Below, piece by piece: positions 1 through 64,000 of a stretch of DNA of 64,000 nucleotides. How positions within the stretch are numbered: the stretch's first letter is position 1; every line of letters begins with the position of its first letter. The notes beneath the pieces were generated by a model. The model made no database searches. It saw only the letters and a list, made by a program, of their open reading frames with translations, and was not told the origin of the DNA. Source of the DNA: Sulfurovaceae bacterium (lineage in GTDB: Bacteria; Campylobacterota; Campylobacteria; Campylobacterales; Sulfurovaceae); contig OZ223261.1 in the NCBI GenBank assembly GCA_965140575.1, positions 391,243 through 455,242 of the forward strand. The letters run 5' to 3'. The translations under genes and the position numbers were made by a program.

Positions 1-812
1 ACAGATGTAGGACCGATAACGGGTAGTTCAAAAAGTGTGTATTTTGAGCAATCGATGGCTTCTAAAGAGGCATTGTCTGCTTCATCTCTGCCGACAACTA
101 ATTTTGCTCCGTCTTCTAATCTAAAATGCCGGCCAAACTTTAAAATCTCGATATCTTCAAGCTCAAATGTATCGTATTTGATATGCTCTCTTATGCGTGC
201 GCTATAGTGTATCTCTGTCAGCAGACAACCCCCGCCCGGACTTTGATAATCTTCCCAGCCGTACTTATTTGCAAGAGCTAGTTGTTGCTGTCTATTTCTA
301 CCGCTTATATCATGCAGTTTTTCTCTCTCTACCCAACCCTCTTGCTCCGGCGTTGAAATCTCCATAAGTTTAGCACTAAGCGGTCTCAAGATAAGCTTAT
401 CTTCCTTGTCTCCGGCAAGCATACTGACTCGCATCATAGCATCTGCTCTTTGGCTCATGGGTCGCTGCCCCAAGACTTCCCCTGTGATGATAAATGAAGC
501 ACCAAACTTATCGAGCAATCCTTTTGCAACTTTGAACATGTACCCATGACAATCGATGCAAGGATTGAAATTTTTTCCATATCCATACTTTGGGTCAAAA
601 AGTATATCTCTGAGATACTCACTTCTCACATCGATCTTCATAAATGAGGCGCCCGCTTTTTCGGCTCGCTCTTTGAGCAGTGCATCTACATCACTTTTGC
701 CGCCAAACCCTATATCAATATAGAGTGCTATCACCTCTACTCCAAGATCACTGATGATCTTGGCTGCCAACATACTATCTAGTCCGCCACTAAAGAGCGC
801 CAATGCCTTCAT
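1..812 (-). CDS. PP-loop ATPase of the ThiI/MnmA-like tRNA-thiolation superfamily (C-terminus outside window)
   Basis: Own minus-strand translation from ATG 812..810: MKALALFSGGLDSMLAAKII (SGGxDS PP-loop), CIDCHGYMF, ITGEVLGQRPMSQ, SPGGGCLLTE. Frame stays open to position 1. Not in ORF track because truncated. Confidence 0.7.
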   Translation of the reverse strand, partial: MKALALFSGGLDSMLAAKIISDLGVEVIALYIDIGFGGKSDVDALLKERAEKAGASFMKIDVRSEYLRDILFDPKYGYGKNFNPCIDCHGYMFKVAKGLLDKFGASFIITGEVLGQRPMSQRADAMMRVSMLAGDKEDKLILRPLSAKLMEISTPEQEGWVEREKLHDISGRNRQQQLALANKYGWEDYQSPGGGCLLTEIHYSARIREHIKYDTFELEDIEILKFGRHFRLEDGAKLVVGRDEADNASLEAIDCSKYTLFELPVIGPTS

Positions 813-2448
813 ACGCTACAAACTCTCCTCTTCGTAATTTCGGAAGTATATCGGACTTTATCTTGCGTACAATTATTTTTTTCTTTTCATAAGGGATGTT
901 GTCGTTTTTATATACTTTCTTGAGTGTGCCCTCGTAGAACACTATCATATTTTGTCTCAGCTCTTTTTTGAGTGTATCAATCGTCAAGAGCTGTATCCCC
1001 TCATCTATCAATATAGACCTCAAGAGTGGATTGTCAAACTCTCCTTTGATAAGTGCATCAAAATGAGCCTTGTAGGGACCAAACATACTTGGATCAACTA
1101 CATCTAAAACATCATCGACATACTCTGGGTTTTCCAGTAAGGTTTTGAGGATTTGTTGACTACTCGTGTCTTCGACTTTTCGAGAAAGTTTTTCTCTTGC
1201 TTCGCTTCTTGCCATGCCTTTTGAAAAAAGCGAAGGTGCAACACCAAGCATCGAAGATGCCAAAGGGATATAAGAGTCTCTCATGATCTCACTCAAACCA
1301 AAAAGGTACTCTTTGCAAGCCACAAAAGCTTCCTCTTTTGCTTTTGGATCACTCAGTTCATACTCGTCTATGATCTTCTCTAAAACAAAGTTGACAAAAG
1401 GTTGACTTTTTCTAAAAAGTTCCGCTACTTCTGCGCTCTTTTTGTTTGCAATCATATCAGCAGGATCTTGCCCGTCAGGGAAAAGCACTACGCCCCCGTC
1501 AAATCCTGCGCTTGAGAGCATAATAGCAGCTTTGAGTGCGGCATTCACACCTGCGCTGTCTCCATCATACGCTAAGATAACTTTCGGGTCACCCTTTCTA
1601 AGGAGTGGCAGATGCTCACTGGTAAGCGCTGTGCCGAGTGTAGCGACAGCCTCTTTGAATCCACCTTGATGGAGCATGATAACATCGATATAACCTTCGG
1701 TGATAATGATCTTTTTATGTTTATAGATATGCTCTTTTGCCTGATGATACCCGTAAAGCAGTTGTGATTTGTTAAACAATTTTGTCTGTGGGGAGTTAAT
1801 ATATTTTGCAGGATGATCACCAAGTGTTCTTCCTCCAAATCCAACGATAGAGCCGCTTCCTGAGTAGATAGGAAAGATAACTCTCTCAACGAGTCTTGCG
1901 TAAATGCCATTATCTCCACTGGCTAAAACTCCCGCTTCTATCGCTGTAGCAGGTGGGGTTGAAAGAGAGTTGAGATATGCGATTACCTGTGGACTCGTAG
2001 GGGCATATCCTATCCCGAAAGTTTCGATAGAGTCTTGTGATATATCTCTCTCTTTGAGATAATTAAGCGCTTTTGGCTCTTTGAGAAGGTTTGCTCCATA
2101 CCACTTGTTGATATTTTCTAAAACTCTTTTTGCATCATTGTGATCACTGCTAGAGTGTGTGTAGTGTAGCGTGAAGTTATAGTTTGAGGCCAACTTCTCG
2201 ATAGCTTCAGGGTAGGACAACTTTTCATACTCCATAACAAACTTGATGCTATCGCCACCAACCCCACAACCAAAGCAATGGTATATCTGCTTAGAAGGAG
2301 AGACGACAAAACTTGCTGTTTTCTCTCCGTGAAAGGGACAGCATGCCTTAAAATTTGCACCACTCTTCTTGAGTTCAATGTAGCTGCCAATCACATCAAC
2401 AATATCTATGGTGGATTTGAGTGTTTCAATGGATGCATTATCTATCAT
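790..2448 (-). CDS. dnaG: DNA primase
   Basis: 552 aa. CHC2 zinc finger CPFHGEKTASF...CFGCG, TOPRIM block EGYIDV...YDGDSAG. Overlaps downstream gene by 23 nt. Confidence 0.95.
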   Translation of the reverse strand: MIDNASIETLKSTIDIVDVIGSYIELKKSGANFKACCPFHGEKTASFVVSPSKQIYHCFGCGVGGDSIKFVMEYEKLSYPEAIEKLASNYNFTLHYTHSSSDHNDAKRVLENINKWYGANLLKEPKALNYLKERDISQDSIETFGIGYAPTSPQVIAYLNSLSTPPATAIEAGVLASGDNGIYARLVERVIFPIYSGSGSIVGFGGRTLGDHPAKYINSPQTKLFNKSQLLYGYHQAKEHIYKHKKIIITEGYIDVIMLHQGGFKEAVATLGTALTSEHLPLLRKGDPKVILAYDGDSAGVNAALKAAIMLSSAGFDGGVVLFPDGQDPADMIANKKSAEVAELFRKSQPFVNFVLEKIIDEYELSDPKAKEEAFVACKEYLFGLSEIMRDSYIPLASSMLGVAPSLFSKGMARSEAREKLSRKVEDTSSQQILKTLLENPEYVDDVLDVVDPSMFGPYKAHFDALIKGEFDNPLLRSILIDEGIQLLTIDTLKKELRQNMIVFYEGTLKKVYKNDNIPYEKKKIIVRKIKSDILPKLRRGEFVAYEGIGAL

Positions 2449-2467
2449 TTCATCATTATATCAAATT

Positions 2468-2476
2468 TGCTATAAT
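2468..2476 (+). promoter_or_regulatory. extended -10 element TGcTATAAT upstream of the TPR/zinc-ribbon gene
   Basis: Exact TGnTATAAT match 42 nt upstream of ATG 2518, in the dnaG-divergent intergenic region. Confidence 0.4.
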
Positions 2477-2517
2477 CTTAAAGATAAAAAATAAAGCGAG
2501 CCCAATTGCAACAATTT

Positions 2518-3552
2518 ATGCCCTCATACGGCGATCCTCTTTATAGTATACTTTTTTTAGTATTTTTAGGCTTCATCATAGCGCTTGTAAACTACCTATG
2601 GGGGCTCTATGCATCGAACCAAAAGAGAGCTGAACTTCTTGGATTTTTGGAAAAGTTTGATAACAATGAGTGCGTTATCGATACGCAATCGATGCCCTTT
2701 GAGCCCAATATGCTCAAGCCTCTCTCGCTTCTTGCTAAAGCTTTTGAAAATAGCGGAGAGTACCATAGAGCCATTAGTCTCTATCTCTATCTTATAAAAA
2801 ATATGGGTGATAAAGAGACTCAACTTGAGCTTATGAAACATCTTGGCAAGACCTATCTACATGCCGGGTTCATGGAACGAGCAGAGTCGATCTACCTCTC
2901 GGTTCTTAAAACAAAACCAAGAGATCAAGACGCGCTCTTAAAACTCGGTGTTGTTTATGAGATGATGCATGACTACAAAAAAGCAAAAGAGACACTAGAG
3001 CCGCTTGAGACGATAGGCTTTGATGTACGAGAGCTTGAGCGACATTGGAAGTTACTTGGCATAAGCGCAAATAAACAATCAGATCAAGATACAAAGATGA
3101 AAGAGCTTATAGAACTCTACGAAGATGATAAAAGTCTCAACTATAGAGATATCGTCTCGCTTCTATTTAGGTTTGATGATAGTAGAGCTTGGGATTTTGT
3201 CGATACACAAAGGGTGAATGAGATACTCGATATTTTATGGGCATTAGATGCCAAAAAAGTAGATACAAAAAAGGTAAATAGTGACGCTGTGCTTAAAAGA
3301 ATCTATTATGCCAAAGGCTACATCGAGCAGAGCAAAGAGGCGTGCGGAATCTTTAGCATTGATACCATAGCCGATGCAAAACAAAACGGTAATGAGCGTG
3401 CTGATCTCTCTTTTTCTTACCTCTGTAAAAAATGTAAACATAGCTTTCCTATAGGCTTCAAAAGATGTCATAACTGTATGAGTATCAATACCGTAAAAGT
3501 GGAGGTTGAGATTGCAGAAAAAAGCATGCAAACAGATAGTTCTTTACTCTGA
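2518..3552 (+). CDS. TPR-repeat membrane-anchored protein with C-terminal rubredoxin-like zinc ribbon (LapB/YciM-like architecture)
   Basis: N-terminal TM helix (YSILFLVFLGFIIALVNYLWGLY), TPR-like helical repeats, C-terminal CKKCKH...CHNC. ATG 2518 preferred over the track's TTG 2506. Confidence 0.6.
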   Translation: MPSYGDPLYSILFLVFLGFIIALVNYLWGLYASNQKRAELLGFLEKFDNNECVIDTQSMPFEPNMLKPLSLLAKAFENSGEYHRAISLYLYLIKNMGDKETQLELMKHLGKTYLHAGFMERAESIYLSVLKTKPRDQDALLKLGVVYEMMHDYKKAKETLEPLETIGFDVRELERHWKLLGISANKQSDQDTKMKELIELYEDDKSLNYRDIVSLLFRFDDSRAWDFVDTQRVNEILDILWALDAKKVDTKKVNSDAVLKRIYYAKGYIEQSKEACGIFSIDTIADAKQNGNERADLSFSYLCKKCKHSFPIGFKRCHNCMSINTVKVEVEIAEKSMQTDSSLL

Positions 3553-3958
3553 TGGTTCAAGCCTCGGCAACCCCGGACCGGGAGGATACGGGGGCATACT
3601 GAGGTTTAAAGACAAAGAGAAGATATTTAGTGGCGGCGAAGCGCATACCACCAACAATCGCATGGAACTTCGTGGGGTTATAGAGGGACTCAAGCTTCTC
3701 AAAGAGCCGTGTCGTGTAGATGTCTACTCTGATAGTAGCTATGTGGTCAATGCGATTAATGAGTGGCTAAAAGGGTGGATCGCCAAAGATTTTAAAAAGG
3801 TCAAAAATGATGATCTCTGGAGAGAATATATAGAAATTGCAAAACCACATACGGTAAAAGGACACTGGGTCAAAGGGCATGACGGACACAAAGAAAATGA
3901 GATTTGTGATCAACTCGCTAAAAATGAAGCACTAAAATATCAAGCGAAGCTCATTTAA
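3512..3958 (+). CDS. rnhA: ribonuclease HI
   Basis: YSDGSSLGNPGPGGYG, TNNRMEL, SDSSYV and GHxxNExCD motifs. No in-frame ATG. TTG 3512 lies 6 nt after GGAGG. Overlaps upstream gene. Confidence 0.85.
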   Translation: MQKKACKQIVLYSDGSSLGNPGPGGYGGILRFKDKEKIFSGGEAHTTNNRMELRGVIEGLKLLKEPCRVDVYSDSSYVVNAINEWLKGWIAKDFKKVKNDDLWREYIEIAKPHTVKGHWVKGHDGHKENEICDQLAKNEALKYQAKLI

Positions 3959-4009
3959 AATGGTTATTATGCTAAGATACTACAAACAAAAACTAGAGGA
4001 TTTTACGAT

Positions 4010-4696
4010 ATGAAAGATTTGCGAGATCTTGAAGAGAGGATAGGTTATACCTTTGAGAAAAAGCAATTGATTATTGAGGCTTTAACACATAGAAGTTACA
4101 AAAAGCCTTACAATAATGAGCGGCTTGAATTTTTAGGCGATGCCGTACTTGACCTTGTAGTCGGCGAATTTCTTTTCCACAAATTTGAAAATTCGGACGA
4201 AGGCATACTTTCTAAGATACGCGCGTCACTTGTCAATGAAAACGGTTTTGCTAAACTTGCCAGACTTATAGGGCTTGGGGATTACATCTATCTCTCACCC
4301 GCCGAAGAAAACAATAACGGCAGAGAAAAACCCTCACTTTTATCAAATGCCTTTGAAGCACTCATCGGTGCTATCTACCTTGAATCCGGACTTGATAAAA
4401 GCAAAGAGATAGCACAGACTCTTATCACGCAAGCACACCCGGTGATAGATCTTGAGACACTCTCGAAAGATTACAAAACAGCACTTCAAGAGATTACGCA
4501 AGCTACGCACGGTATCACACCGACTTATGTCGTGCTTGACTCTTTTGGTCCTGATCATAAAAAAGAGTTTGAGATTGCCATAATATTAGATGACGAGCAG
4601 ATAGCAAAAGCGATGGGTAAAAGTAAAAAAGAGGCGCAACAAAAAGCAGCAAAAAAAGCACTCGATATACTGGGTAAAAGGAGTTCTCATGAATAG
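4010..4696 (+). CDS. rnc: ribonuclease III
   Basis: RNase III signature [12 protein letters not shown] plus C-terminal dsRNA-binding domain ([16 protein letters not shown]). Confidence 0.95.
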
Positions 4697-5765
4697 TTTT
4701 GGTAAAAGATTTACTCTAACTACCTTTGGAGAGTCGCATGGCAAAGCGATTGGATGTATCGTCGATGGCGTCCCTGCAGGTCTAGAGATAGACATAGAGT
4801 TTATTCAAAGTGAGCTAGATCGAAGAAAGCCGGGCAAGAGTGATCTTGAAACTGCAAGAAAAGAGAGTGACATGGTTGAGATACTCTCCGGAACTTTTGA
4901 GGGTAAAAGTACAGGCACACCTATTGCTATGGTGATATCTAACACGGATCAAAAGAGCAAAGATTATGACGCTATCAAAGATATATTTCGCCCGGGGCAC
5001 GCTGATTTTACCTATTTTCACAAATACGGCATCAGAGATTATAGAGGCGGAGGAAGAAGTAGCGCGAGAGAGACAGCCGCAAGAGTTGCAGCAGGAGCGC
5101 TAGCCAAACTCATGCTTCAAAAACTTGATATCGAGATACTAGGAGGAGTCATTGAGGTTGATGGTATCGGTGCAAAAAGTTTAGATTTTGATTTTGCAAA
5201 AAAAAGTATCATTAATGGACTCGATGCAACACAAGAAAAGGCACAGATAGAAGCGATACAAAAAGCCAAAGAGGCACATGATTCCGTAGGTGGAGTGGCG
5301 CTTACCCTTGCAAGAGGAGTTCCTGTAGGCTTAGGTGAGCCTCTCTATTATAAGCTCGATGGCATCCTTGCTGAAGCGATGATGGGCATCAATGCAGCAA
5401 AAGCAGTCGAGATAGGCGATGGGATGGAAGCCTCTAGAGCAAAAGGCTCGACCAATAATGACCCCATAACCAAAGAGGGTTTTCGCTCCAACCATAGCGG
5501 GGGCATCCTAGGGGGGATTAGTAACGGTGAAGAGATAGTTGTAAAGACCTATTTTAAGCCGACACCCTCTATATTTCAATCCCAAGATACCATCACAAAA
5601 GAGAATGAAGAGAGCATATGCAACCTCAAAGGCAGACATGATCCCTGTGTTGCCATCAGAGGAAGTGTCGTCTGTGAAGCTATGATGGCACTCGTACTTG
5701 CTGATATGCTTCTACTCAATATGGGTAAAAAAATCTCTGATATTGAAAAAATATATAAAAGATAG
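4689..5765 (+). CDS. aroC: chorismate synthase
   Basis: 358 aa. [32 protein letters not shown] motifs. Overlaps rnc by 8 nt. Confidence 0.95.
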
Positions 5766-5775
5766 AAATCTAAAA

Positions 5776-7047
5776 ATGAAAAAAATCATTATAATCGCTT
5801 CTGTATTGATATTGACTATCCTTGGCTACATGATAATCGCAGGCATGATTGAAAAAAATGTGCAACAAAGCGTACAAGAGAGAATCACTGACCTTACCAA
5901 TCACGGTTTTGATATCGAAAAGATCAAAAAAGATCAAAAGAGTGACCACTATATATTGACCTTTAAAGATATGCAAAAGATCACACCTTTTATCCAAGGC
6001 TTTAATGTAAAACTCTCAGCAAATACCATCGATGCTTTGCAAGATATGCAAATAGCCCTAGATGTTCGAAATAATCATGGATTTCTAGATGATATCAAGA
6101 TAGAGATATACCCTATCAAGCTCCCGAGTGAGATGAAAAATTCACTTGACGCTGATGAGCTTAAAGCGATAGAACAACATCTCAAACAAAAAACATTCAT
6201 GCTCTATCTGAGTTTTGATAAATCCTTATCTGATTTTAAAGGACATCTTCAAGATATAGATATCAAGGAGTTAAAAAAAGAGTTAAAGATACAAGGCGAT
6301 ACTTTTAGCGGAAAGATAAAAGGTGGAAAAATCATTAGCTATGAAGAAAATATCAAAGAGTTTAGCTTTAAAGCGGACGAGAAAAACATCGTAAAATTTT
6401 CAGATATGTATACTGCAAAAAGGACGCAAGGTAAAGATACACTTGAAAAACACTATACATTAAAAACAAAAACCTTTTTTATGGCACTGCAAGAGAGCAA
6501 TGCAACGATAGATGACCTTGATGTTGATTTCTCCTGGATTGCACACGACACAACAGTTGACGCCTCAATAAAAGGAACCTTGGGTGCTTTGGCTTTAAAC
6601 AATAAAGATCAGATGCGAGCCTTCGAAGGCATCATCCTCAATGTGGATATAAAAAATATCAATCAAACACTTATCTCTAAGATTAATAAAAACAAACTCA
6701 AAGATATCGATGAATTTAGCAAGCTAATGAGCGCAAAAAATCCCATAGTTACCATCAATACTTTTGAAGCCAAAAAGATAAAGCAAGACAAAGTAAGCAC
6801 CGAAGGTTTTCAGATACAAGGCGAGATTAGGAGCGATGCGTCTAAAAGTAGCAATCAAGATATCTACAAATCTTTGATGATTAATGGAAAATTAACTCTA
6901 TCCAAAAGCCTCCTTGATCTTTTATCACAAAATCCTTCTATGGATATCTTGTTTATGCTTATTCCTCAAAATTTAAAAGAGAATCATTATATATATGATA
7001 TACACTATGATGATACACTCACTGTTAACGCAGAGCGTATTTTATAG
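5776..7047 (+). CDS. hypothetical membrane-anchored periplasmic protein (tentatively DUF945/YdgA-like)
   Basis: ATG 5776 gives MKKIIIIASVLILTILGYMIIAG signal anchor. The track start 5698 would overlap aroC. Lys-rich, no catalytic motif recognised. Confidence 0.6.
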   Translation: MKKIIIIASVLILTILGYMIIAGMIEKNVQQSVQERITDLTNHGFDIEKIKKDQKSDHYILTFKDMQKITPFIQGFNVKLSANTIDALQDMQIALDVRNNHGFLDDIKIEIYPIKLPSEMKNSLDADELKAIEQHLKQKTFMLYLSFDKSLSDFKGHLQDIDIKELKKELKIQGDTFSGKIKGGKIISYEENIKEFSFKADEKNIVKFSDMYTAKRTQGKDTLEKHYTLKTKTFFMALQESNATIDDLDVDFSWIAHDTTVDASIKGTLGALALNNKDQMRAFEGIILNVDIKNINQTLISKINKNKLKDIDEFSKLMSAKNPIVTINTFEAKKIKQDKVSTEGFQIQGEIRSDASKSSNQDIYKSLMINGKLTLSKSLLDLLSQNPSMDILFMLIPQNLKENHYIYDIHYDDTLTVNAERIL

Positions 7048-7141
7048 ACTGGCTTAACACAATTTATAAAAATAAAACTGAGCTTAAAGAAAAGATAATT
7101 CTAAAGAATTTTAGATTTTCATTAATTTTTTGTTAATTTAC

Positions 7142-7171
7142 TTGACATCTTTAAAAAATGTGTGTTATACT
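7142..7171 (+). promoter_or_regulatory. sigma70-type promoter of the porin gene
   Basis: TTGACA (7142-7147), 18-nt spacer, TGtTATACT extended -10 (7163-7171). AAGGAG RBS follows before ATG 7204. Confidence 0.5.
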
Positions 7172-7203
7172 GCCTCTGTATTTAAACAAAAAAGGAGTTT
7201 TAA

Positions 7204-8508
7204 ATGAAAAAAGCGTTATTGCTATCTGTGATAGCTTCGACAATGATCATGGCGGGCGGCGACATCGCTCCAGTAGAACCAGTAGTAGAAGTGGAAGCTC
7301 CGGCTCCATCAGGCTGGACATTTACAGGACAAGGTGTTGTTTATTATCAAACAGCTGATATGTGGGGTGCAGGTGTTAACCCTGACAGTCTTTTTGATCA
7401 AGACTCTTCTTCTGCAAATGCAGGTGTAAGTCTTAAAGCTGAAAACAAAAACATCATTGGTGGTCTTGGTGCAGGCGTAAAACTTGTTGGTGTTGGTACA
7501 CTCGGTCTTGAAGAAGATGTAGTAAGTAATGTTATGGAAGCATCAAATGCCGGCGATCTTAACGGTGGTGCTATCACTGAGCTTTACCTTACTTATGGTA
7601 TCGGTAATACACTTGTAAAAGTTGGTAGACAAGAACTTCCAAAAGCACTTTCTCCTCTAGCATTCTCTGAAAGCTGGAACGTATTTGCAAATACATATGA
7701 AGCTGCATTGGTTGTAAACAGTGACATCCCTAACACAACTTTGGTTGGTGCATGGGTAAGAGGTGCTAATAGCAGCAATGCTCTTAATGACTTTGGTAAA
7801 GCTAATAACAGTGATGGTATCTTCATGATAACTGCTGCAAATACATCTATCCCTGATGTAGGTATTACAGGTACAGTTTATTATGCTCAAGATTATGCAA
7901 CTACAGATGATCTTACTGCCGGATGGTTAGATGTATCAGCTAAAGTTAGTGGTCTTGATATTGGTTTCCAAGCCGGTGGTATCGATGCTGTTGATACAAC
8001 ATACGCAGTTGGCGCAAAAGTCGGTGGCGCATTTGGTCCTGTAAATGCAGGTCTTGCTGTATCTTATGTTAACGATGAAGGTCCTGGTGTAGTTAATATA
8101 GGTGGTGGTAGTTATGATGTATTACTAAATCAAGCTGCAGGTGCTGCTCTTAGTATTGTTCCAAATGCTAATGGTACTTATAGTACAGGTTTAACACTTG
8201 GAGAAAATGCTCTTTATACAACTTCTGCTCTTGGAACAAATCCATTTGCTACTGCACTTGATTCAACATCAGTTCAACTTAGTGCAAGCATTGATGCAGC
8301 CGGCGGTAAAGTACTCTTTATAGGTAACTACTCAAATACTGGCGATGCGAACCTACTTGGTGATGGTGACTTCATGGAAGCCACACTTGGTTATGCTACA
8401 AGTATAGGCAATCTTGATCTTCTTGCAGGATATGTATATCAAAAAATTGATGCAGATCTTGATGAAGACAATAACATCATTAGAGCTGTTGCTAGATATA
8501 ACTTCTAA
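7204..8508 (+). CDS. major outer-membrane porin-like beta-barrel protein
   Basis: Signal peptide MKKALLLSVIASTMIMA. Gly/Ala/Thr-rich alternating sequence. C-terminal ...VARYNF (terminal Phe). Strong promoter and terminator. Confidence 0.8.
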   Translation: MKKALLLSVIASTMIMAGGDIAPVEPVVEVEAPAPSGWTFTGQGVVYYQTADMWGAGVNPDSLFDQDSSSANAGVSLKAENKNIIGGLGAGVKLVGVGTLGLEEDVVSNVMEASNAGDLNGGAITELYLTYGIGNTLVKVGRQELPKALSPLAFSESWNVFANTYEAALVVNSDIPNTTLVGAWVRGANSSNALNDFGKANNSDGIFMITAANTSIPDVGITGTVYYAQDYATTDDLTAGWLDVSAKVSGLDIGFQAGGIDAVDTTYAVGAKVGGAFGPVNAGLAVSYVNDEGPGVVNIGGGSYDVLLNQAAGAALSIVPNANGTYSTGLTLGENALYTTSALGTNPFATALDSTSVQLSASIDAAGGKVLFIGNYSNTGDANLLGDGDFMEATLGYATSIGNLDLLAGYVYQKIDADLDEDNNIIRAVARYNF

Positions 8509-8522
8509 TAACCTCTCTTCTT

Positions 8523-8546
8523 AAGCTAAGGCTCTCGCCTTAGCTT
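8523..8546 (+). terminator. rho-independent terminator hairpin after porin gene
   Basis: Perfect 10-bp stem AAGCTAAGGC/GCCTTAGCTT with loop TCTC, 15 nt after the stop. Confidence 0.6.
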
Positions 8547-8606
8547 TACTCATTTAAATTTATTTTTCAACCTCATTATTAATCCAATATTTGCTATAAT
8601 CACTCT

Positions 8607-9167
8607 ATGAAAATAAGAATTATGGATGCCAAAAATCATTTTAATATCGCCAATATCATCACATTTGCCAACATAACTTGTGGGCTTACCGCACTCTATC
8701 TTGTGACGGAAGAAAGATTTATCACAGCCTCCATCATAGCTTGGTGTGCCGGAATGTTTGACATAGCAGACGGCAAGGTAGCTAGAAAGTATAACCTCAG
8801 CTCCCCTTTTGGCATACAGCTTGATAGTTTTGCTGATTTTTTATCATTTGTTATCATGCCTGCTTTTTTTCTCTTTTTTGGACTCTCGCTTGAGACAAGC
8901 TTAGAAAAAATTCTTATAGGCATCATACTTGTTTGGTATGTTATCAGTGGACTCAGACGACTCATCGAGTTTAACCTTGACGCTGCCACTAAAACAGAAA
9001 AAGATAGGTACTTTGATGGTGTCCCTACTCCACTTGGAGCGATACTCCTTTGGATACTTTGGCTGAGCTTTATGGGCGGATTTATCACAAATATCTGGTT
9101 GATTGCTCTTATCATTTTGCTTGTCGCGCTCTCACTCAATAGCCATATCAAAATCCCCCATCCGTAA
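8607..9167 (+). CDS. pssA: CDP-alcohol phosphatidyltransferase, probable phosphatidylserine synthase
   Basis: DIADGKVARKYNLSSPFGIQLDSFADF matches DG(x2)AR(x8)G(x3)D(x3)D. Multiple TM helices. Confidence 0.75.
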   Translation: MKIRIMDAKNHFNIANIITFANITCGLTALYLVTEERFITASIIAWCAGMFDIADGKVARKYNLSSPFGIQLDSFADFLSFVIMPAFFLFFGLSLETSLEKILIGIILVWYVISGLRRLIEFNLDAATKTEKDRYFDGVPTPLGAILLWILWLSFMGGFITNIWLIALIILLVALSLNSHIKIPHP

Positions 9168-9401
9168 AACTCTTTTTTAAAATAACTGTCATGCGAGCAT
9201 CCTTGTAAAGCAGGCATATTTGCGGCGGTACAGATAGCAAGCATGGATATGCCGACCGCGACTTTGTGAGCATGACGCTTTTACTCCACTTTTCTAAAAA
9301 GTGGAAAGAAGAAAAAGAAATCTCTATAACTTTTCTTTTGAATAGAGAAACCAACCTTTTACCAAATTTAAAGTACAATACTCATCAAAAAGGCTCTCTT
9401 A

Positions 9402-10262
9402 TTGAACAAGATAAAAACACTAGTATTTGACTTTAGTGAACTTGTAATGTTCCGCCACTCTGTTTTTTCGCTCCCTTTTATCTTTATAGCTATGTTTGTT
9501 GCAGCAAATGGATGGTTTGGTTGGAAGCTCTTTTTCTTGGGGGTTTTAGCTACCGTGAGTGCAAGAAATTTTGCTATGAGTGTCAATCGTTATCTCGACC
9601 GAGACATCGATGTCTTAAATGCTCGCACCAAAAATCGACCCTCGGTTGATGGCAGAATCAGTGATACATCAATCCTCTTTTTTATCACTGTAAATGCTCT
9701 TCTTTTTGTGGGAGTGAGCTCTTTTATAAACCCACTCGCCTTTAAACTCTCTATACCTATCCTTTTAGTCCTTGGCGCTTATACATTCTTTAAAAGATTT
9801 AGCTCACTTGCACATCTTGTCTTGGGAGTAAGCCTTGGACTTGCGCCTATTGCAGGCACTATTGCCGTCTCAGAAGCGATTCCTTTTTGGTCACTTTATC
9901 TTGCTATTGGGGTGATGTTTTGGGTTGCCGGGTTTGATCTGCTCTATTCGCTCCAAGATATGGAGTTTGATGTTGCCCATAAATTGCATTCCATTCCTTC
10001 TAAATTTGGCTCTAAAAATACTCTGCGCATTGCACTCATTTTTCATATCTTTACCATAATTTTTTGGACGCTCTTTGTTATCAAGGCAAGTCTTGGAATC
10101 TGGGCATATATAGCGATTCTTAGTAGCATCATTATGCTTGGATACGAGCACTATCTCATACGCAAAGATTTTACTAAGATTGATAGAGCATTCTTTACTG
10201 TCAATGGCTACCTTGGTTTTATATTTTTGGCTTTTATCATCATAGAAACAATCTTTGATTAA
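9402..10262 (+). CDS. UbiA-family aromatic prenyltransferase (likely menaquinone/futalosine-pathway prenyltransferase)
   Basis: NRYLDRDID...NRP Asp-rich motif. About 8 TM helices. TTG start needed to include the conserved N-terminal FRHSVFSLPF. Confidence 0.8.
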   Translation: MNKIKTLVFDFSELVMFRHSVFSLPFIFIAMFVAANGWFGWKLFFLGVLATVSARNFAMSVNRYLDRDIDVLNARTKNRPSVDGRISDTSILFFITVNALLFVGVSSFINPLAFKLSIPILLVLGAYTFFKRFSSLAHLVLGVSLGLAPIAGTIAVSEAIPFWSLYLAIGVMFWVAGFDLLYSLQDMEFDVAHKLHSIPSKFGSKNTLRIALIFHIFTIIFWTLFVIKASLGIWAYIAILSSIIMLGYEHYLIRKDFTKIDRAFFTVNGYLGFIFLAFIIIETIFD

Positions 10263-10306
10263 AATGCCCCCTAAGTAAATATTGGATATAATCCCTCTTC
10301 TAAAAT

Positions 10307-10383
10307 GCACCCATAGCTTAGCTGGATAGAGCATCGGTTTGCGGTACCGAAGGTCACAAGTTCGAATCTTGTTGGGTGTACCA
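10307..10383 (+). tRNA. tRNA-Arg, anticodon read as GCG
   Basis: Hand-folded cloverleaf. Acceptor GCACCCA/TGGGTGT (G1-U72), D arm GCTT-AGCTGGATA-GAGC, anticodon arm TCGGT-TTGCGGT-ACCGA, T arm ACAAG-TTCGAAT-CTTGT, encoded CCA. Backbone resembles bacterial tRNA-Arg. Confidence 0.85.
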
Positions 10384-10437
10384 CTCGGATTAATCAAAAA
10401 TATACTACAATAGTACAAATGAAACGGAGTTTGTACA

Positions 10438-11037
10438 ATGAACATACTACTAATCAACAAAAATCCTGTTGTTTCAAAAATGATCGAGATTGCATGCAAT
10501 GAATATGAAGCAAATCTTACCGAACAAAGTGATTTTGAACCTTACAATGACACGGAAGAATACCAATACATCCTCATAGACGACACAACACGCCCGATAG
10601 AAGATATCTTAGAAATTTTACCGAAAATAAAAGAGCACGCAAAAGTAGTTCTCATTACGAGTCAAAAAAGATTTGATAAATTACAAGGGAAGCCGGAAGT
10701 CTTTGATGATGTACTTATCAAACCTTTTTTACCGGGTCATGCCATAGATATATTTACAAAAGTTCCACAAGTTACGGAAGAAAATATGGCGCTTAAAATG
10801 GAAGATATCGATGAGATTAAAGAGTTGCTCAAAGATACTGATATCGACAAAAAAGATAAAAAGAAATTTTTAAAACAGAGTAAAAAAGCGGTAGACAATA
10901 TATTTGCAGCACATCAAGATGACCTTGAAAGAAAGATACTCAAAGCCATAAAAGAGATGAAACCAAAAAAACTCAAAAAGTTACTCAAGGATGCCAATAT
11001 CAAACTCTCTATCGACTTCAAAGAAGAGGACGAATAG
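10438..11037 (+). CDS. highly charged/acidic hypothetical protein with receiver-like N-terminal region
   Basis: 199 aa. Sits upstream of gmk-tatA-argS as in Campylobacter. Lys/Glu/Asp-rich C-terminal half. No phospho-acceptor motif verified. Confidence 0.6.
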   Translation: MNILLINKNPVVSKMIEIACNEYEANLTEQSDFEPYNDTEEYQYILIDDTTRPIEDILEILPKIKEHAKVVLITSQKRFDKLQGKPEVFDDVLIKPFLPGHAIDIFTKVPQVTEENMALKMEDIDEIKELLKDTDIDKKDKKKFLKQSKKAVDNIFAAHQDDLERKILKAIKEMKPKKLKKLLKDANIKLSIDFKEEDE

Positions 11038-11648
11038 TGGGCAAAGGAGCTATACTGGTACTCTCCGGTCCAAGTGGCGCGGGAAAAAGCACTATCATAC
11101 ATCAAGCCTCAAGACATATAGGAAGTTTCTATTTCTCCATATCGACAACCACTAGACCTCCAAGAGAAGGTGAATTGCATGGAAGGGAATACTTTTTTGT
11201 CTCCAAAGAGGAGTTTGAAAAAGATATCGAGAAGGGTTATTTTCTGGAGTATGCAAAAGTGCATGATAACTATTATGGCACCTCACTCAAACCTGTAAAC
11301 ACAGCTCTCCAAGAAGGAAAACTTGTGATATTTGATATAGATGTTCAAGGGCATAAACTCGTTCGAGAAAAACTTGACGATATCACTACAAGCGCGTTTA
11401 TCACACCCTCCTCGCTCGAAGAACTCCAAAGACGCCTCGAAGAGAGATCAACCGATGAAGAGGCAATCATTAAAAATAGAATCGAAAATGCCAAAAAGGA
11501 GATATTGATGATAAAAGAGTATGATTTTATCATCATAAATGACGATTTAAGCAAAGCTGTAAATGAGTTTATATCGATAGCAAACGCTGCTAGGCTCAAA
11601 AGATCCGCAGAAGATAAAAAAGATTTTTTACAAAAATGGCTTGCTTGA
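11037..11648 (+). CDS. gmk: guanylate kinase
   Basis: P-loop GPSGAGKST, TTRPPREGE, YFF motifs. GTG start overlapping the upstream stop. Confidence 0.95.
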   Translation: MGKGAILVLSGPSGAGKSTIIHQASRHIGSFYFSISTTTRPPREGELHGREYFFVSKEEFEKDIEKGYFLEYAKVHDNYYGTSLKPVNTALQEGKLVIFDIDVQGHKLVREKLDDITTSAFITPSSLEELQRRLEERSTDEEAIIKNRIENAKKEILMIKEYDFIIINDDLSKAVNEFISIANAARLKRSAEDKKDFLQKWLA

Positions 11649-11705
11649 GATTAAATAACTTTAAGTATAATTTCTACAGAATATAAATCATTACTAAGGA
11701 AATGA

Positions 11706-11921
11706 ATGATGCCAGGAACACAAGAACTTCTGATAATATTGGCAATAGTAGTACTTCTCTTTGGAGCAAAAAAGATACCTGATCTTGCAAAAGGTTTAGG
11801 ACAAGGCATAAAAAACTTTAAAAAAGCAGTAAAAGAAGATGAAGAAGATGCCGAGGTGCATGAGATTGCTTCAAAAGAGCCAAAAGAAGAAGAGGCAACA
11901 AAAGAGACAAAAGAGGCTTAA
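11706..11921 (+). CDS. tatA: twin-arginine translocase subunit TatA/E
   Basis: 71 aa. TM helix followed by [24 protein letters not shown] amphipathic helix. Confidence 0.9.
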
Positions 11922-11977
11922 AATCCCCCACAAAAGCTCTTCTTCTGAGCTAAAGCCGTCACTACTGAAAGTAATAT

Positions 11978-13675
11978 ATGAAACTAAAATCAACCATCGA
12001 TAGTATAATATCCAAAGCACTTCTAGATGCAAACATTCCAAATCCAAATCTTAGTGTAACAAAGACGACCAAAAAAGAGTTTGGTGACTTTCAATACAAT
12101 GGCGCTATGGGGTTGGCAAAAAAACTCCAAACAAACCCAAGAGAGATAGCTACAAAGATTATCGCCAAGATAGACTCAACAGTGATCGAAAAAGTTGAGA
12201 TTGCCGGAGCCGGGTTTATCAACATTTGGCTCTCAAAAGAGTGGCTTGCCAAAGAGCTTGCCCTGATCATAAAAGATGAAAACCTTGGTATTCAAAAAGT
12301 AAAAAGCAAGAAAAATATCGTCGTAGATTATTCGGGTCCAAATATGGCAAAAGAGATGCATGTCGGACACCTTAGATCAACAATCATCGGAGATACGCTT
12401 GCAAATCTTCTTGAACTTCTAGGACACAATGTCATCAGACAAAATCACATAGGAGATTGGGGAACGCAATTTGGGATGCTCATCGCCTACCTCGAGGAGC
12501 TTGAATCAACAAACAGTATCAAAGAGAATCTAAAAGACCTTGAAGAGTTTTATAAACTCGCAAAAAAAAGATTTGATAGCGATGCAGCATTTGCTGATAA
12601 AGCTAGAGAACATGTAACTATGTTTCAAAGTGGCGATAAACATTGCTTAGAGCTTTGGAGGCGATTTATAGATATCTCTCTTGAGCATTGCGAGGAGGTT
12701 TATGAGAGACTTGAGATCAAACTCACAAGAGATGATGTCAAAGCAGAGAGCTCCTATAATGCCATGCTCCCCTCTGTTATAGAAAAGCTTGACAATAAGT
12801 CTCTTCTGAGCCTCAGCGAGGGAGCAAAATGTGTATTTTTGCCGCAAAATGAGATACCGCTCATCGTCCAAAAGAGTGATGGCGGTTACCTCTATGCAAC
12901 AACCGACCTTGCCGCACTTTGGTATAGAGATCAAGACCTTAAAGCCACTAGAGTCCTCTATGTTGTTGATGCAAGACAGGGCGAGCACTTCAAGCAGGTA
13001 TTTTGGGTTGCAAAAGCTGCCGATATGGTGCAAGAAGACGTCTCTTTGGAGCATATAGCTTTTGGGACGATGATGAACGAACAAGGCAAGCCTTTTAAGA
13101 CAAGAGACGGCGGAACATTTAAACTTATAGACCTTATCGATGAGGCGATAGTGCGAGCTAAAAATACTCTCAAAGACAAAGATGATACACAAGAGAGTAT
13201 CGAGCAAAAAGCGAAAATTATAGGGATCGGTGCTCTAAAATATGCTGATTTGAGTGTCAATAGAGAATCAAACTATATATTTAACTGGGATAGAATGCTA
13301 AGCTTTGAGGGCAATACTGCACTCTATATGCAGTATGCGTATGCGAGGATACAGAGTATCTTGAGAAGATATGATGGTCTTTTTGAAGGCGATATCAAAA
13401 TCGAGAGCGACATCGAACATGAACTCAGTGTTACACTGCTTGATTTTGAAGATGTACTCCATAAAAGCGCAAACGAGTGTATGCCAAGCTACATAACAAG
13501 CTATCTCTATGAGCTTGCGACTCTTTTTATGCGATTTTATGAACAAAGCCCCATACTCAAAGAGGGAGTTGAGCAAGAGACCAAGATAAGCAGGCTACTC
13601 CTCGCAAAAATAACAGCCGATACGATCAAACAAGGACTTGCAATCTTAGGTATAAAAACGCTCGAGAAGATCTAG
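11978..13675 (+). CDS. argS: arginine--tRNA ligase
   Basis: 565 aa. Class I HIGH-type motif MHVGHLRS. Typical ArgRS length and C-terminal anticodon-binding region. Confidence 0.95.
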   Translation: MKLKSTIDSIISKALLDANIPNPNLSVTKTTKKEFGDFQYNGAMGLAKKLQTNPREIATKIIAKIDSTVIEKVEIAGAGFINIWLSKEWLAKELALIIKDENLGIQKVKSKKNIVVDYSGPNMAKEMHVGHLRSTIIGDTLANLLELLGHNVIRQNHIGDWGTQFGMLIAYLEELESTNSIKENLKDLEEFYKLAKKRFDSDAAFADKAREHVTMFQSGDKHCLELWRRFIDISLEHCEEVYERLEIKLTRDDVKAESSYNAMLPSVIEKLDNKSLLSLSEGAKCVFLPQNEIPLIVQKSDGGYLYATTDLAALWYRDQDLKATRVLYVVDARQGEHFKQVFWVAKAADMVQEDVSLEHIAFGTMMNEQGKPFKTRDGGTFKLIDLIDEAIVRAKNTLKDKDDTQESIEQKAKIIGIGALKYADLSVNRESNYIFNWDRMLSFEGNTALYMQYAYARIQSILRRYDGLFEGDIKIESDIEHELSVTLLDFEDVLHKSANECMPSYITSYLYELATLFMRFYEQSPILKEGVEQETKISRLLLAKITADTIKQGLAILGIKTLEKI

Positions 13676-14025
13676 CTCTCTTTTTTTGATATCTCTGCTA
13701 AAAACTCTTCGAGAGAATATCTCTGTCGATATTGAGGCGTCATGATATGGATGAGTATATCTCCAAGATCGGTCACAATCCAATCATCACTCAAATCAGT
13801 AGATAAAAACTCTTCACCTTGCGGCTTGAGCTCATTTTTAAGATGATCAAAAAGTGCGCCCGTATGCTTGCCGCCTATTGAGTTGGCTATCACGACTCTT
13901 TTTGCTATATAGTCTGCATCACTCAAGTCAAACACCTCTATCTCCTCTGCCTTTTTACTATCGAGTAACGCAACGATGTTCTCGACTCTCTCATCTATAC
14001 TTAAAGTATCTTCTTTTTTTGTCAT
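13672..14025 (-). CDS. rsfS: ribosomal silencing factor RsfS
   Basis: 117 aa. DWIVTDLGDILIHIMTPQYRQRYSLEEF iojap-family signature. Overlaps nadD by 4 nt. Confidence 0.9.
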   Translation of the reverse strand: MTKKEDTLSIDERVENIVALLDSKKAEEIEVFDLSDADYIAKRVVIANSIGGKHTGALFDHLKNELKPQGEEFLSTDLSDDWIVTDLGDILIHIMTPQYRQRYSLEEFLAEISKKES

Positions 14026-14591
14026 ACTTTTTTCTTTCCTTTTTTATAGAGTTCTTCTACTTTTTTTACTATCTTCTTATCTACATACTGTAACTCTAAA
14101 TGCTCTCTTATCTGCGTTGAATTTACATCCATATCGGTATCTAAGAGCTTGTAAGAGTTTAGAAAACTCATATCAAACTCTCTTTTGCCACGCTTTGCGA
14201 TCACCCATGTAATCTCTGCATTAAGTTGATCAAAATCTTTCCACTGGCATAATCTCTCTAGATTATCAGCACCAATGATGATATAAGAGACATTATAACT
14301 TTTTTTAAAATGCCGAAAGCTCTCTATCGTGTATTGAATCTCTTCTCGTATCTCAAAATCATCTACGACCACACCATCGATTTTGCCAAAGAGATCGCGA
14401 CACATCTCAAGCCTCCCCTTAGCATCAACAACCGTTTTATCCTTAAAAGGATTGAGATATGCCGGTAAAACTATAAGTGCGTCTATATCTAATGTTTGAA
14501 GAGCTTTTTTGATTATCTCTTGATGCCCAATGTGTGGCGGATCAAAACTGCCGCCAAACAGCGCGACTTTCAAAGTGGTGCTTTTAACCAA
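14022..14591 (-). CDS. nadD: nicotinate-nucleotide adenylyltransferase
   Basis: ALFGGSFDPPHIGH nucleotidyltransferase motif. 189 aa. Confidence 0.9.
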   Translation of the reverse strand: MVKSTTLKVALFGGSFDPPHIGHQEIIKKALQTLDIDALIVLPAYLNPFKDKTVVDAKGRLEMCRDLFGKIDGVVVDDFEIREEIQYTIESFRHFKKSYNVSYIIIGADNLERLCQWKDFDQLNAEITWVIAKRGKREFDMSFLNSYKLLDTDMDVNSTQIREHLELQYVDKKIVKKVEELYKKGKKKV

Positions 14592-14663
14592 AAAATAACC
14601 TCATATAGTGTAGAATTACGAAATTCTATCATAAAGTAGCATAATATCAAAAGAAGAGGAAAT

Positions 14664-15659
14664 ATGGCAGTAAAAGTAGCAATAAACGGGCTTGGAAGAA
14701 TAGGAAAATGTGTAGCAAAGATTATTGCTGGCAGAGACGATATCGAGCTAGTAGCCATCAATGCCTCCATGAGTGAAGAGATGATAGAGTATGTCTTAAA
14801 ATATGATAGTGTTCACGGCAATTTTAAAGATGTTGCAGTAAAAGACGGCTATGTCAATATCGGTAAATCAAAAGCAAAACTACTGAGCGAAAGAGACCCT
14901 GCAAAACTTGACTTTGCTGCTCTTGGTGCTGAGGTTGTGCTCGAGTGTACCGGTGCATTTTTAACTAAAGAGAGTGTGCAGCCATATCTTGATAACGGTA
15001 TCCAAAAAGTTATCTTTTCTGCTCCTGCTAAAGATGATACGGCTACTTTTGTTCTCGGTGCAAACGAAGAGAGCTACAGCGGTGAGCGTATCATCTCAAA
15101 TGCAAGTTGTACTACAAACTGCCTTGCCCCTGTAGCCAAAGTACTCGATGATGCTTTTGGGATAGAAAAAGGGCTTATGACAACAATCCATAGCTATACA
15201 TCCTCGCAGCCTATCCTTGATGCTAAAGATAAAAAAGATCCAAGAAAAGCAAGAGCGGGAGCAACTAACCTTATCCCGACAACAACAGGTGCAGCAAAAG
15301 CTATAGGCAAAGTATTGCCAACACTCAATGGCAAACTCAATGGCCAATCCATTAGAGTGCCAACACCCAATGTTTCACTTGTTGATCTTACCGTAACATT
15401 AGATAAAACCGTAACGCTCCAAGAGGTTCAGGATGCTTTTATCGAAGCTTCTCAAGGAAAACTCAAGGGTATACTCGGTGTTGATACGGAAAAAAGGGTC
15501 TCAAGTGATTTTATCGGGGAACATCTCAGTAGTGTCGTTGCACTTGATACGCTACAAATCGTAGGTGAAAATATGCTCAAAGTCCTCTCGTGGTATGACA
15601 ATGAGTGGGGTTATTCATGCAGACTTGTAGATCTTGCTGTATTTGTTAGCAAAAAGTAA
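14664..15659 (+). CDS. gapA: glyceraldehyde-3-phosphate dehydrogenase
   Basis: INGLGRIGK NAD-binding motif and active-site SNASCTTNCLAP. Confidence 0.95.
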   Translation: MAVKVAINGLGRIGKCVAKIIAGRDDIELVAINASMSEEMIEYVLKYDSVHGNFKDVAVKDGYVNIGKSKAKLLSERDPAKLDFAALGAEVVLECTGAFLTKESVQPYLDNGIQKVIFSAPAKDDTATFVLGANEESYSGERIISNASCTTNCLAPVAKVLDDAFGIEKGLMTTIHSYTSSQPILDAKDKKDPRKARAGATNLIPTTTGAAKAIGKVLPTLNGKLNGQSIRVPTPNVSLVDLTVTLDKTVTLQEVQDAFIEASQGKLKGILGVDTEKRVSSDFIGEHLSSVVALDTLQIVGENMLKVLSWYDNEWGYSCRLVDLAVFVSKK

Positions 15660-15668
15660 GGGAGCTCT

Positions 15669-16862
15669 ATGCTTAAAACTATAAAAGATCTCGATATTGA
15701 CAATAAAATCGTCTTCATACGATGTGACTTTAATGTTCCTAAAGATGAGCAAGGTAACATCACCGATGATAGAAGGATACGAGAAGCACTCCCTACCATA
15801 CGCTATTGCTTAGATAGAGACTGTAGGGTCATTTTGGGTTCACACTATGAAAGACCGACTCCCGGAGTCTATGAGGATCGCTTTTCTCTCAAGCCTGTTA
15901 AAGTAAGATTGAGAAAGCTCTTGAAGCTTGCCGATGAGGTTATGATCGCTGAAGATGTAGTCGGAGAAGATGCGAAACAAAAAGTGAAAAATCTCAAAGC
16001 AGGTGAAGTTTTAATCTTGGAAAACTTGAGATTTGAAGCAGGCGAGACGAAAAATGATGAAGCTTTTGCCAAAAAACTTGCTTCATTTGCCGATATCTAT
16101 ATCAACGATGCATTTGGTGCTTGTCATAGAAAACATGCCTCTATCTATGCAATGGCACAGCAGTTTGCTCCTGAAAATAGAGGAGTGGGATTTCTGATGA
16201 ATAAGGAGATCAAATTTTTTAGCAAAGTGATAGAAAATCCTACGAGACCTTTTGTGGCAGTTGTGGGTGGTTCAAAAGTATCCGGAAAGCTCCAAGCACT
16301 TATCAATCTTGTTGAGAAAGTTGACAAAGTGATCATCGGTGGCGGTATGGCATTTACTTTCCTCAAAGCACTCGGGTATGAAATAGGAAAATCTATCGTT
16401 GAAGATGATCTCATAAATGACGCAAAAAAAATCATGGCAAGAGCGGAAGAGAGGGGAGTAAAATTTTATCTCCCTGTTGATCTTATCGTTGCTGATGAGT
16501 ATAGTCAAAATGCAACTATAAAATATCTTCCAAACCAAGAGATACCAAAAGGGTGGATGGGGCTCGATATAGGACCTGCAAGTACACGACTTTTTAGAGA
16601 AGCGATCGGGGATGCACAAACGATTATCTGGAATGGACCTATGGGCGTCTATGAGATGGACAAATTCTCCAAAGGGAGCATTATGATGTCGCATCATATA
16701 GCGCAAAGTAATGCCACGACTATAGTGGGTGGTGGTGATACTGCGGATGTTACTGCACGTGCCGGAGATATAGAGGAGATGAGCTTTGTTAGTACCGGTG
16801 GTGGCGCAAGCCTAGAGCTTATCGAAGGGAAAGTATTGCCCGGAGTCGAGGTTCTGAGATGA
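15669..16862 (+). CDS. pgk: phosphoglycerate kinase
   Basis: 397 aa. [15 protein letters not shown] and GGGDT motifs. Confidence 0.95.
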
Positions 16863-17551
16863 TATTTGCAGCAAACTTCAAAACAAACCACACTAGAGTT
16901 TCTACCGGTGAGTATATTGAAGTATTGCTTTTGGAGACATCACTTTTAAAAGATGATGCCATCTATATCTTTCCGCCGACTAGCGCACTGCAAGCATCTA
17001 GGGAGCCTATAAAAATAGGTGTGCAAAATGCCTATATGACACAAAATGGGGCCTACACAGGTGAGATAGGCTTAGAACAGCTTGATGAGTTTGCAATACG
17101 CACTATCATTATCGGTCATAGTGAGCGCAGAGAGATTTTAGGTGAATCACAAGAGTTTATAGCAAAGAAGTTTCAATTTTTTAAAGAACATAATTTTGAG
17201 ATTATCTACTGTATCGGCGAGCCCCCCGAAGTCAGAGAGCGTGGCGATGGTGCTGTGTTGGAGTACCTCAGTGCACAATTTGAAGGTATTGATACAAATT
17301 ATGACAAAATCATGATAGCGTATGAGCCTATCTGGGCGATAGGAACAGGTAAAAGTGCTACTATAGATGAGATTAGCACAACTCATAATGCCCTTAGAGA
17401 ACTTACAAAAGCACCCCTGCTGTACGGCGGAAGTGTAAATAGTAACAATATACAGCAAATCGCAAAAATCGATAATGTTGATGGTGTGCTCGTTGGAAGT
17501 GCTTCACTCAATGCTAAAGATTTTCTAGAACTTATCTCTCTCTCCAAATAA
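16859..17551 (+). CDS. tpiA: triosephosphate isomerase
   Basis: [26 protein letters not shown] motifs. Overlaps pgk by 4 nt. Confidence 0.9.
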
Positions 17552-17616
17552 ACTCCTTTTTTTAATAAACTGCCTATTTTTTAATCATAATGAGCATAAA
17601 AAACTGTTTATTTTAT

Positions 17617-17625
17617 TGCTATACT
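17617..17625 (+). promoter_or_regulatory. extended -10 element TGcTATACT upstream of TorF-like OMP gene
   Basis: TGnTATACT lies 30 nt upstream of ATG 17655. AAGGAG RBS at 17646-17651. Confidence 0.35.
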
Positions 17626-17654
17626 GTGGGACATCAAAAAAATTCAAGGAGAAA

Positions 17655-18371
17655 ATGATGAAAAAAATATCTTTAGGTTTAGTTGCAGCAGCTGCGCTTA
17701 GTACAGTACTTTTCGCGGGGGGAGACATCGATCCGGTAGAGCCAATCGTAGAAGCTCCGGTAGCAAGCGAGTCTGGTCTTGAACTTAGTGCAAATGTTGC
17801 TTTAACATCAAATTATGTATGGAGAGGTATGACACAAACTGACAACTCTCCTGCGATTCAAGGCGGGTTTGACCTCGGTTACAAAGGTCTTTATGTAGGT
17901 GTTTGGGGTTCAAATGTTGAATTTGGTTCTACTTATGATGAGTCTATGGAACTTGATGTATATGCAGGATATGCAGGTGAAGCATTTGGTATCGGCTATG
18001 ATGTGGGTGTAATCGAATATGCTTATCCACATAATGGTGATGCACTTAATTTTGCTGAAGCTTACGTGGGTCTTAGCAAAGCATTCGGTGATTTTGAAAT
18101 GGGTGCAAAATATTATGCAGCTATCGATGTTCCAAGTGGGGCTGATAAACTTGACTACTGGCAAGTAGATACAAGCTATGCGTTGCCTATGGACTTTGGT
18201 ATCTCAGCTTCTTATGGTGATTATGAAGATACAGGAAGCAACTACATCGTTTCACTTTCAAAAGCATTCGATAAATTCGAAGTAAGCATTGCTTATACAG
18301 ACTTCAATGCTGATAGTGGATCTGCTGACGATCAAGACCATATCGTTGGAACAATAAGCGCTTCTTTCTAA
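17655..18371 (+). CDS. TorF-family small outer-membrane beta-barrel protein
   Basis: Signal peptide MMKKISLGLVAAAALSTVLFA. SNYVWRGMTQTDNSPAIQGGFD motif typical of the TorF/Gcw_chp family. Ends ...ISASF. ATG 17655 follows AAGGAG. Confidence 0.75.
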   Translation: MMKKISLGLVAAAALSTVLFAGGDIDPVEPIVEAPVASESGLELSANVALTSNYVWRGMTQTDNSPAIQGGFDLGYKGLYVGVWGSNVEFGSTYDESMELDVYAGYAGEAFGIGYDVGVIEYAYPHNGDALNFAEAYVGLSKAFGDFEMGAKYYAAIDVPSGADKLDYWQVDTSYALPMDFGISASYGDYEDTGSNYIVSLSKAFDKFEVSIAYTDFNADSGSADDQDHIVGTISASF

Positions 18372-18401
18372 ATAGAGATTCAAATAAAACTTCCTTTTAA
18401 A

Positions 18402-18426
18402 CCCCTCTCTTGAGGGGATTTTTGTT
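18402..18426 (+). terminator. rho-independent terminator
   Basis: CCCCTC-TCTT-GAGGGG hairpin followed by ATTTTTGTT. Confidence 0.7.
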
Positions 18427-18436
18427 ATAATTGCTT

Positions 18437-19396
18437 ATGACAAAACTGATTCTTAGAAAAGCCTTTTATCTCCTACTGATGCTTTTTCTTATCTCACTTA
18501 TATCTTTTTTTATGATTCATCTTGCACCCAATAGTTTTTTTAGTGCAGGCGTGCTCAACCCAAATATGACACCCGAATCAATCGAACACCTTAAACGAGT
18601 TTACGGTCTTGATAAGCCTCTCATTATTCAATATATCCTATGGCTCAAGTCAATTACTCTGCTAGATTTTGGAATCTCTTTTGCGAGTGGTTTAAATGTT
18701 ATGGATGAAATAAAATCAAGACTTGCTATCACATTGGGGATGAATATTGCAGCAATGGTTGTCATATTTTGGCTTGCTCTTTGGCTGGGAGTAAAAAGTG
18801 CTTTGGGGAGCGAAACAACCTCAAAAAGAATCAAACAACTCTCACTCCTAAGCTACTCCACCCCATCATTTTATCTTGCGCTCCTCTTTATACTTTTTCT
18901 TGCATACAAATTTGAACTCTTCCCAATAGGCGGGCTCAATGATTTTGAAGTCGAAGCAGGAACGCTGAGTTGGTATATCGATAGAGTCTATCATCTGACG
19001 CTTCCCGTGTCTGTTATGATCTTCGTGGGGTTTGGCTCTTTAACACTCTATATTCGCTCCCTTACGGTAGATATACTCAAGAGCGATTATATCTATTTTG
19101 CAAGATCAAGAGGGTTTGATAATGATGCGATTAGAAAGAGATATATCTACCCCAATCTTCTTCCGTTTATTATCACAATTTTAGGACTCTCTTTGCCTGG
19201 ACTTTTAGGTGGAAGTGTCATACTCGAGCAGATATTTGGGATTGACGGGATGGGACTTCTTTTTTATCAAAGTGCACTTAGTAGAGACTATCCCGTGATT
19301 ATGGGGATACTTATCATCGGAGCGTTCCTGACGCTCCTTGGAAATATAATAGCCGATCTATTGCTCTATAAGCTCAATCCTAATTTTAAAAAATAA
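18437..19396 (+). CDS. ABC transporter permease, OppB/DppB (peptide/nickel) family
   Basis: About 320 aa, 6 TM helices. N-terminal ISFFMIHLAPNSF and EAA-like loop YIYFARSRGF typical of the family. ATG 18437 preferred over TTG 18431. Confidence 0.85.
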   Translation: MTKLILRKAFYLLLMLFLISLISFFMIHLAPNSFFSAGVLNPNMTPESIEHLKRVYGLDKPLIIQYILWLKSITLLDFGISFASGLNVMDEIKSRLAITLGMNIAAMVVIFWLALWLGVKSALGSETTSKRIKQLSLLSYSTPSFYLALLFILFLAYKFELFPIGGLNDFEVEAGTLSWYIDRVYHLTLPVSVMIFVGFGSLTLYIRSLTVDILKSDYIYFARSRGFDNDAIRKRYIYPNLLPFIITILGLSLPGLLGGSVILEQIFGIDGMGLLFYQSALSRDYPVIMGILIIGAFLTLLGNIIADLLLYKLNPNFKK

Positions 19397-20536
19397 CTAC
19401 CTAAAGAGTTCTTCAAGCGCTGAAGTATCTTTTGTTTTTTGGACATCACCCGATTCACTAAACTCATTGACTCTACCCTCAACCTCTTCTAGTTCTATAG
19501 AGTAGCCTGTCAACATCGAAGCAAGCCGTATATTGATACCGCTTCTACCAATCGCTTTTGCTTTTTGATCTTGGGTGATAGAGACGATTGCTTTTTTATC
19601 CTCCACTTTGACATGTTGGACAATCGCCGGGCTCAATGCTCTCGTGATATACACTTCCGGGATGATAGAGTATTCGATGCAGTCGATATTTTCACCTATA
19701 AGCTCATTGCTTACGGCATTGATCCGTACACCTTTGACACCAACAGTTGCACCGATTGGGTCAATATTGGACTGATTGGATGTCAATGCTATCTTGGCTC
19801 TCTCTCCTGGGATTCTAGCACAACTGACAATCTCGACAGACTCATCTTCAATCTCAGGAACCTCTTTTCTAAGAAGCTCTTCTAGGAATTTTGGTGATGT
19901 TCTGCTCAGCTCAAGAGAAAGACCAAATTTTGGATCGATACTTACATATCTCAAAAGTGCCTTAATCGTATCACCCGCTTTAAACTTCTCACCTTTGATA
20001 CGGTTTCTAAGGCTCAAAATTCCACTCAACTCCCCTATCTCAACATAGGTATTATCTTCACTATCGAGTCTATTTACAACGCCGATTACTATCGTGCCGA
20101 CCATCTCTTTGTACTTATCCAAAATACTCTGCTCTATCATTCTTTGGATATGATACTCAAGCTCTTTAAAGAGATTTGCAGAAGCTGTTCTACCGTAATC
20201 TTCGAGGTTAAAATCACTCTTAAGCTGATCGCCAAGTTCAATCTCTTCATCATACTCTTTGGCTTCATTTAAGCTCATATAGCTTGCGGGCTCTTCTTCT
20301 AACCTTGGATCTCCCTCTTCAACAACAGTGACAACCTTAACAAGCGTATAATTTTTTGTATCATAATCTATCTTCGCTTCAAAAGTCGTATCCCTAGAAG
20401 TAAGTCTTTTTGCACTTTGAACCAACGCCTCTTTGAATGCATCAATGGCTTGTTGTTTTGTTATGCCTTTTTCGACAGCTATAGCTTCAACCGTATCTAA
20501 AATCTTTTCCAATATTTTTCCTTTTATTCCAAACAT
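19397..20536 (-). CDS. nusA: transcription termination/antitermination factor NusA
   Basis: N-terminal domain, S1 and two KH regions (GPIGATVGVKGVRINAV, GRSGINIRLASMLTG). Start uncertain: ATG 20536 or TTG 20512. Confidence 0.92.
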   Translation of the reverse strand: MFGIKGKILEKILDTVEAIAVEKGITKQQAIDAFKEALVQSAKRLTSRDTTFEAKIDYDTKNYTLVKVVTVVEEGDPRLEEEPASYMSLNEAKEYDEEIELGDQLKSDFNLEDYGRTASANLFKELEYHIQRMIEQSILDKYKEMVGTIVIGVVNRLDSEDNTYVEIGELSGILSLRNRIKGEKFKAGDTIKALLRYVSIDPKFGLSLELSRTSPKFLEELLRKEVPEIEDESVEIVSCARIPGERAKIALTSNQSNIDPIGATVGVKGVRINAVSNELIGENIDCIEYSIIPEVYITRALSPAIVQHVKVEDKKAIVSITQDQKAKAIGRSGINIRLASMLTGYSIELEEVEGRVNEFSESGDVQKTKDTSALEELFR

Positions 20537-20683
20537 AACAATCAAAAATGATTAACAACATTAAGAGAGCTTTTGGATTCTTATCTTTGAAGAATTGTAT
20601 TATAGCTAAACAAAACTTTACTGAAAATAAAGTATAATCCCCCTAGCATAGGAAGATAATTCCAAACAAAAAGGGAGAGCCAT

Positions 20684-20923
20684 ATGAAGCTTAAGCTAGC
20701 GAGAACAACACTCAAAGCGAAACCAAAAGTCGTAGATTTGAAAACTATAGAAGAAGAACTGGAAAATACATCAATATTTTATTTTGACAAAGAAAATTCA
20801 CACAAAGACCTCAAAGATGCCATAGAACACTTTGAAGAAAAAGGCTATAGCGTCTATCTTAGAGAGGTAAAATATGGACTTGATGAAGGGGAGTTTATAT
20901 ACGAAGTTCACATCATCCAATAA
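20684..20923 (+). CDS. small hypothetical protein
   Basis: 79-aa ORF with GGGAGAG RBS-like sequence upstream, immediately before miaB. No motif recognised. Confidence 0.5.
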   Translation: MKLKLARTTLKAKPKVVDLKTIEEELENTSIFYFDKENSHKDLKDAIEHFEEKGYSVYLREVKYGLDEGEFIYEVHIIQ

Positions 20924-20926
20924 CTT

Positions 20927-22234
20927 ATGGGGAAAAAACTATACATAGAAACGCTTGGTTGTGCTATGAATGTGAGAGATTCAGAACATCTCATAGCAGA
21001 ACTCTCAAAAAAACATAACTACACACTCACAGACGATATCACCAAAAGCGATTTAATCATCATCAATACCTGCTCTGTTCGAGAAAAACCCGTTGCAAAA
21101 CTTTTCTCTGAACTTGGCGTCTTCGCTAAAACAAAAAAATCACAAGCTAAGATTGGTGTATGTGGATGCACGGCAAGTCATTTGGGTGCAGAGATCATCA
21201 AAAGAGCCCCATTTGTCGACTTTGTGTTAGGCGCTAGAAATGTATCGAAAATCAGTGAAGTCCTTGAACATAAACATGCTGTTGCTATCGATACGGATTA
21301 TGATGAGAGTAGCTATATCTTCGAAGAATACCGTTCTAACCCCTATAAGGCAATGGTCAACATCTCTATGGGGTGTGATAAATCTTGCGCATTTTGTATC
21401 GTTCCTACTACGCGGGGAGAAGAGGTATCCATCCCTTCAAATCTCATCATCTCCGAGATTCAAAAGTCAGTTGCAAATGGAGCAAAAGAGGTGATGCTTC
21501 TTGGACAAAATGTCAACAATTACGGGCGAAGGTTTACAAACAAGAGCGAGATAGCAAACTTCACAGAGCTCTTAAAGGCAGTGAGCGAGATAGAAGGTCT
21601 AGAGCGTATCCGCTTTACCTCTCCGCATCCACTTCATATGGACGATGCTTTCTTGGAAGAGTTTGCAACAAATCCAAAGATATGTAAGCAGATTCATGTC
21701 CCGCTTCAAAGCGGCTCCACCGAAATACTCAAAGCAATGAAGAGAGGATATACGAAAGAATGGTTTTTAGATAGGTGTGAGCGTATCCGCGCACTAGCGC
21801 CAAATACTACCATATCAACCGATATCATCGTCGGTTTTCCTGGTGAAAGTGAAGAAGATTTTGAACATACTATGGATGTACTAGAGAAAGTACGATTTGA
21901 TCAACTCTTCTCTTTTATCTACTCCCCAAGACCACACACACTAGCAGCGAATTTTGACAATCAGATCGAGAGTGAAATCTCTTCACGAAGATTGACACAC
22001 CTCCAATCAAGACACACAGAGATACTTGATAACATCATGGAGGCGCAACTTAATACAATCCATGAGGTCTATTTTGATGAGCTCAAACCAAATGGAAAGA
22101 TAGCCGGAAGATCAGATGATGGGAAGCTTATATTTGTTGATGGCGGTGAAGCGCTTTTGGGCGAGATAAAAGATGTTATAATCACAAAAATATCAAGAAG
22201 TCTACTTCACGGTAAGGTGATTGATGCAAATTAG
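20927..22234 (+). CDS. miaB: tRNA-2-methylthio-N6-dimethylallyladenosine synthase (radical-SAM methylthiotransferase)
   Basis: UPF0004 N-domain Cys triad ([19 protein letters not shown]), radical-SAM [12 protein letters not shown]-terminal TRAM. Confidence 0.92.
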
Positions 22235-22850
22235 CTTTTCTAAAAAACTTACTCTCTTAGTTGCGCCTACGATAATCTATATGCTTATGCGTCTTTTATG
22301 GCTTACAACAAGAAAGCATTTTAACTTTTCTGAAGTTATAGAAAAAGAGAAGCAATACCTTTGTACATGTTGGCATGGCGAACTTCTCTTTAGCCCCCAA
22401 GCCTATAGAAAACTGCACCCAAAAAACATTTCCAATGCGATGATTTCCCAACATTTTGATGGAGAGATCATCGCACAAACGCTCTCGTTTTTGGATATCA
22501 AAGCGATCCGTGGTTCAAGTTCAAAAGGAGGCTCTAGAGTATTTTTAGAAGCCTTTAAAAGACTTAAGAGAGGCGAAGAGGTTCTCATCACTCCTGATGG
22601 GCCTAGAGGCCCAAGACACACCCTAGGGGAAGGCATCATCGCTTTAGCACAAAAACTTAATCTGCCGATTTTCATCATGAGTTATCAAGCAAGCAGTTAT
22701 TGGCAGCTTAAAAGCTGGGATAAGTTTATCATCCCTAAACCCTTTAGCAGAGTAGAGTTTTTTGCACAGAGTATAGATATAAGCGATAAGAGCGAAGAAG
22801 AAGCAAAAAAGATCCTCAAAAATGCTATGATGAGGTACACGATAGCATAA
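22221..22850 (+). CDS. DUF374-family protein (lysophospholipid acyltransferase-like)
   Basis: CWHGELLF...[12 protein letters not shown]...IRGSSSKGG...[11 protein letters not shown] pattern characteristic of DUF374. Confidence 0.75.
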
Positions 22851-22860
22851 GAAGTGAGCG

Positions 22861-23697
22861 ATGAAAGAGCAATTTTTAAAACTGAGTGAAGAATTTTTAG
22901 AGTACCTTTGGGATATCAGAGGGTATAGCGAAACATCTATCACTACTTATGAGATAGCGCTCAAGCAGATGCTTGAATATGCTACCTTTGAAAAAGATGG
23001 GGGTATTACTACACTCAATATAACTCCCTTTAGGCATAAAGTACTCAAAAATAGCAAAAAGACAATCGCAAAAAAACTCAGTGCCATACGCTCTTTTGTC
23101 AAATTTTTAAATGAACAAAAAAATATGCATGTCATCATCTACCCGAGCGAGTCAATAAAGGTACCAAAAACGCTTCCAAAACCGATAGAGCAAAATTATA
23201 TCCAAGAGGTACTCCAGAGTGCCGATTTGGAACAAAAGGCCATTATATATATGCTCTATGGCTTAGGATTGAGGATTAGTGAACTCTCAAGTTTAAAACT
23301 TGAAGATATCAAAGATCACTGGACACAAGTACACGGCAAAGGCAATAAAATGAGAGAACTTCCTCTTGTTGCCGAAGTGCAATCAGTCATCGATACTTAT
23401 ATCGATACCTACAAACCAAAGAAATATCTTTTTGAAAAAAATAACGCCCCTCTTAATAGTGCACAGCTTCGATATAAGATCACCAATATATTTAAAGCAC
23501 ACGGTATCAAGACAACACCGCATCAGCTCAGACACTCTTTTGCAACTCATCTTCTCAATAGCGGTGCGAGGATTGCCGATGTGAGTGAACTCTTAGGGCA
23601 TGCAACAATGGCAACAACCCAAATATATACAAAACTAGCCGATAGTAAAAAACTCGAGGAGTACCTCAAGGCGCATCCACTAACTAAAAAGAGTTGA
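22861..23697 (+). CDS. tyrosine site-specific recombinase, XerC/XerD family
   Basis: 278 aa. GLRISEL, HQLRHSFATHLL, LGHATMATTQIYT catalytic R-H-R-Y region. Housekeeping context. Confidence 0.85.
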   Translation: MKEQFLKLSEEFLEYLWDIRGYSETSITTYEIALKQMLEYATFEKDGGITTLNITPFRHKVLKNSKKTIAKKLSAIRSFVKFLNEQKNMHVIIYPSESIKVPKTLPKPIEQNYIQEVLQSADLEQKAIIYMLYGLGLRISELSSLKLEDIKDHWTQVHGKGNKMRELPLVAEVQSVIDTYIDTYKPKKYLFEKNNAPLNSAQLRYKITNIFKAHGIKTTPHQLRHSFATHLLNSGARIADVSELLGHATMATTQIYTKLADSKKLEEYLKAHPLTKKS

Positions 23698-24673
23698 GCA
23701 TCTCTGCTATCTTGATATCTTGCTTGAAACAGTAAGGTCGGATTTTGGGTGGAATTTTAGCGCCCCTACAAAGCTCTTTGAACTCTTTTGGAAGCGTAAC
23801 ATCAAGATAAGGGGCTATAAATACCTTCTCATCAAAGGTCTCAATAGCCCAACTACCACCTATTACAAGTGAGTCATTCTTTTCGATGTCATCTCTTTGC
23901 GCTCTACTTAGCAGATAACCAAGCTTTTTGAGCGTTTTATCTACCGCGCTTACCCTAACCCTCGCATCATCAATTTTAAGCACTCTAAGCTCTTTATCGG
24001 CATACAAAAGCCTATAGCCACTTTTCAATTTGCAACAATCTTCCTCTATGTAACTCAAACTTCTTTTAATTCCCTCTTGAAACTCTGCAAGCAAGGCATC
24101 ACTATAGTGCTTTCTAAAAAAGTTTCTCTCATAACTCTCATCACTATTGCTTGCATCGATGAAGTATCTATGATCGTTTGCTTTTAGGTACTCTAGAAGC
24201 TCACTTTTTGTATGCTCCAAGAGTGGACGCGATATGATGTACCCCTCTTTTTGTACTTGTGCCTCTAAGCCTATAAGTTCACATACTCCCGAACCCTTTG
24301 TAAGCCGCATCAAAAACCACTCAAGCTTGTCATTAAGTTGGTGTGCCGTGAGTAAAACATCGTATCCATGCTCTGCTATGAGCTCTTCAAAGAAAGCATA
24401 ACGAAATGCTCTGGCATTTGCCTCAAAATTATTTGTAAACTTTGGAGCTTTGATCTCAAAACAGTTGAGTTTGTACATTTTTGCTAACTCTTTAGCATAA
24501 GCCACCTCTTGGGCACTCTGCTCTCTGATGCCATAATCAACAATAGCGATGTCAAAATTGACACCCACATCGACAAGTAGAAAAAAAAGTGCACTTGAGT
24601 CTATACCGCCTGAAAAAGCCAAGAGTGAACGCTTCTGTTTTACAAGCTCTGTAAACTTTTGTGACAACTTCAT
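23684..24673 (-). CDS. tilS: tRNA(Ile)-lysidine synthase
   Basis: PP-loop LAFSGGIDSSALFFLL. 329 aa. Overlaps rimO by 4 nt. Confidence 0.9.
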   Translation of the reverse strand: MKLSQKFTELVKQKRSLLAFSGGIDSSALFFLLVDVGVNFDIAIVDYGIREQSAQEVAYAKELAKMYKLNCFEIKAPKFTNNFEANARAFRYAFFEELIAEHGYDVLLTAHQLNDKLEWFLMRLTKGSGVCELIGLEAQVQKEGYIISRPLLEHTKSELLEYLKANDHRYFIDASNSDESYERNFFRKHYSDALLAEFQEGIKRSLSYIEEDCCKLKSGYRLLYADKELRVLKIDDARVRVSAVDKTLKKLGYLLSRAQRDDIEKNDSLVIGGSWAIETFDEKVFIAPYLDVTLPKEFKELCRGAKIPPKIRPYCFKQDIKIAEMLNSF

Positions 24674-25992
24674 ACATTAGCCCCTTTTACAGTTCCTAAG
24701 AGTATCTCATCGCCCACAAGCTCACTAATATAGATGCGGTATCTTTTGCCGAAATCGATCTGCATATCTGAGCTATCATTGATAAGTATCTCGCCATCAA
24801 TCTCTCGCTCCCAATTCAGCGGCTTTGCGCTAAGGAGATACTCATGCTCACTGCTCTCTTTTTCAATCACTGCCTCTATCTCTGTACCAACCAATTTTTC
24901 CAAAGATGCCTTGACACTCTTTCTTGCGATTGCCCCTAATCTTTTGGCTCTTTTAGCTATAGTTTTTGACTCTACCTGCTCCATACTAAAAGCTGCCGTA
25001 TCCTCTTCGTTAGAGTATTCAAATACATTAAATCGATCAAACCAAAAATCCTCTACATACTCACACAATTTCTCAAATGCCTCATCGTCTTCACCGGGAT
25101 GACCCACAATAAAAGTGCTTCTTATGAAAGCGTTTGATTTTGAGCGCATATACTCTAAGAGCTCTTTCGTCTTTGTCTCTCCAAAGCCTCGCTTCATGGT
25201 TTTGAGCATTCCGTCATCACTATGTTGGATAGGTATATCATAGTAGGTTTGAAAAAGAGACGAATCGGCAATCGCATCAATAAGTGCAAATGTTGTCGTG
25301 CTCGGATAGAGATAGAGTATCTTTGCGCTTTGAACTCCCTCTATCTTCTCCACTGCTTTTATAAGCTCTATGAGCCCATCTTTGAACCCCAAATCTCTGC
25401 CGTAACTTGAGCTATCTTGTGAGATAAAACTAAAATCCCAATAGCCTCTTGCGACTAGAGACTTGACCTCTTTGACAATCGAGTCAATCCCTCTTGAGTG
25501 GAGTTTGCCTTTGAAGTTTGGAATGGCACAAAATGAGCATGACTGGTTGCACCCCTCTGCAATCTTGATATAAGCATGATAGCTTGAGCCTGTGATAACT
25601 CTTGGCACATCCTCGTTTGCTAAAAAAACACTAGAGGAGTAGCTACTCTTTTTTGCCTCTATCAACCTGTCTATATTGTCATAATCGCCAACGCCTGTAA
25701 ATATGTCAACTTCACTCAAATCTTTTTGAAGCTCCTCTTTATAGCGCTCACTCAAACAGCCGCTCATTACGAGCAGAGAGTCTCTTTTTCGCAAAGCGTG
25801 CAACTCCATAATAGTCTCTAGAGACTCCGTTTTCGCTGCCTCTATAAAACCACAGGTATTGACAATAATGACATCGGCATTGCTAGGATCGTCAACTACT
25901 TTGTATTGACTTAACTTGCCGAGCATTACTTCGCTATCGACTAGATTTTTTGTACATCCCAAACTCACTAGATGGAGTGTTTTTTGTCCCAT
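24670..25992 (-). CDS. rimO: ribosomal protein S12 methylthiotransferase
   Basis: LVSLGCTKN, NTCGFIE, radical-SAM CSFCAIPNFKGKLHSR, TRAM C-terminus. ATG 25992 (MGQKTLHL) preferred over the track start 26073. Confidence 0.9.
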   Translation of the reverse strand: MGQKTLHLVSLGCTKNLVDSEVMLGKLSQYKVVDDPSNADVIIVNTCGFIEAAKTESLETIMELHALRKRDSLLVMSGCLSERYKEELQKDLSEVDIFTGVGDYDNIDRLIEAKKSSYSSSVFLANEDVPRVITGSSYHAYIKIAEGCNQSCSFCAIPNFKGKLHSRGIDSIVKEVKSLVARGYWDFSFISQDSSSYGRDLGFKDGLIELIKAVEKIEGVQSAKILYLYPSTTTFALIDAIADSSLFQTYYDIPIQHSDDGMLKTMKRGFGETKTKELLEYMRSKSNAFIRSTFIVGHPGEDDEAFEKLCEYVEDFWFDRFNVFEYSNEEDTAAFSMEQVESKTIAKRAKRLGAIARKSVKASLEKLVGTEIEAVIEKESSEHEYLLSAKPLNWEREIDGEILINDSSDMQIDFGKRYRIYISELVGDEILLGTVKGANV

Positions 25993-26052
25993 TACCGCTC
26001 TTTTTTTGAATGAATTATAGCATAAGATATTTATTATGTTATCATTACGCTT

Positions 26053-26952
26053 ATGTATAATCATCCAAAACAATTAGCAATCATAGGGCCAACTGCCAGC
26101 GGTAAAAGCGCACTTGCAATCAAGATAGCAAAAGAGCTTGATGCAGATATTCTTTCGCTTGATTCACTCGCCATCTATAAAGAGATTGATATCGCCTCAG
26201 CTAAACCGACCAAAGAAGAGATGGATGGCATCACACATTATGGGGTCGATCTTATCTATCCCAATGAGCCTTTTGATGTGACAATATATGTACAACTCTA
26301 TAGAGAAGTTTACAAGAGAGCTCGAGAAAAAAATAGGACACTCATTATCGTCGGAGGGACGAGTTTTTATCTTCAAACGCTCCTAAAAGGTATCAGCAAC
26401 ACACCAAAACTTAACAAAGAAGAGCAAGATTATGTTGCGCATCTGCTCCAAGATAAGCAAAAAGCCTATGAGTTACTTCTAAAAATTGATCCACACTATA
26501 TCTCTAAAATTGCGAGTAATGATCGCTATAGGATAGAAAAAGCGCTTGCAATCTATGTCGCATCCAAGATAGCTCCGAGTCTCTATTTTAAGCAAAATCC
26601 GCCTCAACCTATCATAGAGGATAGACTCCCTATCTATGAGATAAGTGTAGAAAAAGAGTACCTTATAAATCGCATAGAAAAAAGAACAGCGATGATGTTA
26701 CAAGATGGGCTTGTAGAAGAGGTGAGTTATCTCAAAGAAAAGTATGGAATCAAACCTCATTGCATGAAAGCTATAGGGATCAAAGAGACGCTTGATTTTA
26801 TCGAAAATAAGATAGATGAAAAGGAGCTTGCTTCGCGCATCTCCATTCACACAAGACAACTTGCAAAAAGACAAAATACTTTCAATAAAACACAATTTAA
26901 AGAGAAGATAAGCGGTGGATGCGATAGTATATATGAAGAGATTCTGAGATAA
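26053..26952 (+). CDS. miaA: tRNA dimethylallyltransferase
   Basis: P-loop IIGPTASGKSALAI, SLDSLAIYKEIDIASAKP. Confidence 0.92.
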   Translation: MYNHPKQLAIIGPTASGKSALAIKIAKELDADILSLDSLAIYKEIDIASAKPTKEEMDGITHYGVDLIYPNEPFDVTIYVQLYREVYKRAREKNRTLIIVGGTSFYLQTLLKGISNTPKLNKEEQDYVAHLLQDKQKAYELLLKIDPHYISKIASNDRYRIEKALAIYVASKIAPSLYFKQNPPQPIIEDRLPIYEISVEKEYLINRIEKRTAMMLQDGLVEEVSYLKEKYGIKPHCMKAIGIKETLDFIENKIDEKELASRISIHTRQLAKRQNTFNKTQFKEKISGGCDSIYEEILR

Positions 26953-26985
26953 CCCTAAGCCGCACATAAGTGCGATCAGGAGTTA

Positions 26986-28476
26986 TCAAAGAACCGAGTA
27001 ATCTATCATATAGGTGATATATGAGAGAAGTTGTTGGAAGAAAAATACCGATGTAACGGTAACGATAACTGCTATTCCTATGATTACCATAAGCGGTTTT
27101 GAGATGTTATAATAAACCGTATTCATATCTTTATTTGGCTCTTTAAGGAACATATAGACAATCAGTTTAAGATAGTAGTATGCTGCTATAGCACTATTGA
27201 GTCCCATAATGATAGCAAGCCAAATATATCCTTTATCAACAGCGGCACTCATGATATAGAGTTTTCCCCAAAATACAGAAAATGGTGGAACCCCTGCAAG
27301 TGAGAGCATAAAGAGTGCCATTACCACAGCACCCATAGGCATCACCTTGATAAGACCTGCAAATTTTTCATACGGATGGTCAAATCTAAGACTATAGCGT
27401 CTCTTTTTATGTCTTGATATCCAAAGCATTGTAAAGGCTCCGAGATTTGTAAACATAAAGAGCGTATAGTAGACAAATATACTCACATCCCCTTTTGTTG
27501 TCCCAAGCGCAAGCGCCGACATAACAAATCCTGCATGTGCGATAGATGAGTAAGCAAGCATTCTTTTGACATCTTCTTGCACAAGTGCCATGATATTTGC
27601 AAGTGTCATCGTGAGTACTGCAAGCACTAAAATGATAACTCTAATTGGCTCAATACCAAGATCGATATAGGTTCCAAATATACGGAGTGCAACAACAAAT
27701 GTCGCAATCTTCGGCACTATCGACATGTAGCCGGCAAGTGGCGCAGGTGCACCCTCATACACATCAGGTACCCAAGTATGGAAAGGGAAAAGTGATATCT
27801 TAAATGCAAAAGAGACAAGAAGTAAGACGCCACCGGCTATGATAACCGCCGATAATCCAGGTTCATTTAAACGATCCCCGATAACATCTTTGATAGCATA
27901 AAGCTCTATACTTCCCGTTGTCGCATAGATGAGTGCTGAACCCATCGCAAAAAATCCTGCTGCGACGGCTCCCATAGTAAAGTACTTCACGGCAGCCTCA
28001 TAAGAGTTGCTTCTATTGTGCATCGCTATGAGCGTGTAAAGAGAGAGAGAAGCTGTCTCAAGACCCACAAAAATGAGTATCAAGTTGTCACTTGTTACCA
28101 TAAATTGGAAACCTGCAATCATAAACAAAAAGAGTGCAAAGAACTCAGGATATGAGAACTCATGGAATCTTTTTGAGGTGAGTGCGAGTGGGATGAAAAG
28201 CATAGAGGTAACAAGGATAAGCAACTGTGTCACTATAGCAATACCATCGACCAAAATAAGGTCAAAGAAACCTCTATCATTAACAACCAAACTGAGCACA
28301 GAACCGAAATCCACGAAAAGGATTAATATCATCATCATAACATAGAACGATTTGTGAAGATCATTTTTAATAAGATCAATTATGAGTATAAGTAACCCAC
28401 CGCAAACTGCTATCAGCATCGGTATCAGAGTTGGAAGATTGAGCTCTTGCATTGTAATGGAAATTTGACCCAACAT
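26986..28476 (-). CDS. nuoN: NADH-quinone oxidoreductase subunit N
   Basis: 496 aa polytopic antiporter-like subunit, last gene of the nuo operon. ATG overlaps the nuoM stop (TAATG). Confidence 0.92.
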   Translation of the reverse strand: MLGQISITMQELNLPTLIPMLIAVCGGLLILIIDLIKNDLHKSFYVMMMILILFVDFGSVLSLVVNDRGFFDLILVDGIAIVTQLLILVTSMLFIPLALTSKRFHEFSYPEFFALFLFMIAGFQFMVTSDNLILIFVGLETASLSLYTLIAMHNRSNSYEAAVKYFTMGAVAAGFFAMGSALIYATTGSIELYAIKDVIGDRLNEPGLSAVIIAGGVLLLVSFAFKISLFPFHTWVPDVYEGAPAPLAGYMSIVPKIATFVVALRIFGTYIDLGIEPIRVIILVLAVLTMTLANIMALVQEDVKRMLAYSSIAHAGFVMSALALGTTKGDVSIFVYYTLFMFTNLGAFTMLWISRHKKRRYSLRFDHPYEKFAGLIKVMPMGAVVMALFMLSLAGVPPFSVFWGKLYIMSAAVDKGYIWLAIIMGLNSAIAAYYYLKLIVYMFLKEPNKDMNTVYYNISKPLMVIIGIAVIVTVTSVFFFQQLLSYITYMIDYSVL

Positions 28477-30005
28477 TAGTTCTCCTCCTTATCTTTTAAT
28501 CGCATAGAAGCGATAAGCTCTTTTGTTTTTGGCTTCACGGCTTTTGCTTCCATAAGCTCCAACATACTAGAGACTGAAACATCTATAGGTTTGAGTATAG
28601 GTGTTGGATACACCCCTAACCAAACTACTATGAGCACAAGCGGGACAAGTGAAAAAGTCTCTCTTGCATCAATATCAAGAAGTTTTTTATTTTCCTTATT
28701 AGTAAGCTCACCAAAAAATGTCTTTTTGAAAAGAGAAAGCATATAAACAGCACCGACAATGATCGAAGCACCTGCTAAGATCGTCAATATCGGCGAGATT
28801 TTATAAAAGCCTATGAGCACCAAGAACTCACCAACAAACCCCATAGTAAGTGGCAATCCAACTGATGCCATAAGCATGATACCAAATATCATCGCATAGC
28901 GTGGCATCACAAGTGCGAGACCACCAAACTCACTCATAAGTTTCGTATGTCTTCTATCGTAGATCATCCCCACGAGCATAAACATTGCACCCGAGACAAT
29001 ACCGTGTGCTAGCATTTGAAATATCGAACCGCTAATCCCTTGTGTATTCATAGCAAATGCACCAAGCATGATAATCCCCATATGCGAAACGGATGAATAG
29101 GCAATAACCTGCTTGATATCCTCTTGCGCATAGGCAACCATGGCTGTATAGATGATCATGATAATAGCAATAACGGCAATAGGAACAATCATCATCATAG
29201 AGGCATCAGGAAAGAGCGGGAGAGAGAATCGCACAAATCCATATGTTCCCATTTTAAGAAGCACGGCTGCAAGTATGACAGAACCGATAGTCGGTGCTTG
29301 ACCATGCGCATAAGGCAACCATGTGTGGAAAGGGAACATTGGCACCTTGATAGCAAACCCGATAAAAAATGCAGCAAAAAGCCATAGTTGTACATTGACA
29401 CCCATCTTTAGTTGATACCAATCAGTCAGAGCAAAGCTCCACACTCCTACGATATCATAATATGTAAACGCCATGTAGAGGACACCCACGAGCATAATGA
29501 GTGAACCCGTAAAGGTATATAAAAAGAATTTGATAGCCGCATAGACTCTCAGCGGTCCACCCCATGCACCGATGATATAGAGCATAGGCACCAAAGAGAG
29601 CTCCCAGAAGAGATAGAAGACGATGACATCTAAAGAGACAAATACACCCACCATCGTCATCTCCAAAAAGAGAAGTGTGATGACCATATTTTTGATCTCA
29701 TTCTTGACACTCATACTTATAACTCCGATGAGCGTCATCAGTGTTGCCATGATGACCAAGAAGAGGCTAATCCCATCAACCGCAACATAGTAGCTTATCC
29801 CAAAATCAGGCACGATAGGAATTAACTCAACAAACTGCATCGCTGCACTCGTCCCATCAAAAGTCGCCCATAAAAACAAGGAGAGCGCAAACTCTACAGC
29901 AGCTACACTAATCCCATACGCCCTTATGCTGTTCTTATCGATCACAAATCCAAGCAATCCTGCAATCGCCGGAAAAAATATCAATACACTTAAAATATTA
30001 TCCAT
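28476..30005 (-). CDS. nuoM: NADH-quinone oxidoreductase subunit M
   Basis: 509 aa antiporter-like subunit, in operon order. Confidence 0.92.
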   Translation of the reverse strand: MDNILSVLIFFPAIAGLLGFVIDKNSIRAYGISVAAVEFALSLFLWATFDGTSAAMQFVELIPIVPDFGISYYVAVDGISLFLVIMATLMTLIGVISMSVKNEIKNMVITLLFLEMTMVGVFVSLDVIVFYLFWELSLVPMLYIIGAWGGPLRVYAAIKFFLYTFTGSLIMLVGVLYMAFTYYDIVGVWSFALTDWYQLKMGVNVQLWLFAAFFIGFAIKVPMFPFHTWLPYAHGQAPTIGSVILAAVLLKMGTYGFVRFSLPLFPDASMMMIVPIAVIAIIMIIYTAMVAYAQEDIKQVIAYSSVSHMGIIMLGAFAMNTQGISGSIFQMLAHGIVSGAMFMLVGMIYDRRHTKLMSEFGGLALVMPRYAMIFGIMLMASVGLPLTMGFVGEFLVLIGFYKISPILTILAGASIIVGAVYMLSLFKKTFFGELTNKENKKLLDIDARETFSLVPLVLIVVWLGVYPTPILKPIDVSVSSMLELMEAKAVKPKTKELIASMRLKDKEEN

Positions 30006-30015
30006 TCCCTCTCCC

Positions 30016-31917
30016 TTAACCTATCGCCGATGAAATCAAAGCTGCAATAAGCAATGCAACTGCACCAAAAATCATCCAAGCTAAATAGTTTGATAGATTA
30101 CCGCTTTGCATCTTTCTCGATCCATCACCGCTTTTATAGACCACATTAGCTATCGCATCAACAGTTGCATCGACGATTTTCATATCGATGCTTCTCCAAA
30201 ATATACTAGAAAGTTCAGCATATGGTTTTGATATCATCTCTGCATACAATTGCGGTATATAATATTGATTTGCCAAGAGTCTATAGATGAAGCTATTTTC
30301 AGTTTTTTCGCTTCTTTTTAGTCCTCTAATATATTTAAACGCAGCCAACAGTATCCCGCCGACAGCAAATGCCAATACTATAGCTCCAAGTATGCTTGCT
30401 AGATGATGTGTATGTTCGCTCATCTCATACTCCGGCAATAGATTTGTGATAAAGCCCTCAAACCAATCTTTTCCAAACCCTGCAATGGCAGCTAAAATTG
30501 CAAGTGGACTTAGTCCGATTAGGACATATGTATACATCTCATGTGGATGGATGCCAAATTCTTTATAGCGCTCATCGCCATGGAAAGTTAAGAAGACCTG
30601 TCTAAAGCTATAAAATGCGGTCATTCCTGCAGTAATCACAAGCATCGCCCAAAGAATCAGACTTCCTTCATTAAATGCACTCTCTATGATCGCATCTTTT
30701 GAGAAGTAGCCTGCAAATGGTGGGATACCGGCAAGCGCTAAGGATGCTAGACCCATATAACCCCAAGTCCATCGCATCTTTTTACGCAATCCTCCCATCT
30801 TAAAGATATCAAGCTCATCATGCATAGCATGCATCACGTTTCCTGCACCCAAGAAGAGAAGCGCTTTGAAAAATGCGTGTGCCGCAAGATGAAAAAGTGC
30901 TATCCAATACGCACCAAGTCCGGCTGCTGCAAACATATATCCAAGTTGAGAAAGAGTTGAAAATGCAATGATTCTTTTCAAATCTCTATTGACAAGTGCC
31001 ATGGACGCCGCAAAGAATGCAACAAATGTTCCAAGTGAAGCGATGAAATAACTTACTCCGGCAACCTCTTCCATCCCAAAAAGTGGATTGGCACGAATGA
31101 CCAAAAAGACTCCGGCAGTAACCATAGTCGCAGCATGAATAAGAGCGGAGACAGGTGTCGGCCCTTCCATCGCATCAGTCAACCAAGTATGGAGAGGAAA
31201 TTGTGCCGATTTACCCATAGCACCGATAAAGAGTGCAATCGCTGCAGTAATCAATACTGCCGGTGAGAGTTCAGCGAGTTTTGGGAATACCTCATCATAT
31301 TGGAGTGAACCTGTATTCCAAAATATGATAAATATACCCACAAGCATACCAAGGTCAGCGATACGATTCATAATAAATGCTTCATTTGCTGCCCAAGAAG
31401 GAGAGATAGATGGGTTGATATCTCTTGTGACATCTTTTTTGTGATACCAGAAACCTATAAGCAACCATGAGCAGACACCAACACCTTCCCAGCCGATGAA
31501 AAGACCTGCAAAATTATCACTCATAACAAGTACCATCATCGAAAAGACAAATGCTGAGAGATAAGAGAAAAATCTGTTAAAACTTCTATCATGGTCCATA
31601 TAACCGATAGAGTAGATGTGCACAACCGTAGAGACCAAAGAGACGACAACCATCATCGTTACACTCACATGATCTGCCACAAAACCAAAAGGGATGGAGA
31701 GATCGCCAACAACAATCCAATCCATCATAGTCACATGGATTACCTCGTTAGTCATTGCGATATGGTATGCCAATGTTGCTGATGCCAAAAATGATATAAA
31801 TAGAAGCAACGATGCAACGATACCAACGAATGTCTGCTTCGGCACCATAACAAACATCAATGCAAAAAGAGAACTGACAAAGGGAGCAAAAAGTGCGATA
31901 TATACTAAAATTTCCAT
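30016..31917 (-). CDS. nuoL: NADH-quinone oxidoreductase subunit L
   Basis: 633 aa antiporter-like subunit with long C-terminal extension. Confidence 0.92.
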   Translation of the reverse strand: MEILVYIALFAPFVSSLFALMFVMVPKQTFVGIVASLLLFISFLASATLAYHIAMTNEVIHVTMMDWIVVGDLSIPFGFVADHVSVTMMVVVSLVSTVVHIYSIGYMDHDRSFNRFFSYLSAFVFSMMVLVMSDNFAGLFIGWEGVGVCSWLLIGFWYHKKDVTRDINPSISPSWAANEAFIMNRIADLGMLVGIFIIFWNTGSLQYDEVFPKLAELSPAVLITAAIALFIGAMGKSAQFPLHTWLTDAMEGPTPVSALIHAATMVTAGVFLVIRANPLFGMEEVAGVSYFIASLGTFVAFFAASMALVNRDLKRIIAFSTLSQLGYMFAAAGLGAYWIALFHLAAHAFFKALLFLGAGNVMHAMHDELDIFKMGGLRKKMRWTWGYMGLASLALAGIPPFAGYFSKDAIIESAFNEGSLILWAMLVITAGMTAFYSFRQVFLTFHGDERYKEFGIHPHEMYTYVLIGLSPLAILAAIAGFGKDWFEGFITNLLPEYEMSEHTHHLASILGAIVLAFAVGGILLAAFKYIRGLKRSEKTENSFIYRLLANQYYIPQLYAEMISKPYAELSSIFWRSIDMKIVDATVDAIANVVYKSGDGSRKMQSGNLSNYLAWMIFGAVALLIAALISSAIG

Positions 31918-31919
31918 CT

Positions 31920-32222
31920 TTACCCCTTCATCGTAGCGAGATCATCAAGATCAAGCGTACCATTCTTTTTATAGATGAGAATCAAAAGCCCAAGTCCCAC
32001 GGCAACCTCACTCGCAGCTATAGCAATCACGAAAAATGCAAACATTTGACCTGAGAGATCATTGTAAAAATGACCTGCAGCCGCTAAGGCTATATTGGCG
32101 GCATTGAGCATAATCTCCGTTGAGAAAAAGAGCATCAATAGATTCTTTCTTCTTACAACACCCATCAAACCTATCGCAAAAAGCAAACCGGATATTATCA
32201 AGTAGTGATTTAGTCCTATCAT
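31920..32222 (-). CDS. nuoK: NADH-quinone oxidoreductase subunit K
   Basis: 100 aa, 3 TM helices, in operon position. Confidence 0.9.
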   Translation of the reverse strand: MIGLNHYLIISGLLFAIGLMGVVRRKNLLMLFFSTEIMLNAANIALAAAGHFYNDLSGQMFAFFVIAIAASEVAVGLGLLILIYKKNGTLDLDDLATMKG

Positions 32223-32806
32223 TATTTTTCCCCATCCTTTTCATCTAAGATCATCTCTTCTTCTTCTGATATAGCTATATCCTCTTCGATATCCGTCAAA
32301 GATATATCCATCTTTTTACCTGCTAGTATAATCCCTGCTATCATCGCAACAAGCAACATAAGTGCCGCCACCTCGAAAGGGATGAGATATTTTGTAAAAA
32401 GTATCAACCCGACTGACTGAGGATTTGTTGCACCCTCTAGCGGTGGGTATGATGCTTCTATATTGGTTCCCAAAATAGGGGCTATAAATATCAAAGTTAA
32501 GAGGAGTGCCACGGATCCGCCAAGTAAAACTACCAAAGTAGTGGATGCATTTTTCTCTTTGACATCTTTGGTTGCATCAAAGAACATCATCCCAAATGCA
32601 TAGAGTGCCATCACGGCACCGACATACACGACTAACTGAACCGCACCCAAAAAATCTGCACCAAGCAGAAAGAAAAAGCCGGATATCATAACCATCCCTG
32701 CTGCGAGCGCACTCATAGCATAGAGCACATTTTTGCTAAATGCCGTAATGAGAAACAAAACAATCGTTGCCACAGAGAAAAAATAAAATGCAATTTGTTC
32801 AAACAT
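32222..32806 (-). CDS. nuoJ: NADH-quinone oxidoreductase subunit J
   Basis: 194 aa, 5 TM helices, acidic tail, in operon position. Confidence 0.88.
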   Translation of the reverse strand: MFEQIAFYFFSVATIVLFLITAFSKNVLYAMSALAAGMVMISGFFFLLGADFLGAVQLVVYVGAVMALYAFGMMFFDATKDVKEKNASTTLVVLLGGSVALLLTLIFIAPILGTNIEASYPPLEGATNPQSVGLILFTKYLIPFEVAALMLLVAMIAGIILAGKKMDISLTDIEEDIAISEEEEMILDEKDGEK

Positions 32807-32820
32807 ATCAGCTCCTCCTA

Positions 32821-33417
32821 TTAATACGCTAAAGGCGTTTTTTTGATATTTTTATCCGCCCATGGTGTTGGAGCACCGTAACCTGCGAACTCCTCTTGCT
32901 CTTTAAGTCTATCTATTGGTGTTAACATATCCTCAAAGAGTGAAAAGCTTGCTCTTTGCTCGCTCGCGGTCTCATATCTCGCACCGTGAACGATAGCAAG
33001 TTCAGGACAAACCTCAGCACAATACCCACAAAAGATACATCGACCAAAGTTGATAGTATATTCACTCACCTCTTTTCTTTGGTTTTCATCATATCGTGTC
33101 TCCATGGCAATGCAATTTGAGATACATATCTTCTCACAAAGACCGCAACCGATACATCTATAATGCCCGCTCTCAAGCAATCGCAACATATCATGTATGG
33201 CTCGATATCTAGGTGGAATCGGCATCTTCTCAAAAGGATATTTTGTCGTATGACTTTTGCCCATAAAAAGAGTTTTGAACATCTCTCTGATGGTTACCCA
33301 AAGGCCGATAAAGAGCTCTATCCTAAAAGTTCTTTTTACTACTCTTTTAAATCTACACCAAGGTGTCAAAGGAGTGCCTCCAAGGTCTAACATTATATAT
33401 TTTTGTTTTTCATTCAT
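32821..33417 (-). CDS. nuoI: NADH-quinone oxidoreductase subunit I
   Basis: Two 4Fe-4S motifs, CIGCGLCEKIC and CIFCGYCAEVCP. Confidence 0.93.
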   Translation of the reverse strand: MNEKQKYIMLDLGGTPLTPWCRFKRVVKRTFRIELFIGLWVTIREMFKTLFMGKSHTTKYPFEKMPIPPRYRAIHDMLRLLESGHYRCIGCGLCEKICISNCIAMETRYDENQRKEVSEYTINFGRCIFCGYCAEVCPELAIVHGARYETASEQRASFSLFEDMLTPIDRLKEQEEFAGYGAPTPWADKNIKKTPLAY

Positions 33418-33433
33418 CTCTACAACTCCCCCT

Positions 33434-34456
33434 TTATATCATGACCACGATACCTGTAATCATAACATTGATTACAGCTATAGGCATTAACACTTTCCAA
33501 CAAAACCACATCAATTGATCAGGTCTTACATGTGGCCAAGAGGCTCTCACCCACAGCATCAAAAAGAAAAAGAATGATATCTTCAATATAATCGCAATCC
33601 ATCCCGGAATAAACCCTAAAGGTGCATATCCGCCGACGAATATCAACGAAGCCATGATAGAAATCGTAATCATATTTGCATATTCACCGATAAAGAACAT
33701 CCCCCATCGCATACCACTATACTCTGTAGCATACCCTGAGACGATCTCAGCTTCATGCTCCAAAAGGTCAAACGGTGTTCTATTGGTCTCTGCAAAACCG
33801 GCTATCAAGAAGAGTACAAACGCAACCGGTTGTTGCCAAAGAATCCATGAGCCGACACCACCGGTTTGTGCATTGTTAAAATCTAAAAGTGAAAGGGAGC
33901 CGACAAGCATGATAGGGGCAAGCAGAGAGAGTCCCGTGATAACTTCGTAACTCAAAAATTGTACTGCCGTTCTCGCTGAACCTAAAATCCCCCATTTATT
34001 TGCCTGTGCCATACCGGCCAAGAGTGGACCATAGAGTCCGGATCCCATCACGCCAAGCATAAAGAGTATCCCGATATTGATATCCGCGATAGTCGAAGGG
34101 ACAGTCGCTGAGATTCCATTGATTAGAGGAAACCAATCAGGAACTGTAAAGGAGAATGTCGGGAATAGTGGGACGGCCGAGATTGCAACAAATGCTGTAG
34201 CTGCTGTTACTGCAGGCGCTATCATAAATATGATTTTATTTGCATTTTGCGGGATGATATCCTCTTTTGTCAAGAGCTTGATCCCATCAGCAACGATTTG
34301 AAGCAACCCCAAAGGTCCAACATGTGCAGGCCCTATACGGCGTTGCATATATGCCAATACTTTTCGCTCCAAATATGTACCAAATCCGGCTAAAGCCGAA
34401 ACGATCGCAAGAACCAAAACTATCTTTATTATTGTTCCTAGAATTAATGGATCCAT
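33434..34456 (-). CDS. nuoH: NADH-quinone oxidoreductase subunit H
   Basis: 340 aa polytopic protein. RRIGPAHVGPLGLLQ and AETNRTPFDLLEHEAE motifs. Confidence 0.93.
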   Translation of the reverse strand: MDPLILGTIIKIVLVLAIVSALAGFGTYLERKVLAYMQRRIGPAHVGPLGLLQIVADGIKLLTKEDIIPQNANKIIFMIAPAVTAATAFVAISAVPLFPTFSFTVPDWFPLINGISATVPSTIADINIGILFMLGVMGSGLYGPLLAGMAQANKWGILGSARTAVQFLSYEVITGLSLLAPIMLVGSLSLLDFNNAQTGGVGSWILWQQPVAFVLFLIAGFAETNRTPFDLLEHEAEIVSGYATEYSGMRWGMFFIGEYANMITISIMASLIFVGGYAPLGFIPGWIAIILKISFFFFLMLWVRASWPHVRPDQLMWFCWKVLMPIAVINVMITGIVVMI

Positions 34457-34457
34457 C

Positions 34458-36920
34458 TTATACCTCGCTTATCTTAACTTGTTTAAATCTGCCCGCATTA
34501 AAAAGTGGATAGATCTCTTTTGAACTTAAAAAGTCAGGAACTTTGACCACATCGCCGCTCATTTTAGCATCAATCTCAACAGGAAGTTCGAGAGATACAT
34601 CATCTATCTCCACTTTTACTTTTTTACCCAAAGTTTGGGCTTTCGCTTCACTCACATACAGAGCAAACGGCTCAAAGATTTGATGCGCTTTGTTTGTAAA
34701 GTCATTAAACTGTCTTTGCGGATTGCATCTATAAGCGATCTCACCCTCTAGCTTACAACTCTCATCAGGTTTTTCAACCTCAAACGCTTTTGCTTTTGTT
34801 GATTTTTGTTTGAGCATATAGCCTCTAAGTTCTTCGCCTGCATTTGTAAAGCCATTTGGCAATGCATCAAAAGAGAGTGCTTCAAAGCCTTTTCTTGTTG
34901 GCAATTTACTTGTCCAATCAATACTCAACTGCTCTCCGAGCCCTAAAGCACTCATGATATCATTGAGCTCATAACCGTTGTATGAAAGTGCCGCGTTTGT
35001 AGGGACAACTCTTTTGTGCATATTTGTAAATGTTCCCTCTTGTTGGTTAAGTGCAGGCATATCCAAATCACCATCACCCAGTGCGCTCAATCTAAAGTCA
35101 CCTACTTCGTTGTACCCTATCGTGTATCCATCTGCTTTTTCATCAAGATCGCAGATAAGTGCAACACCCAAAGAGTTTGTTTTTGGCGGGATAAGTGCTA
35201 TCTTGATAGTTGTATATTGTTCGATAAATGCCAAAAGTTTTGCAAGATTTTCCGCTCTTGGATGCGCATAGAAATCTTCGCCGACAACCATAGAGAAATT
35301 ATCTGCTTTTGCTACCATCTTCTCAAAGATGTCATCAAACCCTTCAGGAGCACCCAAGAGTGATGCCAACTCATTTGCAACATACTCTACCTCTTTTTCA
35401 ACTACTTTTGGTTTTTTCTTTGTTACCTCTTTACTCTCACCTGTCTCTTCATCGACAACGGTTTCCGTCACATCTTCCATGATCGTCTCTTGGACTGTTT
35501 TTGTTGCTTTTTTATGGAAACTCTCGAGATAGTTTTTGGTCTCTTTAGGAAGTTCATCTTTTGATGCAAAAAGATCAAGTACAAGATAGAGTGCATACTC
35601 TTCTAGTCCCGGTGTATGATAGATAGGCGTAACATTTTTACCGAGTGATTCTATAAGCGTATCACCTACCGGATGAAAATAGAGTCCTGCTCCTTTATTG
35701 AGCTTTTGGATGTTATTAAAGATATATCTTACATTTGGATTATCATGTCTAAGCGCGCTACCTACACTGATGATAAAATTACTCTCGCTCATCATCTCTT
35801 TATAGTTACCGCTATATAAGCTCTCGCCTCTATAGTTCTCAAAATCTTTTAAGAAGCTTTGGAATGCTTTGGCTTCGGGATTGATAAGTTTCACTCCGAG
35901 CTCTTTTTTGAGACTTTGAAGCATTGCTGCCTCTTCATTTGTGATAGTCGAGTTAAAACGAATCGCTTTTGCCTCTTTAAATGCTTTGATCGCTTTTGCA
36001 AACTGTTTTTCATCTTTTATTGCGCCGCTATTTTCAAAATCATATCCGAAGCGTCCCGCACCACACAGCGATACATAGTTCCACTCGTTGGTTACTCTAT
36101 ATATCTTATCACTTCTGTCGCTAATTGAGGTTGGTTTTGTCTCATAAAATATCTGGCAACCACTGCTACAATGGGAACAAGTCGCAGGAACGCGTTTAAG
36201 CTCCCATGCATTTGATGTATAGACAAAATCTCTACTTACAAGTGCGCCAACCGGACAAACAGAAAGACACTCACCACAATCGCTACAGTTTGTTTGTCCA
36301 CTCTCATCGCTTGGGACGATAAGCGATTTTTGCAATTTATTCCACATAGCATATGCATCTTTTGGCATGCTCTCTTTAAGCTCTTTATCAAGCTCAGCTC
36401 CATCTCTTGGCCCTGTTGAGAGCGCATTGTCTCCAACCATATCTTTACAGATTGTTACACATCGTTCACATACGATACAAAGACCCGGATCATAATGCAA
36501 TACGCTACTAAAATTTGTGCTCTCTCTTTTGCAATCAGCAATCGTATAATTTTGTGAATCAACGCCAAGTTCAAGGGTATAGTTTTGGAGTTCACACTCT
36601 CCACTTTGATCACAGACGCCACATTGGAGAGGATGGTTTATATCATACACCCCCATAATCGCTCTTCTCTCTTCAAGGATCTCTTCACTGCTTGTTGTAA
36701 CATCCATGCCATCTTTCGCTTTTGCATTACAAGCATAGACTCTTTTGCCGTCAGCCTCTACTAAACATATACGACAAGCAAGTGTAGGAGAGCATCTACT
36801 GATATAGCAAATAGCAGGAATAAATATGCCATTTGCTCTAGCGATATTGAGTATATACTCACCCTCTTTAGCTACACATTCAACGCCGTCAATCTTGATC
36901 TTCACTTCATTTAGATTCAT
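34458..36920 (-). CDS. nuoG: NADH-quinone oxidoreductase subunit G (820 aa, promoter-distal of two tandem NuoG-like genes)
   Basis: N-terminal 2Fe-2S (CYISRCSPTLACRICLV...AC), HPLQCGVCDQSGEC, CIVCERC and CSDCGECLSVCP clusters. Molybdopterin-fold-like C-terminal part. Confidence 0.85.
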   Translation of the reverse strand: MNLNEVKIKIDGVECVAKEGEYILNIARANGIFIPAICYISRCSPTLACRICLVEADGKRVYACNAKAKDGMDVTTSSEEILEERRAIMGVYDINHPLQCGVCDQSGECELQNYTLELGVDSQNYTIADCKRESTNFSSVLHYDPGLCIVCERCVTICKDMVGDNALSTGPRDGAELDKELKESMPKDAYAMWNKLQKSLIVPSDESGQTNCSDCGECLSVCPVGALVSRDFVYTSNAWELKRVPATCSHCSSGCQIFYETKPTSISDRSDKIYRVTNEWNYVSLCGAGRFGYDFENSGAIKDEKQFAKAIKAFKEAKAIRFNSTITNEEAAMLQSLKKELGVKLINPEAKAFQSFLKDFENYRGESLYSGNYKEMMSESNFIISVGSALRHDNPNVRYIFNNIQKLNKGAGLYFHPVGDTLIESLGKNVTPIYHTPGLEEYALYLVLDLFASKDELPKETKNYLESFHKKATKTVQETIMEDVTETVVDEETGESKEVTKKKPKVVEKEVEYVANELASLLGAPEGFDDIFEKMVAKADNFSMVVGEDFYAHPRAENLAKLLAFIEQYTTIKIALIPPKTNSLGVALICDLDEKADGYTIGYNEVGDFRLSALGDGDLDMPALNQQEGTFTNMHKRVVPTNAALSYNGYELNDIMSALGLGEQLSIDWTSKLPTRKGFEALSFDALPNGFTNAGEELRGYMLKQKSTKAKAFEVEKPDESCKLEGEIAYRCNPQRQFNDFTNKAHQIFEPFALYVSEAKAQTLGKKVKVEIDDVSLELPVEIDAKMSGDVVKVPDFLSSKEIYPLFNAGRFKQVKISEV

Positions 36921-39193
36921 TTAATTACCCCGTCCTCTTGTAATTTCATCAAAGTATATCTATAATTTTTTAAACCTGATGCTTCGAGTGGCTCTGCGAC
37001 ACTTGCGGTTATCGCAATGGTTCCTTTCATCGATGCATCAAGTTTAAAAATTCTCACATACTGCCTCGTATCGTTTTCAAAAAAAAGCTCCTCTCCGTCA
37101 CTTATTTTCATAGCCGCTGCAAATTGTTGAGAGCCTTTGAGATATCTGCTTTGGCTGTATTTATGGAGTGTGTTCTGTGTAAAATGCAAGCCCTCATTAC
37201 ACCAGTAGACAACGCCGCCATCATAAGTCGGCAAATCTTCAATCTCTTCAAACTCTTCGGTGCTCTTTACATTTTTGATATCAAGCAGATAGCCTCGATT
37301 ATCTTCAAAGCTTGAGAGTTCTTGAGTAAGCGCATCAAACTCTACTGCTTTATAGCCGCCTTTTTTAGGAAGCTCTTTTGTATAATCAATCGTATATTCC
37401 GCTTCCAATCCTAAAGCATTGGCGATATCGTTGAGCGTATAGCCACCAAATGGGAGTGCAACATGCGTTGCAACCACGCGTTTATCGATAGTAGTAAGTG
37501 TTCCCTCTTGTTGATTGAGTGCCGGCATATCAAGATCAACTTCACCTTGTGAGCCCAAAGTAAAACCGCCTTTTACGTTGTAGCCTATGCTCTGCTCCTC
37601 GGTGTCTTCATCATCAAGATCACATATCAAAGAGACACCAAGCGCATTTGTCGCAGGTGGGACGAGTATGACATTAAATTCGCCGTATTTCTCAAAAAGT
37701 GCGAGCAGTTTTGCTATCTCCATAGCTCTTGGATGTCCATAAAGATCAGCCCCTACAATGAGTGAGCGTCTGCTTTTTTTCTCAAAAGAAGCTGCCAACT
37801 TCTCAAGCTCCTCTTCTCCCACATTACTCTCAGCACTCAAGTTACCTACATCGAGAGAATCTAAAAACTCTTTGACCTCATCGGAGAGCTCGATATTACT
37901 CAAAAGTGCATCCACCAAAAGTGCTGCAACACCCTCTTCGCTTCCTACTTCATATTTGATAAATTGTGTTATGATTTTTGCCATACTCGCATCTTCTATG
38001 GGGTGCAAATAAGCTACTCTGGCTCTATGCCATTTGCTTGCCATAGATATATGGTATTTGACCATTGGATTATCATCATTGATTCGTGTACCGAAAACTA
38101 TGATTGCGTCTGAATCTTTGATCGCTGTAAGATCACCATTGTAGAGACTTTTTCCGCTCACTGAGCTATATGCACTAAGAAATTTTTGATAGCTTCTCGC
38201 CTCATCACAGATGAGCTTATAGCCATACTTCTCTTTAAGCTTTTGGAAGATGAGTGCCTCTTCATTAGTGATATTTGCGCTCAAGCGTATGCTCTTAGCC
38301 GCCCTAAATGCCTCTATAGCACCCTCGAAAGCTACGGTATCTTTGCTAACACCTTGGTTTGCAAAATCATAAGCAAATCTCCCTGCCCCGCAAAGTGAGT
38401 TAAACTCAAATGGATTTGTTACTCTATAGATACTCTTCTCTCTGTTTGCAATGCTTGAAGGCTTGGACTCATAATAGAGGGCACATCCGCTACTACAGTG
38501 TGCACATGTTGCCGGAATTCGCTCAAGCTCCCATGCATTAGAGCTGTATTTAAACTCACTATTTGTGAGTGCACCTACAGGACAAACCGCCATACACTCA
38601 CCGCAGTTACTACAATCACTATCTAAATCTGTATTGATAATTCTTGAGTTGTACCCGCCAACCGCTACTTGGAGTATGCTCTCGCCAACGATTTCATTAC
38701 AAACTCGCACACATCTTTCACAAACGATACAAAGAGAAGGGTCATAGCTGATAAAACCCCAATTTTCGATCTTTTTATCTGACTCTTTTGCACTAAAATT
38801 TTGCGCTGCTACATCAAACTCCAGTGTCTTATTTTGCAGGTCACACTCACCGCTTTTATCACATACGCCACACTCCAAAGGATGATTGACACTAAAAAGC
38901 TTCATGATATTTTGTCTATGCTTATAGAGCATTTCACTCGTGATGATGACATTCACGCCATCAACTGCTCGCTCTTGGCAAGCAAGCACTGTTCCCTCTA
39001 CCCCTTCTATCTGCACGACACACATTCGACATGATGCTATCGGTTTCACCTTAGATATATAACACATCGTAGGGATATAGATATCATTAGCTCTAGCGAT
39101 TTCGAGTATAGTATCGCCTTTTTTGCCAATGCAACTCTTTCCGTCGATAGTTATAGTGATATTTTGATTCATCTCTTGCTTCTGTGCCATCAT
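36917..39193 (-). CDS. second NuoG-like Fe-S subunit (758 aa paralog)
   Basis: Same cluster motifs (CYISKVKPIASCRMCVV, HPLECGVCDKSGEC, CIVCERC, CSNCGECMAVCP). ATG 39193 overlaps the upstream stop (TAATG). Colinear similarity to the 820-aa protein. Confidence 0.85.
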   Translation of the reverse strand: MMAQKQEMNQNITITIDGKSCIGKKGDTILEIARANDIYIPTMCYISKVKPIASCRMCVVQIEGVEGTVLACQERAVDGVNVIITSEMLYKHRQNIMKLFSVNHPLECGVCDKSGECDLQNKTLEFDVAAQNFSAKESDKKIENWGFISYDPSLCIVCERCVRVCNEIVGESILQVAVGGYNSRIINTDLDSDCSNCGECMAVCPVGALTNSEFKYSSNAWELERIPATCAHCSSGCALYYESKPSSIANREKSIYRVTNPFEFNSLCGAGRFAYDFANQGVSKDTVAFEGAIEAFRAAKSIRLSANITNEEALIFQKLKEKYGYKLICDEARSYQKFLSAYSSVSGKSLYNGDLTAIKDSDAIIVFGTRINDDNPMVKYHISMASKWHRARVAYLHPIEDASMAKIITQFIKYEVGSEEGVAALLVDALLSNIELSDEVKEFLDSLDVGNLSAESNVGEEELEKLAASFEKKSRRSLIVGADLYGHPRAMEIAKLLALFEKYGEFNVILVPPATNALGVSLICDLDDEDTEEQSIGYNVKGGFTLGSQGEVDLDMPALNQQEGTLTTIDKRVVATHVALPFGGYTLNDIANALGLEAEYTIDYTKELPKKGGYKAVEFDALTQELSSFEDNRGYLLDIKNVKSTEEFEEIEDLPTYDGGVVYWCNEGLHFTQNTLHKYSQSRYLKGSQQFAAAMKISDGEELFFENDTRQYVRIFKLDASMKGTIAITASVAEPLEASGLKNYRYTLMKLQEDGVIK

Positions 39194-41205
39194 TATACGA
39201 CCACCATCGAGATATAATAACATCGCATACATCTTTGTGCTTCAGCAAGTGCTTCTTCTCCGCTCAAACCGAGATTAACCTCTTTGTTGTTATCGATTCT
39301 GTCACCAACTGAGAGTTTTGGGCTCTCTTCTCTTGGTTGTCCTTGCATCCAACCCGTAATCTTCTCGTTCTTATCATAGACATTGAGTGTTCTAAGATGA
39401 TCTTCCATGATCTCATCATCGCTCAAACTCACTTTGCCATCATAGATATATCTTGATATCACCGAAGCGGCTCTTTTGGCTTGTCCTACAGCATTCACGA
39501 TTGTCATAGGGCCATATTCACAATCACCTGCAGCAAAAAGTCCTATGCGTGATGTCATATAATCTTTCCCATTAGTCAAAAGTGTTCCCCATGAGGTCAG
39601 CGCAACATCCCACTCTTGTGGGAGGAGTACCAAATCAGCTGATTGAGAAACGGCAGGAATGAGATAATCACACTCTATCTCAAAATCTCCATCTTCTATC
39701 TTGATAAGTTGTGCTCTACCACCATCAGGGTCAGGAACAAGCTCAAATCTGTTAATAAGTAATTTTTTAAGCTTATTATCTTCATCAAATATTCGCTCAA
39801 CTGCTGAGTGGAAGATAAACTCTACTCCCTCTTCTACCGCCTCATGATACTCTTCGTAAGTTGTATTTCTTATAATCGTTTTCTCATCTCTTCTATAGAG
39901 CATGATGACTTTTTTTGCGCCCTCTCTCACAGCACAGCGCACGACATCCATCGAAGTAAACCCGCCGCCCACACAGACAACAACCTTATCTTTAAGGTCT
40001 TCACTTGCAGGCGAACCTATGCGGTATTTGTGCCATAGATTTACCTTGTCAAGCATCGATATGGCGCCCCAATACCCCTCCATATCCAATCGCTCATTCT
40101 CTGCTCTTACTTTTTTAGAAAGCCGTGTCCCAAATGCTAAAAGCGTTGCATCATACTCACTCTCTAGCTCTTTAAGTTTTGTGGCATCTACTTTCGTATT
40201 TGTATAAACACTTACTGCCTCCATAGAGGTGACGAGCTCGATATCTTTATTGTATCTATCGATTGGCATACGATACTCAGGCACTCCAACAGCAACCTCA
40301 CCGCCTAAAACAGGCAACTCTTCAAAGATATCAACCTTTATCCCCTCAAGTGCAAGATAATATGCCGCTGTGAGTCCTGCCGGACCTGCACCTATGATTG
40401 CAACTTTTTTGCCATCATCTCTTAACGGTTGTGGTTCTTTTGGGTGTTGCCACGGTAAAGAGTGATCTGTCTCAAAATCAGCCCCGATGCGTTTCAGCTC
40501 CATGATCGAAATCGGCTCATCGAGGTTTGCTCTTCTGCAAGCATCTTCGCAAGGATGCGGGCATACTCTCCCGCAAGTATGTGCCAAAGGCATTGTTTGT
40601 CTCGTTGATTGCAAGGATTTATCAAATTGCATATCTCGTACACCCTCGATATAGGCAGGGATATCAACATGCGCCGGACACATATCCATGCAAGGTGCGG
40701 TTACTTTGGCTATATAACTTACATCTTCGTTTGCATAATCTTTTGAAGGTATCTGTTTCTCTATAAGGAGGTCAAACTCTTCTCTATAGTGCTCAAGTAG
40801 ATCCAAGATAGGCTTCGGTGTTGTTCTTCCTATCTCACACTTTGATGTCATCATCATCGTTTCGCTCACCTCTTTGAGATGCTCGATATCTGCTTGCGCT
40901 CCTTCGCCTCTGGCTATCTTATCGAGAAGATCATACAGTATCCGTCCACCCCATCTACCGGGTGCACATCTTCCGCAAGCTTCAGAGTATTTTTGATATT
41001 GGGCAGCATACTCACATGCGAGTCTTACAACATCAACATTCTCATCAAATACGGCAACACCATCCCAACCTATAAAGGCTTTTGAACTTTTATCAGCACT
41101 ATAATCCCCGGGCAATTTGAAAGATGAAACTTGACAAGTATCGCCACTAATGTGTCGATTGTCAACAAGCTCATCCCTCCATGTCGAGAAAATAGTTTTA
41201 GACAT
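39193..41205 (-). CDS. fusion flavoprotein: NuoF-C-terminal-like domain + GltD-type (glutamate synthase small-subunit-like) NAD(P)H oxidoreductase, in place of NuoF
   Basis: N-terminal part SEACGRCAPGRWGG...SKCEIG resembles the NuoF 4Fe-4S (N3) domain. CMDMCPAHVDIPAYI and CGRVCPHPCEDAC are GltD Fe-S motifs. VAIIGAGPAGLTAAYYLA and VVVCVGGGFTSMD are dinucleotide folds. Confidence 0.75.
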   Translation of the reverse strand: MSKTIFSTWRDELVDNRHISGDTCQVSSFKLPGDYSADKSSKAFIGWDGVAVFDENVDVVRLACEYAAQYQKYSEACGRCAPGRWGGRILYDLLDKIARGEGAQADIEHLKEVSETMMMTSKCEIGRTTPKPILDLLEHYREEFDLLIEKQIPSKDYANEDVSYIAKVTAPCMDMCPAHVDIPAYIEGVRDMQFDKSLQSTRQTMPLAHTCGRVCPHPCEDACRRANLDEPISIMELKRIGADFETDHSLPWQHPKEPQPLRDDGKKVAIIGAGPAGLTAAYYLALEGIKVDIFEELPVLGGEVAVGVPEYRMPIDRYNKDIELVTSMEAVSVYTNTKVDATKLKELESEYDATLLAFGTRLSKKVRAENERLDMEGYWGAISMLDKVNLWHKYRIGSPASEDLKDKVVVCVGGGFTSMDVVRCAVREGAKKVIMLYRRDEKTIIRNTTYEEYHEAVEEGVEFIFHSAVERIFDEDNKLKKLLINRFELVPDPDGGRAQLIKIEDGDFEIECDYLIPAVSQSADLVLLPQEWDVALTSWGTLLTNGKDYMTSRIGLFAAGDCEYGPMTIVNAVGQAKRAASVISRYIYDGKVSLSDDEIMEDHLRTLNVYDKNEKITGWMQGQPREESPKLSVGDRIDNNKEVNLGLSGEEALAEAQRCMRCYYISMVVV

Positions 41206-41438
41206 TAATGAGCCTTTTTCCTAACTACTATCGTCCAATCGACTTCATTGAACTTGAGTGAGTTGAGAAGCTCATGCTTGTGCTTCTTGATGATATCTGC
41301 ACTCTTTTGGATAGGAGAAAAATCACCAATCTCAAAGAGAAATATACCTACCTCGCCACCTTGTAAATCACTATCGATTAGCTCTATCATGCGTTTGTAA
41401 AAATCGCCGTGTAAATCTCTCAAATCATATCTTTTCAT
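41205..41438 (-). CDS. small complex-I-associated protein occupying the NuoE position (Cj1575c/HP1264-like by position and size)
   Basis: 77 aa, translationally coupled on both sides (4-nt overlap with nuoD, 1-nt with the next gene). No 2Fe-2S motif. Confidence 0.65.
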
Positions 41439-42661
41439 CTGTCAACCTCACCAAAAACGATATTGGTACTTCCTATGATAGTAACAACATCAGCTAGATA
41501 GCTTCCCACTAACATCTTTTGCAAAAGCCCTGTATGGAAAAAGCTTGGTGCTCTACATTTGAGTCTGTATGCATATGGTTCGCCTTCGGATTTTATGTAA
41601 AATCCAAGTTCTCCCTTTGGAGACTCTGTCGGAACATAGACTTCACCTTTTGGCGGTCGCATCCCTTGAGTTACCAAAACAAAATGTTGCATGAGTGCAT
41701 AATTTTGTGTCATGATCTCCTCTTTTGGGGCAGAGATATATTTTGGCGCATGTGCCATAAGTTGCGGTTCACTCTCTTCGTGCATCGGGATAAGTTGATG
41801 GAGTATCTTCACGGATTGCTTCATCTCTTCTATATAGAGCCTATATCTTCCATAGCTATCACATCGATCACTCACAGGTATGTCAAAATCAAGCTCACCA
41901 TAAAGCTCATAAGGCTCCTCTTTTCTGATATCATATTTGACACCTGAACCTCTGAGCATAGGACCCGTACAACCCCAAGAAAGTGCATCTTCAGCAGAGA
42001 TGACGCCGACATTTTCAAGTCGCATTTTCCAGATTCTATTTTCAGTCAAGAGATCTTCATAAAGCTTGATATTTTCAGGCATATTGTTCAGAAATTTCTC
42101 AAGATCTTCTAGCCAACCCGCAGGCAAATCGAGAGGCACACCGCCTATACGCACTGCTGCATGTGTCAATCTCGCTCCACAATAAGACTCCATAAGGTCC
42201 ATCGCATATTCTCTCTCTCTAAATGCATACAAGAAAACACTCATAGCGCCAACATCGAGTGCATGTGTTGCGAGGAAAAAGAGATGGGACATGATACGGT
42301 TAAGCTCAAGAAGCATCGTTCTGATAACCTGTGCGCGTCTTGGAGCCTCTATCCCTAAAAGTCTCTCAACACTAAGGGCATAGGCATAGTTGTTTGATGT
42401 CGAGGCGATATAATCGAGTCTATCCGTTGTCGGTAGAAATTCATTATAGGTCATATTTTCCGCCATCTTTTCGACACCTCTGTGCAGGTAGCCAATATCA
42501 GGAAGAGCTTTGACAACCTGTTCGCCATCTAACTCAAGTACAAGTCTCAACTGCCCATGAGCAGAAGGGTGTTGTGGCCCAAAGTTGATGACCATGGTAT
42601 TGTCTGCACGCTCAAAATTTAAGTTTTCAAAAAACGGTGTTAATTTGGTAGTAACTTGCAT
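41435..42661 (-). CDS. nuoD: NADH-quinone oxidoreductase subunit D
   Basis: 408 aa. [17 protein letters not shown] and C-terminal FGEVDR motifs. Confidence 0.94.
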
Positions 42662-42669
42662 AATTGATC

Positions 42670-43452
42670 CTATCTCTTCTTTTTAAGCTGTTTAGACTTT
42701 TTCTGATAATTTACGAAAGCTGTCTTGCTGTATTCGATCTCGTTTGGCTCTTCACCTTCACTTATATCAGCACCAAACGGCACTTCATAACCGACTCTTG
42801 AGAATCTTTGCGTATCATATCTATCAACCTTGGCAGGATCTCTATTTTCAGGCCCGATAACATCTCTATTTTCTTTGCCGAATATCTTATCAACCTCATA
42901 CCATGAAGCAGCCTCATCACCTTGAAGCGGATAAGTTTTTAAAAGCGGGTGACCACTCCAATCATCCGGCATGATGATGCGCTTAAGATAAGGATGATTA
43001 TTAACATAGATGCCAAACATATCAAACATCTCTCGCTCGGCAAAATTTGCCATTTTGAAAAGTGGTACGATGGATTCTATAGATTCATTTTGCTTGATGC
43101 GGCATACAACTCTTGCTCTTTTTGCAAGATCAAGATTGAGCATCTGATAAAAGATCTCAAACTCTCCACTTTGTGCCAGATAGTCAACAGCACTCAATTC
43201 ACTACACATCGCATAGCCACACTTGTCTCTGAGTAACTCTAGCACTGCCAAATTATCCTTTGGCTTGATGTGCAATACAAGCTGTCCAAGTTCTATATAA
43301 CTCTCGCTGATATATTTTTTAAGCGTCTTGACAACATCGGCAAAGTGACCGTCTTCGCCGGCATCTTCTCGTGGAACCCTAGGAGCAACCCAAAATCTAT
43401 CAGTATAGTAAGACTTCTTTTGGCGGCTATCTTTTGGTGTATACTTTCTCAT
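42670..43452 (-). CDS. nuoC: NADH-quinone oxidoreductase subunit C
   Basis: 260 aa. [10 protein letters not shown]...HP 30-kDa subunit signature. Confidence 0.9.
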
Positions 43453-43964
43453 TATATGAACCTTTGTTTTACATTTTTATTCATATTTGCAGATTCTCTT
43501 CTGATCTTCTTTTGAAGCATCATAAGTGCATATTGGAGCGTCTCCGGTCTTGGGGCACATCCCGGAAGATAGATATCGACAGGGACGATTCTATCCACAC
43601 CTTGCACAGTCGCATAGGTGTTGAACATCCCGCCGGTATTTGCACAACTTCCCATACTGATAACCCATTTCGGCTCAGTCATCTGGTCATACAGTCTTCT
43701 TGTAAACTCCGCATGTTTTTTTGAAAGTGTTCCTGAGAGTATCATAACATCAGATTGTCTCGGGCTTGCTCTAAAAATTGTCCCGAATCTATCGAAGTCA
43801 AATCGAGCTGCCCCACTTGCCATCATCTCGATAGCGCAACATGCTAGTCCATATGTTAAAGGCCAAAGCGAATTTGATCTTCCCCAATTTACAAGCTTGT
43901 CAACGCTTGTCAACGCTACAGGTAATCCTGCGCTTGATGTGTAGTTTACTTTATGTTGTGCCAT
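43452..43964 (-). CDS. nuoB: NADH-quinone oxidoreductase subunit B
   Basis: [19 protein letters not shown] and [10 protein letters not shown]2-cluster ligand motifs. Confidence 0.94.
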
Positions 43965-44362
43965 TCAAGAGCTCCTTTCTTCCACGCATAGATAAAGCCG
44001 AGTGCGAGTAAAAATACAAAAAGCATCATCTCGATAAGCCCAAACCAGCCTAACCCTAACGCTTTAAAGAGTTTAAAGTCAATTCCCCATGGAATCATAA
44101 AGATGATTTCCACATCAAAAAGGATAAAAAGAAGTGCTATAAGATAAAACTGCACCGATATACTGTTCGGCTGCTTAGTAACTTCAGGTCCGCACTCATA
44201 GATACTAAGCTTCAACTTCTCTCTATCAAGCTTTGCTAATTTTCGACTGATAAACCTTGTGAGAACCAAGGTTGCAGGAAAAGCAACAGCTGCTACGATA
44301 AAAAATACGAACACCCCAAAGTATGGATGTTCAGAGACAATATGCGATAATCCACCGGTCAT
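43946..44362 (-). CDS. nuoA: NADH-quinone oxidoreductase subunit A
   Basis: 138 aa, 3 TM helices. YECGP motif. First gene of the operon. Confidence 0.9.
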
Positions 44363-44682
44363 TGTAAACCCCTTTTTTTCTTGCGTGAGTACTCATTCTT
44401 TAGATGTATAATAGTATCTAAAAGATAATTAAATTATTTTAACTATCCTTCTACGCTTTTCTCTTTAAAATGCATTGTAACAAAGTGAAACAGATTGGAA
44501 AAAACAAAAATAGGAGCCCCTCGATATACAAATATTACAAAAGAAGCCCTAAATTACCCGAATCATCCCGCGCTACAAGCAAATCTCACACAAAATATTA
44601 CCGACTTAACCTTAGTCTGATAATAATTTTTATCGAAATATTTACAATTGTTTTTGAAATTTGTTTTTGAAGTGAAGATAGT

Positions 44683-44715
44683 GGCCTGCCATAACCAAAA
44701 GATTGGTTGCAGGCC
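44683..44715 (-). terminator. hairpin downstream of OMP gene (possible bidirectional terminator)
   Basis: GGCCTGC...GCAGGCC outer stem with inner AACCA/TGGTT, 7 nt after the stop at 44722. The T-run lies only on the plus-strand side. Confidence 0.4.
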
Positions 44716-44721
44716 TACTTT

Positions 44722-46110
44722 TTAATATTTATAACTTACGGAAAATCTGAGATCTTGTGCTGTGATATCGGTCTCTTGCACAGGAACCCAACCGGCACAA
44801 TTTACATTTGGCGTATAGTCATGTTGCATATAGGTATATCGAACCTGTGCAGGAAGGTATTCTTCACCAAAGAGATAAAAGTTCCAATAGGCCTCATATG
44901 CATCACCACGCACAGCAATCTTGGATCCGATAGCTGAATCTTCAGCCCATGTCATCGGTGTCCAATATTTTGATCCATGATTATATTCAATCCCTATCTT
45001 TCCTTTTTCTGTGATCATATCAGGGAAGATAACCCCTGCCCAGATAGAGCTTCCGCTTCTTGTACCACCATCGCTTGAGCCTAAAAGTTGGTACCCGTTG
45101 TCTGCATCATAGTAACTATATGCTGCAGATATAAACGCTGTTGTATTTGCCCAAAAACCATCAATCTCATTTCCAATTCCATCAATTTTGAATCCAAGCG
45201 AGAGAAGATCAGCTGTTCCTGCACCTACTTTTTTCTCAGTTGTCGCGATATTTTCACCTTTTGTGTCGAAGATATGTGCCCACTCATACATGACTCGATA
45301 TTGACCATTATTATAAGCATCACCAAGTGTCACAAAAAAGTCAACATTGTCATCTTCAGATCCATCTACCTTAGCATTTGGACCCCAAGGTGTCGTATAG
45401 CCGATGCTGTAAACACCTGTTGTAGCACCCGTATGTGCACGACCTCCTACAAATTTTGTATACGCGCCCGGAATAAATCTACTCCAATCTAGTTTAACCA
45501 TGAGAGCATTGACTTCCATATTGGTGATATGTGCTAGAGGTGATCCCTCTTCAGGATTGTTCTCTCTATAGTTTGCCAAGAAACCGTCTGTTGAAGGGCG
45601 ACGACCGATAGAGACACTGATAGGCTGTGCTCCAAGGGCTGTTGAGTAGACAAAGTATGCCTCTTTAACTCTCATCACCGTATCGGTTGCTTTAGAGCTT
45701 GCCGACCAATCTTTAAGCCCTCCATCCTCACCAAAAAGGTGCGCGCCCCAAAGTGAATAGATAGCAAGCTTTCCTTTAAAAATTAACTTATCCGTAGGCG
45801 CAGCTGCCATTGTGAGGTACAATCTACTCGCAAGTAATGATGAATTTTCTGCACTCTCGCCTGTTATATTGTTTTTATAATCCAAAACATCAACGGAGTT
45901 TCTAAAATCTACTCCAAACTTGATATTGTCAAACGAATCATGTTTTTTGACCTCAATAATCGTTTTTTTATTGCTTTTGATCTTTTTTTGATTGCCGTAA
46001 ACCATCTCTTCTAGAACTCTGATTCTCTCTTCGAGCTCAGCATTAGTCGCAGCATTTGTTGCTGAAATTACTGATGCTACCATGAGGGACATTACTACAA
46101 ATCTTTTCAT
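44722..46110 (-). CDS. outer-membrane beta-barrel protein with N-terminal coiled-coil (tentatively DUF3373-like putative porin)
   Basis: Signal peptide MKRFVVMSLMVASVISATNA. ELEERIRVLEEMV heptad region. Aromatic-rich alternating strands. Ends RFSVSYKY. Confidence 0.75.
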   Translation of the reverse strand: MKRFVVMSLMVASVISATNAATNAELEERIRVLEEMVYGNQKKIKSNKKTIIEVKKHDSFDNIKFGVDFRNSVDVLDYKNNITGESAENSSLLASRLYLTMAAAPTDKLIFKGKLAIYSLWGAHLFGEDGGLKDWSASSKATDTVMRVKEAYFVYSTALGAQPISVSIGRRPSTDGFLANYRENNPEEGSPLAHITNMEVNALMVKLDWSRFIPGAYTKFVGGRAHTGATTGVYSIGYTTPWGPNAKVDGSEDDNVDFFVTLGDAYNNGQYRVMYEWAHIFDTKGENIATTEKKVGAGTADLLSLGFKIDGIGNEIDGFWANTTAFISAAYSYYDADNGYQLLGSSDGGTRSGSSIWAGVIFPDMITEKGKIGIEYNHGSKYWTPMTWAEDSAIGSKIAVRGDAYEAYWNFYLFGEEYLPAQVRYTYMQHDYTPNVNCAGWVPVQETDITAQDLRFSVSYKY

Positions 46111-46242
46111 TACTACTCTCCTAAAAAAACGAAAGTATAACCAATGAAAACTTAAATATATTAACTTTAATTTATAATTATGTTAATACATTATTATAAA
46201 TATTATGCGAGATATAGCAACAAAATAAGGCTGTTTAACGCA

Positions 46243-46680
46243 TTATTGATTTGTAATGTGCATATATTTTGAGATAAATTCTTCCGGAATCTTTTGCGGG
46301 CGGTATGTCTCTATCTCCACAAAAACCCAATTGGTCCACCCCTCACATATAATCTTGCCCTTTTTAACATTGAGAAGTTCGTATTGACGGATTGACTGCG
46401 CTTTTTTGACACTCTGCACCCAAGTATTTAAGAGAAGTTCATCGCCTAGTAAAGCACTCTGTTTATAGGCTATATTGTGCTCTCTTGCAACCCATGTGCG
46501 ATTAAATTTTTTCAGTGCATCAAATCCCAAGCCCAAAAAGTCGGAGTGCGCTACAGCGATATCGATAAACCATTCGAGATATCGGATATTACCAACATGG
46601 CCATTGACATCAATATCCTCTTTTTGAACGATAATCTTTTTTGTAAATTTTTCTCTATTTCCCGATGCATCATTATTCAC
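46243..46680 (-). CDS. hotdog-fold acyl-CoA thioesterase (4HBT/YbgC-like)
   Basis: 145 aa. DIDVNGHVGNIRYLEWF pattern typical of 4HBT thioesterases. Confidence 0.8.
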   Translation of the reverse strand: MNNDASGNREKFTKKIIVQKEDIDVNGHVGNIRYLEWFIDIAVAHSDFLGLGFDALKKFNRTWVAREHNIAYKQSALLGDELLLNTWVQSVKKAQSIRQYELLNVKKGKIICEGWTNWVFVEIETYRPQKIPEEFISKYMHITNQ

Positions 46681-46892
46681 TATAGTGCCGCCTTACTAGT
46701 AAAATGGAGTTGGTGTTTCTCTTTATAAAGCACCGTTAAAACAAGAGGTATATTCTAACCTTCTATCTTAAAAGTTTCCTTGAGGAAAAATTACTTTTTG
46801 ATTTTTGCTCAATTAACATAAATGTTAGAATACTCCTTGTATAATGAACAGATTTTTTACAATGCAATAAAGCAACTAAGGGAGCTTACTCT

Positions 46893-48722
46893 ATGAAGCA
46901 AACATTGATGGGGAATGACGCGATAGCGTGGGGGCTTATCCATGCAAATGTTGATATGGTCTCCGGCTATCCCGGCACACCTTCCAGTGAGATATTAACG
47001 ACTGTTCAAAAGATAAAAAAACAACTCGATCTTCCTATGTATGCACAATGGGCAACAAATGAAAAAGTAGGATTTGAAGTAGCATACGCCGGAGCTATCA
47101 CAGGCAAAAGAACCTGCGCCACCATGAAACAAGTGGGGCTCAATGTAGCTAGTGACGCGCTTATGAGTGCAAGCTATATAGGCAATCTAGGAGGTATGCT
47201 TCTTGTCTGTGCGGATGATCCGGGCTTTCACTCTTCACAGACAGAACAAGACTCACGCGTCTTTGCAAAATTTGCACGCATTCCCGTACTAGACCCTGCA
47301 ACGCCTCAAGATGCTTACGACTTTACTAAGCTTGGCGTGGAGCTTTCCGAACATTTTCAAATACCGGTGATGCTTAGACCGGTGATGCGCGTCTCGCATG
47401 CTAGAGAGATTATCGAGATGGATGATGAGACAAACTACCAACCAAAAGAAGGTAAATTCCAAAGAGATATCCCAAGATGGGGGGCAGTTCCTAGAAACGA
47501 TAGATATCTCCAAGGTATAGAACAACTCAAAAGAGTAGAGGCGATCAAAGCATACAACTGGGAGCATTTCTTAAAAGAGCAGTTTGAAAAATGCCAAGGC
47601 AAGGAGCTACTCATCATAGCAAGCGGTACGGGGTATGGATATGCCAAAGAGACACTCAGCGAATGCGGAGTAGAGGCCGATATCATCAAGGTTATCATGC
47701 CTTATCCTCTACCGCAAGATCAGATCAAAGAGTACACGCAACAGTATAACAAAGTACTTGTCATCGAAGAGACTTATCCCTGCATAGAAGAGCAGATAGC
47801 TACCAAAAAACTCTTTGGAAAAAATACCGATACCACGCAGCAGATAGATGAGATGAGCAAGGCTGAGATATTGAAATCACTGCAAAAATTAGAGATTTAT
47901 AGAGGTGAAAACATCTATGAGGCACTCGAAATCTCCGAGGAGTATCCTCTCCCAAAAGTTGAAGCGAGACCGCCTGCACTTTGTCCGGGATGCCCACACA
48001 GAGACCTCTTTTTTGCCATCACTAAAGTATTTAAAAAGAAAAAAGCCATCTACCCTTCTGACATAGGATGCTACACGCTTGGACTTGCACAAGGCGCGAT
48101 AGATAGTCTTCTTTGTATGGGCGGTTCTGTTTCGATGGCAAGCGGTTATTCGATCGCTGACCCTGAAAAAACAGTCGTTGCCACCATAGGCGATAGTACA
48201 TTTTTCCACAGTGGTATTCCACCGCTTATTAATGCGGTTTACCAAAATCATAAATTTATACTTGTCATTATGGACAACTCAACGACCGCGATGACCGGCA
48301 GACAAACAACCGCAGAGAGAGAGCATAAAGATATCGATATCAAAAAGGTTGTTGAGGGGTGTGGGATAGCGTGCCATGAGTATTTTTATACCAATGAGCT
48401 AAGTAAAACAATCGATTTCTTTAAAGATATCAAAAAAGTTTACGAGCAAGCAGATGGTCCTGTCGTTGTAGTTGCGAGAGAATTTTGTGTGCTTGATAAA
48501 GAGCGCTCAAAAGAGTTTTTACCCTCTTTGAGTGTTATGGTCGATGAAGAAAAGTGCGTGGCATGTGATCTTTGTGTAAGCTCCTATAAATGTCCGCCTA
48601 TGGCTTACAATGCAAACGGCAAAGTCGAGATAGACCCTTTCTTGTGTATCGGCTGTGGCTCGTGTCTTGATGCACTTTGTCCGACAGATGCATTTGTAAA
48701 AATAGACAAAGGGGACAAATAG
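46893..48722 (+). CDS. iorA: indolepyruvate:ferredoxin oxidoreductase alpha subunit
   Basis: 609 aa. N-terminal GNDAIAWG...GYPGTPSSE, TPP-binding GDSTFFHSG, C-terminal 2x4Fe-4S CVACDLC...CIGCGSCLDALCP. Confidence 0.88.
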   Translation: MKQTLMGNDAIAWGLIHANVDMVSGYPGTPSSEILTTVQKIKKQLDLPMYAQWATNEKVGFEVAYAGAITGKRTCATMKQVGLNVASDALMSASYIGNLGGMLLVCADDPGFHSSQTEQDSRVFAKFARIPVLDPATPQDAYDFTKLGVELSEHFQIPVMLRPVMRVSHAREIIEMDDETNYQPKEGKFQRDIPRWGAVPRNDRYLQGIEQLKRVEAIKAYNWEHFLKEQFEKCQGKELLIIASGTGYGYAKETLSECGVEADIIKVIMPYPLPQDQIKEYTQQYNKVLVIEETYPCIEEQIATKKLFGKNTDTTQQIDEMSKAEILKSLQKLEIYRGENIYEALEISEEYPLPKVEARPPALCPGCPHRDLFFAITKVFKKKKAIYPSDIGCYTLGLAQGAIDSLLCMGGSVSMASGYSIADPEKTVVATIGDSTFFHSGIPPLINAVYQNHKFILVIMDNSTTAMTGRQTTAEREHKDIDIKKVVEGCGIACHEYFYTNELSKTIDFFKDIKKVYEQADGPVVVVAREFCVLDKERSKEFLPSLSVMVDEEKCVACDLCVSSYKCPPMAYNANGKVEIDPFLCIGCGSCLDALCPTDAFVKIDKGDK

Positions 48723-49259
48723 ATGCGATACCAAAGTGTGATAGCAGGTTTCGGCGGTCAAGGTGTTGTCTTTTTAGTGAAAGTCTTGGCCATCTGTGCC
48801 GGCAATAGAAACATCCCTTTTTTGGGCACGGAAAATCACGGCATGAGCCAAAGGGGAGGCGCCGTATCGTGCCATATCAAAATCGGTGATTTTTCAAGCC
48901 CGCTCATAGACACCAATCAAGCCGATCTTTTGATAGGTCTAGAAGCGCAAGAGAGTCTTAGAAATATCTCTTTTTTACACAAAAACGGCAAAGTAGTCAC
49001 AAATGCCGATACAAACTTTCCGCAACTCCCTTTTGTCACTGCAAAAGCTGATGGGTTTGCGCTTGCCAAGCAAAGAGAGTTCCCTATCCAAGCACTCAAT
49101 GTATTTATGCTTGGTGTGGTTTTAGGAAGTATCGAAGATTTTCCTTTCTCACAAGAGGAAGTGCGCACTGCTATCGAGCAGATGAATGCCAAAATGGCAC
49201 AACAAAATTTCAAAGTATTGGAGATGGGCATTGAAGCAGGAAACAGAAGCAAAAATTAG
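48723..49259 (+). CDS. iorB: indolepyruvate:ferredoxin oxidoreductase beta subunit
   Basis: 178 aa. GFGGQGVV...E.HGMSQRGG gamma-domain motif. Starts 1 nt after the iorA stop. Confidence 0.85.
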   Translation: MRYQSVIAGFGGQGVVFLVKVLAICAGNRNIPFLGTENHGMSQRGGAVSCHIKIGDFSSPLIDTNQADLLIGLEAQESLRNISFLHKNGKVVTNADTNFPQLPFVTAKADGFALAKQREFPIQALNVFMLGVVLGSIEDFPFSQEEVRTAIEQMNAKMAQQNFKVLEMGIEAGNRSKN

Positions 49260-49647
49260 GGATTTTTTTGAGCAAAACGATCATTTTGCGACACAAAACG
49301 GGATACTTACCGAAGAGATAGATGAGGGGTATGCAAAAGCATCACTCGTCATCACAAAAGAGCATCTCAATGGTGCCGGTGTCGCACACGGTGGAGCGAT
49401 ATTTTTACTCGCAGATTTTGCATTAGCACTTGCATCAAACTCATATGGAACACTTGCTCTTGGGATAAACAATAGCATCTCCTACCTCAATGCCGCACAA
49501 GAGAATGAGCATATCTACGCTGTGGCTAAAGAGGTAGAGAAAAACCATAAACTTGCCAGCTACACCGTCACCATAAACGGTAAAGATGATAGAGTAATCG
49601 CTATCATGCAAGGTATGGTTTACAGAAAAGATAAGCAATTCATATAA
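49231..49647 (+). CDS. PaaI-type hotdog thioesterase
   Basis: NGAGVAHGGAIFLLADFA motif. No ATG downstream of the iorB stop. TTG 49231 with GGAG 8 nt upstream (the track's ATG 49186 would overlap iorB by 74 nt). Confidence 0.7.
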   Translation: MKQETEAKIRDFFEQNDHFATQNGILTEEIDEGYAKASLVITKEHLNGAGVAHGGAIFLLADFALALASNSYGTLALGINNSISYLNAAQENEHIYAVAKEVEKNHKLASYTVTINGKDDRVIAIMQGMVYRKDKQFI

Positions 49648-49660
49648 TCAAAGGATTTCG

Positions 49661-50962
49661 ATGGTCTACAATGAAATAGAGAGCGCAAAAAGAGAGGAGC
49701 TTGAGGAACTTGAACTCAAAAGATTGCAAAGTACCGTGGAGCGTGTCTACTCGCTCAGTACTTTTTATAGAGAGAAGTTTGATGAGCTTGGCATCACTCC
49801 AAAAGATATAACCTCCTTAGAAGATATCAAAAAACTCCCTTTTACAACCAAAAAAGATCTTCGTGCCCACTACCCTTTTGGTCTTTTTACTGTACCGATG
49901 AGCGAGGTTGCAAGAATCCACAGCTCGAGCGGCACTACAGGGAAACCTACCGTAGTTGGTTATACAAAGTCCGATATGGATGTGTGGGATGAAGTGATGG
50001 CAAGAGTCTTCACTCTAGCAGGAGCAACAAGCAAAGATATCGTACACAATGCCTATGGCTATGGACTCTTCACGGGAGGTTTGGGGTTCCATAATGGTGC
50101 GGAGAAGATTGGTGCTGCGATAGTACCGGCAAGTGCAGGCATGACTGATAGACAACTAATGTTGATGCGTGACTTTGGGGCGAGCATACTTGCTTCTACT
50201 CCTACCTTTGCTCTACATATGGCAGAGGTTGCCCAAAAAGCAGGAAGCGACTATCTCAGTCACTATAAACTAAAAGCGGGTATATTTGGAGCCGAACCTA
50301 CGTCAAAGGGACTCAAAAAAGAAGTCTCAAATGCTTGGGGAATCGATTATCATGAGGTATATGGACTCAGTGAAATCATTGGACCCGGCGTTGCAGCAAA
50401 CTGTAAAGAGAGTGATCTCTTACATGTCTTCGAGGATCATTTCTTTGTAGAGATCATCAATCCACAAACAGGAGAGAGTCTACCCGATGGGCAAAGGGGT
50501 GAGCTTGTCATCACGCCACTTACCAAGCAAGCACTTCCGCTTATCCGCTATAGAACCGGCGACATCACATCGATCACAAAAGAGCCATGCAGATGCGGGA
50601 GAACCCTTTTGAGAATGGAGTCTATCGTGGGCAGAGTCGATGATATGCTCATTATCAGTGGTGTCAATGTCTATCCATCGCAGATAGAACATGTCATAGC
50701 AAATACAGAGGGAGTAACGCTCAACTATCAGATCATAGTTGACAAACATGGACACCTTGACAAACTTGAGATTCATATCGAAGTTAGCGATGAGATTATG
50801 ACCGATTCACTCGGTCAAATGGCGGCCTTGAAAAAAGAGATCCAGCATGCACTGCTCAACAACCTCTACATCAATGCGCATGTCGTCCTCGTACAACCAA
50901 GAAGCATCGAGAGAAGTATGGGCAAAGCCGTACGCATTATCGATAAAAGGAAAGAGCAATGA
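49661..50962 (+). CDS. paaK: phenylacetate--CoA ligase family adenylate-forming enzyme
   Basis: 433 aa. SSGTTGKPT AMP-binding motif and PaaK-like N-terminal region (LQ..V.R.Y....FYREKF). Confidence 0.85.
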   Translation: MVYNEIESAKREELEELELKRLQSTVERVYSLSTFYREKFDELGITPKDITSLEDIKKLPFTTKKDLRAHYPFGLFTVPMSEVARIHSSSGTTGKPTVVGYTKSDMDVWDEVMARVFTLAGATSKDIVHNAYGYGLFTGGLGFHNGAEKIGAAIVPASAGMTDRQLMLMRDFGASILASTPTFALHMAEVAQKAGSDYLSHYKLKAGIFGAEPTSKGLKKEVSNAWGIDYHEVYGLSEIIGPGVAANCKESDLLHVFEDHFFVEIINPQTGESLPDGQRGELVITPLTKQALPLIRYRTGDITSITKEPCRCGRTLLRMESIVGRVDDMLIISGVNVYPSQIEHVIANTEGVTLNYQIIVDKHGHLDKLEIHIEVSDEIMTDSLGQMAALKKEIQHALLNNLYINAHVVLVQPRSIERSMGKAVRIIDKRKEQ

Positions 50963-51378
50963 GCAAGATACAACAACTTTCGATATTTTTAGAAAATAGA
51001 CCCGGACAACTTACAGATATCACGACACTCCTTTCACAAAACCAACTCTCTATCAAATCAATCAATCTGATTGACTCTAGCGACTATGGTATCTTGCGCG
51101 TCATCGTTGATGATTCCCAAAAAGCCAAAGAGATACTCGACGATGCAGGCATATCGCTCAAAATCGTTGAAGTTTTTGCCGTAGAGATTGACAACCACCT
51201 AGGAAGCTTCAACGAAGTAGCCTCCTTGCTCTCAACGCATGGTATCGATATCCAATATACCTATACTATCAATACCACACAAAATGGTGCTTTTATCTTC
51301 AAGGTTGAGCCTACACTTCTTGATAAAACTATAGAACTTTTAAAACAAAATGGTATCAAAATACTAGAGGATATATGA
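50959..51378 (+). CDS. ACT-domain protein
   Basis: 139 aa, two ACT-like halves (LSIFLENRPGQL..., VEIDNHLGSF...). Overlaps paaK by 4 nt. Confidence 0.75.
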   Translation: MSKIQQLSIFLENRPGQLTDITTLLSQNQLSIKSINLIDSSDYGILRVIVDDSQKAKEILDDAGISLKIVEVFAVEIDNHLGSFNEVASLLSTHGIDIQYTYTINTTQNGAFIFKVEPTLLDKTIELLKQNGIKILEDI

Positions 51379-51434
51379 TCATAAAAAGCGTGTTAGATCT
51401 TTACACAATACTATTTTGATGGCGGGGGGAAAGA

Positions 51435-52052
51435 GTGTCTGAGTTAAAAACATTATTCAAAATAGTATTGATGATTTTTGTAGCATTGGTCGTTATGCGC
51501 TCATGCCAAAATGAACCATTACCTTCATCACAACAATTAAGCGCAACCCAATCTGATCCCCTCCAAAGTGCTCCCTCAAAAAAGGCTTTTTCTTTCAAGG
51601 ATTATACGATTACGCCTTTGGCTGATTTTGAAATCACTGCAAAAGTTCTCTCTTCTGAGCGCTATTATATCGGGAGAGAATCCGATCTTTCGCCCGTCGA
51701 TTTAGCATTGGGTTGGGGGCGTATGGCCGACGATGAAGTAATCAAAGCTATCAATATCTCTCAATCCGGCAGGTGGTATCACTGGGAGGCGCATGACCTT
51801 CCTATCCCTCGACGCGAGATCGAAACACATAGTGCAAATATGCACATGATACCACAAGATGATAGAATCAAATCGATACTACTTCGTGCGGAAAAAGGTG
51901 ATATCATCACTATCAAAGGGGCACTGGTTCGCATAGATGCAAAAGGGGGCGGCTGGCGTTGGAAAAGCTCTCTAAGCCGAAATGATACCGGAGGGGGTGC
52001 GTGCGAAGTTATCTTTGTAGAAGATGCTCAGATAGAATATTTCGAAGATTGA
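51435..52052 (+). CDS. hypothetical exported/membrane-anchored protein
   Basis: N-terminal hydrophobic helix LFKIVLMIFVALVVMRSC. No recognised motif. Confidence 0.55.
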   Translation: MSELKTLFKIVLMIFVALVVMRSCQNEPLPSSQQLSATQSDPLQSAPSKKAFSFKDYTITPLADFEITAKVLSSERYYIGRESDLSPVDLALGWGRMADDEVIKAINISQSGRWYHWEAHDLPIPRREIETHSANMHMIPQDDRIKSILLRAEKGDIITIKGALVRIDAKGGGWRWKSSLSRNDTGGGACEVIFVEDAQIEYFED

Positions 52053-52080
52053 AAATAATCTACTATAAGTCTCTCTTGAT

Positions 52081-52749
52081 TCAAATCTCTAAACAATTCC
52101 CATCTCTATAGAAAATCGTCGTGCAACTCTCTTTGCCGCCTCCAAACTTAAGGCCACAAAAAGTCAGGCTTTTAAAGCCTGCAGAGTGCATCAAATCAAA
52201 TGCTTTCCCGTATCTTTCCCTAGAAGAGTCATCTAAGATGATGACACCTTCTTTTGTGAGGGCGTTGATACTATTGTTTACACAGTTTACCCTGTCTCTC
52301 CCGTCAACAACTATGATATCAAATTTCTCATTTAATTTTTTTACAGTTTGTGAATACTCTCCGCCCATTAATTCTTGATTATACTCTGCATATAAAGCTT
52401 TGCAATTTGCAGGCGTATCCTCTTTTAACATAGCAAACCACTTTTTATCATGCTCCACAGAAACAACACTCTTTACATTTTGAGCATAAAATCTTGTAGA
52501 AAACCCGCTTCCATACTCAAATAAACTCATATTTTTGCTGAGTCGTTCTTTTAAAAATTTTACGATGCAGTAATTCATCCAAGGAATGGGGCTTCCATCT
52601 TTATCGACCGGCTTACCTTCTGTCATACTTCTGAGATATCCTGTTTTAACATAGTAAGAGCTACTTGAGCGCGTATAACGATAAACTTGTGATGCAAAAA
52701 GTAATCGCGGAGAAATCCTCGATAAGATTTTTTTGACTGCTTGCTTCAA
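52081..52749 (-). CDS. putative class I SAM-dependent methyltransferase
   Basis: FEYGSGFST (motif I-like) and DIIVVDGRDR (post-II-like). TTG start. Confidence 0.55.
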   Translation of the reverse strand: MKQAVKKILSRISPRLLFASQVYRYTRSSSSYYVKTGYLRSMTEGKPVDKDGSPIPWMNYCIVKFLKERLSKNMSLFEYGSGFSTRFYAQNVKSVVSVEHDKKWFAMLKEDTPANCKALYAEYNQELMGGEYSQTVKKLNEKFDIIVVDGRDRVNCVNNSINALTKEGVIILDDSSRERYGKAFDLMHSAGFKSLTFCGLKFGGGKESCTTIFYRDGNCLEI

Positions 52750-53047
52750 TTGATTCTCCTTTTCGATATAAAATGAAGTTTACAAAGTTTTAAAATCATA
52801 GTGTAGATTCTAAAAAGTAAGGTATTTGCACAAGCACAATCTACCACTCTCATTTCATGTTGTGCAAAAAATATTGTCACATTTTACCATATTTGTATCA
52901 TAACCCATTCGAAAATGATATCAACATTATCTGACGCCATTATAAGATTATTATAAATCTTTGAGAGAAACCCCGAAACTATCCACAGTCTAAAAAATTG
53001 GATAAAAAAAGATACAATAACATCAAAACTATTTTAGGATTGTGCGG

Positions 53048-54931
53048 ATGAGCGATACTACTTTGTTTCATGTGTTTTTGGAGGCATATGAAAAAAATAG
53101 GGACAAAACAGCTTTTATATATAACGCTTTAGAAAAAGAATATACGATAACATATGCGAAATTATTTGAAGATGTTTTGCTTCTCTCAAAAGCATTTCAA
53201 TCTAAAAAGATCACAAAAAACTCAAAAGTTATGTTTTTATGCGATAACAGATATGAGTGGATAGTCACCGACTTAGCGCTCATGTCGCTTGGAGCGATTA
53301 GCATCCCTAGAGGAAGCGATACGCCAACGAGCGAGTTAGAGTTTATCATGGAGCACTCAGAGTGTGATTTTTTGATAGTTGAGGATGAAGCGCTCTATCA
53401 AGAGCATGAAAAAATGATAAAAAAGTTAAAATTAAAATCTATCTTTATACTAGAAGCAAAAAAACTTCACACCCTTTTTGACAACACTTACTCCTACCTT
53501 GATCTTTTAAAAAATAGAAAAATTTATCAAAATGAGATAGATGAGTTTTATGCACTCAGAGACAATCTTTCTCTAGATGATGTATTTACACTCATCTACA
53601 CCTCAGGAACGACAGGTTCTCCAAAAGGCGTTATCTTAACGCACAAAAATATCATGCACAATGTCTTATATCTTCCAAGATTGATAGGACTTGAGGGCAA
53701 TGATGTTTGGGTTTCGATCCTCCCCTCATGGCATATGTTTGAGCGTGCGTGCGAGTATCTCTCCATCTCAGGGGGTTGCTGTACTGTTTACTCTACTATC
53801 AAAACTTTTGCGACTGACTTAGAAAAATATAAACCGACTCTTGTCGCAACTGTTCCGAGACTTTGGGAATCTATGTACACAAAGATCAATAACACACTAG
53901 AAAAAAATGATCCCAAAAAAGCAAAAATATTTAAAAAGCTCATAGGGATATCTACCGCATATAATCACAATCTTCGAGTTATCAAAGATGAACTTCCTAG
54001 ATTTACACAAAATACATTTCTCTCCCCATGCAAAAAAGTTATCCCTATGCTCAAACTTGCTCTTCTCTATTTGCCAAATGTCATTGCCAAGAAAAAACTT
54101 CGACTTGTTCAAGAAAAATTTGGTGGAAGGCTCCGTTTGGCTATAAGCGGCGGCGGAACTTTGCCGGAATATCTAGATGCTTGGATAGATGCTATCGGTA
54201 TTCGTATAGTCAATGCCTACGGTATGACCGAAGGTGCTCCCGGCCTTGCGGGCCGAGCACTCAATTGCAATACCTTTGGTACACTCGGTTTCCCCGTGGA
54301 GGGTACCGAGATAAGAATTGTCAACAAAAAAAGAGAAGATGTAAAACCTGGAGAAGTTGGGGAAATCATCATAAAAGGAGATCAAATCACTCCTGGATAT
54401 TATAAAAATGATGAAGAAAATAGCAAATCTTTTGACTCTGATGGCTATTTTAAGACGGGTGACTTAGGAAAGTTTACGATAAGAAAAGAGCTTATCATTA
54501 CAGGGCGGTCAAAAGAGGTCATAGTGCTTGCAAATGGAGAAAACGTGGATCCGAGCAGGATAGAATCAACTATCTCGATGCTCCCGTTTATCGCCGATAA
54601 TGTTTTAGTCGGGCAAGATAAAAGAGGCTTAGGGCTCTTACTTGTTGCAGATATGGAAAAGATGAAAGAGTATGTTTTGGAAAATTTTAACAAAGTAGTA
54701 CACAACATGGAAAATGTCTTAGAAGATAAAAATATCGTCAATAAGATCAAGCATGATATGAATGAACTACTTCATCACTCTAAAGGGTTTAAACCTTTTG
54801 AGAAATTACAAAATATTCACTTTTTAGATGAAGAGTTTAAACCAGGGGTTGAGCTGACAAATACATTCAAAAAAAAGCGTCATGTCATCGAGAAGAAATA
54901 CAAGGAAATCATAGATAAGTTTTTACGCTAG
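53048..54931 (+). CDS. long-chain acyl-CoA synthetase (AMP-binding, FadD-like)
   Basis: YTSGTTGSPKGV, YGMTE and GDLG motifs. ATG 53048 lies 7 nt after AGGAT. Confidence 0.85.
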   Translation: MSDTTLFHVFLEAYEKNRDKTAFIYNALEKEYTITYAKLFEDVLLLSKAFQSKKITKNSKVMFLCDNRYEWIVTDLALMSLGAISIPRGSDTPTSELEFIMEHSECDFLIVEDEALYQEHEKMIKKLKLKSIFILEAKKLHTLFDNTYSYLDLLKNRKIYQNEIDEFYALRDNLSLDDVFTLIYTSGTTGSPKGVILTHKNIMHNVLYLPRLIGLEGNDVWVSILPSWHMFERACEYLSISGGCCTVYSTIKTFATDLEKYKPTLVATVPRLWESMYTKINNTLEKNDPKKAKIFKKLIGISTAYNHNLRVIKDELPRFTQNTFLSPCKKVIPMLKLALLYLPNVIAKKKLRLVQEKFGGRLRLAISGGGTLPEYLDAWIDAIGIRIVNAYGMTEGAPGLAGRALNCNTFGTLGFPVEGTEIRIVNKKREDVKPGEVGEIIIKGDQITPGYYKNDEENSKSFDSDGYFKTGDLGKFTIRKELIITGRSKEVIVLANGENVDPSRIESTISMLPFIADNVLVGQDKRGLGLLLVADMEKMKEYVLENFNKVVHNMENVLEDKNIVNKIKHDMNELLHHSKGFKPFEKLQNIHFLDEEFKPGVELTNTFKKKRHVIEKKYKEIIDKFLR

Positions 54932-55069
54932 GACTATTTCTTACTTTACACCTCTGTTGATGGTGTGATAAAACTGCTGTTATGCATGGTCTTTTAAGCA
55001 CTCTTCCTTTGTACAGTTAAAGTATAGGAAACCCATAGCATAGGATAAACTAATTTGGTATCGGCTTTA

Positions 55070-55080
55070 CCTGACCCCTT
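55070..55080. repeat. boundary motif copy CCTGACCCCTT (left arm of IR bracketing the 77-aa ORF)
   Basis: Perfect reverse complement of 55448-55458. Confidence 0.6.
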
Positions 55081-55092
55081 CACTTCAAATGT

Positions 55093-55113
55093 GTCCCCTA
55101 TATTCTCTATATT
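55093..55113. repeat. boundary motif copy GTCCCCTATATTCTCTATATT (left arm of long-range IR)
   Basis: Reverse complement matches 56851-56870 (AATATAGAAATATAGGGGTC) with one indel and one mismatch. Confidence 0.55.
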
Positions 55114-55151
55114 CCTTATTTTTTAGCAAAAAAGAGTTTCGGTCACTTTGG

Positions 55152-55184
55152 ACAGGACACCAGCAGGAAGTCCTGTTTTATTTC
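55152..55184 (+). terminator. rho-independent terminator (plus-strand sense), insulating the island from fadD-like read-through
   Basis: ACAGGAC-11 nt loop-GTCCTGT followed by TTTTATTT. Overlaps the stop of the convergent 77-aa ORF. Confidence 0.5.
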
Positions 55185-55411
55185 TTAAACTTATTCCAAG
55201 GTCTATCTTTACTTGAAGTCCATCTTAAGTAAGGCACAACAAGATAAAAACCAAAGAAAATAAAAAAAGAAACAAGGGAAAAAGCCAATCCTCTGTAGGC
55301 ACCTTCGTTAAGGTAACTTTGCGGGATTATGGTAATCAAAATTCCTATCAGAATTAATATTATGCCTATTTTCATGTTTTTTTTCATTTTTGCTTCATCG
55401 ACATTACTCAT
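55178..55411 (-). CDS. island ORF A: small 2-TM membrane protein
   Basis: 77 aa. AAGGA RBS 8 nt upstream. Two hydrophobic helices (IGIILILIGILITII, AFSLVSFFIFFGFYLVV). Confidence 0.6.
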   Translation of the reverse strand: MSNVDEAKMKKNMKIGIILILIGILITIIPQSYLNEGAYRGLAFSLVSFFIFFGFYLVVPYLRWTSSKDRPWNKFKK

Positions 55412-55445
55412 TTATATTTCCTTGCTTTATATATCAGGTCTAAGC

Positions 55446-55985
55446 CTAAGGGGTCAGGAATAAACCTACACTAAGAATGATATAGAAAATACCAAATATG
55501 ATAGTTGCTATACCGATTTTAAAAGCTTTTTTACCTCTAAAATAGTTATGAGAAGATATAACTCTCGTTTTATGAGTATCAAGATTATTATGATGTAAAC
55601 CACCACCTAAAGTATATGTACCTTTTGTGAAATAATAATTAGTTCTTATCTTTCTTTTTATGATGCCATTTTTATAACCATTATAAATATCTTTAAGACC
55701 GAAAAATAAAAAATAAATGGAAATAATCTTTATTAAATGTATATTGGTCTCTTCATACGGTCTATTGATGTATATAAGATAAATGAACAATATAAGAATA
55801 AAAGTACAAAATAAATCAAATATTGCATTGCATATTGCTGCGCCTTTATAGTGATATGGTCCTGACACTCCTCCTCTCGGAAATGGCATTTTTTTTACAA
55901 TTAAACCTTGCATAGAAGCAAAATATAATTTTTTGATAATTATACTTAAAACAACAAACATGGCTATAAATATTATAAATTTCAT
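55446..55985 (-). CDS. island ORF B: 4-TM membrane protein
   Basis: 179 aa. GGAAGG RBS. Four hydrophobic segments. No motif recognised. Confidence 0.6.
   Translation of the reverse strand: MKFIIFIAMFVVLSIIIKKLYFASMQGLIVKKMPFPRGGVSGPYHYKGAAICNAIFDLFCTFILILFIYLIYINRPYEETNIHLIKIISIYFLFFGLKDIYNGYKNGIIKRKIRTNYYFTKGTYTLGGGLHHNNLDTHKTRVISSHNYFRGKKAFKIGIATIIFGIFYIILSVGLFLTP
55448..55458. repeat. boundary motif copy AAGGGGTCAGG (right arm of IR bracketing ORF A)
   Basis: Perfect reverse complement of 55070-55080. Overlaps the last codons and stop of ORF B. Confidence 0.6.
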
Positions 55986-56020
55986 TTGCCTTCCTTATTA
56001 ATGTTGTTTCTCTCGTTTTC

Positions 56021-56119
56021 CTCTCGCTCCCACGCTGTGCGCGAGAATGCATACTTTAGTATTTTATCATATTTACTGCAGGTCGATATGCTCTTAGAGA
56101 AACGGCATTGGCATCGCCT
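56021..56119. repeat. island intergenic repeat, copy R1
   Basis: Aligns with 57246-57358 and 59804-59876. Shared ...TCCCAC.CTGTGCGC...ATTTTATCATATTTACTGCAGGTCGATATGC... core. Confidence 0.8.
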
Positions 56120-56131
56120 CCATTCATATAG

Positions 56132-56153
56132 GCTATCACTATCACCTGACACC
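56132..56153. repeat. 22-bp inverted repeat, left arm (GCTATCACTATCACCTGACACC)
   Basis: Perfect reverse complement of 56553-56574 and 56754-56775. Overlaps the stop codon of ORF C. Confidence 0.85.
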
Positions 56154-56507
56154 TATATTTAATGGTACAGACCTACATGCCGGTCTATCTTTACTCCCTT
56201 GAAGACAACTTGATGCAGACTTGCCATCGATTCCTCTTGGATAATATTTGTATCCTTTTTTGAGCATACAATAATCATGATGGGCTGTTCTCTTTTTGTC
56301 TAAATTGACATTTCCAAGAGGATATATTTTGATTGCACTACGCATACAAAAATCTAGATCTTGTAATTTTTCATCTTTGGACACATTATTTTTATCCCAA
56401 GATTCAATAGTACCTGCTGTATTACCAACAAAATCTCTCTCAATTCCTGCACAAGCCATTAATAAAATTATGCAGCCTGTGTAACCCATGATTTTGAATA
56501 TTTTCAT
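56142..56507 (-). CDS. island ORF C: small lipoprotein, bracketed by 22-bp perfect IRs
   Basis: ATG 56507 follows GGAGGA. MKIFKIMGYTGCIILLMAC lipobox LMAC. Six further Cys in the mature part. Confidence 0.65.
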   Translation of the reverse strand: MKIFKIMGYTGCIILLMACAGIERDFVGNTAGTIESWDKNNVSKDEKLQDLDFCMRSAIKIYPLGNVNLDKKRTAHHDYCMLKKGYKYYPRGIDGKSASSCLQGSKDRPACRSVPLNIGVR

Positions 56508-56546
56508 TATTGTCCTCCATTGATGACATAAAGACATAAAGGTGTC

Positions 56547-56648
56547 AATAAAGGTGTCAGGTGATAGTGATAGCACATTATTTTCCTTTTGTTCTTTTTA
56601 TAATATTATTTATAGTTGGTTGTGCCAATTTAAGTATTTTAGCCATCG
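56547..56648. repeat. 102-bp direct repeat, copy 1
   Basis: Identical to 56748-56849 except one mismatch (T/C at 56620/56821). Includes the 22-bp IR arm and an HTH-coding tail. Confidence 0.85.
56553..56574. repeat. 22-bp inverted repeat, right arm copy 1 (GGTGTCAGGTGATAGTGATAGC)
   Basis: Verified codon-by-codon against the track translation MLSLSPDTFIDT of 56142..56576. Confidence 0.85.
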
Positions 56649-56757
56649 TATGTTGAGAATAGCCTTGCTCATAACACTCTACTATGAACTTATTTCTTTC
56701 TTTGATATCTTTTGAATTTAAAAGTATTTTTCTTAAAATAAAGGCAAAATAAAGGTG
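56578..56757 (-). pseudogene. truncated helix-turn-helix remnant (serine-recombinase C-terminal HTH or IS630-type transposase HTH)
   Basis: Own translation of the open frame: ...LRKILLNSKDIKERNKFIVECYEQGYSQHTMAKILKLAQPTINNIIKRTKGK*. Only the last 22 codons follow an ATG. The upstream side is closed by a stop inside the repeat. Confidence 0.5.
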
Positions 56758-56849
56758 TCAGGTGATAGTGATAGCACATTATTTTCCTTTTGTTCTTTTT
56801 ATAATATTATTTATAGTTGGCTGTGCCAATTTAAGTATTTTAGCCATCG
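56748..56849. repeat. 102-bp direct repeat, copy 2
   Basis: See copy 1. Carries a second MAKILKLAQPTINNIIKRTKGK* tail (56779-56847, minus strand). Confidence 0.85.
56754..56775. repeat. 22-bp inverted repeat, right arm copy 2
   Basis: Identical to 56553-56574. Confidence 0.85.
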
Positions 56850-56850
56850 A

Positions 56851-56870
56851 AATATAGAAATATAGGGGTC
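56851..56870. repeat. boundary motif copy AATATAGAAATATAGGGGTC (right arm of long-range IR)
   Basis: Inverted match to 55093-55113. Confidence 0.55.
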
Positions 56871-56896
56871 TATTGTGTTTTTAATAAATACTTCTT

Positions 56897-57163
56897 TTAC
56901 TCATTATTTTCTGGTAATTCTTCCTCGTATGGATTTCTAACACTATCAATAAATTTTCTATCTTTAGCGCCAAAATCCAAATAATTTTTTCTAGCTTCCG
57001 ATAAAGACATTTTATTTGCTCCACCAACATATTTATCGGGTCTATCGTGTGCAACTTCATCATATTGCCAATGACAAACACTACAAATATCAGTAATTAC
57101 TTCTAATCCAAGTTCATTATTGATTGTATAATTACCACAACATGGGCATTTTATCTTCTTCAT
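56897..57163 (-). CDS. island ORF D: CPCC-family cysteine-rich protein
   Basis: MKKIKCPCCGNYT...CSVCHWQYD. AGGAGG RBS 6-8 nt upstream of ATG 57163. Confidence 0.7.
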   Translation of the reverse strand: MKKIKCPCCGNYTINNELGLEVITDICSVCHWQYDEVAHDRPDKYVGGANKMSLSEARKNYLDFGAKDRKFIDSVRNPYEEELPENNE

Positions 57164-57245
57164 TAAGTACACCTCCTATTTTGTTCCATGTTTTGCTATT
57201 TGACCCAACCAATAATCAATTCCTGTATCTGGCTTGAAGTATGTT

Positions 57246-57358
57246 CCTCTCATTCCCACACTGTGCGCAGAAATACATATTTCAACATTTTATCATATTT
57301 ACTGCAGGTCGATATGCCCTCAGAGGAATGGCATTGACATCACCTAGCTCCTATATTT
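57246..57358. repeat. island intergenic repeat, copy R2 (ends in boundary motif CATCACCTAGCTCCTATATTT)
   Basis: Aligns with R1 and R3 over the core and with R1 over the GGCATTG.CATC.CCT...CTATATTT tail. Confidence 0.8.
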
Positions 57359-57376
57359 GCTACATCCAGTCATGCC

Positions 57377-58135
57377 CTACTTCGCCCACTTGTCCTCTTC
57401 TTTAAGAATATTTTTAACAAATTCGCAGGTGTAGTGTCTTGTATTATCTTGCGTACTTTGAAGTGTGCATTTTGAGAGTGTCCACTTTTTACCTTGCCAC
57501 ACCATGCCCGTCATACCACCATCTCTATATAGTCTCTTATCAAAATCTAGCAACTTTATCTCTTCATCTCCAAGAGCATAAGATGTTGCACTGTTTCCAA
57601 TATAAATCTTTTTTAAAATGTAGATAGTCTTTGCTTTAAAATATTTCCTTTTATCATCATTCCGAAGCATGTTTATATCTTTTAGATTAAATGCGACAGC
57701 CTCATTTGACCTTAGTTTGATATAATCAATTCCTATGCTTGCTTTATAATATCGACTATCTTCGATATTATTAATTATTATAGGGGGAGATATCACACAC
57801 AAACCAGGATTGTTTTCACAGCCATATAAATCATCGGAATATGTATGCTGTTTATCATCTCTCACGTAAATCACTGATGAACTTGTATAGTAGGGATTAC
57901 CCTTATAAACATAAAATGTTTTATTGCATTTATTAGTGTAAGAAGATTGTATATATACTTTATCAAAACCTGACATATAATCTTTTTCATATGTAAGTCC
58001 CACTATTCTGTCTTGAAGTTTTTCTTCTCCACACTTCACATCTTCAATAGATGGCGTTTTAGTGCAACCATACCCTATCAAAAATACTTGCACTAGTAAA
58101 ATAAACTTTAATGCTGTATGTATGTTTAGTTTCAT
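57377..58135 (-). CDS. island ORF E: 252-aa probable lipoprotein/secreted protein
   Basis: Signal-like ALKFILLVQVFLIGYGC. AAGGA RBS. ATG overlaps the stop of ORF F (TAATG). Confidence 0.65.
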   Translation of the reverse strand: MKLNIHTALKFILLVQVFLIGYGCTKTPSIEDVKCGEEKLQDRIVGLTYEKDYMSGFDKVYIQSSYTNKCNKTFYVYKGNPYYTSSSVIYVRDDKQHTYSDDLYGCENNPGLCVISPPIIINNIEDSRYYKASIGIDYIKLRSNEAVAFNLKDINMLRNDDKRKYFKAKTIYILKKIYIGNSATSYALGDEEIKLLDFDKRLYRDGGMTGMVWQGKKWTLSKCTLQSTQDNTRHYTCEFVKNILKEEDKWAK

Positions 58136-58494
58136 TACTGTTTTCCTTGTTGTGCCTCTGCCAATTCTTCCGGATATTTTTTATAATACTCTTTTACATC
58201 TATCGTATCCGCATCTTTACAATGTGGGCATTTGCCATTTATAGTATCTTTATAATCAAATACCTCTTTACATTTGGGGCATTTGGTTGTTAGAGGTTTT
58301 ATGTATCTTTTATATTCCTTAACTACACTCATCAATAATAATCCGCCCAAAACTATCAAAACTATACCAACAGGAATATACAAATAAAATTGACTAAAAT
58401 CTACATAGCCACCTCTCCCAGTAAATTTTTGAACAACAATAACCTTTAACCCCAATCCTATTAAAACCAAACCTAATATTATTTTTCTAATCAT
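58135..58494 (-). CDS. island ORF F: 2-TM protein with C-terminal zinc ribbon
   Basis: 119 aa. Two TM helices, then CPKCKEVF...GKCPHCKD. Confidence 0.6.
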   Translation of the reverse strand: MIRKIILGLVLIGLGLKVIVVQKFTGRGGYVDFSQFYLYIPVGIVLIVLGGLLLMSVVKEYKRYIKPLTTKCPKCKEVFDYKDTINGKCPHCKDADTIDVKEYYKKYPEELAEAQQGKQ

Positions 58495-58610
58495 TTGCTA
58501 TCATTTGATTGAGATATATCTTCACTATTTTCCCCTCCATAATCATATGGTTTTACCGCAAGTTTTTGCTCCTCAGGAGTTAAACTATTATAGAGATTAT
58601 AGCGTGTCAT
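58491..58610 (-). CDS. possible 39-aa micro-ORF translationally coupled to ORF F
   Basis: Own translation MTRYNLYNSLTPEEQKLAVKPYDYGGENSEDISQSNDSK*. Its TGA overlaps the ATG of ORF F (ATGA). No clear RBS. Confidence 0.25.
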   Translation of the reverse strand: MTRYNLYNSLTPEEQKLAVKPYDYGGENSEDISQSNDSK

Positions 58611-58623
58611 TTCAGCATAGGCT

Positions 58624-59154
58624 TCATTTTTTATTTGCTTCATTATCAGTAAGCTGAATATCTGACCAAGATGATGTTATGGTTTTCTTTGTAAATCTAG
58701 TGTTTGCTCCTCCAACCCCACCTCCTATCCTCATATCTCCCCAACGACAATTAGTAGGAATGTCATCTTTGTGTCTAAACATTATTTCACCATTTTGATA
58801 ATATTCATTCTTTATTGGATGTAACGGAAAGGTATCAATATATACGGCTTCATACTCAGATAAAAATTTCTCTTTCCCTTCATTAAGAACTTTTATTATA
58901 TCACCACAAAAATAAGTAACATACACAATGACATTAGTATCTCTTTTGTTATTAACTTCAAATGATATATTTGCAATTTTAGACGATTTATAGTAAGAAA
59001 TGTCTGTAAGCTTTACTTCCACATCATGTCTAATTTTTTGCATTTCTAAAGATTCTATATTGTTTGGTCCATACTCATAATGATGCGAGCATCCTGCAAA
59101 TAATAAAATCAAGACAAATAAGCGAAGTCTTTTATAAATAATAATTATTTTCAT
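58624..59154 (-). CDS. island ORF G: lipoprotein (paralog of ORF H)
   Basis: LILLFAGCSHH lipobox. Its N-terminal 70 aa align with ORF H. Confidence 0.65.
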   Translation of the reverse strand: MKIIIIYKRLRLFVLILLFAGCSHHYEYGPNNIESLEMQKIRHDVEVKLTDISYYKSSKIANISFEVNNKRDTNVIVYVTYFCGDIIKVLNEGKEKFLSEYEAVYIDTFPLHPIKNEYYQNGEIMFRHKDDIPTNCRWGDMRIGGGVGGANTRFTKKTITSSWSDIQLTDNEANKK

Positions 59155-59205
59155 ATTAGTATTTTATCCTTTTGTTTAAATCGTATTCTCTACGCAAAGC
59201 GTTTT

Positions 59206-59760
59206 TTATGGATCAATAAAATCTCCGGTATAAGGATAATCCACATCACTTTTATAGTTTTTATCTTTTTTATATGGAAAATCTAGTGGAATATTGACAG
59301 TTTCAATCAGTTTTTTACCAGGATCAACATAAAGTGGCATAGTAATTCTCTCGGTAAAATCCTCTACACATAAACTACGGACATGATTTAAAAAACCGTT
59401 CTCATCTCTCTGCATGATGTTTACTCTTCCAAGATAATATAATGCTTCGTATTTGTAAGTTTTTATCTGACTGTGCCTTTCTATCGGCAAACATAATATA
59501 ACACCATATACACCGATAGTCTCTTGTGTTTTATTGGTGACTTCGTATGTTACTTCAGCCATATGGTGTAATTTTATATCCTTTGTTTTTATGATCTTTA
59601 CTTCCACATTTTGCTCTATTTTTTCAATTTCTGCATTCTCTTTGTTTGGCAAATAATAACTTGGATTATTTTCACTGCATCCGAATAAAAGCAAAGAGAA
59701 AAATACTGTTATCCATAAGTTATGGAAGGAATTATTTATTTTCAAATCTTGGGGTTTCAT
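59206..59760 (-). CDS. island ORF H: lipoprotein (paralog of ORF G)
   Basis: ATG 59760 (MKPQDL...) lies 6 nt after AAAGGA. SLLLFGCSENN lipobox. The track's longer N-terminus is translated repeat R3. Confidence 0.65.
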   Translation of the reverse strand: MKPQDLKINNSFHNLWITVFFSLLLFGCSENNPSYYLPNKENAEIEKIEQNVEVKIIKTKDIKLHHMAEVTYEVTNKTQETIGVYGVILCLPIERHSQIKTYKYEALYYLGRVNIMQRDENGFLNHVRSLCVEDFTERITMPLYVDPGKKLIETVNIPLDFPYKKDKNYKSDVDYPYTGDFIDP

Positions 59761-59803
59761 AACTTGTCCTTTGGTTAAGATTGTGTTCAGTGCGTAAAGC
59801 ATT

Positions 59804-59876
59804 TTCTCTCGTTCCCATACTCTGCGTGGGAATGCATATTTCAACATTTTATCATATTTACTACAGATCGATATAT
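59804..59876. repeat. island intergenic repeat, copy R3
   Basis: TTCTCTCGTTCCCATACTCTGCGTGGGAATGCATATTTCAACATTTTATCATATTTACTACAGATCGATAT aligns with the R1/R2 core. Lacks their boundary-motif tail. Confidence 0.8.
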
Positions 59877-59938
59877 ACCCTTAAATGATGGGCGCAAAGA
59901 GTCGGATTTTGATTCCTATCTCCATCTTTCCAATCAAA

Positions 59939-60280
59939 CTATATACTATCCGTATCTTGAATATCCACAGAAGAGATTTTTGACATCTTCTCTTCAACTT
60001 TCTCAAAAAAACTATTTTGTGCTTCCTCATCCATATTTTCACTAATCATATCTAAAATGTAAAATATCCCATTTGCGTTGATCTTTTTGACACTTGCTAG
60101 ATAGTGGACAAAAGCTATCTGCTTGATATCATCGATAGAATAAAGTTTCTTTTTTATGGAGTCTTTTTTAGGTAGCAACAATCGATCTTCATACATCTTA
60201 AGTGTTCTGCTTTTCGCGCCCAATAGTTCAGCAACAGCCGAGAGAGGAAGTATATCTTTAGAGTTGTCTAAAAGAGCCAA
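59939..60280 (-). CDS. MerR/HspR-like HTH transcriptional regulator, divergent from ectABC
   Basis: 113 aa. LSAVAELLGAKSRTLKMYEDRLLLP...LYSIDDIKQIAFV matches the MerR-type HTH + wing pattern. TTG start. Confidence 0.7.
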   Translation of the reverse strand: MALLDNSKDILPLSAVAELLGAKSRTLKMYEDRLLLPKKDSIKKKLYSIDDIKQIAFVHYLASVKKINANGIFYILDMISENMDEEAQNSFFEKVEEKMSKISSVDIQDTDSI

Positions 60281-60339
60281 TAGCTCTCCTTTATTTGTAA
60301 GGTTACATAATTATATCTAATATTAATTTAATGTTACTA

Positions 60340-60378
60340 TGTTATACTCGACACAATTTGTGTTAAATTATGACACAA
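60340..60378 (+). promoter_or_regulatory. putative ectA promoter (TGtTATACT) with overlapping palindromic operator ACACAA-T-TTGTGT plus third half-site GACACAA
   Basis: Extended -10 at 60340-60348. Palindrome at 60351-60363. Half-site at 60372-60378. AAAGGA RBS before ATG 60404. Confidence 0.4.
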
Positions 60379-60403
60379 AAATCGTAATAATTTAAAGGAT
60401 AAT

Positions 60404-60916
60404 ATGTTTTTTAATAACATTAATATTGTAAATCCAACCAAGGAAGATTCAAAAGGAATCTACGAACTTATCAAGCGATCAAAACCGCTAGATCTTAACT
60501 CTGAGTATCTCTACTTGCTACAAACAGTCTATTTTGAAGGAACATGTATAGCAGCAAAACATGAAGATAAAATCATCGGTTTTGTCTCAGGCTTCAAAGC
60601 ACCAAAAGATGATAAAACATTTTTTGTATGGCAGGTCGCCGTAGACAAAGAGTATAGAGGACAAAATATCGCCTTTAGGATGCTCAAGACTCTTTTTGAT
60701 TCTAAACCACTTGAAGATATAGAGTCGATAGAAACGACTATATCACCATCAAATATCGCCTCTCAAAGAGTTTTCGAAAAATTTGCAAATGAGATGGATT
60801 TTGATAAAGAGATATCTCTCTTTGCTGCGAAGGATGATTTTTCTGACAGCCATGAAGATGAACTTTTATATCTACTAAAACCAAAAGTAAAAAAGGATAC
60901 ACATGAGAATATTTGA
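60404..60916 (+). CDS. ectA: L-2,4-diaminobutyrate acetyltransferase
   Basis: 170 aa GNAT. LDLNSEYLYLLQ...TCIAA...GFVSGF...FFVWQVAVDKEYRGQNIAFRML matches the EctA pattern. Confidence 0.88.
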   Translation: MFFNNINIVNPTKEDSKGIYELIKRSKPLDLNSEYLYLLQTVYFEGTCIAAKHEDKIIGFVSGFKAPKDDKTFFVWQVAVDKEYRGQNIAFRMLKTLFDSKPLEDIESIETTISPSNIASQRVFEKFANEMDFDKEISLFAAKDDFSDSHEDELLYLLKPKVKKDTHENI

Positions 60917-62180
60917 GACATACGAATCAGTCGTAAGAGGATATATAAGAAGCTTCCCGACTATTTTTGAAAAAGCAAAAGGCTCTTACCTCATCGATGA
61001 GCAAGGAAATGAATATATAGATTTCTTTGCAGGTGCAGGTACACTCAATTATGGACACAACAACCCAAAAGCAAGCAAAGCACTCATAGAGTATCTCCAA
61101 AATGACGGGATTGTTCATGGTTTAGATATGGCAACGACTGCAAAAAAAGCATTTATGGAGAAATTTGTCACGACGATCCTTGAGCCTAGAAATATGGAGT
61201 ATAAGCTTCAATTTACAGGACCCACAGGAACCAATGCGGTCGAAACGGCACTGAAACTTGCACGACTCGTCAAGGGACGATCCAATATCGTCTCTTTTAC
61301 CAACGGATATCATGGACTCTCGCAGGGTGCACTCTCTGTTACGGGCAATAATTTCTACAGAGATGAATCCCACATCAGCCGCTCCAATGTAACCTTTATG
61401 CCCTATGATAACTTCTTAGGAGAAGATGTAGATTCGCTCAAAGTTTTTAGAAAATACTTAGAAGATGGTAGCAGTGGACTTGATACGCCTGCTGCTGTTA
61501 TCCTAGAGACAGTGCAAGGAGAAGGCGGTATCAATGTCGCTTCAAAAGAGTGGCTTCAAGGCGTTGAATCGCTTTGTCGCGAATTTGATATGCTGCTCAT
61601 CATAGATGATATACAAGTAGGTAACGGCCGAACAGGTGATTTTTTCTCATTTGAATTTGCCAATCTTAACCCGGATATCATAACGCTGAGCAAATCCATA
61701 GGGGGTGGTTTACCTATGGCGTTAGTGCTTTTCCGTCCTGAGCTTGATCAGTGGAAGCCGGGGGAACACACAGGAACCTTTAGAGGGAACAATCTTGCCT
61801 TTGTCGCTTCGACACAACTGCTTGATTATTGGGATAACGATGATCTCTCAAAAGCGGTCTTTTATAAAGAAGAGATACTCAAAACGAAGCTTGAAGCAAT
61901 AGCTAAAAAATACAGTGATTGGGGCATGAAGGTTAAAGGGCGAGGACTCGTCTATGGGCTTGAAATTGCCAGTGAACATAGTGTTGCTTCTGATATCTCT
62001 GCAAAAGCTTTTGAAAACGGACTTATCATCGAAACATGCGGTTCAAGTTCACATGTTGTCAAATTTCTTCCACCGCTTACCGTCGATGAAGAGACACTCA
62101 TAGCCGGACTTGAACTTTTTGAGAAATCGGTTGATGCAGTCATGAAAGAGAAAAAAGATAGATTAACAGAAGGATTTTAA
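60903..62180 (+). CDS. ectB: diaminobutyrate--2-oxoglutarate transaminase
   Basis: 425 aa. FETYESVVRGYIRSFP...IDFFAGAGTLNYGHNNP and the PLP lysine region LSKSIGG. Confidence 0.9.
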   Translation: MRIFETYESVVRGYIRSFPTIFEKAKGSYLIDEQGNEYIDFFAGAGTLNYGHNNPKASKALIEYLQNDGIVHGLDMATTAKKAFMEKFVTTILEPRNMEYKLQFTGPTGTNAVETALKLARLVKGRSNIVSFTNGYHGLSQGALSVTGNNFYRDESHISRSNVTFMPYDNFLGEDVDSLKVFRKYLEDGSSGLDTPAAVILETVQGEGGINVASKEWLQGVESLCREFDMLLIIDDIQVGNGRTGDFFSFEFANLNPDIITLSKSIGGGLPMALVLFRPELDQWKPGEHTGTFRGNNLAFVASTQLLDYWDNDDLSKAVFYKEEILKTKLEAIAKKYSDWGMKVKGRGLVYGLEIASEHSVASDISAKAFENGLIIETCGSSSHVVKFLPPLTVDEETLIAGLELFEKSVDAVMKEKKDRLTEGF

Positions 62181-62572
62181 TGATAGTACGAGACATAAAA
62201 GATATCATAGGAAGCGAAAAAGAGGTACACGCCAAAGAGGGTCAATGGGTGAGCAGACGCATGTTGCTCAAAAGTGACAATATGGGATTTTCTTTTCATG
62301 AAACGATCATAAAAGCAGGAAGCAAAACACATATCCACTACAAAAATCACTTAGAAGCCGTCTATTGTGTTGCGGGAAACGGCAAGATAGAAGATCTCAA
62401 AACAGGGGAAGTACATCCGATATATGATGGCATTATGTACGCACTAAACCTCCACGATGACCATAATCTCTACGGCGGTAGTGAAGATATGCGTCTTATC
62501 TGTGTCTTCAATCCGCCGATTAAGGGTACGGAAAATCATGATGAAAACGGTGTTTACCCTTTAGAGAATTGA
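62180..62572 (+). CDS. ectC: L-ectoine synthase
   Basis: 130 aa cupin. MIVRDIKDI...FSFHETII.AGS.THIHYKNHLEAVYCV.G.G. Confidence 0.9.
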   Translation: MIVRDIKDIIGSEKEVHAKEGQWVSRRMLLKSDNMGFSFHETIIKAGSKTHIHYKNHLEAVYCVAGNGKIEDLKTGEVHPIYDGIMYALNLHDDHNLYGGSEDMRLICVFNPPIKGTENHDENGVYPLEN

Positions 62573-62577
62573 TACTC

Positions 62578-62820
62578 CTATGATGCTCTTATGTAGTTAG
62601 ATATACCAAAGAGGTTTGCATACCAATCATGATTTGTGATATATTCATCGAGCATTTTCAGATGCAACATAAATCCGTCTCCGTTATAGTGAGCGTCTTT
62701 GATATGCTCCAGCGGGATACCAAGAGTATCGCCTGCATACTCCAAGGCAAATAGCTCATATCCTATCGCGGGAGGCTCACCTTTGAGCATATCGTGAGGT
62801 ATAAAGAAAAAATCTTCCAT
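62578..62820 (-). CDS. small hypothetical protein
   Basis: 80-aa ORF packed 5 nt downstream of the DUF2325 gene. No motif recognised. Confidence 0.5.
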   Translation of the reverse strand: MEDFFFIPHDMLKGEPPAIGYELFALEYAGDTLGIPLEHIKDAHYNGDGFMLHLKMLDEYITNHDWYANLFGISNYIRAS

Positions 62821-62825
62821 CTATA

Positions 62826-63182
62826 TTACTCCTTGCTGTAGCATTTATAAAACTCTTCGCACGATTGGCATACTTTACTGTCTTGTCCTAATTCTGCCAA
62901 TGTTCTACCAAACTCATCTTTAACACACTGTACATTTCTTGTGCTATAAACGATAGGTAGACCTTTTGATTTTGCTTCTGCACGATAATGCTTCATAGCA
63001 TTGTGATTTAAAAAATTTGTTAGCATCAAAACTATCTCAACACTTACGGGGATAGGTTTATCTTTTTTGCATCTATTTTTTTGGTTTCTTGCCGTCCAAT
63101 GGATGATCGACTTCACGCCCATATCATAAAGAACTTCTCGTATGGGATCTATCTTGTCTCCGCCTAAAATCAATACCGACAT
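62826..63182 (-). CDS. DUF2325-family protein
   Basis: 118 aa. ILGGD...IHWTAR...LTNFLNHNAMKHYRAEAKSKGLPIVY pattern, plus C-terminal CQSCEEFYKC. Confidence 0.65.
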   Translation of the reverse strand: MSVLILGGDKIDPIREVLYDMGVKSIIHWTARNQKNRCKKDKPIPVSVEIVLMLTNFLNHNAMKHYRAEAKSKGLPIVYSTRNVQCVKDEFGRTLAELGQDSKVCQSCEEFYKCYSKE

Positions 63183-63192
63183 CTTTACTCCC

Positions 63193-63690
63193 TTAGATTA
63201 TCTTCTCTTTTATCTGAGAACACCACTGCTCTATGCGAGATGCACTCAACTCACTCTCATTATCTTCATCGAGCGCCAACCCGACAAAATAACCCTCCTC
63301 AATCTCTGCAGCAGATGCATCATGGATGTACCCCTCGCTCGACCATTCGCCCACGACAATACCTCCGTTCTTTACGACGACTTCATAGATTGATCCCATA
63401 GCATCAAGGTAATTATCACCGTAACACTCTTGATCGCCTAGTCCAAAAAGCGCTACTGTCTTGCCTTTAAAATCTATCTCTTTGAAAGTTGCCCATTCAT
63501 CATCCCAGTCATCTTGCAAATCACCGCTTCCCCAAGTAGAAGTTCCAAGGATAATCTTCTCATATTGCTCTATTTTTGCTGCACCCTCTTTTGCAATATC
63601 GAACACCTCTTGTATACCAAGGTTCTTTGCAATTTCCTTTGCTGCACTCTCTGTATTTCCCGTACTACTTCCATAAAATATTGCACTCAT
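63193..63690 (-). CDS. fldA: long-chain flavodoxin
   Basis: IFYGSSTGNTE FMN-phosphate loop, STWGSGDLQDDW, 165 aa. Confidence 0.92.
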   Translation of the reverse strand: MSAIFYGSSTGNTESAAKEIAKNLGIQEVFDIAKEGAAKIEQYEKIILGTSTWGSGDLQDDWDDEWATFKEIDFKGKTVALFGLGDQECYGDNYLDAMGSIYEVVVKNGGIVVGEWSSEGYIHDASAAEIEEGYFVGLALDEDNESELSASRIEQWCSQIKEKII

Positions 63691-63705
63691 ATATTTTTCT
63701 CCTTT

Positions 63706-64000
63706 TTATTTTAAAATTGATCGCATTGAGTATGGAACAATTTTGATCCTATACTCCCCTAGAAGATCAAGGTGCGGTACCTTGATCGGTATGTGTTTTT
63801 TGAACATTTTATTTTTCGGATAAACAAGGTAGACCTGTTTAAACGAAGTCTGCTCTATGCACTCTACAGCTTTTTGAATATGCTCATCTATAGCACATTT
63901 ATCGGGCCGGAGCATTTGCCAAAAAGGAAATATCTTCACCTTTTCATCTTCGTTGAGTACAACATCGATGCACTCTTTAAACTGTACTATCTCCTCTTCT
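63706..64000 (-). CDS. hypothetical protein, C-terminal part (N-terminus outside window)
   Basis: The frame of track ORF 63706..63939 stays open upstream to the window edge (EEEIVQFKECIDVVLNEDEK-VKIFPFWQ...), so the track's GTG start is probably internal. Confidence 0.5.
   Translation of the reverse strand, partial: EEEIVQFKECIDVVLNEDEKVKIFPFWQMLRPDKCAIDEHIQKAVECIEQTSFKQVYLVYPKNKMFKKHIPIKVPHLDLLGEYRIKIVPYSMRSILK

Follow-up and report, generated by a model that had tools for sequence, protein, structure and literature searches.

A Campylobacterota complex I operon with a predicted NADPH-linked SfrB/StnC-type flavoprotein and two NuoG paralogues

Sulfur- and H2-oxidising Campylobacterota are the dominant dark carbon fixers in oxygen-minimum zones and sulfidic sediments as well as at vents. 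In this phylum, the complex I of C. jejuni and H. pylori is described, in the passages that cite Weerakoon and Olson 2008 (PMC6682613; bioRxiv 10.1101/717884), as having NuoX and NuoY and accepting electrons from flavodoxin. For Sulfurimonas denitrificans, McNichol and Sievert (bioRxiv 10.1101/717884) described another architecture, in which Suden_1824 is a 'NuoF substitute' and Suden_1823 and Suden_1822 are two NuoGs, both NuoG genes being reported at similar expression levels; they proposed that electrons flow in reverse through it to NAD(P)H and ferredoxin. Outside complex I, the SfrB family supplies the NADPH-binding beta subunit of two enzymes, SfrAB of G. sulfurreducens (an NADPH:Fe3+ oxidoreductase) and the NADP-dependent formate dehydrogenase of M. 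thermoacetica (sfrB2), where the literature describes it as paired with a NuoG/FdhA-like alpha subunit. In NfnABC and StnABC, the established path runs from NADPH to FAD, A7, A6 and the NuoG-like clusters (PMC11829005), and recombinant StnC has been reported to bind FAD and oxidise NADPH. In these Bfu-type enzymes (PDB 8OH5, 9BOV, 9N5U), the NADPH module forms an insertion in the NuoG-like subunit, whereas bifurcation is the task of an FMN-containing NuoF/NuoE pair that stands apart from it.

The window analysed here, a 64-kb stretch of DNA from a Sulfurovaceae genome, carries a single, tightly packed nuo operon on the minus strand (26986-44362 by ORF calls) in the order nuoA-B-C-D, a 77-aa gene, a 670-aa gene, a 758-aa NuoG, an 820-aa NuoG and nuoH-I-J-K-L-M-N. 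The features referred to below are as follows.

43946-44362, minus strand: nuoA, ORF call, start of the operon
43452-43964, minus strand: nuoB, ORF call
42670-43452, minus strand: nuoC, ORF call, Pfam Complex1_30kDa
41435-42661, minus strand: nuoD, ORF call, Pfam Complex1_49kDa (nuoA-D are the operon start and quinone module)
41205-41438, minus strand: NuoX, 77 aa, PF16514, in the NuoE position
39193-41205, minus strand: 670-aa SfrB/StnC-like iron-sulfur flavoprotein (Pfam and NCBIfam), in the NuoF position
40741-41118, minus strand: its NuoF/HoxF/HydB C-terminal helical domain, aa 30-155, from profile matches, with an N3-like cluster site
40465-40701, minus strand: its two predicted [4Fe-4S] sites, aa 169-247, from alignment to 9bov_A
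39478-40410, minus strand: its FAD and NADPH domains, aa 266-576, Pyr_redox_2 (1e-25)
39217-39243, minus strand: its C-terminal CxxC, aa 655-663 (EAQRCMRCY), with invariant R658, C659, R661 and C662
36917-39193, minus strand: nuoG1, 758 aa, the shorter NuoG paralogue (G1), start uncertain (751-771 aa)
34458-36920, minus strand: nuoG2, 820 aa, the longer NuoG paralogue (G2), PRK08493 over its full length
26986-34456, minus strand: nuoH, I, J, K, L, M and N, ORFs for the NuoI Fe-S subunit and membrane arm, in an order matching related loci
63193-63690, minus strand: flavodoxin gene, 165 aa, PF00258 (E 7e-23), outside the operon

At the input-module junctions the genes overlap by 4 nt (nuoD and the 77-aa gene), 1 nt (the 77-aa and 670-aa genes), 1 nt (the 670-aa gene and nuoG1) and 4 nt (nuoG1 and nuoG2), and the widest intergenic gap across the entire operon is 16 nt, bearing out the single operon called by a first-pass annotation of this DNA. 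Read from 39232, the nuoG1 ORF has its maximal length of 771 aa; a start at the 39193 ATG, which overlaps the preceding stop as TAATG, gives the 758 aa stated in that annotation. A promoter scan returned matches at chance level, a terminator scan returned 21 matches against a shuffle mean of 11.8 (~2x), and neither placed the operon boundaries. The same annotation had NuoE and the FMN/NADH domain of NuoF missing and a small substitute of the Helicobacter/Campylobacter type present, and our searches agree. A profile scan of ORFs of at least 110 aa across the 64-kb window detected neither a 2Fe-2S thioredoxin-like NuoE nor a NuoF flavin domain, and the 670-aa protein has no Complex1_51K match. 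The 77-aa protein, which contains zero cysteines, matches PF16514 NADH-UOR_E (E 1.3e-38) and PDB 2LXR_A (E 4e-26), an entry labelled 'NADH dehydrogenase I subunit E' that is 99% identical to Helicobacter pylori proteins; by these matches it is the predicted NuoX of Helicobacter and Campylobacter. The isolated protein 2LXR was the sole PDB sequence match to NuoX, and a search for solved complex I structures from Campylobacterota found none. Searching a plasmid collection by tblastn with the 77-aa and 670-aa proteins gave nothing useful.

As in C. jejuni and H. pylori, NuoE and NuoF are absent from the locus and a PF16514 NuoX follows nuoD, but here the NuoY position, taken in that subtype by an HP1265/Cj1574c-like protein, holds an unrelated 670-aa flavoprotein and there are two NuoGs, not one. 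The possibility that the 670-aa protein is an extended NuoY was ruled out: H. pylori NuoY (HP1265, locus L081; 328 aa, no Pfam match) gave an hhalign probability of 0.1% against the family profile. To S. denitrificans the likeness is close: the gene order is the same, the two NuoGs are likewise a short and a long copy, and the cluster cysteines are kept along with the YRR motif. The flavoproteins of Sulfurimonas loci are 65-69% identical to that of the window. Nothing essential differs, and the window represents a further member, from a Sulfurovaceae genome. Since the layout has been described for S. denitrificans (bioRxiv 10.1101/717884), the architecture is known rather than new; it is present in genomes published more than 10 years ago and was discussed in 2019. 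On the predicted proteins, the operon encodes the variant of Campylobacterota ('epsilon') complex I that is typical of Sulfurimonas, Sulfurovum and Wolinella, in which the NuoF-C/GltD flavoprotein has ~650-680 aa.

The layout is confirmed as real. Chance is excluded because the genes are long and strongly conserved, with a homologue search returning hundreds of orthologues at ~80% identity. The 670-aa gene was found beside nuo genes in 57/57 Campylobacterota loci. In every locus with enough flank it lies between NuoX and NuoG1, and G2 follows G1 in all such loci except L015 and L034, each a single MAG contig; in L015 the operon stops after G1, and L034 has NuoX, the flavoprotein and one hybrid NuoG. 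Orthologues of nuoA-D keep an identical order in loci L001-L057, and the flavoprotein orthologues are 65-92% identical across Campylobacterota. The layout was seen in Sulfurovaceae, Sulfurimonas, Sulfuricurvum, Arcobacteraceae MAGs, Wolinella succinogenes and two Helicobacter species. Neither W. succinogenes nor Helicobacter species are known to be autotrophs, and finding the layout in these organisms speaks against a role confined to rTCA autotrophy, weakening the tie that had been drawn to this pathway; no rTCA marker genes were found in the window. Our comparison adds that some Thermodesulfobacteriota nuo operons also have NuoE/F replaced, without NuoX and with one NuoG. In these delta-type operons (L074, L078, L079 and L080), the flavoprotein homologue lies immediately 3´ of nuoD, and the nuoA-N operon offers no other candidate for an input subunit.

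We then considered what the 670-aa protein is likely to do. Pfam matches were obtained for NADH_4Fe-4S (aa 74-145, 2e-20), Fer4_20 (aa 169-247, 3e-23) and Pyr_redox_2 (aa 266-576, 1e-25), while NuoF models of Pfam and NCBIfam cover aa 33-152 only and aa 30-155 match the C-termini of HoxF, HydB and NuoF (1e-29 to 1e-17). The ligands at the N3-like site are C77, C80 and C123, with Gly83 in place of the third Cys of CxxCxxC. This motif, CGRCxPG with Gly83 kept, is present in 57/57 Campylobacterota sequences; elsewhere it reads CCxKCxPG (SfrB-like proteins) or the canonical CGxCxPC (delta-type nuo operons). With three Cys only in all Campylobacterota, the relay cluster may be unusual or absent. 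Beside the FAD, a Cys3-Lys cluster is predicted (C176/C215/C219 and K238), these residues aligning with Cys108, Cys147, Cys151 and Lys170 of 9bov_A, the published A7 ligands (PMC11829005). A second predicted [4Fe-4S] cluster would be bound by C172/C223 and C659/C662 from the C-terminal CxxC, which would complete the distal GltD-type cluster from a position that is circularly permuted relative to GltD; the C-terminal tail aligns with the corresponding tails of NfnA and StnC. The FAD motif is G272-x-G274-x-x-G277, and the NADPH motifs are G413-G-G415 and Y437-R438-R439, YRR being the motif that in T. maritima NfnB serves as the 2'-phosphate site for NADP(H) (bioRxiv 10.1101/717884). All 80 of 80 homologues keep YRR and every FAD and cluster ligand, and G413-G415 is invariant too.

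An AlphaFold2 model of the protein (pLDDT 90.6, pTM 0.90) had its best PDB matches by Foldseek in NfnA 9bov_A, StnC 8oh5_C and NfnA 9n5u_A (1e-40 to 1e-42), and the sequence matches to the StnABC/NfnABC NADPH domains (E 1e-70 to 1e-75, 29-33% identity) were stronger than those to the NfnL subunits 4ylf_B and 5jca_L. The Cys3-Lys spacing, YRR and C-terminal CxxC are identical to those of StnABC/NfnABC, but in the 670-aa protein the only part of NuoF joined to the module is its cluster-binding tail, and there is no FMN site. With SfrB the full-length architecture is shared (NuoF-C domain, GltD-like module and C-terminal CxxC). Desulfuromonadales and Geobacteraceae homologues are 36-42% identical over residues 1-670 (orthology of the Geobacteraceae proteins to sfrB is probable), and in the SfrB-like loci, as in the window, the flavoprotein gene is followed by a gene for a NuoG/FdhA-like partner. 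Several orthologues are named 'formate dehydrogenase beta subunit' by JGI. A flavoprotein tree gave three clean clades (Campylobacterota, SfrB-like and delta-nuo) with an unresolved root. From its sequence, then, the 670-aa protein joins the C-terminal cluster domain of NuoF to an SfrB/StnC-type module, which upholds the earlier description of a flavoprotein that fuses GltD with NuoF-C and has Fe-S sites of its own. The suggestion of NADPH as a partner is likewise supported by the invariant YRR and ligands and by the NADPH-oxidising domains of NfnABC and StnABC being the nearest structures. The published comparison used the NfnB of NfnSL (bioRxiv 10.1101/717884), whereas we find the protein closer to SfrB and the StnC/NfnA modules; its placement in the SfrB/NADP-formate-dehydrogenase-beta/StnC lineage is an addition of the present analysis.

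The duplicated NuoG of the first-pass annotation also stands: G1 and G2 are paralogues, both of full length and sharing 40% identity, each with Fer2_4, NADH-G_4Fe-4S_3, Fer4 and Molybdop_Fe4S4 (Pfam) and matching PRK08493 (NCBIfam NuoG; 846 and 1107 bits, respectively). By BLASTP, G1 lacks two regions of G2 (gaps of ~40-65 residues opposite G2 ~aa 164-205 and ~aa 470-535), the same two regions reported for Suden_1822 (bioRxiv 10.1101/717884). Each has ligands for five clusters, N1b, N5, N4, an extra [4Fe-4S] and N7, although the N7 ligands are missing in 3/8 sampled G2 orthologues. The canonical NuoE-F-G N-module shares the NuoF C-terminal helical domain and NuoG clusters N1b, N4, N5 and N7. 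It differs in that the locus has no NuoE, no FMN/NADH Rossmann domain and no third Cys in the N3 motif, FAD/NADPH in place of FMN/NADH, and two NuoGs, each with one extra [4Fe-4S]. H. pylori NuoG scored higher against G2 (551 bits) than against G1 (323 bits), and in a neighbour-joining (NJ) tree it grouped with G2, which is thus the predicted orthologue of this single NuoG. The Campylobacterota NuoGs (G1, G2 and H. pylori) formed one clade, with G1 inside it and a 100% bootstrap split from the SfrA-like and delta-type NuoGs; the tree has no outgroup, and support for the order of events within the clade is 36-69%. Import of G1 as an SfrB-SfrA cassette from Desulfuromonadales was ruled out by this tree.

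These comparisons bear on whether the 670-aa protein belongs to complex I at all. The homologous pair is a stand-alone two-gene unit without nuo genes in Desulfuromonadales and Geobacteraceae, and SfrAB was purified as a soluble enzyme (literature), as would be expected if the 670-aa protein and G1 were a soluble SfrAB-like NADPH oxidoreductase (e.g. NADPH:ferredoxin) encoded in the nuo operon but unattached to complex I. We regard this as very unlikely. At least four family-level groups, as well as Wolinella and Helicobacter, keep the position between nuoD/X and nuoG2/H; the partner here is a complex I NuoG paralogue within nuoA-N and not an SfrA import; and delta-type operons, where the flavoprotein stands in for NuoE/F, have no further input subunit. 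The alpha subunit of the soluble SfrB enzymes has an intact molybdopterin domain (7e-47 for the SfrA-like partner), while that of G1 is degenerate (Pfam E 3.5e-4, under the cut-off).

On balance, we favour by a modest preference a flavoprotein-linked, reversible NADP(H) (probably also flavodoxin/ferredoxin):menaquinone oxidoreductase that is mainly run in reverse. The flavoprotein would exchange hydride between NADP(H) and FAD, from which single electrons would pass to the Cys3-Lys [4Fe-4S], the second [4Fe-4S] and the N3-like cluster in the NuoF C-terminal domain. This domain would dock on a NuoG, most likely G1, at the latter's N-terminal 2Fe-2S/4Fe-4S domain, as proposed by analogy with the docking of NuoF on NuoG and the pairing of SfrB with SfrA. 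From NuoG the electrons would reach menaquinone by way of NuoI and NuoB, with proton translocation coupled to this transfer, and the NuoX/G2 part probably retains the flavodoxin/ferredoxin site known from C. jejuni; by analogy with C. jejuni, the flavodoxin encoded at 63193-63690 is a candidate protein redox partner. With sulfur compounds or H2 donating at the quinone/cytochrome level, the enzyme would mainly work backwards, the proton-motive force lifting menaquinol electrons to NADP+ (possibly ferredoxin) for biosynthesis and CO2 fixation.

This direction of operation is inferred from lifestyle. Complex I is reversible, and the layout in Wolinella succinogenes and Helicobacter species would suit a forward-running respiratory NADPH dehydrogenase that oxidises catabolic NADPH and pumps protons, with the making of reductant not its main role. 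This we consider most improbable, as lithotrophs oxidising sulfur, H2 or formate outside the cytoplasm would have little catabolic NADPH and an anabolic need for it, as argued in bioRxiv 10.1101/717884.

The presence of two NuoGs could instead reflect two alternative assemblies on one membrane arm, G2 with NuoX for flavodoxin/ferredoxin and G1 with the 670-aa protein for NADP(H), each carrier being served independently. G2 is orthologous to the one NuoG of H. pylori, a species with NuoX but no flavoprotein, G1 always accompanies the flavoprotein, two full-length proteins 40% identical could compete for one docking site, and delta-type operons work with the flavoprotein and one NuoG. However, the overlapping stop and start codons and strict co-transcription suggest equal production for one assembly, and the L034 MAG locus combines NuoX and the flavoprotein with its hybrid NuoG. 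We know of no precedent for two such assemblies on one complex I arm, and we find this arrangement quite unlikely.

In the published model for S. denitrificans (McNichol and Sievert, bioRxiv 10.1101/717884), the two NuoGs form a branched Fe-S wire in a coupled (bifurcating/confurcating) enzyme, and the proton-motive force drives an obligatory split of four menaquinol electrons between NADP+ and ferredoxin. The extra [4Fe-4S] site and N7 in both NuoGs could bridge two chains, the bifurcating site in NfnSL lies in GltD-like subunits, and the window carries the flavodoxin gene and a ferredoxin-dependent oxidoreductase cluster. We nevertheless think such coupling unlikely. In the closest module, StnC/NfnA, which shares the Cys3-Lys cluster, the FAD merely lets NADPH electrons in at mid potential; enzymes of this type bifurcate elsewhere, at an FMN/NuoF-NuoE-type site (PMC11829005) that is missing here. 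The operon has no gene for an NfnS-like partner (NfnS/NfnA of NfnSL; FAD and [2Fe-2S], ferredoxin-NADP-reductase-like), delta-type operons suffice with one NuoG and no NuoX, and N7 is not kept in all sampled G2 orthologues. The bifurcating or reverse-running link raised in the first-pass annotation has its published counterpart for S. denitrificans in both respects; bifurcation gains no positive support from a module resembling the non-bifurcating StnC/NfnA entry. A more extended reading, which we hold to be somewhat unlikely, is a single complex with both NuoGs in a branched iron-sulfur wire, exiting to NADP(H) through the SfrB-like protein and G1 and to ferredoxin/flavodoxin through NuoX-G2. 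The proton-motive force would deliver both reductants for CO2 fixation, possibly in obligatory coupling, with the three-Cys N3-like cluster as a tuned junction, and the Thermodesulfobacteriota replacement would indicate a wider, unrecognised class of NADPH-linked complex I.

For the favoured reversible oxidoreductase, the sequence analysis gives a sharper model, with a predicted SfrB/StnC-type NADPH/FAD entry wired into NuoG. The operon is the leading candidate for raising quinone-level electrons to NADPH and ferredoxin in sulfur- and H2-oxidising Campylobacterota. Wolinella succinogenes is genetically tractable and has the same module, providing a practical test system. Parts of the operon, including the 670-aa gene, were also covered by RNA-derived contigs of close relatives (two runs, short and fragmentary contigs).

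ORF calls placed the complex I genes of the window in a single 17.4-kb operon on the minus strand, in which neighboring genes of the input module share 1-4 nt:

26986-44362, minus strand: operon with the order nuoA, nuoB, nuoC, nuoD, 77-aa gene, 670-aa gene, two NuoG-like genes, nuoH-N
41205-41438, minus strand: NuoX, 77 aa
39193-41205, minus strand: 670-aa flavoprotein in the NuoF position
36917-39193, minus strand: G1, the short NuoG, 758 aa
34458-36920, minus strand: G2, the long NuoG, 820 aa

Pfam/NCBIfam searches agreed with these calls on one operon with a non-canonical electron-input module, as the first-pass annotation had proposed. Both large proteins matched the Helicobacter/Campylobacter NuoG model PRK08493 (846 and 1107 bits). 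The maximal G1 ORF is 771 aa, and the ATG overlapping the upstream stop codon (TAATG) gives the 758 aa originally assigned. No NuoE or NuoF was detected among the other sizeable ORFs scanned in the window, and the 670-aa protein carries NADH_4Fe-4S, Fer4_20 and Pyr_redox_2 domains without the NuoF flavin domain, so that the reported absence of both subunits stands for the window. Parts of nuoH, G2, G1, the 670-aa gene, NuoX, nuoD, nuoC and nuoA were covered at 95-99% identity by contigs from a metatranscriptome run and from a second run, flagged "RNA?", whose type is uncertain. The DNA runs containing the sequence comprised two runs of one named organism as well as salt-marsh and marine-sediment metagenomes.

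The 670-aa protein had been described as a GltD/NuoF-C fusion flavoprotein, and we indeed found a NuoF-like cluster domain joined to an NfnA/StnC-like NADPH module. A first alignment included 16 homologues, the most distant at 30% identity, and a later one covered those of 79 further loci. Residues ~30-155 resemble the N3-bearing C-terminal helical domain of HoxF, HydB and NuoF (1e-29 to 1e-17), with C77, C80 and C123 of the N3-like site invariant. Residues 77-83 (window 40957-40977) read CGRCAPG, the third Cys of the CxxCxxC motif being replaced by Gly in 57/57 Campylobacterota sequences, none of which has a compensating cysteine near the motif. At the same position, Desulfuromonadales SfrB-like proteins have CCxKCxPG, with an extra Cys, and in the homologues from Thermodesulfobacteriota nuo operons the motif is still the canonical CxxCxPC. 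Over residues 170-663, the alignments to NfnA (9BOV), StnC (8OH5) and archaeal NfnA (9N5U), in each case to the NADPH-binding module, had no large gaps and E values of 1e-70 to 1e-75. In the 9BOV alignment, C176, C215, C219 and K238 fall on Cys108, Cys147, Cys151 and Lys170, the ligands of the Cys3-Lys cluster A7, which accepts electrons from FAD (PMC11829005). C172 and C223 together with the C-terminal C659/C662 would ligate a second cluster, and the predicted ligands of both clusters were invariant in all 80 sequences. Also invariant in the alignment of homologues were the FAD glycines and Y437-R438-R439, a type of motif reported as an NADP(H) phosphate site (Sulfurimonas preprint 10.1101/717884). 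The AlphaFold2 model was confident (pLDDT 90.6, pTM 0.90), and its best PDB fold matches were NfnA and StnC, followed by NfnSL large subunits, Xfn, GltD and dihydropyrimidine dehydrogenase. The invariant FAD and YRR residues and the NfnA/StnC matches are consistent with NADPH as the probable partner, one of the donors initially suggested; recombinant StnC binds FAD and oxidizes NADPH. Bifurcation had also been suggested. In NfnABC, electrons pass from NADPH through FAD, A7 and A6 to NuoG-type clusters, a mid-potential entry rather than a bifurcating site (PMC11829005), and we regard obligatory bifurcation by the present complex as unlikely.

The 77-aa protein matched PF16514 (1.3e-38) and a single PDB entry, 2LXR (E 4e-26). 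This entry, deposited under the name "NADH dehydrogenase I subunit E", has 76 residues and shares 99% identity with Helicobacter pylori proteins. The 77-aa protein contains no cysteine and is therefore not a NuoE-like Fe-S protein. As no PDB chain other than 2LXR was matched, this search turned up no experimentally determined complex I structure from Campylobacterota. In H. pylori, NuoX follows nuoD as in the window, but the next genes encode a 328-aa protein without Pfam matches and a single NuoG. Reviews refer to the NuoX and 328-aa pair as nuoXY and still class every Campylobacterota complex as NuoXY-type.

A full-length comparison of G1 and G2 gave 40% identity, in keeping with the proposed duplication of NuoG, and two insertions of G2 are missing from G1; the same was reported for Suden_1823/Suden_1822, as was similar expression of both NuoG genes of S. 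denitrificans (10.1101/717884). The ligands for N1b, N5, N4, the additional [4Fe-4S] cluster and N7 are all kept in both proteins, with N7 lost in some G2 orthologues. The NuoG of H. pylori scored 551 bits against G2 and 323 bits against G1. In a neighbor-joining tree, the Campylobacterota NuoGs formed one clade, split at 100% bootstrap from SfrA-like proteins and from the NuoGs of Thermodesulfobacteriota-type nuo operons carrying an SfrB-like gene (delta-type). The extra NuoG is therefore the product of a duplication inside the phylum, and the same split ruled out an imported SfrA. The 670-aa protein would dock on G1, with NuoX-G2 probably retaining a flavodoxin/ferredoxin site. Two alternative assemblies in place of one complex seem quite unlikely to us.

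More than 7000 database proteins matched the 670-aa protein below 1e-20; the first 120 were 79-99% identical, and those with names came from Sulfurovaceae, Sulfurovum, Nitratifractor and other Campylobacterota. A locus scan with one genome per species returned at least 594 loci, and the window nuo proteins were mapped onto the best 80. The layout recurs across Campylobacterota: among these best 80, the homologue adjoins nuo genes in 57/57 Campylobacterota loci, lying between NuoX and G1 wherever there was enough flank. These loci belong to Sulfurovaceae, Sulfurimonas, Sulfuricurvum, Arcobacteraceae MAGs, "Helicobacteraceae" MAGs and two Helicobacter species. G2 comes directly after G1 except in two single MAG contigs, L015 and L034. 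In L015 (14292-22010) the operon apparently stops at G1, and unrelated genes replace G2 and nuoH-N. L034 (3425-5689) has NuoX, the flavoprotein and one NuoG, whose first 275 residues are G1-like (71% vs 47%) and whose last 130 are slightly G2-like; this gene is a natural G1/G2 hybrid unless the assembly collapsed the two paralogues. The two Helicobacter loci (L055 and L057) have the flavoprotein and two NuoGs, unlike H. pylori, and some of their proteins are enlarged (flavoproteins of 724 aa in L055 and 962 aa in L057, NuoGs of 1046 and 1012 aa in L057). Wolinella succinogenes has the identical layout with a flavoprotein of 649 aa. Its second NuoG (10445-12234 of the locus) appears as two ORFs, one of 309 aa and a piece leaving the locus, a pattern pointing to a split gene, a frameshift or an error in the deposited sequence.

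Outside the phylum, Desulfuromonadales/Geobacteraceae encode a homologue with 36-42% identity over the full length as one half of a stand-alone gene pair; the other half is an ~830-aa NuoG/FdhA-like protein whose molybdopterin domain is intact. We liken this pair, as putative orthologues, to SfrB/SfrA of G. sulfurreducens, published as an NADPH:Fe3+ oxidoreductase; the SfrB family name also covers the beta subunit of the Moorella NADP-dependent formate dehydrogenase. A soluble SfrAB-like enzyme, separate from complex I, is a very unlikely reading of the window genes, given the nuo-linked position of the homologue in the Campylobacterota loci mapped, and the 670-aa protein probably belongs to the membrane complex. 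In four delta-type loci, the SfrB-like homologue lies immediately 3´ of nuoD:

L074, L078 and L080, about 10001-11950: SfrB-like match
L079, 847-2802: SfrB-like match

These loci are labeled Syntrophobacterales, Thermodesulfobacteriota, "Deltaproteobacteria" MAG and uncultured bacterium. Three have an otherwise ordinary nuoA-N operon, and L079 is a short contig with nuoD, the homologue and NuoG only; all four have one NuoG and lack NuoX, NuoE and NuoF. No description of this replacement was found in the literature searched.

The first-pass reading of the operon is correct, but neither its architecture nor the main hypothesis is new to the literature; the value of the finding lies in the unsolved physiological question. 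McNichol and Sievert described exactly this operon in S. denitrificans and its conserved composition in Sulfurimonas and Sulfurovum, and attributed the observation to Weerakoon and Olson (2008) (10.1101/717884), and our literature searches found no later biochemical or structural work on an operon of this type. Judged by sequence comparison, the placement of the flavoprotein in the SfrB/StnC lineage, the Cys3-Lys ligation of the FAD-adjacent cluster and the three-Cys N3-like site in Campylobacterota may be new, as may the layout in non-autotrophs and the parallel NuoE/F replacement in Thermodesulfobacteriota nuo operons.

The evidence best fits a role of the 670-aa protein as the subunit through which NADP(H) electrons enter or leave this complex I. 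Compared with canonical NuoF, only the part that would bind the relay cluster and contact NuoG is kept, and an SfrB/StnC-type FAD/NADPH module would replace the FMN/NADH domain. Menaquinone lies near -75 mV and NADP+ near -320 mV, a cost of about 47 kJ per electron pair, and four protons at 150-180 mV provide roughly 60-70 kJ; the reverse direction is thus energetically plausible, and we infer that the complex works mainly in this direction. A forward NADPH dehydrogenase appears highly improbable. The suggested reverse link remains plausible as to direction and less so as to the rTCA cycle: the module is also present in Wolinella and Helicobacter species, and Wolinella succinogenes and Helicobacter species are not known to be autotrophs. 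Growth on quinone-level donors, with the demand for anabolic NADPH that it creates, is therefore a likelier common denominator than the rTCA cycle itself.

Upstream of the operon, the window holds several further features:

44722-46680, minus strand: DUF3373 protein (462 aa), a probable outer-membrane protein, and acyl-ACP-thioesterase-like protein, between the nuo promoter region and the next cluster
46893-51378, plus strand: indolepyruvate:ferredoxin-oxidoreductase-like (Ior-like) cluster, divergent from the nuo operon
52000-60300: low-GC stretch (31-35% vs about 40%)
60404-62572, plus strand: ectABC-like ectoine synthesis cluster
63193-63690, minus strand: flavodoxin gene (165 aa; PF00258, 7e-23), about 19 kb from nuoA

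Flavodoxin is the donor of the C. jejuni complex I according to PMC6682613, which makes the window flavodoxin a candidate partner by analogy. The Ior-like cluster, a ferredoxin-linked enzyme next to the complex, encodes a 609-aa TPP/POR_N/Fer4 protein, a 178-aa POR gamma-type protein, a thioesterase, a PaaK-like AMP ligase and an ACT protein. The low-GC stretch, which may be an acquired island, contains six consecutive minus-strand ORFs (55446-59847) without Pfam matches and a MerR-type regulator (59939-60280). The ectABC-like cluster (GNAT acetyltransferase, class-III aminotransferase and ectoine synthase) fits the salt-marsh and marine-sediment runs in which the sequence occurs.

What the first reader, a model, noticed from the sequence alone, without database searches (positions are those of the whole stretch)
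54932..59938. AT-rich accessory island of small envelope-targeted ORFs punctuated by repeats: candidate cassette / orphan-immunity-type array
About ten short ORFs lie between the fadD-like gene and the MerR-like/ectABC block, all on the minus strand. None has a recognisable enzymatic domain. They are a 2-TM 77-aa protein, a 4-TM 179-aa protein, three lipoproteins with canonical lipoboxes (LMAC, FAGC, LFGC) plus one probable lipoprotein with a non-canonical GYGC site (ORF E), a 2-TM protein with a CxxC..CxxC zinc ribbon, a CPCC cysteine-rich protein and a possible 39-aa micro-ORF. By eye the stretch is clearly more AT-rich than the flanking housekeeping DNA. It contains three unrelated repeat systems and a truncated recombinase/transposase-type HTH (reported separately). 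Same-strand small exported genes, intergenic repeats and recombinase debris recall integron cassette arrays. They also recall recombinase-associated arrays of orphan immunity genes, where periplasmic lipoproteins neutralise exported toxins, and phage-derived exclusion genes. I do not recognise this repeat/motif set from any described system. The functional reading is inference only.
Basis: partly seen in the sequence, partly recalled or inferred. Interest (0 to 1): 0.75.

Follow-up and report, generated by a model that had tools for sequence, protein, structure and literature searches.

The report
Strain-specific islet of orphan immunity genes
A 5-kb AT-rich insertion, absent from the closest relatives, strings together small membrane and lipoprotein genes whose relatives elsewhere sit directly behind contact-dependent toxin genes, so it is most likely a stock of "antidote" genes against neighbours' toxins, assembled around the debris of a REP-type transposase.

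Summary
Window 54933-59939 is a 5,007-nt block with GC 0.318 against 0.400 elsewhere. It carries nine co-oriented small ORFs: three clear lipoproteins, one probable lipoprotein, three membrane proteins, a CPCC protein and a 50-aa ORF. Three conspecific metagenome contigs (97% nt identity) have 10 nt at this site, between the fadD-like and MerR-like stop codons.

The orphan-immunity reading is supported for four protein families.
- ORF C is 85% identical to a gene that overlaps the stop of a 2,141-aa CdiA-like protein in at least 10 contigs. Its paralogues follow orphan copies of the same toxin C-terminus.
- ORF F relatives follow a conserved toxin C-terminal domain, once in a DUF637/TNT orphan array.
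- An F-E pair recurs next to an orphan cdiA fragment.
- An I/H relative follows an M91/XopG-like peptidase gene.

The "recombinase debris" and most of the repeats belong to one system. They are fragments of a REP-associated tyrosine transposase (RAYT) gene, its flanking inverted repeats, and a covarying hairpin inside a ~110-nt element that precedes each of three gene blocks.

Integron and phage readings are not supported. This is a new member of a known kind (polyimmunity or orphan-immunity locus) in a Campylobacterota genome. The RAYT link is the only unusual aspect. Function is inferred, not tested.

The parts
54933..59939 (-). Whole accessory islet (5,007 nt), replaced by 10 nt (GTAAATATTT) in conspecific contigs
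   Evidence: blastn of L005-L007 against the window gives two collinear blocks ending at 54932 and restarting at 59940. GC is 0.318 against 0.400.
54941..55079 (-). Decayed left inverted repeat, upstream region and first ~25 codons of a RAYT gene, truncated at the island edge
   Evidence: 74% identical to L013 9181-9325. Alignment with the L013 and L032 RAYT 5' regions.
55178..55411 (-). ORF A, 77 aa, 2 TM; candidate membrane immunity protein (no context evidence)
   Evidence: Weak YesK-like hit below the Pfam cut-off. The only relative found is a ≥90%-identical JGI sequence (P0252) in the same 90% cluster.
55446..55985 (-). ORF B, 179 aa, 3-4 TM; candidate membrane immunity protein (no context evidence)
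   Evidence: Distant homologues P0174 and P0219 (38-39%), with an uninformative context in L031.
56006..56119 (-). D1 copy R1: extended -10-like box TGATAAAAT plus H-box hairpin (56015-56063), 75 nt upstream of ORF B
56132..56160 (-). RAYT left-type inverted repeat (AAATATAGGTGTCAGGTGATAGTGATAGC); overlaps the 3' end of ORF C
   Evidence: Matches the left flank of the intact RAYT in L032.
56142..56510 (-). ORF C, 122-aa lipoprotein (LMAC): orphan CdiI-type immunity gene
   Evidence: 88% nt / 85% aa identical to P0248, which overlaps the stop of a 2,141-aa TPS/Fil_haemagg_2 protein in L013-L022. Paralogues follow orphan copies of the same CT.
56511..56524 (-). Scar of the cdiA 3' end (SD region), retained upstream of ORF C
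   Evidence: The blastn alignment with L013 starts 16 nt upstream of the start codon, inside the last codons of cdiA.
56547..56735 (-). D2a: RAYT right-type inverted repeat (56547-56574) plus the last ~52 codons of the RAYT gene (C-terminal HTH)
   Evidence: 93.7% identical to L032 1417-1605 and 87-92% to L013. Translation.
56748..56849 (-). D2b: second copy, inverted repeat plus the last ~22 RAYT codons (201-nt tandem duplication)
   Evidence: 100% identical to L032 1504-1605.
56897..57163 (-). ORF D, 88-aa CPCC cysteine-rich protein (cytoplasmic)
   Evidence: PF14206, E = 5.1e-26. SD TAGGAGG.
57232..57358 (-). D1 copy R2, with a degenerate left-type repeat at its 5' end and H-box at 57241-57289; upstream of ORF D
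57377..58135 (-). ORF E, 252 aa, Cys-rich exported or lipoprotein-like
   Evidence: Its 63% homologue P0124 in L012 is preceded by an F-like 3' end. It is followed by an orphan cdiA fragment and an H-box.
58135..58494 (-). ORF F, 119 aa, 2 TM plus CxxC..CxxC ribbon: immunity-type protein
   Evidence: About 90 representative homologues. P0133 follows a DUF637-linked 193-aa CT in L029. P0131 follows a CT whose last 37 residues are 65% identical to it, in L112.
58491..58643 (-). ORF G, 50 aa, soluble, translationally coupled to F (ATGA overlap); status uncertain
   Evidence: P0201 shares 79% identity over 33 aa.
58624..59154 (-). ORF H, 176-aa lipoprotein (FAGC), paralogue of I
   Evidence: 31% identical to I. 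Family alignment with three invariant Cys including the lipobox Cys. Beta-sandwich model, pLDDT 68.
59206..59760 (-). ORF I, 184-aa lipoprotein (LFGC)
   Evidence: Homologue P0218 (27%) starts 2 nt after a Peptidase_M91/XopG-like gene in L030.
59791..59904 (-). D1 copy R3 (H-box 59800-59848), at the island's right edge, ~78 nt upstream of ORF I

Best explanation
The islet is a heterogeneous polyimmunity (orphan immunity) locus. It is a strain-specific, horizontally acquired set of envelope-located immunity genes with no linked toxin. These genes would protect the cell against toxins delivered by neighbours through contact-dependent (CdiA/TpsA-type), Rhs-type or similar systems.

**Proposed working (inferred)**
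- The lipoproteins C, H, I and probably E would bind periplasm-acting toxin domains.
- The membrane proteins F, A and B would block membrane-targeting toxin domains.
- The genes form three co-oriented blocks: I-H-G-F-E, D-(debris)-C and B-A.
- Each block is preceded by a copy of a ~110-nt element carrying an extended -10-type promoter box and a conserved 5' hairpin. This element plausibly supplies transcription.

**Assembly (inferred)**
The blocks were joined by recombination at sequences belonging to a REP-associated tyrosine transposase (RAYT). Three fragments of that gene and its flanking inverted repeats mark the junctions.

**Shown versus inferred**
- Shown: presence/absence polymorphism, homology and gene order of relatives, the RAYT origin of the debris, and hairpin covariation.
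- Inferred: immunity function, promoter activity, and any role of the RAYT in assembly.
For: **Accessory status**
- Absent from three 97%-identical contigs, with a clean 10-nt empty site.
- GC is about 6 sd below the rest of the window.

**ORF C**
- 85% aa identical to P0248, which in at least 10 contigs overlaps the stop of a 2,141-aa TPS + Fil_haemagg_2 protein preceded by a ShlB/POTRA transporter.
- The window keeps 16 nt of the cdiA 3' end upstream of C.
- Paralogues at 58% and 45% identity each follow orphan fragments 83% and 77% identical to the same CdiA C-terminus. Toxin CT and immunity therefore travel as pairs.

**ORF F**
- The homologue in L029 follows a DUF637 ORF plus a 193-aa CT, inside an array of DUF637-TNT/immunity modules.
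- The homologue in L112 follows a CT whose last 37 residues are 65% identical to that one.

**ORF E and ORFs I/H**
- The F-E pair is conserved in L012 and followed by a cdiA fragment (55% over 31 aa to CdiA 1581-1611).
- The I homologue starts 2 nt after a Peptidase_M91/XopG-like gene.

**Match to published polyimmunity-locus features**
- No intervening toxin gene, same orientation, small gaps, and strain-to-strain variation.

**RAYT debris**
- Fragments are 94-100% identical to an intact RAYT in L032. The best family is NCBIfam REP_Tyr_transpos at 77-80 bits.
- Related RAYT copies sit just after the immunity genes of CdiA and Rhs loci (L013-15, L032, L035, L046, L054).

**D1 element**
- The hairpin shows 91% of cells paired and 4 of 9 pairs with compensatory changes. 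Slid controls give 35-56%.
- Within the window it occurs only in the islet.
- TGnTAwAAT boxes lie 5-41 nt upstream of several core genes.
Against: - No toxin or secretion system is visible in the 64-kb window. Whether this genome or its neighbours encode the cognate toxins is unknown.
- No immunity function was tested.
- A, B, D and G have no contextual evidence at all. None of the ORFs hits a Pfam Imm family.
- The I/H link rests on one homologue at 27% identity, and the E link on one 1.2-kb contig.
- The H model has no significant PDB match, and the E model is unusable.
- The RAYT is present only as fragments. Most related RAYT copies lie next to housekeeping genes, so the association may be incidental.
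- D1's promoter role is a consensus match only. In other loci the hairpin occurs in either orientation relative to neighbouring genes.
- Insertion in this strain cannot be distinguished from deletion in the relatives.
Confidence: 0.65

Rival explanations
1. Inert wreckage. The islet is a decaying leftover of the orphan region of a CDI/Rhs locus, moved or left here by recombination. Its genes are no longer expressed or useful.
For: - Three RAYT fragments, a tandem duplication of debris and a cdiA scar show repeated illegitimate recombination.
- No cognate toxin is in view.
- ORF C has lost its native last codons to an inverted repeat.
Against: - All nine ORFs are intact, most with good SD sequences and coupled starts.
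- C keeps 85% identity over 116 of 121 residues with no frameshift.
- Each block keeps a copy of the same promoter-like element.
- Orphan immunity genes are known to be functional in other systems.
Confidence: 0.15
2. Envelope or surface-variation genes unrelated to toxins. The islet is a strain-specific set of lipoproteins and membrane proteins for adhesion, phage-receptor masking or niche adaptation.
For: - Most products are envelope-targeted.
- A, B, D and G have no toxin-linked context.
- The H fold is a generic beta-sandwich.
Against: - Four of the families have relatives in or beside toxin loci, three of them in the immunity position right behind toxin genes.
- There are no adhesin-like repeats or known surface-protein domains.
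Confidence: 0.1
3. Phage- or plasmid-derived moron or superinfection-exclusion cluster.
For: - Low GC and small membrane proteins.
- CPCC matches a PHROG of unknown function (7.9e-11), and there is a weak holin-like hit for A (E 0.023).
Against: - No DNA match to 50,697 phage or 72,556 plasmid records.
- No viral-contig relative of F.
- No phage structural, integrase or att features in the flanks.
Confidence: 0.04
4. Integron-like cassette array whose attC sites are the D1 repeats.
For: Co-oriented small ORFs with a repeated ~110-nt element between blocks.
Against: - No IntI or any tyrosine recombinase lies within the collinear ±10 kb.
- D1 precedes blocks of 2-5 genes rather than following each ORF.
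- Folding of the whole unit is no better than shuffles in 5 of 6 strand/copy combinations.
- Its only conserved structure is a 9-bp hairpin that also occurs next to RAYT genes.
Confidence: 0.03

Closest known systems
Heterogeneous polyimmunity loci (Zhang et al. 2012, Biol Direct 7:18; read)
   Same: - Tandem, co-oriented, closely spaced genes of unrelated immunity-type families with no toxin gene in between.
- Content differs between strains of one species.
- Recombinase genes are often adjacent.
- Proposed role is pre-emptive defence against non-kin toxins.
   Different: - None of the ORFs matches a named Imm family.
- Nearly all products are envelope-targeted, whereas most catalogued immunity proteins are cytoplasmic.
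- The adjacent recombinase debris is an HUH/Y1 RAYT rather than XerC/D.
- The host is a Campylobacterota (Sulfurovaceae-like) environmental bacterium.
Recombinase-associated acquired interbacterial defence clusters, rAID-1 (Ross et al. 2019; preprint 10.1101/471110)
   Same: - Low-GC arrays of co-directional orphan immunity homologues.
- Repetitive intergenic sequences.
- A structure suggestive of gene acquisition.
   Different: [quoted passage not shown] No such gene is present here.
- The immunity genes here relate to CdiA/TPS-type toxins and other toxins, not to Bacteroidales T6SS.
Orphan cdiA-CT/cdiI modules downstream of cdiBAI loci (Poole et al. 2011, PLoS Genet; from my own knowledge)
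   Same: - ORF C and its paralogues belong to a family that follows a CdiA C-terminal domain, both in a full locus and in orphan CT fragments.
- Transposase remnants lie nearby.
   Different: - In the window the immunity genes have lost their CT fragments; only a 16-nt scar remains.
- They are not next to any cdiBA.
- Genes from several different toxin contexts are combined.
REP / RAYT systems (Nunvar et al. 2010; Bertels & Rainey 2011; Ton-Hoang et al. 2012; from my own knowledge)
   Same: - A Y1 HUH transposase best matched by NCBIfam REP_Tyr_transpos.
- It is single-gene, flanked by inverted repeats and multi-copy in metagenomes (at least 534 candidate stretches confirmed as relatives by tblastn).
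- A short conserved hairpin with a fixed 5' (G/A)TATGC flank lies nearby.
   Different: - This RAYT carries a C-terminal HTH.
- Its flanking repeats are not palindromes. They are tandem 12-mers plus tandem hexamers that differ between copies.
- A link between RAYTs and toxin-immunity loci is, to my knowledge, not described.
Integron cassette arrays
   Same: Co-oriented small, often exported ORFs with a repeated element at block boundaries, low GC and strain-specific content.
   Different: - No IntI, attI or Pc, and no attC-type imperfect palindrome after each ORF.
- The boundary element carries its own promoter-like box.

Membership tests
Heterogeneous polyimmunity locus (Zhang et al. 2012) | Four or more tandem genes of immunity-protein families | tested here: inconclusive
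   C, F and I/H have homologues in immunity position behind toxin genes, and E has one next to an orphan cdiA fragment. A, B, D and G have no evidence. No hit to Pfam Imm families. Function was not assayed.
Heterogeneous polyimmunity locus (Zhang et al. 2012) | Not interrupted by toxin genes or toxin cassettes | tested here: met
   No ORF in 54933-59939 matches a toxin domain. Only a 16-nt cdiA scar remains.
Heterogeneous polyimmunity locus (Zhang et al. 2012) | Same orientation, short intergenic distances | tested here: met
   All nine ORFs are on the minus strand. Within blocks there are overlaps or gaps of at most 52 nt. Between blocks lie 150-400 nt of repeat or debris.
Heterogeneous polyimmunity locus (Zhang et al. 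2012) | Content varies between strains of a species | tested here: met
   Absent from three contigs with 97% nt identity in the flanks.
rAID-1 (Ross et al. 2019) | 5' XerD-like tyrosine recombinase at least 44% identical to BF9343_RS08045 | tested here: not met
   The called genes of the collinear relatives show no integrase or recombinase within about 10 kb upstream or 4 kb downstream (to the window end) of the site. The only recombinase traces in the islet are RAYT (Y1 HUH) fragments. Identity to the Bacteroides protein itself was not computed.
rAID-1 (Ross et al. 2019) | Two or more co-directional downstream genes of low GC, with repetitive intergenic sequences | tested here: met
cdiBAI locus / orphan cdiA-CT-cdiI array | cdiI immediately downstream of cdiA or of a cdiA-CT fragment | tested here: not met
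   This holds for the homologues. In the window ORF C is preceded by a RAYT fragment and only 16 nt of cdiA. No ORF over 820 aa exists in the window.
REP/RAYT system | Intact Y1 (HUH) transposase gene flanked by inverted REP sequences | tested here: not met
   The window holds only three fragments (54941-55079, 56575-56735, 56776-56849). Intact flanked copies exist in L013 and L032.
REP/RAYT system | Short palindromic REP hairpin with conserved 5' tetranucleotide, many copies per genome | tested here: inconclusive
   The H-box hairpin covaries and has a fixed (G/A)TATGC 5' flank. There are 3 copies in the islet, 0 elsewhere in the 64 kb, and copies in about 10 of about 85 RAYT loci. Genome-wide copy number and cleavage by the RAYT were not testable.
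Integron | intI integrase plus attI and Pc adjacent to the array | tested here: not met
   The flanks are fadD-like, MerR-like and ectABC. No integrase appears in the annotated collinear contigs.
Integron | attC imperfect palindrome at the 3' end of each cassette | tested here: not met
   D1 occurs three times for nine ORFs, upstream of blocks. Whole-unit folding z-scores run from -0.4 to +0.5, except for one copy on one strand (-2.4).

The most novel reading that the evidence does not exclude
This RAYT family, with its C-terminal HTH, its copy-specific flanking repeats and the H-box hairpin, might actively capture and shuffle immunity genes. It would cut them away from the 3' ends of toxin genes and join them behind a portable promoter/hairpin unit. 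That would be an HUH-transposase counterpart of integrons or XerD-linked rAID arrays. It would give a domesticated REP transposase a role in building interbacterial defence loci.
Probability: 0.18. Interest if true: 0.7.

Novelty: new member of a known kind. Interest (0 to 1): 0.4.

Why it matters
Orphan and polyimmunity loci are thought to let bacteria survive toxins they do not make themselves. They have mainly been studied in gut Bacteroidales and enteric or pathogenic Proteobacteria.

This example shows the same strategy in an environmental Campylobacterota (Sulfurovaceae-like) genome, with these features:
- It uses previously unclassified lipoprotein and membrane immunity families.
- It supplies concrete, testable toxin-immunity pairings: the CdiA C-terminus with ORF C, and the glycine-zipper CT with ORF F.
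- It hints that REP-associated transposases congregate at, and may remodel, toxin-immunity loci.

If that last point holds, it would give RAYTs a function beyond REP maintenance.

Tried and rejected
- **Rfam.** Gathering thresholds on the whole window and E ≤ 5 on the islet gave only a distant tRNA and two noise hits.
- **Genome scan with the 21-mer D1 core.** The scan of 185,579 species genomes found four unrelated chance hits that do not extend beyond the seed.
- **Concatenated ORFs against the word-indexed 5.8-billion protein search.** This found nothing. It was an artefact of candidate selection, because the same concatenation found homologues for every ORF in the exhaustive representative search. 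The two capped searches were lost.
- **Exact look-ups.** The fadD (wrong start) and ORF H look-ups failed.
- **D1 as a copy of the RAYT promoter plus 5' coding region.** Alignment supports this only for the left-type repeat at its 5' end, not for the core. Rejected.
- **A conserved leader peptide (MLKYAF..WERE) in D1.** The ATG is present only in copy R3. Rejected.
- **Target-site duplication or att-like core at the island ends.** None was found. An 8-nt GTAAATAT shared by the empty site and D1, on opposite strands, is within chance.
- **PHROGs, PADLOC and NCBIfam on all ORFs.** Nothing informative.
- **Structure prediction.**
  - The H model (pLDDT 68) has no PDB match with E below 0.2.
  - The E model (pLDDT 35) is unusable.
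- **Literature full-text searches.** Searches for CPCC plus immunity and for the hairpin sequence found nothing relevant.
- **The B homologue context (L031).** Uninformative.

Full report

Yes. Between the stop of a 627-aa AMP-binding (fadD-like) gene and the stop of a MerR-family gene lie nine co-oriented minus-strand ORFs. I call them A to I, numbered from the fadD side.
- A: 55178-55411, 77 aa, two hydrophobic segments.
- B: 55446-55985, 179 aa, three to four hydrophobic segments.
- C: 56142-56510, 122 aa, lipobox LMAC.
- D: 56897-57163, 88 aa, Pfam Cys_rich_CPCC, E = 5e-26.
- E: 57377-58135, 252 aa, signal-like N-terminus with GYGC.
- F: 58135-58494, 119 aa, two TM plus CxxC..CxxC.
- G: 58491-58643, 50 aa.
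- H: 58624-59154, 176 aa, FAGC.
- I: 59206-59760, 184 aa, LFGC.

Seven ORFs have Shine-Dalgarno-like sequences, and G, F and E overlap their neighbours' ends.

Island GC is 0.318 against 0.400 for the rest of the window. Two hundred 5-kb windows outside it average 0.401 (sd 0.013, minimum 0.368). GC3 of island ORFs is 0.17-0.31.

The repeats are not chance. The D1 core and the 23-nt motif each have zero matches in 100 shuffles. No enzymatic or named family besides CPCC was found in Pfam, NCBIfam, PHROGs or PADLOC.

**2. It is a true accessory insertion.**

The fadD-like protein places the organism among Campylobacterota. The nearest named hits are Sulfurovaceae and Sulfurospirillum MAGs.

Three metagenome contigs carry a 99%-identical fadD and are collinear with the window at about 97% nt identity over 16 kb. 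In these, the fadD stop is followed by GTAAATATTT and then directly by the MerR stop. The indel is therefore exactly 54933-59939. No target-site duplication is visible.

More distant relatives (92% and 82% fadD identity) have entirely different neighbours. The collinear flanks contain only housekeeping genes and ectABC. No integrase is present.

**3. What the genes are related to.**

A concatenation of the ORFs was searched exhaustively against 1.84 billion representatives. It found relatives for every ORF, including the window's own genome, a 1,151,376-nt NCBI/ENA contig. Their genomic contexts are the key evidence.

- **ORF C.** It is 88% nt / 85% aa identical to P0248.
  - In at least ten contigs P0248 overlaps by 4 nt the stop of a 2,141-aa protein. 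That protein has TPS and Fil_haemagg_2 domains and is preceded by a ShlB/POTRA transporter. This is the cdiB-cdiA-cdiI arrangement.
  - Homology between the window and those loci begins 16 nt upstream of the start codon, inside the last codons of the toxin gene. ORF C therefore carries a scar of its former toxin partner.
  - Two more divergent paralogues (58% and 45% identity) each follow orphan fragments 83% and 77% identical to the same CdiA C-terminus. This is the classical pattern of cognate CT/immunity modules.
- **ORF F.** It belongs to a family of about 90 representatives.
  - One member (44%) follows a DUF637 (CdiA pretoxin) ORF plus a 193-aa C-terminal ORF, in an array of DUF637-TNT toxin/immunity modules separated by IS110 copies.
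  - Another member follows an ORF whose last 37 residues are 65% identical to the end of that 193-aa protein. This segment is a glycine-zipper-like GxIGGxxGNLYGW.
- **ORF E.** Its only relative (63%) is preceded by an F-like 3' end. It is followed by a fragment 55% identical to CdiA residues 1581-1611.
- **ORFs I and H.** They are paralogues (31%) in a small lipoprotein family with invariant cysteines. One member (27%) starts 2 nt after a Peptidase_M91/XopG-like gene.
- **A, B, D and G.** They have no informative context.

**4. What the repeats and the 'recombinase debris' are.**

The HTH fragment inside the 201-nt tandem duplication is the 3' end of a 256-aa gene. That gene encodes a Y1 HUH transposase domain and a C-terminal HTH. 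Its best family is NCBIfam REP-associated tyrosine transposase, at 77-80 bits against a cut-off of 80. IS200 scores 23-27 bits.

An intact copy in contig L032 is 93.7% identical to fragment D2a and 100% identical to D2b. Intact copies are flanked by inverted repeats:
- left, ..ATAGGGGTCAGGTGATAGTGATAGC;
- right, GCTATCACTATCACCTGACACCT.

In the window a right-type and a left-type copy bracket ORF C.

A third, decayed fragment forms the last 140 nt of the islet, at 54941-55079, and is cut off at the island boundary. It comprises the left repeat, the upstream region and the first ~25 codons.

The ~110-140-nt repeat D1 begins with a left-type repeat, clear in R1 and degenerate in R2. Its core then has an invariant TCGAYCTGYAGTAAATATGATAAAAT and a hairpin.

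The hairpin ('H-box': (G/A)TATGC-A-TTCCCACGC-loop-GCGTGGGAA-CGAG) recurs next to RAYT genes in other contigs.
- In an alignment of ten copies, 91% of cells pair and four of nine pairs show compensatory changes. Slid controls give 35-56%.
- A covariance model finds it three times in the islet and nowhere else convincingly in the window. It finds it in about ten RAYT loci plus L012, and in none of the empty-site contigs.
- Many pairs are G·U on the gene strand, so the structure is better on that strand.

The TGATAAAAT box matches an extended -10. Such boxes lie 5-41 nt upstream of several core genes in this window, and a similar box precedes the neighbouring methyltransferase gene.

Each D1 copy sits 75-115 nt upstream of the first gene of a block: R3 before I-H-G-F-E, R2 before D, and R1 before B-A. 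The D1, D2 and inverted-repeat systems are therefore facets of one RAYT/REP-type system.

**5. How general is the RAYT link?**

Eighty related RAYT loci were fetched, out of at least 534 candidate stretches confirmed as relatives by tblastn. Most lie next to ordinary genes such as rpoC, feoB, tamB and asparagine synthase.
- In three of 27 long loci the RAYT immediately follows an Rhs/YD-shell C-terminus plus a small membrane ORF (L035, L046, L054).
- The copies closest to the window's fragments (L013-15, L032) are in CDI loci. In L013-15 the RAYT lies three genes downstream of the cdiI homologue.
- In L015 the DNA after the RAYT's right repeat is read here, by eye and without a homology test, as another toxin 3' scar plus a lipoprotein gene. 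It ends with a D1-like hairpin.

This is suggestive enrichment, not proof of a mechanistic role.

**6. Most likely explanation.**

The islet is a heterogeneous polyimmunity/orphan-immunity locus. Of the features listed by Zhang et al., it meets three:
- no intervening toxins;
- co-orientation with short gaps;
- strain-specific content.

It resembles rAID-1 in low GC and repetitive intergenic sequences. It lacks the defining XerD-like recombinase, so it is not a member of that family.

I infer that the lipoproteins neutralise periplasm-acting toxin domains and the membrane proteins neutralise membrane-targeting ones. I also infer that D1 supplies promoters, and that recombination at RAYT-associated sequences joined modules taken from the 3' ends of toxin loci. 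Confidence is 0.65.

The main rival is that it is non-functional wreckage of such loci (0.15). Against this stand nine intact ORFs with translation signals.

A toxin-unrelated envelope role (0.10), a phage origin (0.04; no phage, plasmid or viral matches) and an integron (0.03; no IntI, no attC-like units) are less likely.

**7. Limits.**

- No function was tested.
- Four ORFs have no contextual support.
- The I/H and E links each rest on a single contig.
- Structure prediction added nothing.
- Insertion cannot be told apart from deletion.
- Only 64 kb of the genome could be inspected, so the presence of cognate toxins, intact RAYTs or further islets is unknown.

**8. Verdict.**

The kind of system is already known. 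What is new is the host lineage, the unclassified envelope immunity families, and the recurring association with a RAYT and its repeats. I score it as a new member of a known kind, with moderate interest (0.4). There is an 18% chance of the more novel reading, in which the RAYT system actively assembles immunity arrays.

Noticed in passing
L013 8618-8730, 9165-9200, 10030-10058; L032 715-753, 1578-1630: Each RAYT copy is flanked by inverted repeats. They are built from two tandem ~12-mers (..A(A/T)AGGGGTCA..) followed by two tandem hexamers. The hexamer differs between copies (TGATAG, TAATGC, CAATGA) but matches between the two flanks of the same copy. This suggests copy-specific recognition, possibly by the C-terminal HTH.
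   Followed up: partly
L035 1-2558; L046 2943-6768; L054 4467-6768: In three unrelated metagenome contigs the same RAYT family sits directly after an Rhs/YD-shell C-terminus and a small membrane ORF (a putative immunity gene). In L054 this orphan Rhs-CT module lies right after rpoC.
   Followed up: partly
window 59939-62572 and loci L008, L010: The MerR-like gene plus ectABC lies next to fadD only in the window and its 97%-identical relatives. Relatives with 92% and 82% fadD identity have other neighbours. merR and ectA have low GC (0.34). The ectoine block may itself be a recent acquisition.
   Followed up: no
protein P0135 (100 aa), same 1,151,376-nt contig as the window: A paralogue of ORF F (63% over 75 aa) is encoded elsewhere in the same genome. 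This suggests a second immunity or toxin locus outside the window.
   Followed up: no
L112 755-2502: Next to an F homologue lies a 312-aa protein with a lipase-like HSQGN motif, followed by a 275-aa lipoprotein. This looks like another toxin-immunity pair. The L013 CdiA C-terminus has a similar SSHSRGG motif, hinting at a lipase-type toxin for ORF C.
   Followed up: no
L029 1046-8351: An array of repeated DUF637-TNT (NAD-glycohydrolase-type) toxin plus 75-aa immunity modules is separated by identical-length IS110 transposase genes. The module containing the F homologue ends the array.
   Followed up: no
window 52847-52894: The region upstream of the core methyltransferase gene resembles the D1 promoter box (AAATATGGTAAAATGTGACAATAT; blastn E 0.033). 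This is consistent with a shared extended -10 promoter type rather than homology.
   Followed up: partly
window 6001-7000, 10001-11000, 20001-21000, 46001-47000: Other 1-kb patches have GC 0.33-0.36, one of them next to the tRNA gene at 10307-10380. They were not examined for further accessory DNA.
   Followed up: no
A concatenation of several short ORFs found nothing in the word-indexed protein search. It recovered identical or near-identical relatives (63-100%) for all eight ORFs in the exhaustive representative search. 'No hit' from the indexed tool with composite or low-complexity queries is not evidence of absence.
   Followed up: yes

Follow-up and report, generated by a model that had tools for sequence, protein, structure and literature searches.

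A recurring inverted-repeat motif in a Sulfurovaceae genome is very probably the terminal inverted repeat of a TIRtron (TIRYT element) that has decayed in the window (the whole stretch of DNA analysed, 64,000 nt), and ORF C, the gene enclosed by two perfect motif copies, is on that reading flanking DNA between insertions. TIRtrons are small mobile elements; the enzyme that they encode, the TIRYT, is RAYT-like, a Y1/HUH transposase for single-stranded DNA with ~256 aa and an HTH at its C-terminus. The decayed content of the window comprises two tandem 3' stumps with their right ends, a truncated left end, core-only scars and three ~120-nt repeats, which open with a sister-type end and stand before cargo genes. 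The locus is a further member of this known but barely studied TIRYT/TIRtron kind.

TIRYTs (TIR-associated tyrosine transposases) and TIRtrons were described by Di Nocera et al. 2013 (PMC3733652), who reported GGGGWSAS as the consensus for the TIRs of TIRYT genes. TIRYT is subclass 2.1 of the TnpA-REP-like Y1 HuH proteins, with HTH_23 / Bac_DnaA_C C-termini (Quentin et al. 2018; PMC6006769). In the literature that we searched, these two papers, which named TIRYT elements in 2013 and re-classified them in 2018, are the sole ones to deal with them. The locus and its relatives are concrete material for a first biochemical test of TIRYT: the end architecture is resolved, GGGGTC|AGG is a candidate for the nick, close relatives within the Sulfurovaceae show filled, empty and rearranged sites as a natural series, and a cultured isolate has apparently intact copies. 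They also hold a lesson for annotation, namely that two transposon ends, viewed from their outer sides, can be all there is to a perfect inverted repeat that flanks one gene, and that element ends rewrite the 3' ends and stop codons of adjacent genes.

The inverted-repeat motif and its islet

The sequence-only reading took the motif copies around single genes for possible borders of invertible or mobile cassettes. Its central observation is borne out: GCTATCACTATCACCTGACACC occupies 56132-56153 and its exact reverse complement 56553-56574, on either side of ORF C, and the imperfect extension of this pair to 28 nt is equally real (96%; 56132-56159 / 56547-56574, 387 bp apart). The copy at 56754-56775, listed there merely as related, is a third GCTATCACTATCACCTGACACC, and with it included the repeat stretches to 29 nt at 97%. 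Zero copies are expected by chance, even with up to three mismatches (100 shuffles). The 11-bp pair around ORF A (CCTGACCCCTT at 55070-55080, AAGGGGTCAGG at 55448-55458) is present, but by itself it is not beyond chance. At no more than one mismatch, GGGGTCAGG has six matches in the 64 kb against 4.2 expected, five of which cluster within ~1.7 kb (55070-56762), and ATATAGGNGTC has eight against 3.1 expected, six of them in 55093-56870. The reported overlap with stop codons holds for both ORF C, whose final residues NIGVR and stop fall within the left arm, and ORF B, which ends in LFLTP and stop within the copy at 55448-55458.

Within the window the motif is found only in an AT-rich islet (31.8% GC vs 39.3% for the window) that has an acyl-CoA synthetase gene on one side and a MerR/ectABC locus on the other. 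The genes of the islet are small and encode membrane proteins and lipoproteins. Weaker relatives of the 22-bp repeat occur at other gene borders of the islet. The sequence-only reading had missed that this region as a whole is a strain-specific insertion; it had likewise missed the three ~120-nt intergenic repeats and a tandem duplication with a period of 201 bp (56547-56648 = 56748-56849, 99%), of which the second and third 22-mer copies are both part. The islet and its parts are as follows.

54933-59939, no strand: strain-variable islet of 5,007 bp, with nine ORFs of at least 50 aa, every one on the minus strand
55070-55113, minus strand: left-end-type remnant, minus-strand reading AATATAGAGAATATAGGGGACACATTTGAAGTGAAGGGGTCAGG
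55446-55985, minus strand: ORF B, a 179-aa multi-pass membrane protein, between repeat A and the core copy at 55448-55458
55448-55458, plus strand: core-only copy AAGGGGTCAGG, an exact GGGGWSAS match, providing the final codons and stop of ORF B
56018-56131, minus strand: 120-nt repeat A, upstream of ORF B, beginning with a degenerate sister-type terminal repeat, CTATATGAATGGAGGCGATGCCAATGCC
56132-56160, minus strand: left arm, a 29-nt left-end-type terminal repeat fragment, minus-strand reading AAATATAGGTGTCAGGTGATAGTGATAGC
56142-56507, minus strand: ORF C, a 121-aa putative lipoprotein with a signal peptide ending LLMAC, between the outward faces of two terminal repeats
56536-56574, plus strand: right arm, the right-end terminal repeat of stump 1, two iterated units ATAAAGGTGTCA and then GGTGATAGTGATAGC
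56578-56736, minus strand: transposase stump 1, the last 52 codons and stop, C-terminal HTH domain of a TIRYT gene
56747-56775, plus strand: third terminal-repeat copy, the right end of stump 2
56779-56847, minus strand: transposase stump 2, the last 22 codons and stop, within the tandem duplication
56851-56870, plus strand: terminal-repeat fragment with outer units only, AAATATAGAAATATAGGGGTC, stopping at GGGGTC immediately behind the CPCC gene
56897-57172, minus strand: ORF D, a 91-aa cysteine-rich CPCC-family protein (Pfam PF14206, E = 5e-26)
57244-57360, minus strand: 120-nt repeat B, upstream of the CPCC gene, with a terminal-repeat-like start, AAATATAGGAGCTAGGTGATGTCAATGCC
59803-59925, minus strand: 120-nt repeat C, upstream of ORF H, with a degenerate outer unit, GGAGATAGGAATCA

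The left arm, which provides the final codons and stop of ORF C, is broken off directly after GATAGC and joined there to repeat A; with the left ends of loci L007, L018, L027 and L069 it shares 96-100% identity. At the spot of 55070-55113, L069 (97% identity through ORF A) continues as a complete left end, ...AAATATAGGTGTCAGGTGATAGTGATAGCTTAAG. ORF D is bordered by repeat B on one side and by the 56851-56870 fragment on the other. Behind the intact gene of L064, too, 3' end and right end are duplicated in tandem (154 bp, period 181).

The 120-nt repeats combine an end-like start with other sequence. The start of repeat A is followed by TGATAAAAT, which may be an extended -10, then by a weak hairpin and by GAGAGGAA; the terminal-repeat side of repeat A is turned inward beside ORF B. 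TGATAAAAT and GAGAGGAA stand at a constant distance before ORFs B, D and H. By hand count, the 5' end of the repeat (the version of repeat A in run X4) agrees with the left end of L060 at 22/27 positions; nothing like the remainder, with its promoter-like box and its hairpin, stands before the intact TIRYT genes examined. AAATATAGGAGCTAGGTGATGTCAATGCC, at 57338-57360 in repeat B, is one of the related copies of the sequence-only reading. Repeat B stands behind ORF E in other Sulfurovaceae contigs, but before a different gene. Repeat C, ~15 nt or less from the right islet border, is also found behind the MerR gene in L032. A scan of a genome collection with the repeat core CTGYAGTAAATATGATAAAAT gave four chance matches in unrelated phyla, so the repeat is absent from the GTDB species representatives at exact-match level. 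Promoter and terminator predictions did no better than on shuffles in this AT-rich DNA, with the TGATAAAAT box not flagged, so a promoter role for it is something that we only infer. Single-strand folds of the three repeats, both strands, against shuffles gave z = -2.7, -0.2 and +0.8, the first being marginal and due to pairing between two adjacent end copies. An attC-like or REP-hairpin nature of these repeats was rejected, since the folds were mostly no better than those of shuffles.

ORF C had no match in Pfam or PADLOC, and the PADLOC scan of the eight cargo ORFs found nothing. Among the cargo ORFs Pfam recognised only CPCC, a YesK-like match that scored under the cut-off and, weakly, a HypA-like zinc ribbon. 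Rfam at the gathering threshold gave one tRNA in the whole window and no family for the repeats.

A RAYT-like transposase and its terminal repeats

Homology identifies the gene remnant beside the motif, at the level of sequence, as the C-terminus of a ~256-aa RAYT-like Y1/HUH transposase of the TIRYT class (subclass 2.1, C-terminal HTH). Stump 1 (52 aa) is 83% identical to P0001 and 71% to P0002, and by tblastn it corresponds to residues 205-256 of a 256-aa protein. P0001 is encoded in L007 by the 3' part of a frameshifted Y1_Tnp gene. The read-through 256-aa protein matches Pfam Y1_Tnp (E = 1.4e-16) and scores 77 bits on its closest NCBIfam model, REP_Tyr_transpos, just under the curated cut-off of 80; on the IS200 model NF033573 it reaches 26 bits vs a cut-off of 55. 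HYH and YIEQNP motifs are seen in the full-length relatives. The protein has at least 2,629 homologues at E <= 1e-10, and the 120 best listed are mostly 254-266 aa; among the matches listed, the few named ones are Campylobacterales or Sulfurovum, and several carry the name 'REP element-mobilizing transposase RayT'. Stump 1 itself gives weak Pfam matches to HTH_23 (E = 0.0046) and HTH_SB, and precomputed PF13384 annotations are found on many full-length homologues. A PDB sequence search with the full-length transposase as query found no match. A serine recombinase origin of the HTH was dropped because the full-length relatives carry a Y1_Tnp N-terminal domain. The earlier proposal of a recombinase-like HTH remnant was thus right about a DNA-rearranging enzyme and wrong about a site-specific recombinase or invertase, the relatives being Y1/HUH transposases.

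In five intact relatives (L007, L018, L060, L062 and L064), inverted motif copies of 27-45 nt flank the transposase gene at fixed distances from its ATG and stop. From the GGGTCAGG core to the ATG there are 59-69 nt, and from the stop to the core on the other side 13-16 nt; for stump 1 of the window, to which the right end alone remains attached, the latter distance is 16 nt, like that in intact elements L007 and L018. An intact element opens with two to four iterated outer units that end in GGGGTCA, followed by GGT and an inner box of two half-sites, here GATAGTGATAGC. Some 60 nt on comes the transposase gene, and some 15 nt behind the gene the repeat returns in inverted form. The end architecture has iterated outer units, GGGGTCAGGT and a two-half-site inner box that both ends have in common. 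GGGGTCAG matches GGGGWSAS exactly at 55070-55078, at 55450-55458 and in all five intact relatives, and the three 22-mer copies carry GGTGTCAG, one mismatch from this consensus. The repeat is a direct two-half-site box plus the GGGGTCA core, with no self-complementarity visible in its sequence; a 147-nt stretch holding it folds chiefly by pairing with the adjacent start of repeat A.

The orientation of the ends shows how ORF C lies. Intact elements have the GATAGC side of the repeat towards the transposase gene and its variable ATATAGG... side on the outside. At ORF C the outward sides of both flanking arms point at the gene, and ORF C is therefore DNA between two element ends, not a cassette inside a mobile or invertible unit as had been suggested. 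The perfect 22-28-bp inverted repeat arises because the right end of the stump and the left-end fragment, itself joined to repeat A, have their outer sides turned towards each other across the gene. The earlier view that the motif is the recognition end of a DNA-rearranging enzyme, with a remnant of the enzyme's gene adjoining it, stands, and the arms, which it held to fit terminators less well, are indeed not terminators.

A metagenome scan located the motif at 51 loci, of which ~30 are AT-rich and match over a longer stretch. Among them are solo ends, back-to-back dimers (L012, L024, L045), direct arrays (L009, L041, L046) and complete elements (L018), and direct, inner-inner and outer-outer orientations of the ends are all seen.

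Variation among strains and within the genome

Comparison of strains confirmed the expectation that gene content between motif copies varies. Metagenome contig L001 lacks the islet, and both flanks are 96-97% identical to those of the window; its empty junction reads from the acyl-CoA synthetase stop through GTAAATATT into the MerR gene. Runs X3 and X5 have the same empty junction, and their contigs leave the window sequence exactly at 55455|55456, which is GGGGTC|AGG. Run X4 joins 56114 to 56871, and at the site of 56851-56870 a reverse-oriented outer unit is fused directly to repeat A. The outer unit at 56851-56870 is inverted relative to X4, a hint at inversion between two ends. ORFs F-E with their 120-nt repeat adjoin different genes in L065-L068, and in L032 the stump and right end are joined into the MerR gene. 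Gene orders vary among strains, with some breakpoints at or beside repeats. Repeats interrupt de Bruijn unitigs on technical grounds, so contig ends at the motif are weaker evidence than joints flanked by unique sequence. The islet borders (54932/54933 and 59939/59940) have neither a clean terminal repeat nor a target duplication, and the islet therefore did not arrive as one TIR-bounded unit.

Further transposase copies exist in the same genome. In the isolate runs X1 and X2, a 625-nt unitig covers the transposase from its start to about residue 195 at ~1.8x depth; one internally deleted copy is also present, and the ends reach ~10x depth. Unitig depth thus gives about two apparently intact transposases, one internally deleted copy, two stumps and about ten ends. 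Presence or absence and re-ordering among strains, the orientation of the ends and these additional copies are plain observations; transposase-dependent mobility is putative, being indicated indirectly by the strain presence/absence, the re-ordering and the multiple copies in one genome.

On the TIRtron reading, a TIRYT acting in trans would bind the ends, with the HTH on the inner box, and would nick one strand at or near GGGGTC|AGG; this cleavage site and HTH target are both predicted. Repeated insertion beside existing ends, abortive events and end-end recombination could then have built and reshuffled the islet.

Related systems and competing explanations

The locus shares with published TIRtrons a RAYT-like Y1/HUH protein that exceeds RAYTs in length and has an HTH at its C-terminus (HTH_23 / DnaA_C-like), long terminal inverted repeats flanking the gene in place of REP hairpins, GGGGWSAS in these repeats, and their occurrence as singles, dimers and clusters at moderate copy number. 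It differs in its lineage, Campylobacterota (Sulfurovaceae), which may or may not figure among the 26 published examples, and in that the window copy is a dead remnant. Neither PMC3733652 nor PMC6006769 was found to describe the resolved end architecture, the association with small cargo or toxin-antitoxin genes, or the way in which the 3' end of the gene and the right end are repeatedly duplicated in tandem.

REP/REPIN-RAYT systems (REPtrons) have a homologous Y1/HUH enzyme, as the best NCBIfam model indicates, and inverted short-repeat copies that flank the gene and also occur gene-free, including as back-to-back inverted dimers. REP repeats are imperfect palindromes (hairpins) of 20-40 nt that carry a GTAG (or CGTC) tag, whereas the repeats here show neither a palindromic hairpin nor GTAG. 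They number about ten ends rather than hundreds and are confined to a variable islet instead of being spread over core intergenic regions, and the transposase is multi-copy (about two intact plus remnants) where REPtrons have a single domesticated copy. IS200/IS605 elements (IS608, ISDra2) likewise have a Y1/HUH catalytic domain, a small size and, presumably, single-strand cleavage at sequence-defined sites. Apart from the low IS200 model score, they differ in having a TnpA of about 130-150 aa (IS200-type) against 256 aa here, the extra ~100 aa being due to the HTH, and in same-orientation subterminal hairpins in contrast to true inverted repeats with iterated units; there is no tnpB here.

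The resemblance to Hin/Gin/Cin invertase switches lies in inverted repeats of ~26-34 bp around a segment of a few hundred to a few thousand bp and in an adjacent gene ending in an HTH. On this account phase variation would come from a recombinase that inverts the 387-bp segment of ORF C between its 28-bp arms and the segment of ORF A between its 11-bp arms; a complete lipoprotein gene with its RBS inside a perfect 22-bp inverted repeat (398 bp apart) and the remnant of a DNA-rearranging enzyme next door would suit it. We consider this most improbable. The remnant is a non-functional stump of a Y1/HUH transposase and not a serine recombinase or any other invertase, the arms have the orientation of two element ends viewed from outside, and strains differ in the presence or absence of the segment, not in its orientation. 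The inverted form envisaged earlier was sought in the assembled contigs of the isolate, where a rare inversion could escape: no unitig joins the arms in the inverted sense, those at 56062-56394 and 56443-56576 cross the two arms as in the reference, with the depth of a single copy, and no strand-switch joints were listed at a 1% threshold (~100x and ~1,500-2,000x word depth). A classical integron cassette array with attC sites is extremely improbable once the motif is recognised as the demonstrable end of a Y1 transposase element, even though small, same-strand, promoter-poor ORFs with a recurring imperfect repeat between them, strain-variable content and toxin-antitoxin cassettes at related loci recall one; no IntI-type tyrosine recombinase or integrase-like ORF was seen beside the islet, the repeats have neither the R''/L''...L'/R' palindrome nor GTTRRRY ends, and two of the three 120-nt repeats fold no better than shuffles. 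It is unlikely, if less so, that the repeats have a host-level RNA or regulatory role (REP-like mRNA stabilisers, terminators or mobile promoters) and a transposase link that is historical only. Their position at gene borders, the stop codons that they give to ORFs B and C and the constant placement of TGATAAAAT and GAGAGGAA before ORFs B, D and H would fit such a role, but neither the promoter scan nor Rfam returned anything in its support, and the motif is restricted within the 64 kb to a variable islet.

The most serious competitor, which we regard as possible though doubtful, is a Y1-transposase cassette system, in which same-strand repeats delimit excisable single-stranded cassettes of small cargo or toxin-antitoxin genes and TIRYT moves and reorders them in trans, making the islet a working integron-like array and not debris. 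Direct arrays of ends separate toxin-antitoxin pairs (ParE, HicAB, PIN, MNT/HepT, BrnTA) in L009, L013, L041 and L046. The window, L007 and L064 have one arrangement in common, namely transposase, right end, cargo and a truncated left end in the same direction as the first; the direct repeat in L064 is 87 bp long and 100% identical. Gene order is strain-dependent with joints at or beside repeats, and a paralog of ORF F lies near a repeat cluster elsewhere in the same genome. Against it, the contigs contain no excised circle and no clean-ended empty/filled pair for a single cassette, every orientation of ends occurs, and homologous recombination between 30-120-nt repeats would shuffle genes likewise. 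A more specific version, somewhat less probable still, is that TIRYT ends act like attC sites, with the Y1/HUH enzyme excising cassettes, whose genes would be toxin-antitoxin pairs or encode small envelope proteins, and re-inserting them beside GGGGTCA cores; the nick would then fall at GGGGTC|AGG, hypervariable arrays would be built without an integron integrase, and the iterated outer units and the tandem duplications of gene 3' end plus right end would be footprints of the reaction.

There are also signs of cargo-gene paralogs: the part of ORF C at 56365-56472 has 2x depth, with a diverging unitig pointing to a paralog elsewhere in the genome, and the ORF F paralog adjoins its repeat cluster through a joint of 56158 to 58184.

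Inverted repeats and the transposase remnant

A sequence-only reading had described a perfect 22-bp inverted repeat around ORF C, a small minus-strand lipoprotein gene. This repeat is present, with GCTATCACTATCACCTGACACC at 56132-56153 and its exact complement at 56553-56574, and the complement occurs again at 56754-56775. No matches to GCTATCACTATCACCTGACACC are expected in shuffled sequence even with three mismatches allowed, and the 22-mer pairs lengthen to 28-29 nt at 96-97% identity. The 11-bp pair at 55070-55080 and 55448-55458 and the weaker related copies at 55093-55113, 56851-56870 and 57338-57358 were also recovered, and motif copies overlap the stops of both ORF C and the membrane protein gene ORF B, as had been claimed. 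Genes next to element ends take their stop codons from these ends. Five of the six GGGGTCAGG-like matches fall within 1.7 kb; cores this short are not rare by chance over 64 kb. Three features had been missed: a tandem duplication with a period of 201 bp and a unit of 102 bp (56547-56648 repeated at 56748-56849, 99%), which includes the second and third 22-mer copies; a ~120-nt repeat present three times; and a low-GC run at 55178-59847 in which all nine ORFs of 50 aa or more are on the minus strand (31.8% GC vs 39.3% in the window).

The minus strand from 56736 to 56578 (stump 1) translates to ...LRKILLNSKDIKERNKFIVECYEQGYSQHTMAKILKLAQPTINNIIKRTKGK*, and its last 22 codons recur at 56847-56779 (stump 2). 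The 52-residue remnant matched two proteins in a database search, at 83% and 71% identity. The 83% match, in a GenBank metagenome-assembled genome (L007), constitutes the 3' portion of a gene that encodes Pfam Y1_Tnp in its 5' portion, the two portions being split by a single extra base. The read-through protein (256 aa) matches Y1_Tnp at 1.4e-16, contains HYH and YIEQNP motifs, and scores 77 bits on the NCBI REP-associated tyrosine transposase model, below its cut-off of 80; the IS200 model gives it 26 bits (cut-off 55). It has at least 2,629 homologues at E <= 1e-10, with lengths of mostly 254-266 aa among the best 120; among the matches listed, the named homologues are from Campylobacterales or Sulfurovum and several carry the JGI name 'REP element-mobilizing transposase RayT'. 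Because its relatives match the Y1_Tnp and REP-associated models and include RayT-named homologues, the predicted remnant peptide is identified as the C-terminal HTH of a RAYT-like Y1/HUH transposase. An HTH remnant does adjoin the repeats, as first read, but its attribution to a site-specific recombinase does not stand, since the full-length relatives are Y1_Tnp proteins; both serine and tyrosine site-specific recombinases are ruled out as its source by these Y1/HUH relatives.

RAYT-like genes with long flanking terminal inverted repeats sharing GGGGWSAS were described by Di Nocera et al., who coined the names TIRYT for the transposase and TIRtron for the element, and who reported repeat copies as singles, dimers or clusters (PMC3733652). 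Quentin et al. equate TIRYTs with one group of TnpA-REP-like proteins, subclass 2.1, whose defining trait is an HTH_23, HTH_28 or DnaA_C-like domain at the C-terminus (PMC6006769). The window motif and its intact relatives agree with the published description of GGGGWSAS repeats and a RAYT-like gene.

Terminal repeats and transposase copies in related genomes

Upstream of the L007 transposase gene lies ...AAATATAGAAATATAGAATATAGCAAATATAGGGGTCAGGTGATAGTGATAGC, and an inverted copy, GTACTATCACTATCACCTGACCCCTATTCT, lies 16 nt past the stop. Inverted motif copies flank four more intact genes, on contigs L018, L060, L062 and L064, and in all five elements the GGGTCAGG core is found 59-69 nt ahead of the ATG and 13-16 nt past the stop. 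An inner box is the same at both ends of an element and different between elements (GATAGTGATAGC, AATGCTAATGCC, GAAAATGACAAC / AACAATGACAAC, GATAATGATAAC). Outside the core, a short unit ending GGGGTCA is iterated directly at each end, in two to four copies; this iterated side points outward, and the side with GATAGC points to the gene. A metagenome scan with GTCAGGTGATAGTGATAG returned 51 loci, about 30 of them AT-rich with the extended architecture; their outer units vary by locus (ATATAG, ATAAAG, GATAAGG, TTTTAGG, CATATTAAG, GACTTTATGTGG and others), and at some loci the duplicated unit takes in a stretch of the constant region. GGGGTCAG is an exact fit to GGGGWSAS, and all three 22-mers of the window carry GGTGTCAG. 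These comparisons establish the recurring motif as the terminal repeat of a TIRYT element.

One assembly, GCA_002483605.1, holds at least two diverged TIRYT genes (L060 and L062, 86% and 82% identical to the query) with separate inner boxes, AATGCTAATGCC vs GAAAATGACAAC, as if enzyme and end co-diverged. At L060 563-10771 the intact element lies just downstream of a two-partner-secretion locus, which has a ShlB-type transporter, small ORFs and a TPS/haemagglutinin protein of 2,141 aa. Gene-less back-to-back inverted dimers with few bases between their inner sides occur at L012 2218-2275, L024 about 262-347 and L045 about 11987-12051, and resemble REPINs as minimal elements.

By cluster look-ups, the window belongs to a 1.15-Mb contig whose relatives are annotated Sulfurovaceae. 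Isolate contigs (runs X1 and X2) were mapped on the intact L018 element. A 625-nt unitig that covers the transposase gene between its start codon and about residue 195 has roughly 1.8x single-copy depth, so apparently intact copies exist elsewhere in the genome; one copy has an internal 519-bp deletion, and element ends reach about 10x depth. The apparently intact copies could act in trans. ORF C (N-terminal part, 56365-56524) and ORF F (58184-58298) also have paralogs elsewhere in the isolate genome, judged from depth and diverging unitigs, and a repeat-unit cluster (CCTCACCTATATCGTATATCTGACACCTATATCC) adjoins the ORF F paralog.

Strain differences in the islet

In the metagenome contig L001, 96-97% identical on both sides, the acyl-CoA synthetase stop is followed by GTAAATATT and then the MerR gene, and 54933-59939 (5,007 bp) is therefore missing. 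This empty junction predominates in metagenome runs X3 and X5, and at least three other sequences continue from 54931, 54932 or 54961 in X3, X5 and X11. Unitigs stop at repeats for technical reasons, and a joint was given full weight only if the sequence on either side of it is unique. In run X4, 56114 is joined to 56871, so that ORF C and both stumps are missing; 55032-55078 also comes to lie beside repeat B, the second ~120-nt copy. Contigs of X3 and X5 diverge from the window at 55455/55456, within GGGGTC/AGG. In L032 (about 90% identical) a transposase stump and right end are joined into the MerR coding sequence at window position 60094, beside AGTGTCA, and L069 (97% identical through ORF A, a 2-TM protein gene) has a complete left end in place of the 55070-55113 scar. 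On four contigs from other Sulfurovaceae the gene that comes after ORFs F-E and the 120-nt repeat is not the one found in the window; L065 has ORFs F-E and the repeat beside BCCT transporter and porin genes, both absent from the window. Strain differences break at or near element ends, and element ends are concentrated in this hypervariable islet.

At L069 640-979 a left end is joined to a partial ORF rich in A/G/T/N, which gives the impression of a CdiA/TpsA-type fragment. A second strain difference, 51449-52055 (607 bp, missing in L001, 95-96% identical), contains a single complete ORF (about 200 aa, roughly 51443-52053), and no terminal-repeat motif was found at its borders. Beside the islet, 59939-62572 holds a minus-strand MerR-family regulator gene next to:
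ectA, acetyltransferase
ectB, diaminobutyrate aminotransferase
ectC, ectoine synthase

ORF C, recurrent layouts and the cassette question

The arms beside ORF C are as follows.
56536-56574, right end of transposase stump 1, outward side toward ORF C
56132-56160, left-end fragment cut after GATAGC and fused to repeat A, outward side toward ORF C

Since both outward sides face it, ORF C lies between two element ends, as flanking DNA would be, and not within an element; a self-contained cassette holding ORF C is not supported. ORF A likewise lies between outward faces, and ORFs B and D (the latter CPCC-family) each have a 120-nt repeat on one side, its inner side toward the gene, and a core-only or outer-only fragment on the other. 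The invertible gene switch that had also been suggested is not supported either. Isolate Logan contigs (word depth about 100 in X1 and about 1,500-2,000 in X2) cross the arms in the reference orientation alone, with unitigs 56062-56394 and 56443-56576 at single-copy depth; among the joints listed at the 1% threshold, none switches strand. This argues against frequent inversion of the segment; rare events are compatible with contig-level data.

The window's layout of gene, right end, cargo and truncated left end recurs in L007, with a 142-aa ORF as cargo, and in L064, where two ORFs are the cargo and the left-end copy after them is 87 bp long and 100% identical. In L064 the gene 3' end and right end are tandemly duplicated (154 bp, period 181).
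L064 10643-10977, tandem duplication, counterpart of the 201-bp duplication at window 56547-56849
L064 12322-12408, left-end copy

Independent duplication in two genomes points to a side product that the reaction of the element itself makes repeatedly. Y1/HUH enzymes such as IS608 TnpA and the E. coli RAYT are the established precedent for the mechanism proposed here. The TIRYT would nick a single strand at a site defined by sequence, with GGGGTC/AGG as its most plausible location, and its HTH would bind the two half-sites of the inner box. Clusters, partial tandem duplications and reshuffling could then result from insertions close to ends already present, from abortive or read-through events, and from recombination between ends.

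Because an HUH enzyme works on one strand, same-strand ends could instead delimit excisable cassettes, in an integron-like array run by the transposase. Toxin-antitoxin pairs (ParE, HicA/HicB, PIN, MNT/HepT, BrnT/BrnA) are indeed bracketed by terminal-repeat copies, often direct and cassette-array-like, on the Campylobacterales metagenome contigs L009, L013, L041 and L046. However, neither a clean single-cassette filled/empty pair nor a circle junction was found, and homologous recombination between repeats accounts for the same patterns, which makes such an array unlikely. The window carries dead TIRYT remnants and solo ends, and the locus is correctly filed as TIRtron remnants and solo ends in a strain-variable islet. 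TIRtrons are known but barely studied, and the locus is useful raw material for how TIRYTs act.

The ~120-nt repeats (A, 56018-56131; B, 57244-57360; C, 59803-59925) each lie ahead of the next minus-strand gene and start with a degenerate sister-type end; repeat A in X4, AAATATAGGAATTAGGTAATGCCAATGCC, is alike the L060 left end at 22/27 positions by hand count. The remainder comprises a conserved box, TGATAAAAT, a weak hairpin, TTCCCRCGC-N3-5-GYGTGGGAA (in summary TTCCCRCGC...GTGGGAA), and then GAGAGGAA. This remainder has no counterpart upstream of the intact TIRYT genes examined, and the repeat has no exact-level match among GTDB species representatives; we infer that it might act as a promoter or leader. 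Translated, it yields the pseudo-peptide MLKYAFPRRVWERE, which makes the called ORF H too long. ORFs G and H (58624-59154 and 59206-59760) are paralogous putative lipoproteins without family assignment, 31% identical over 77 aa.
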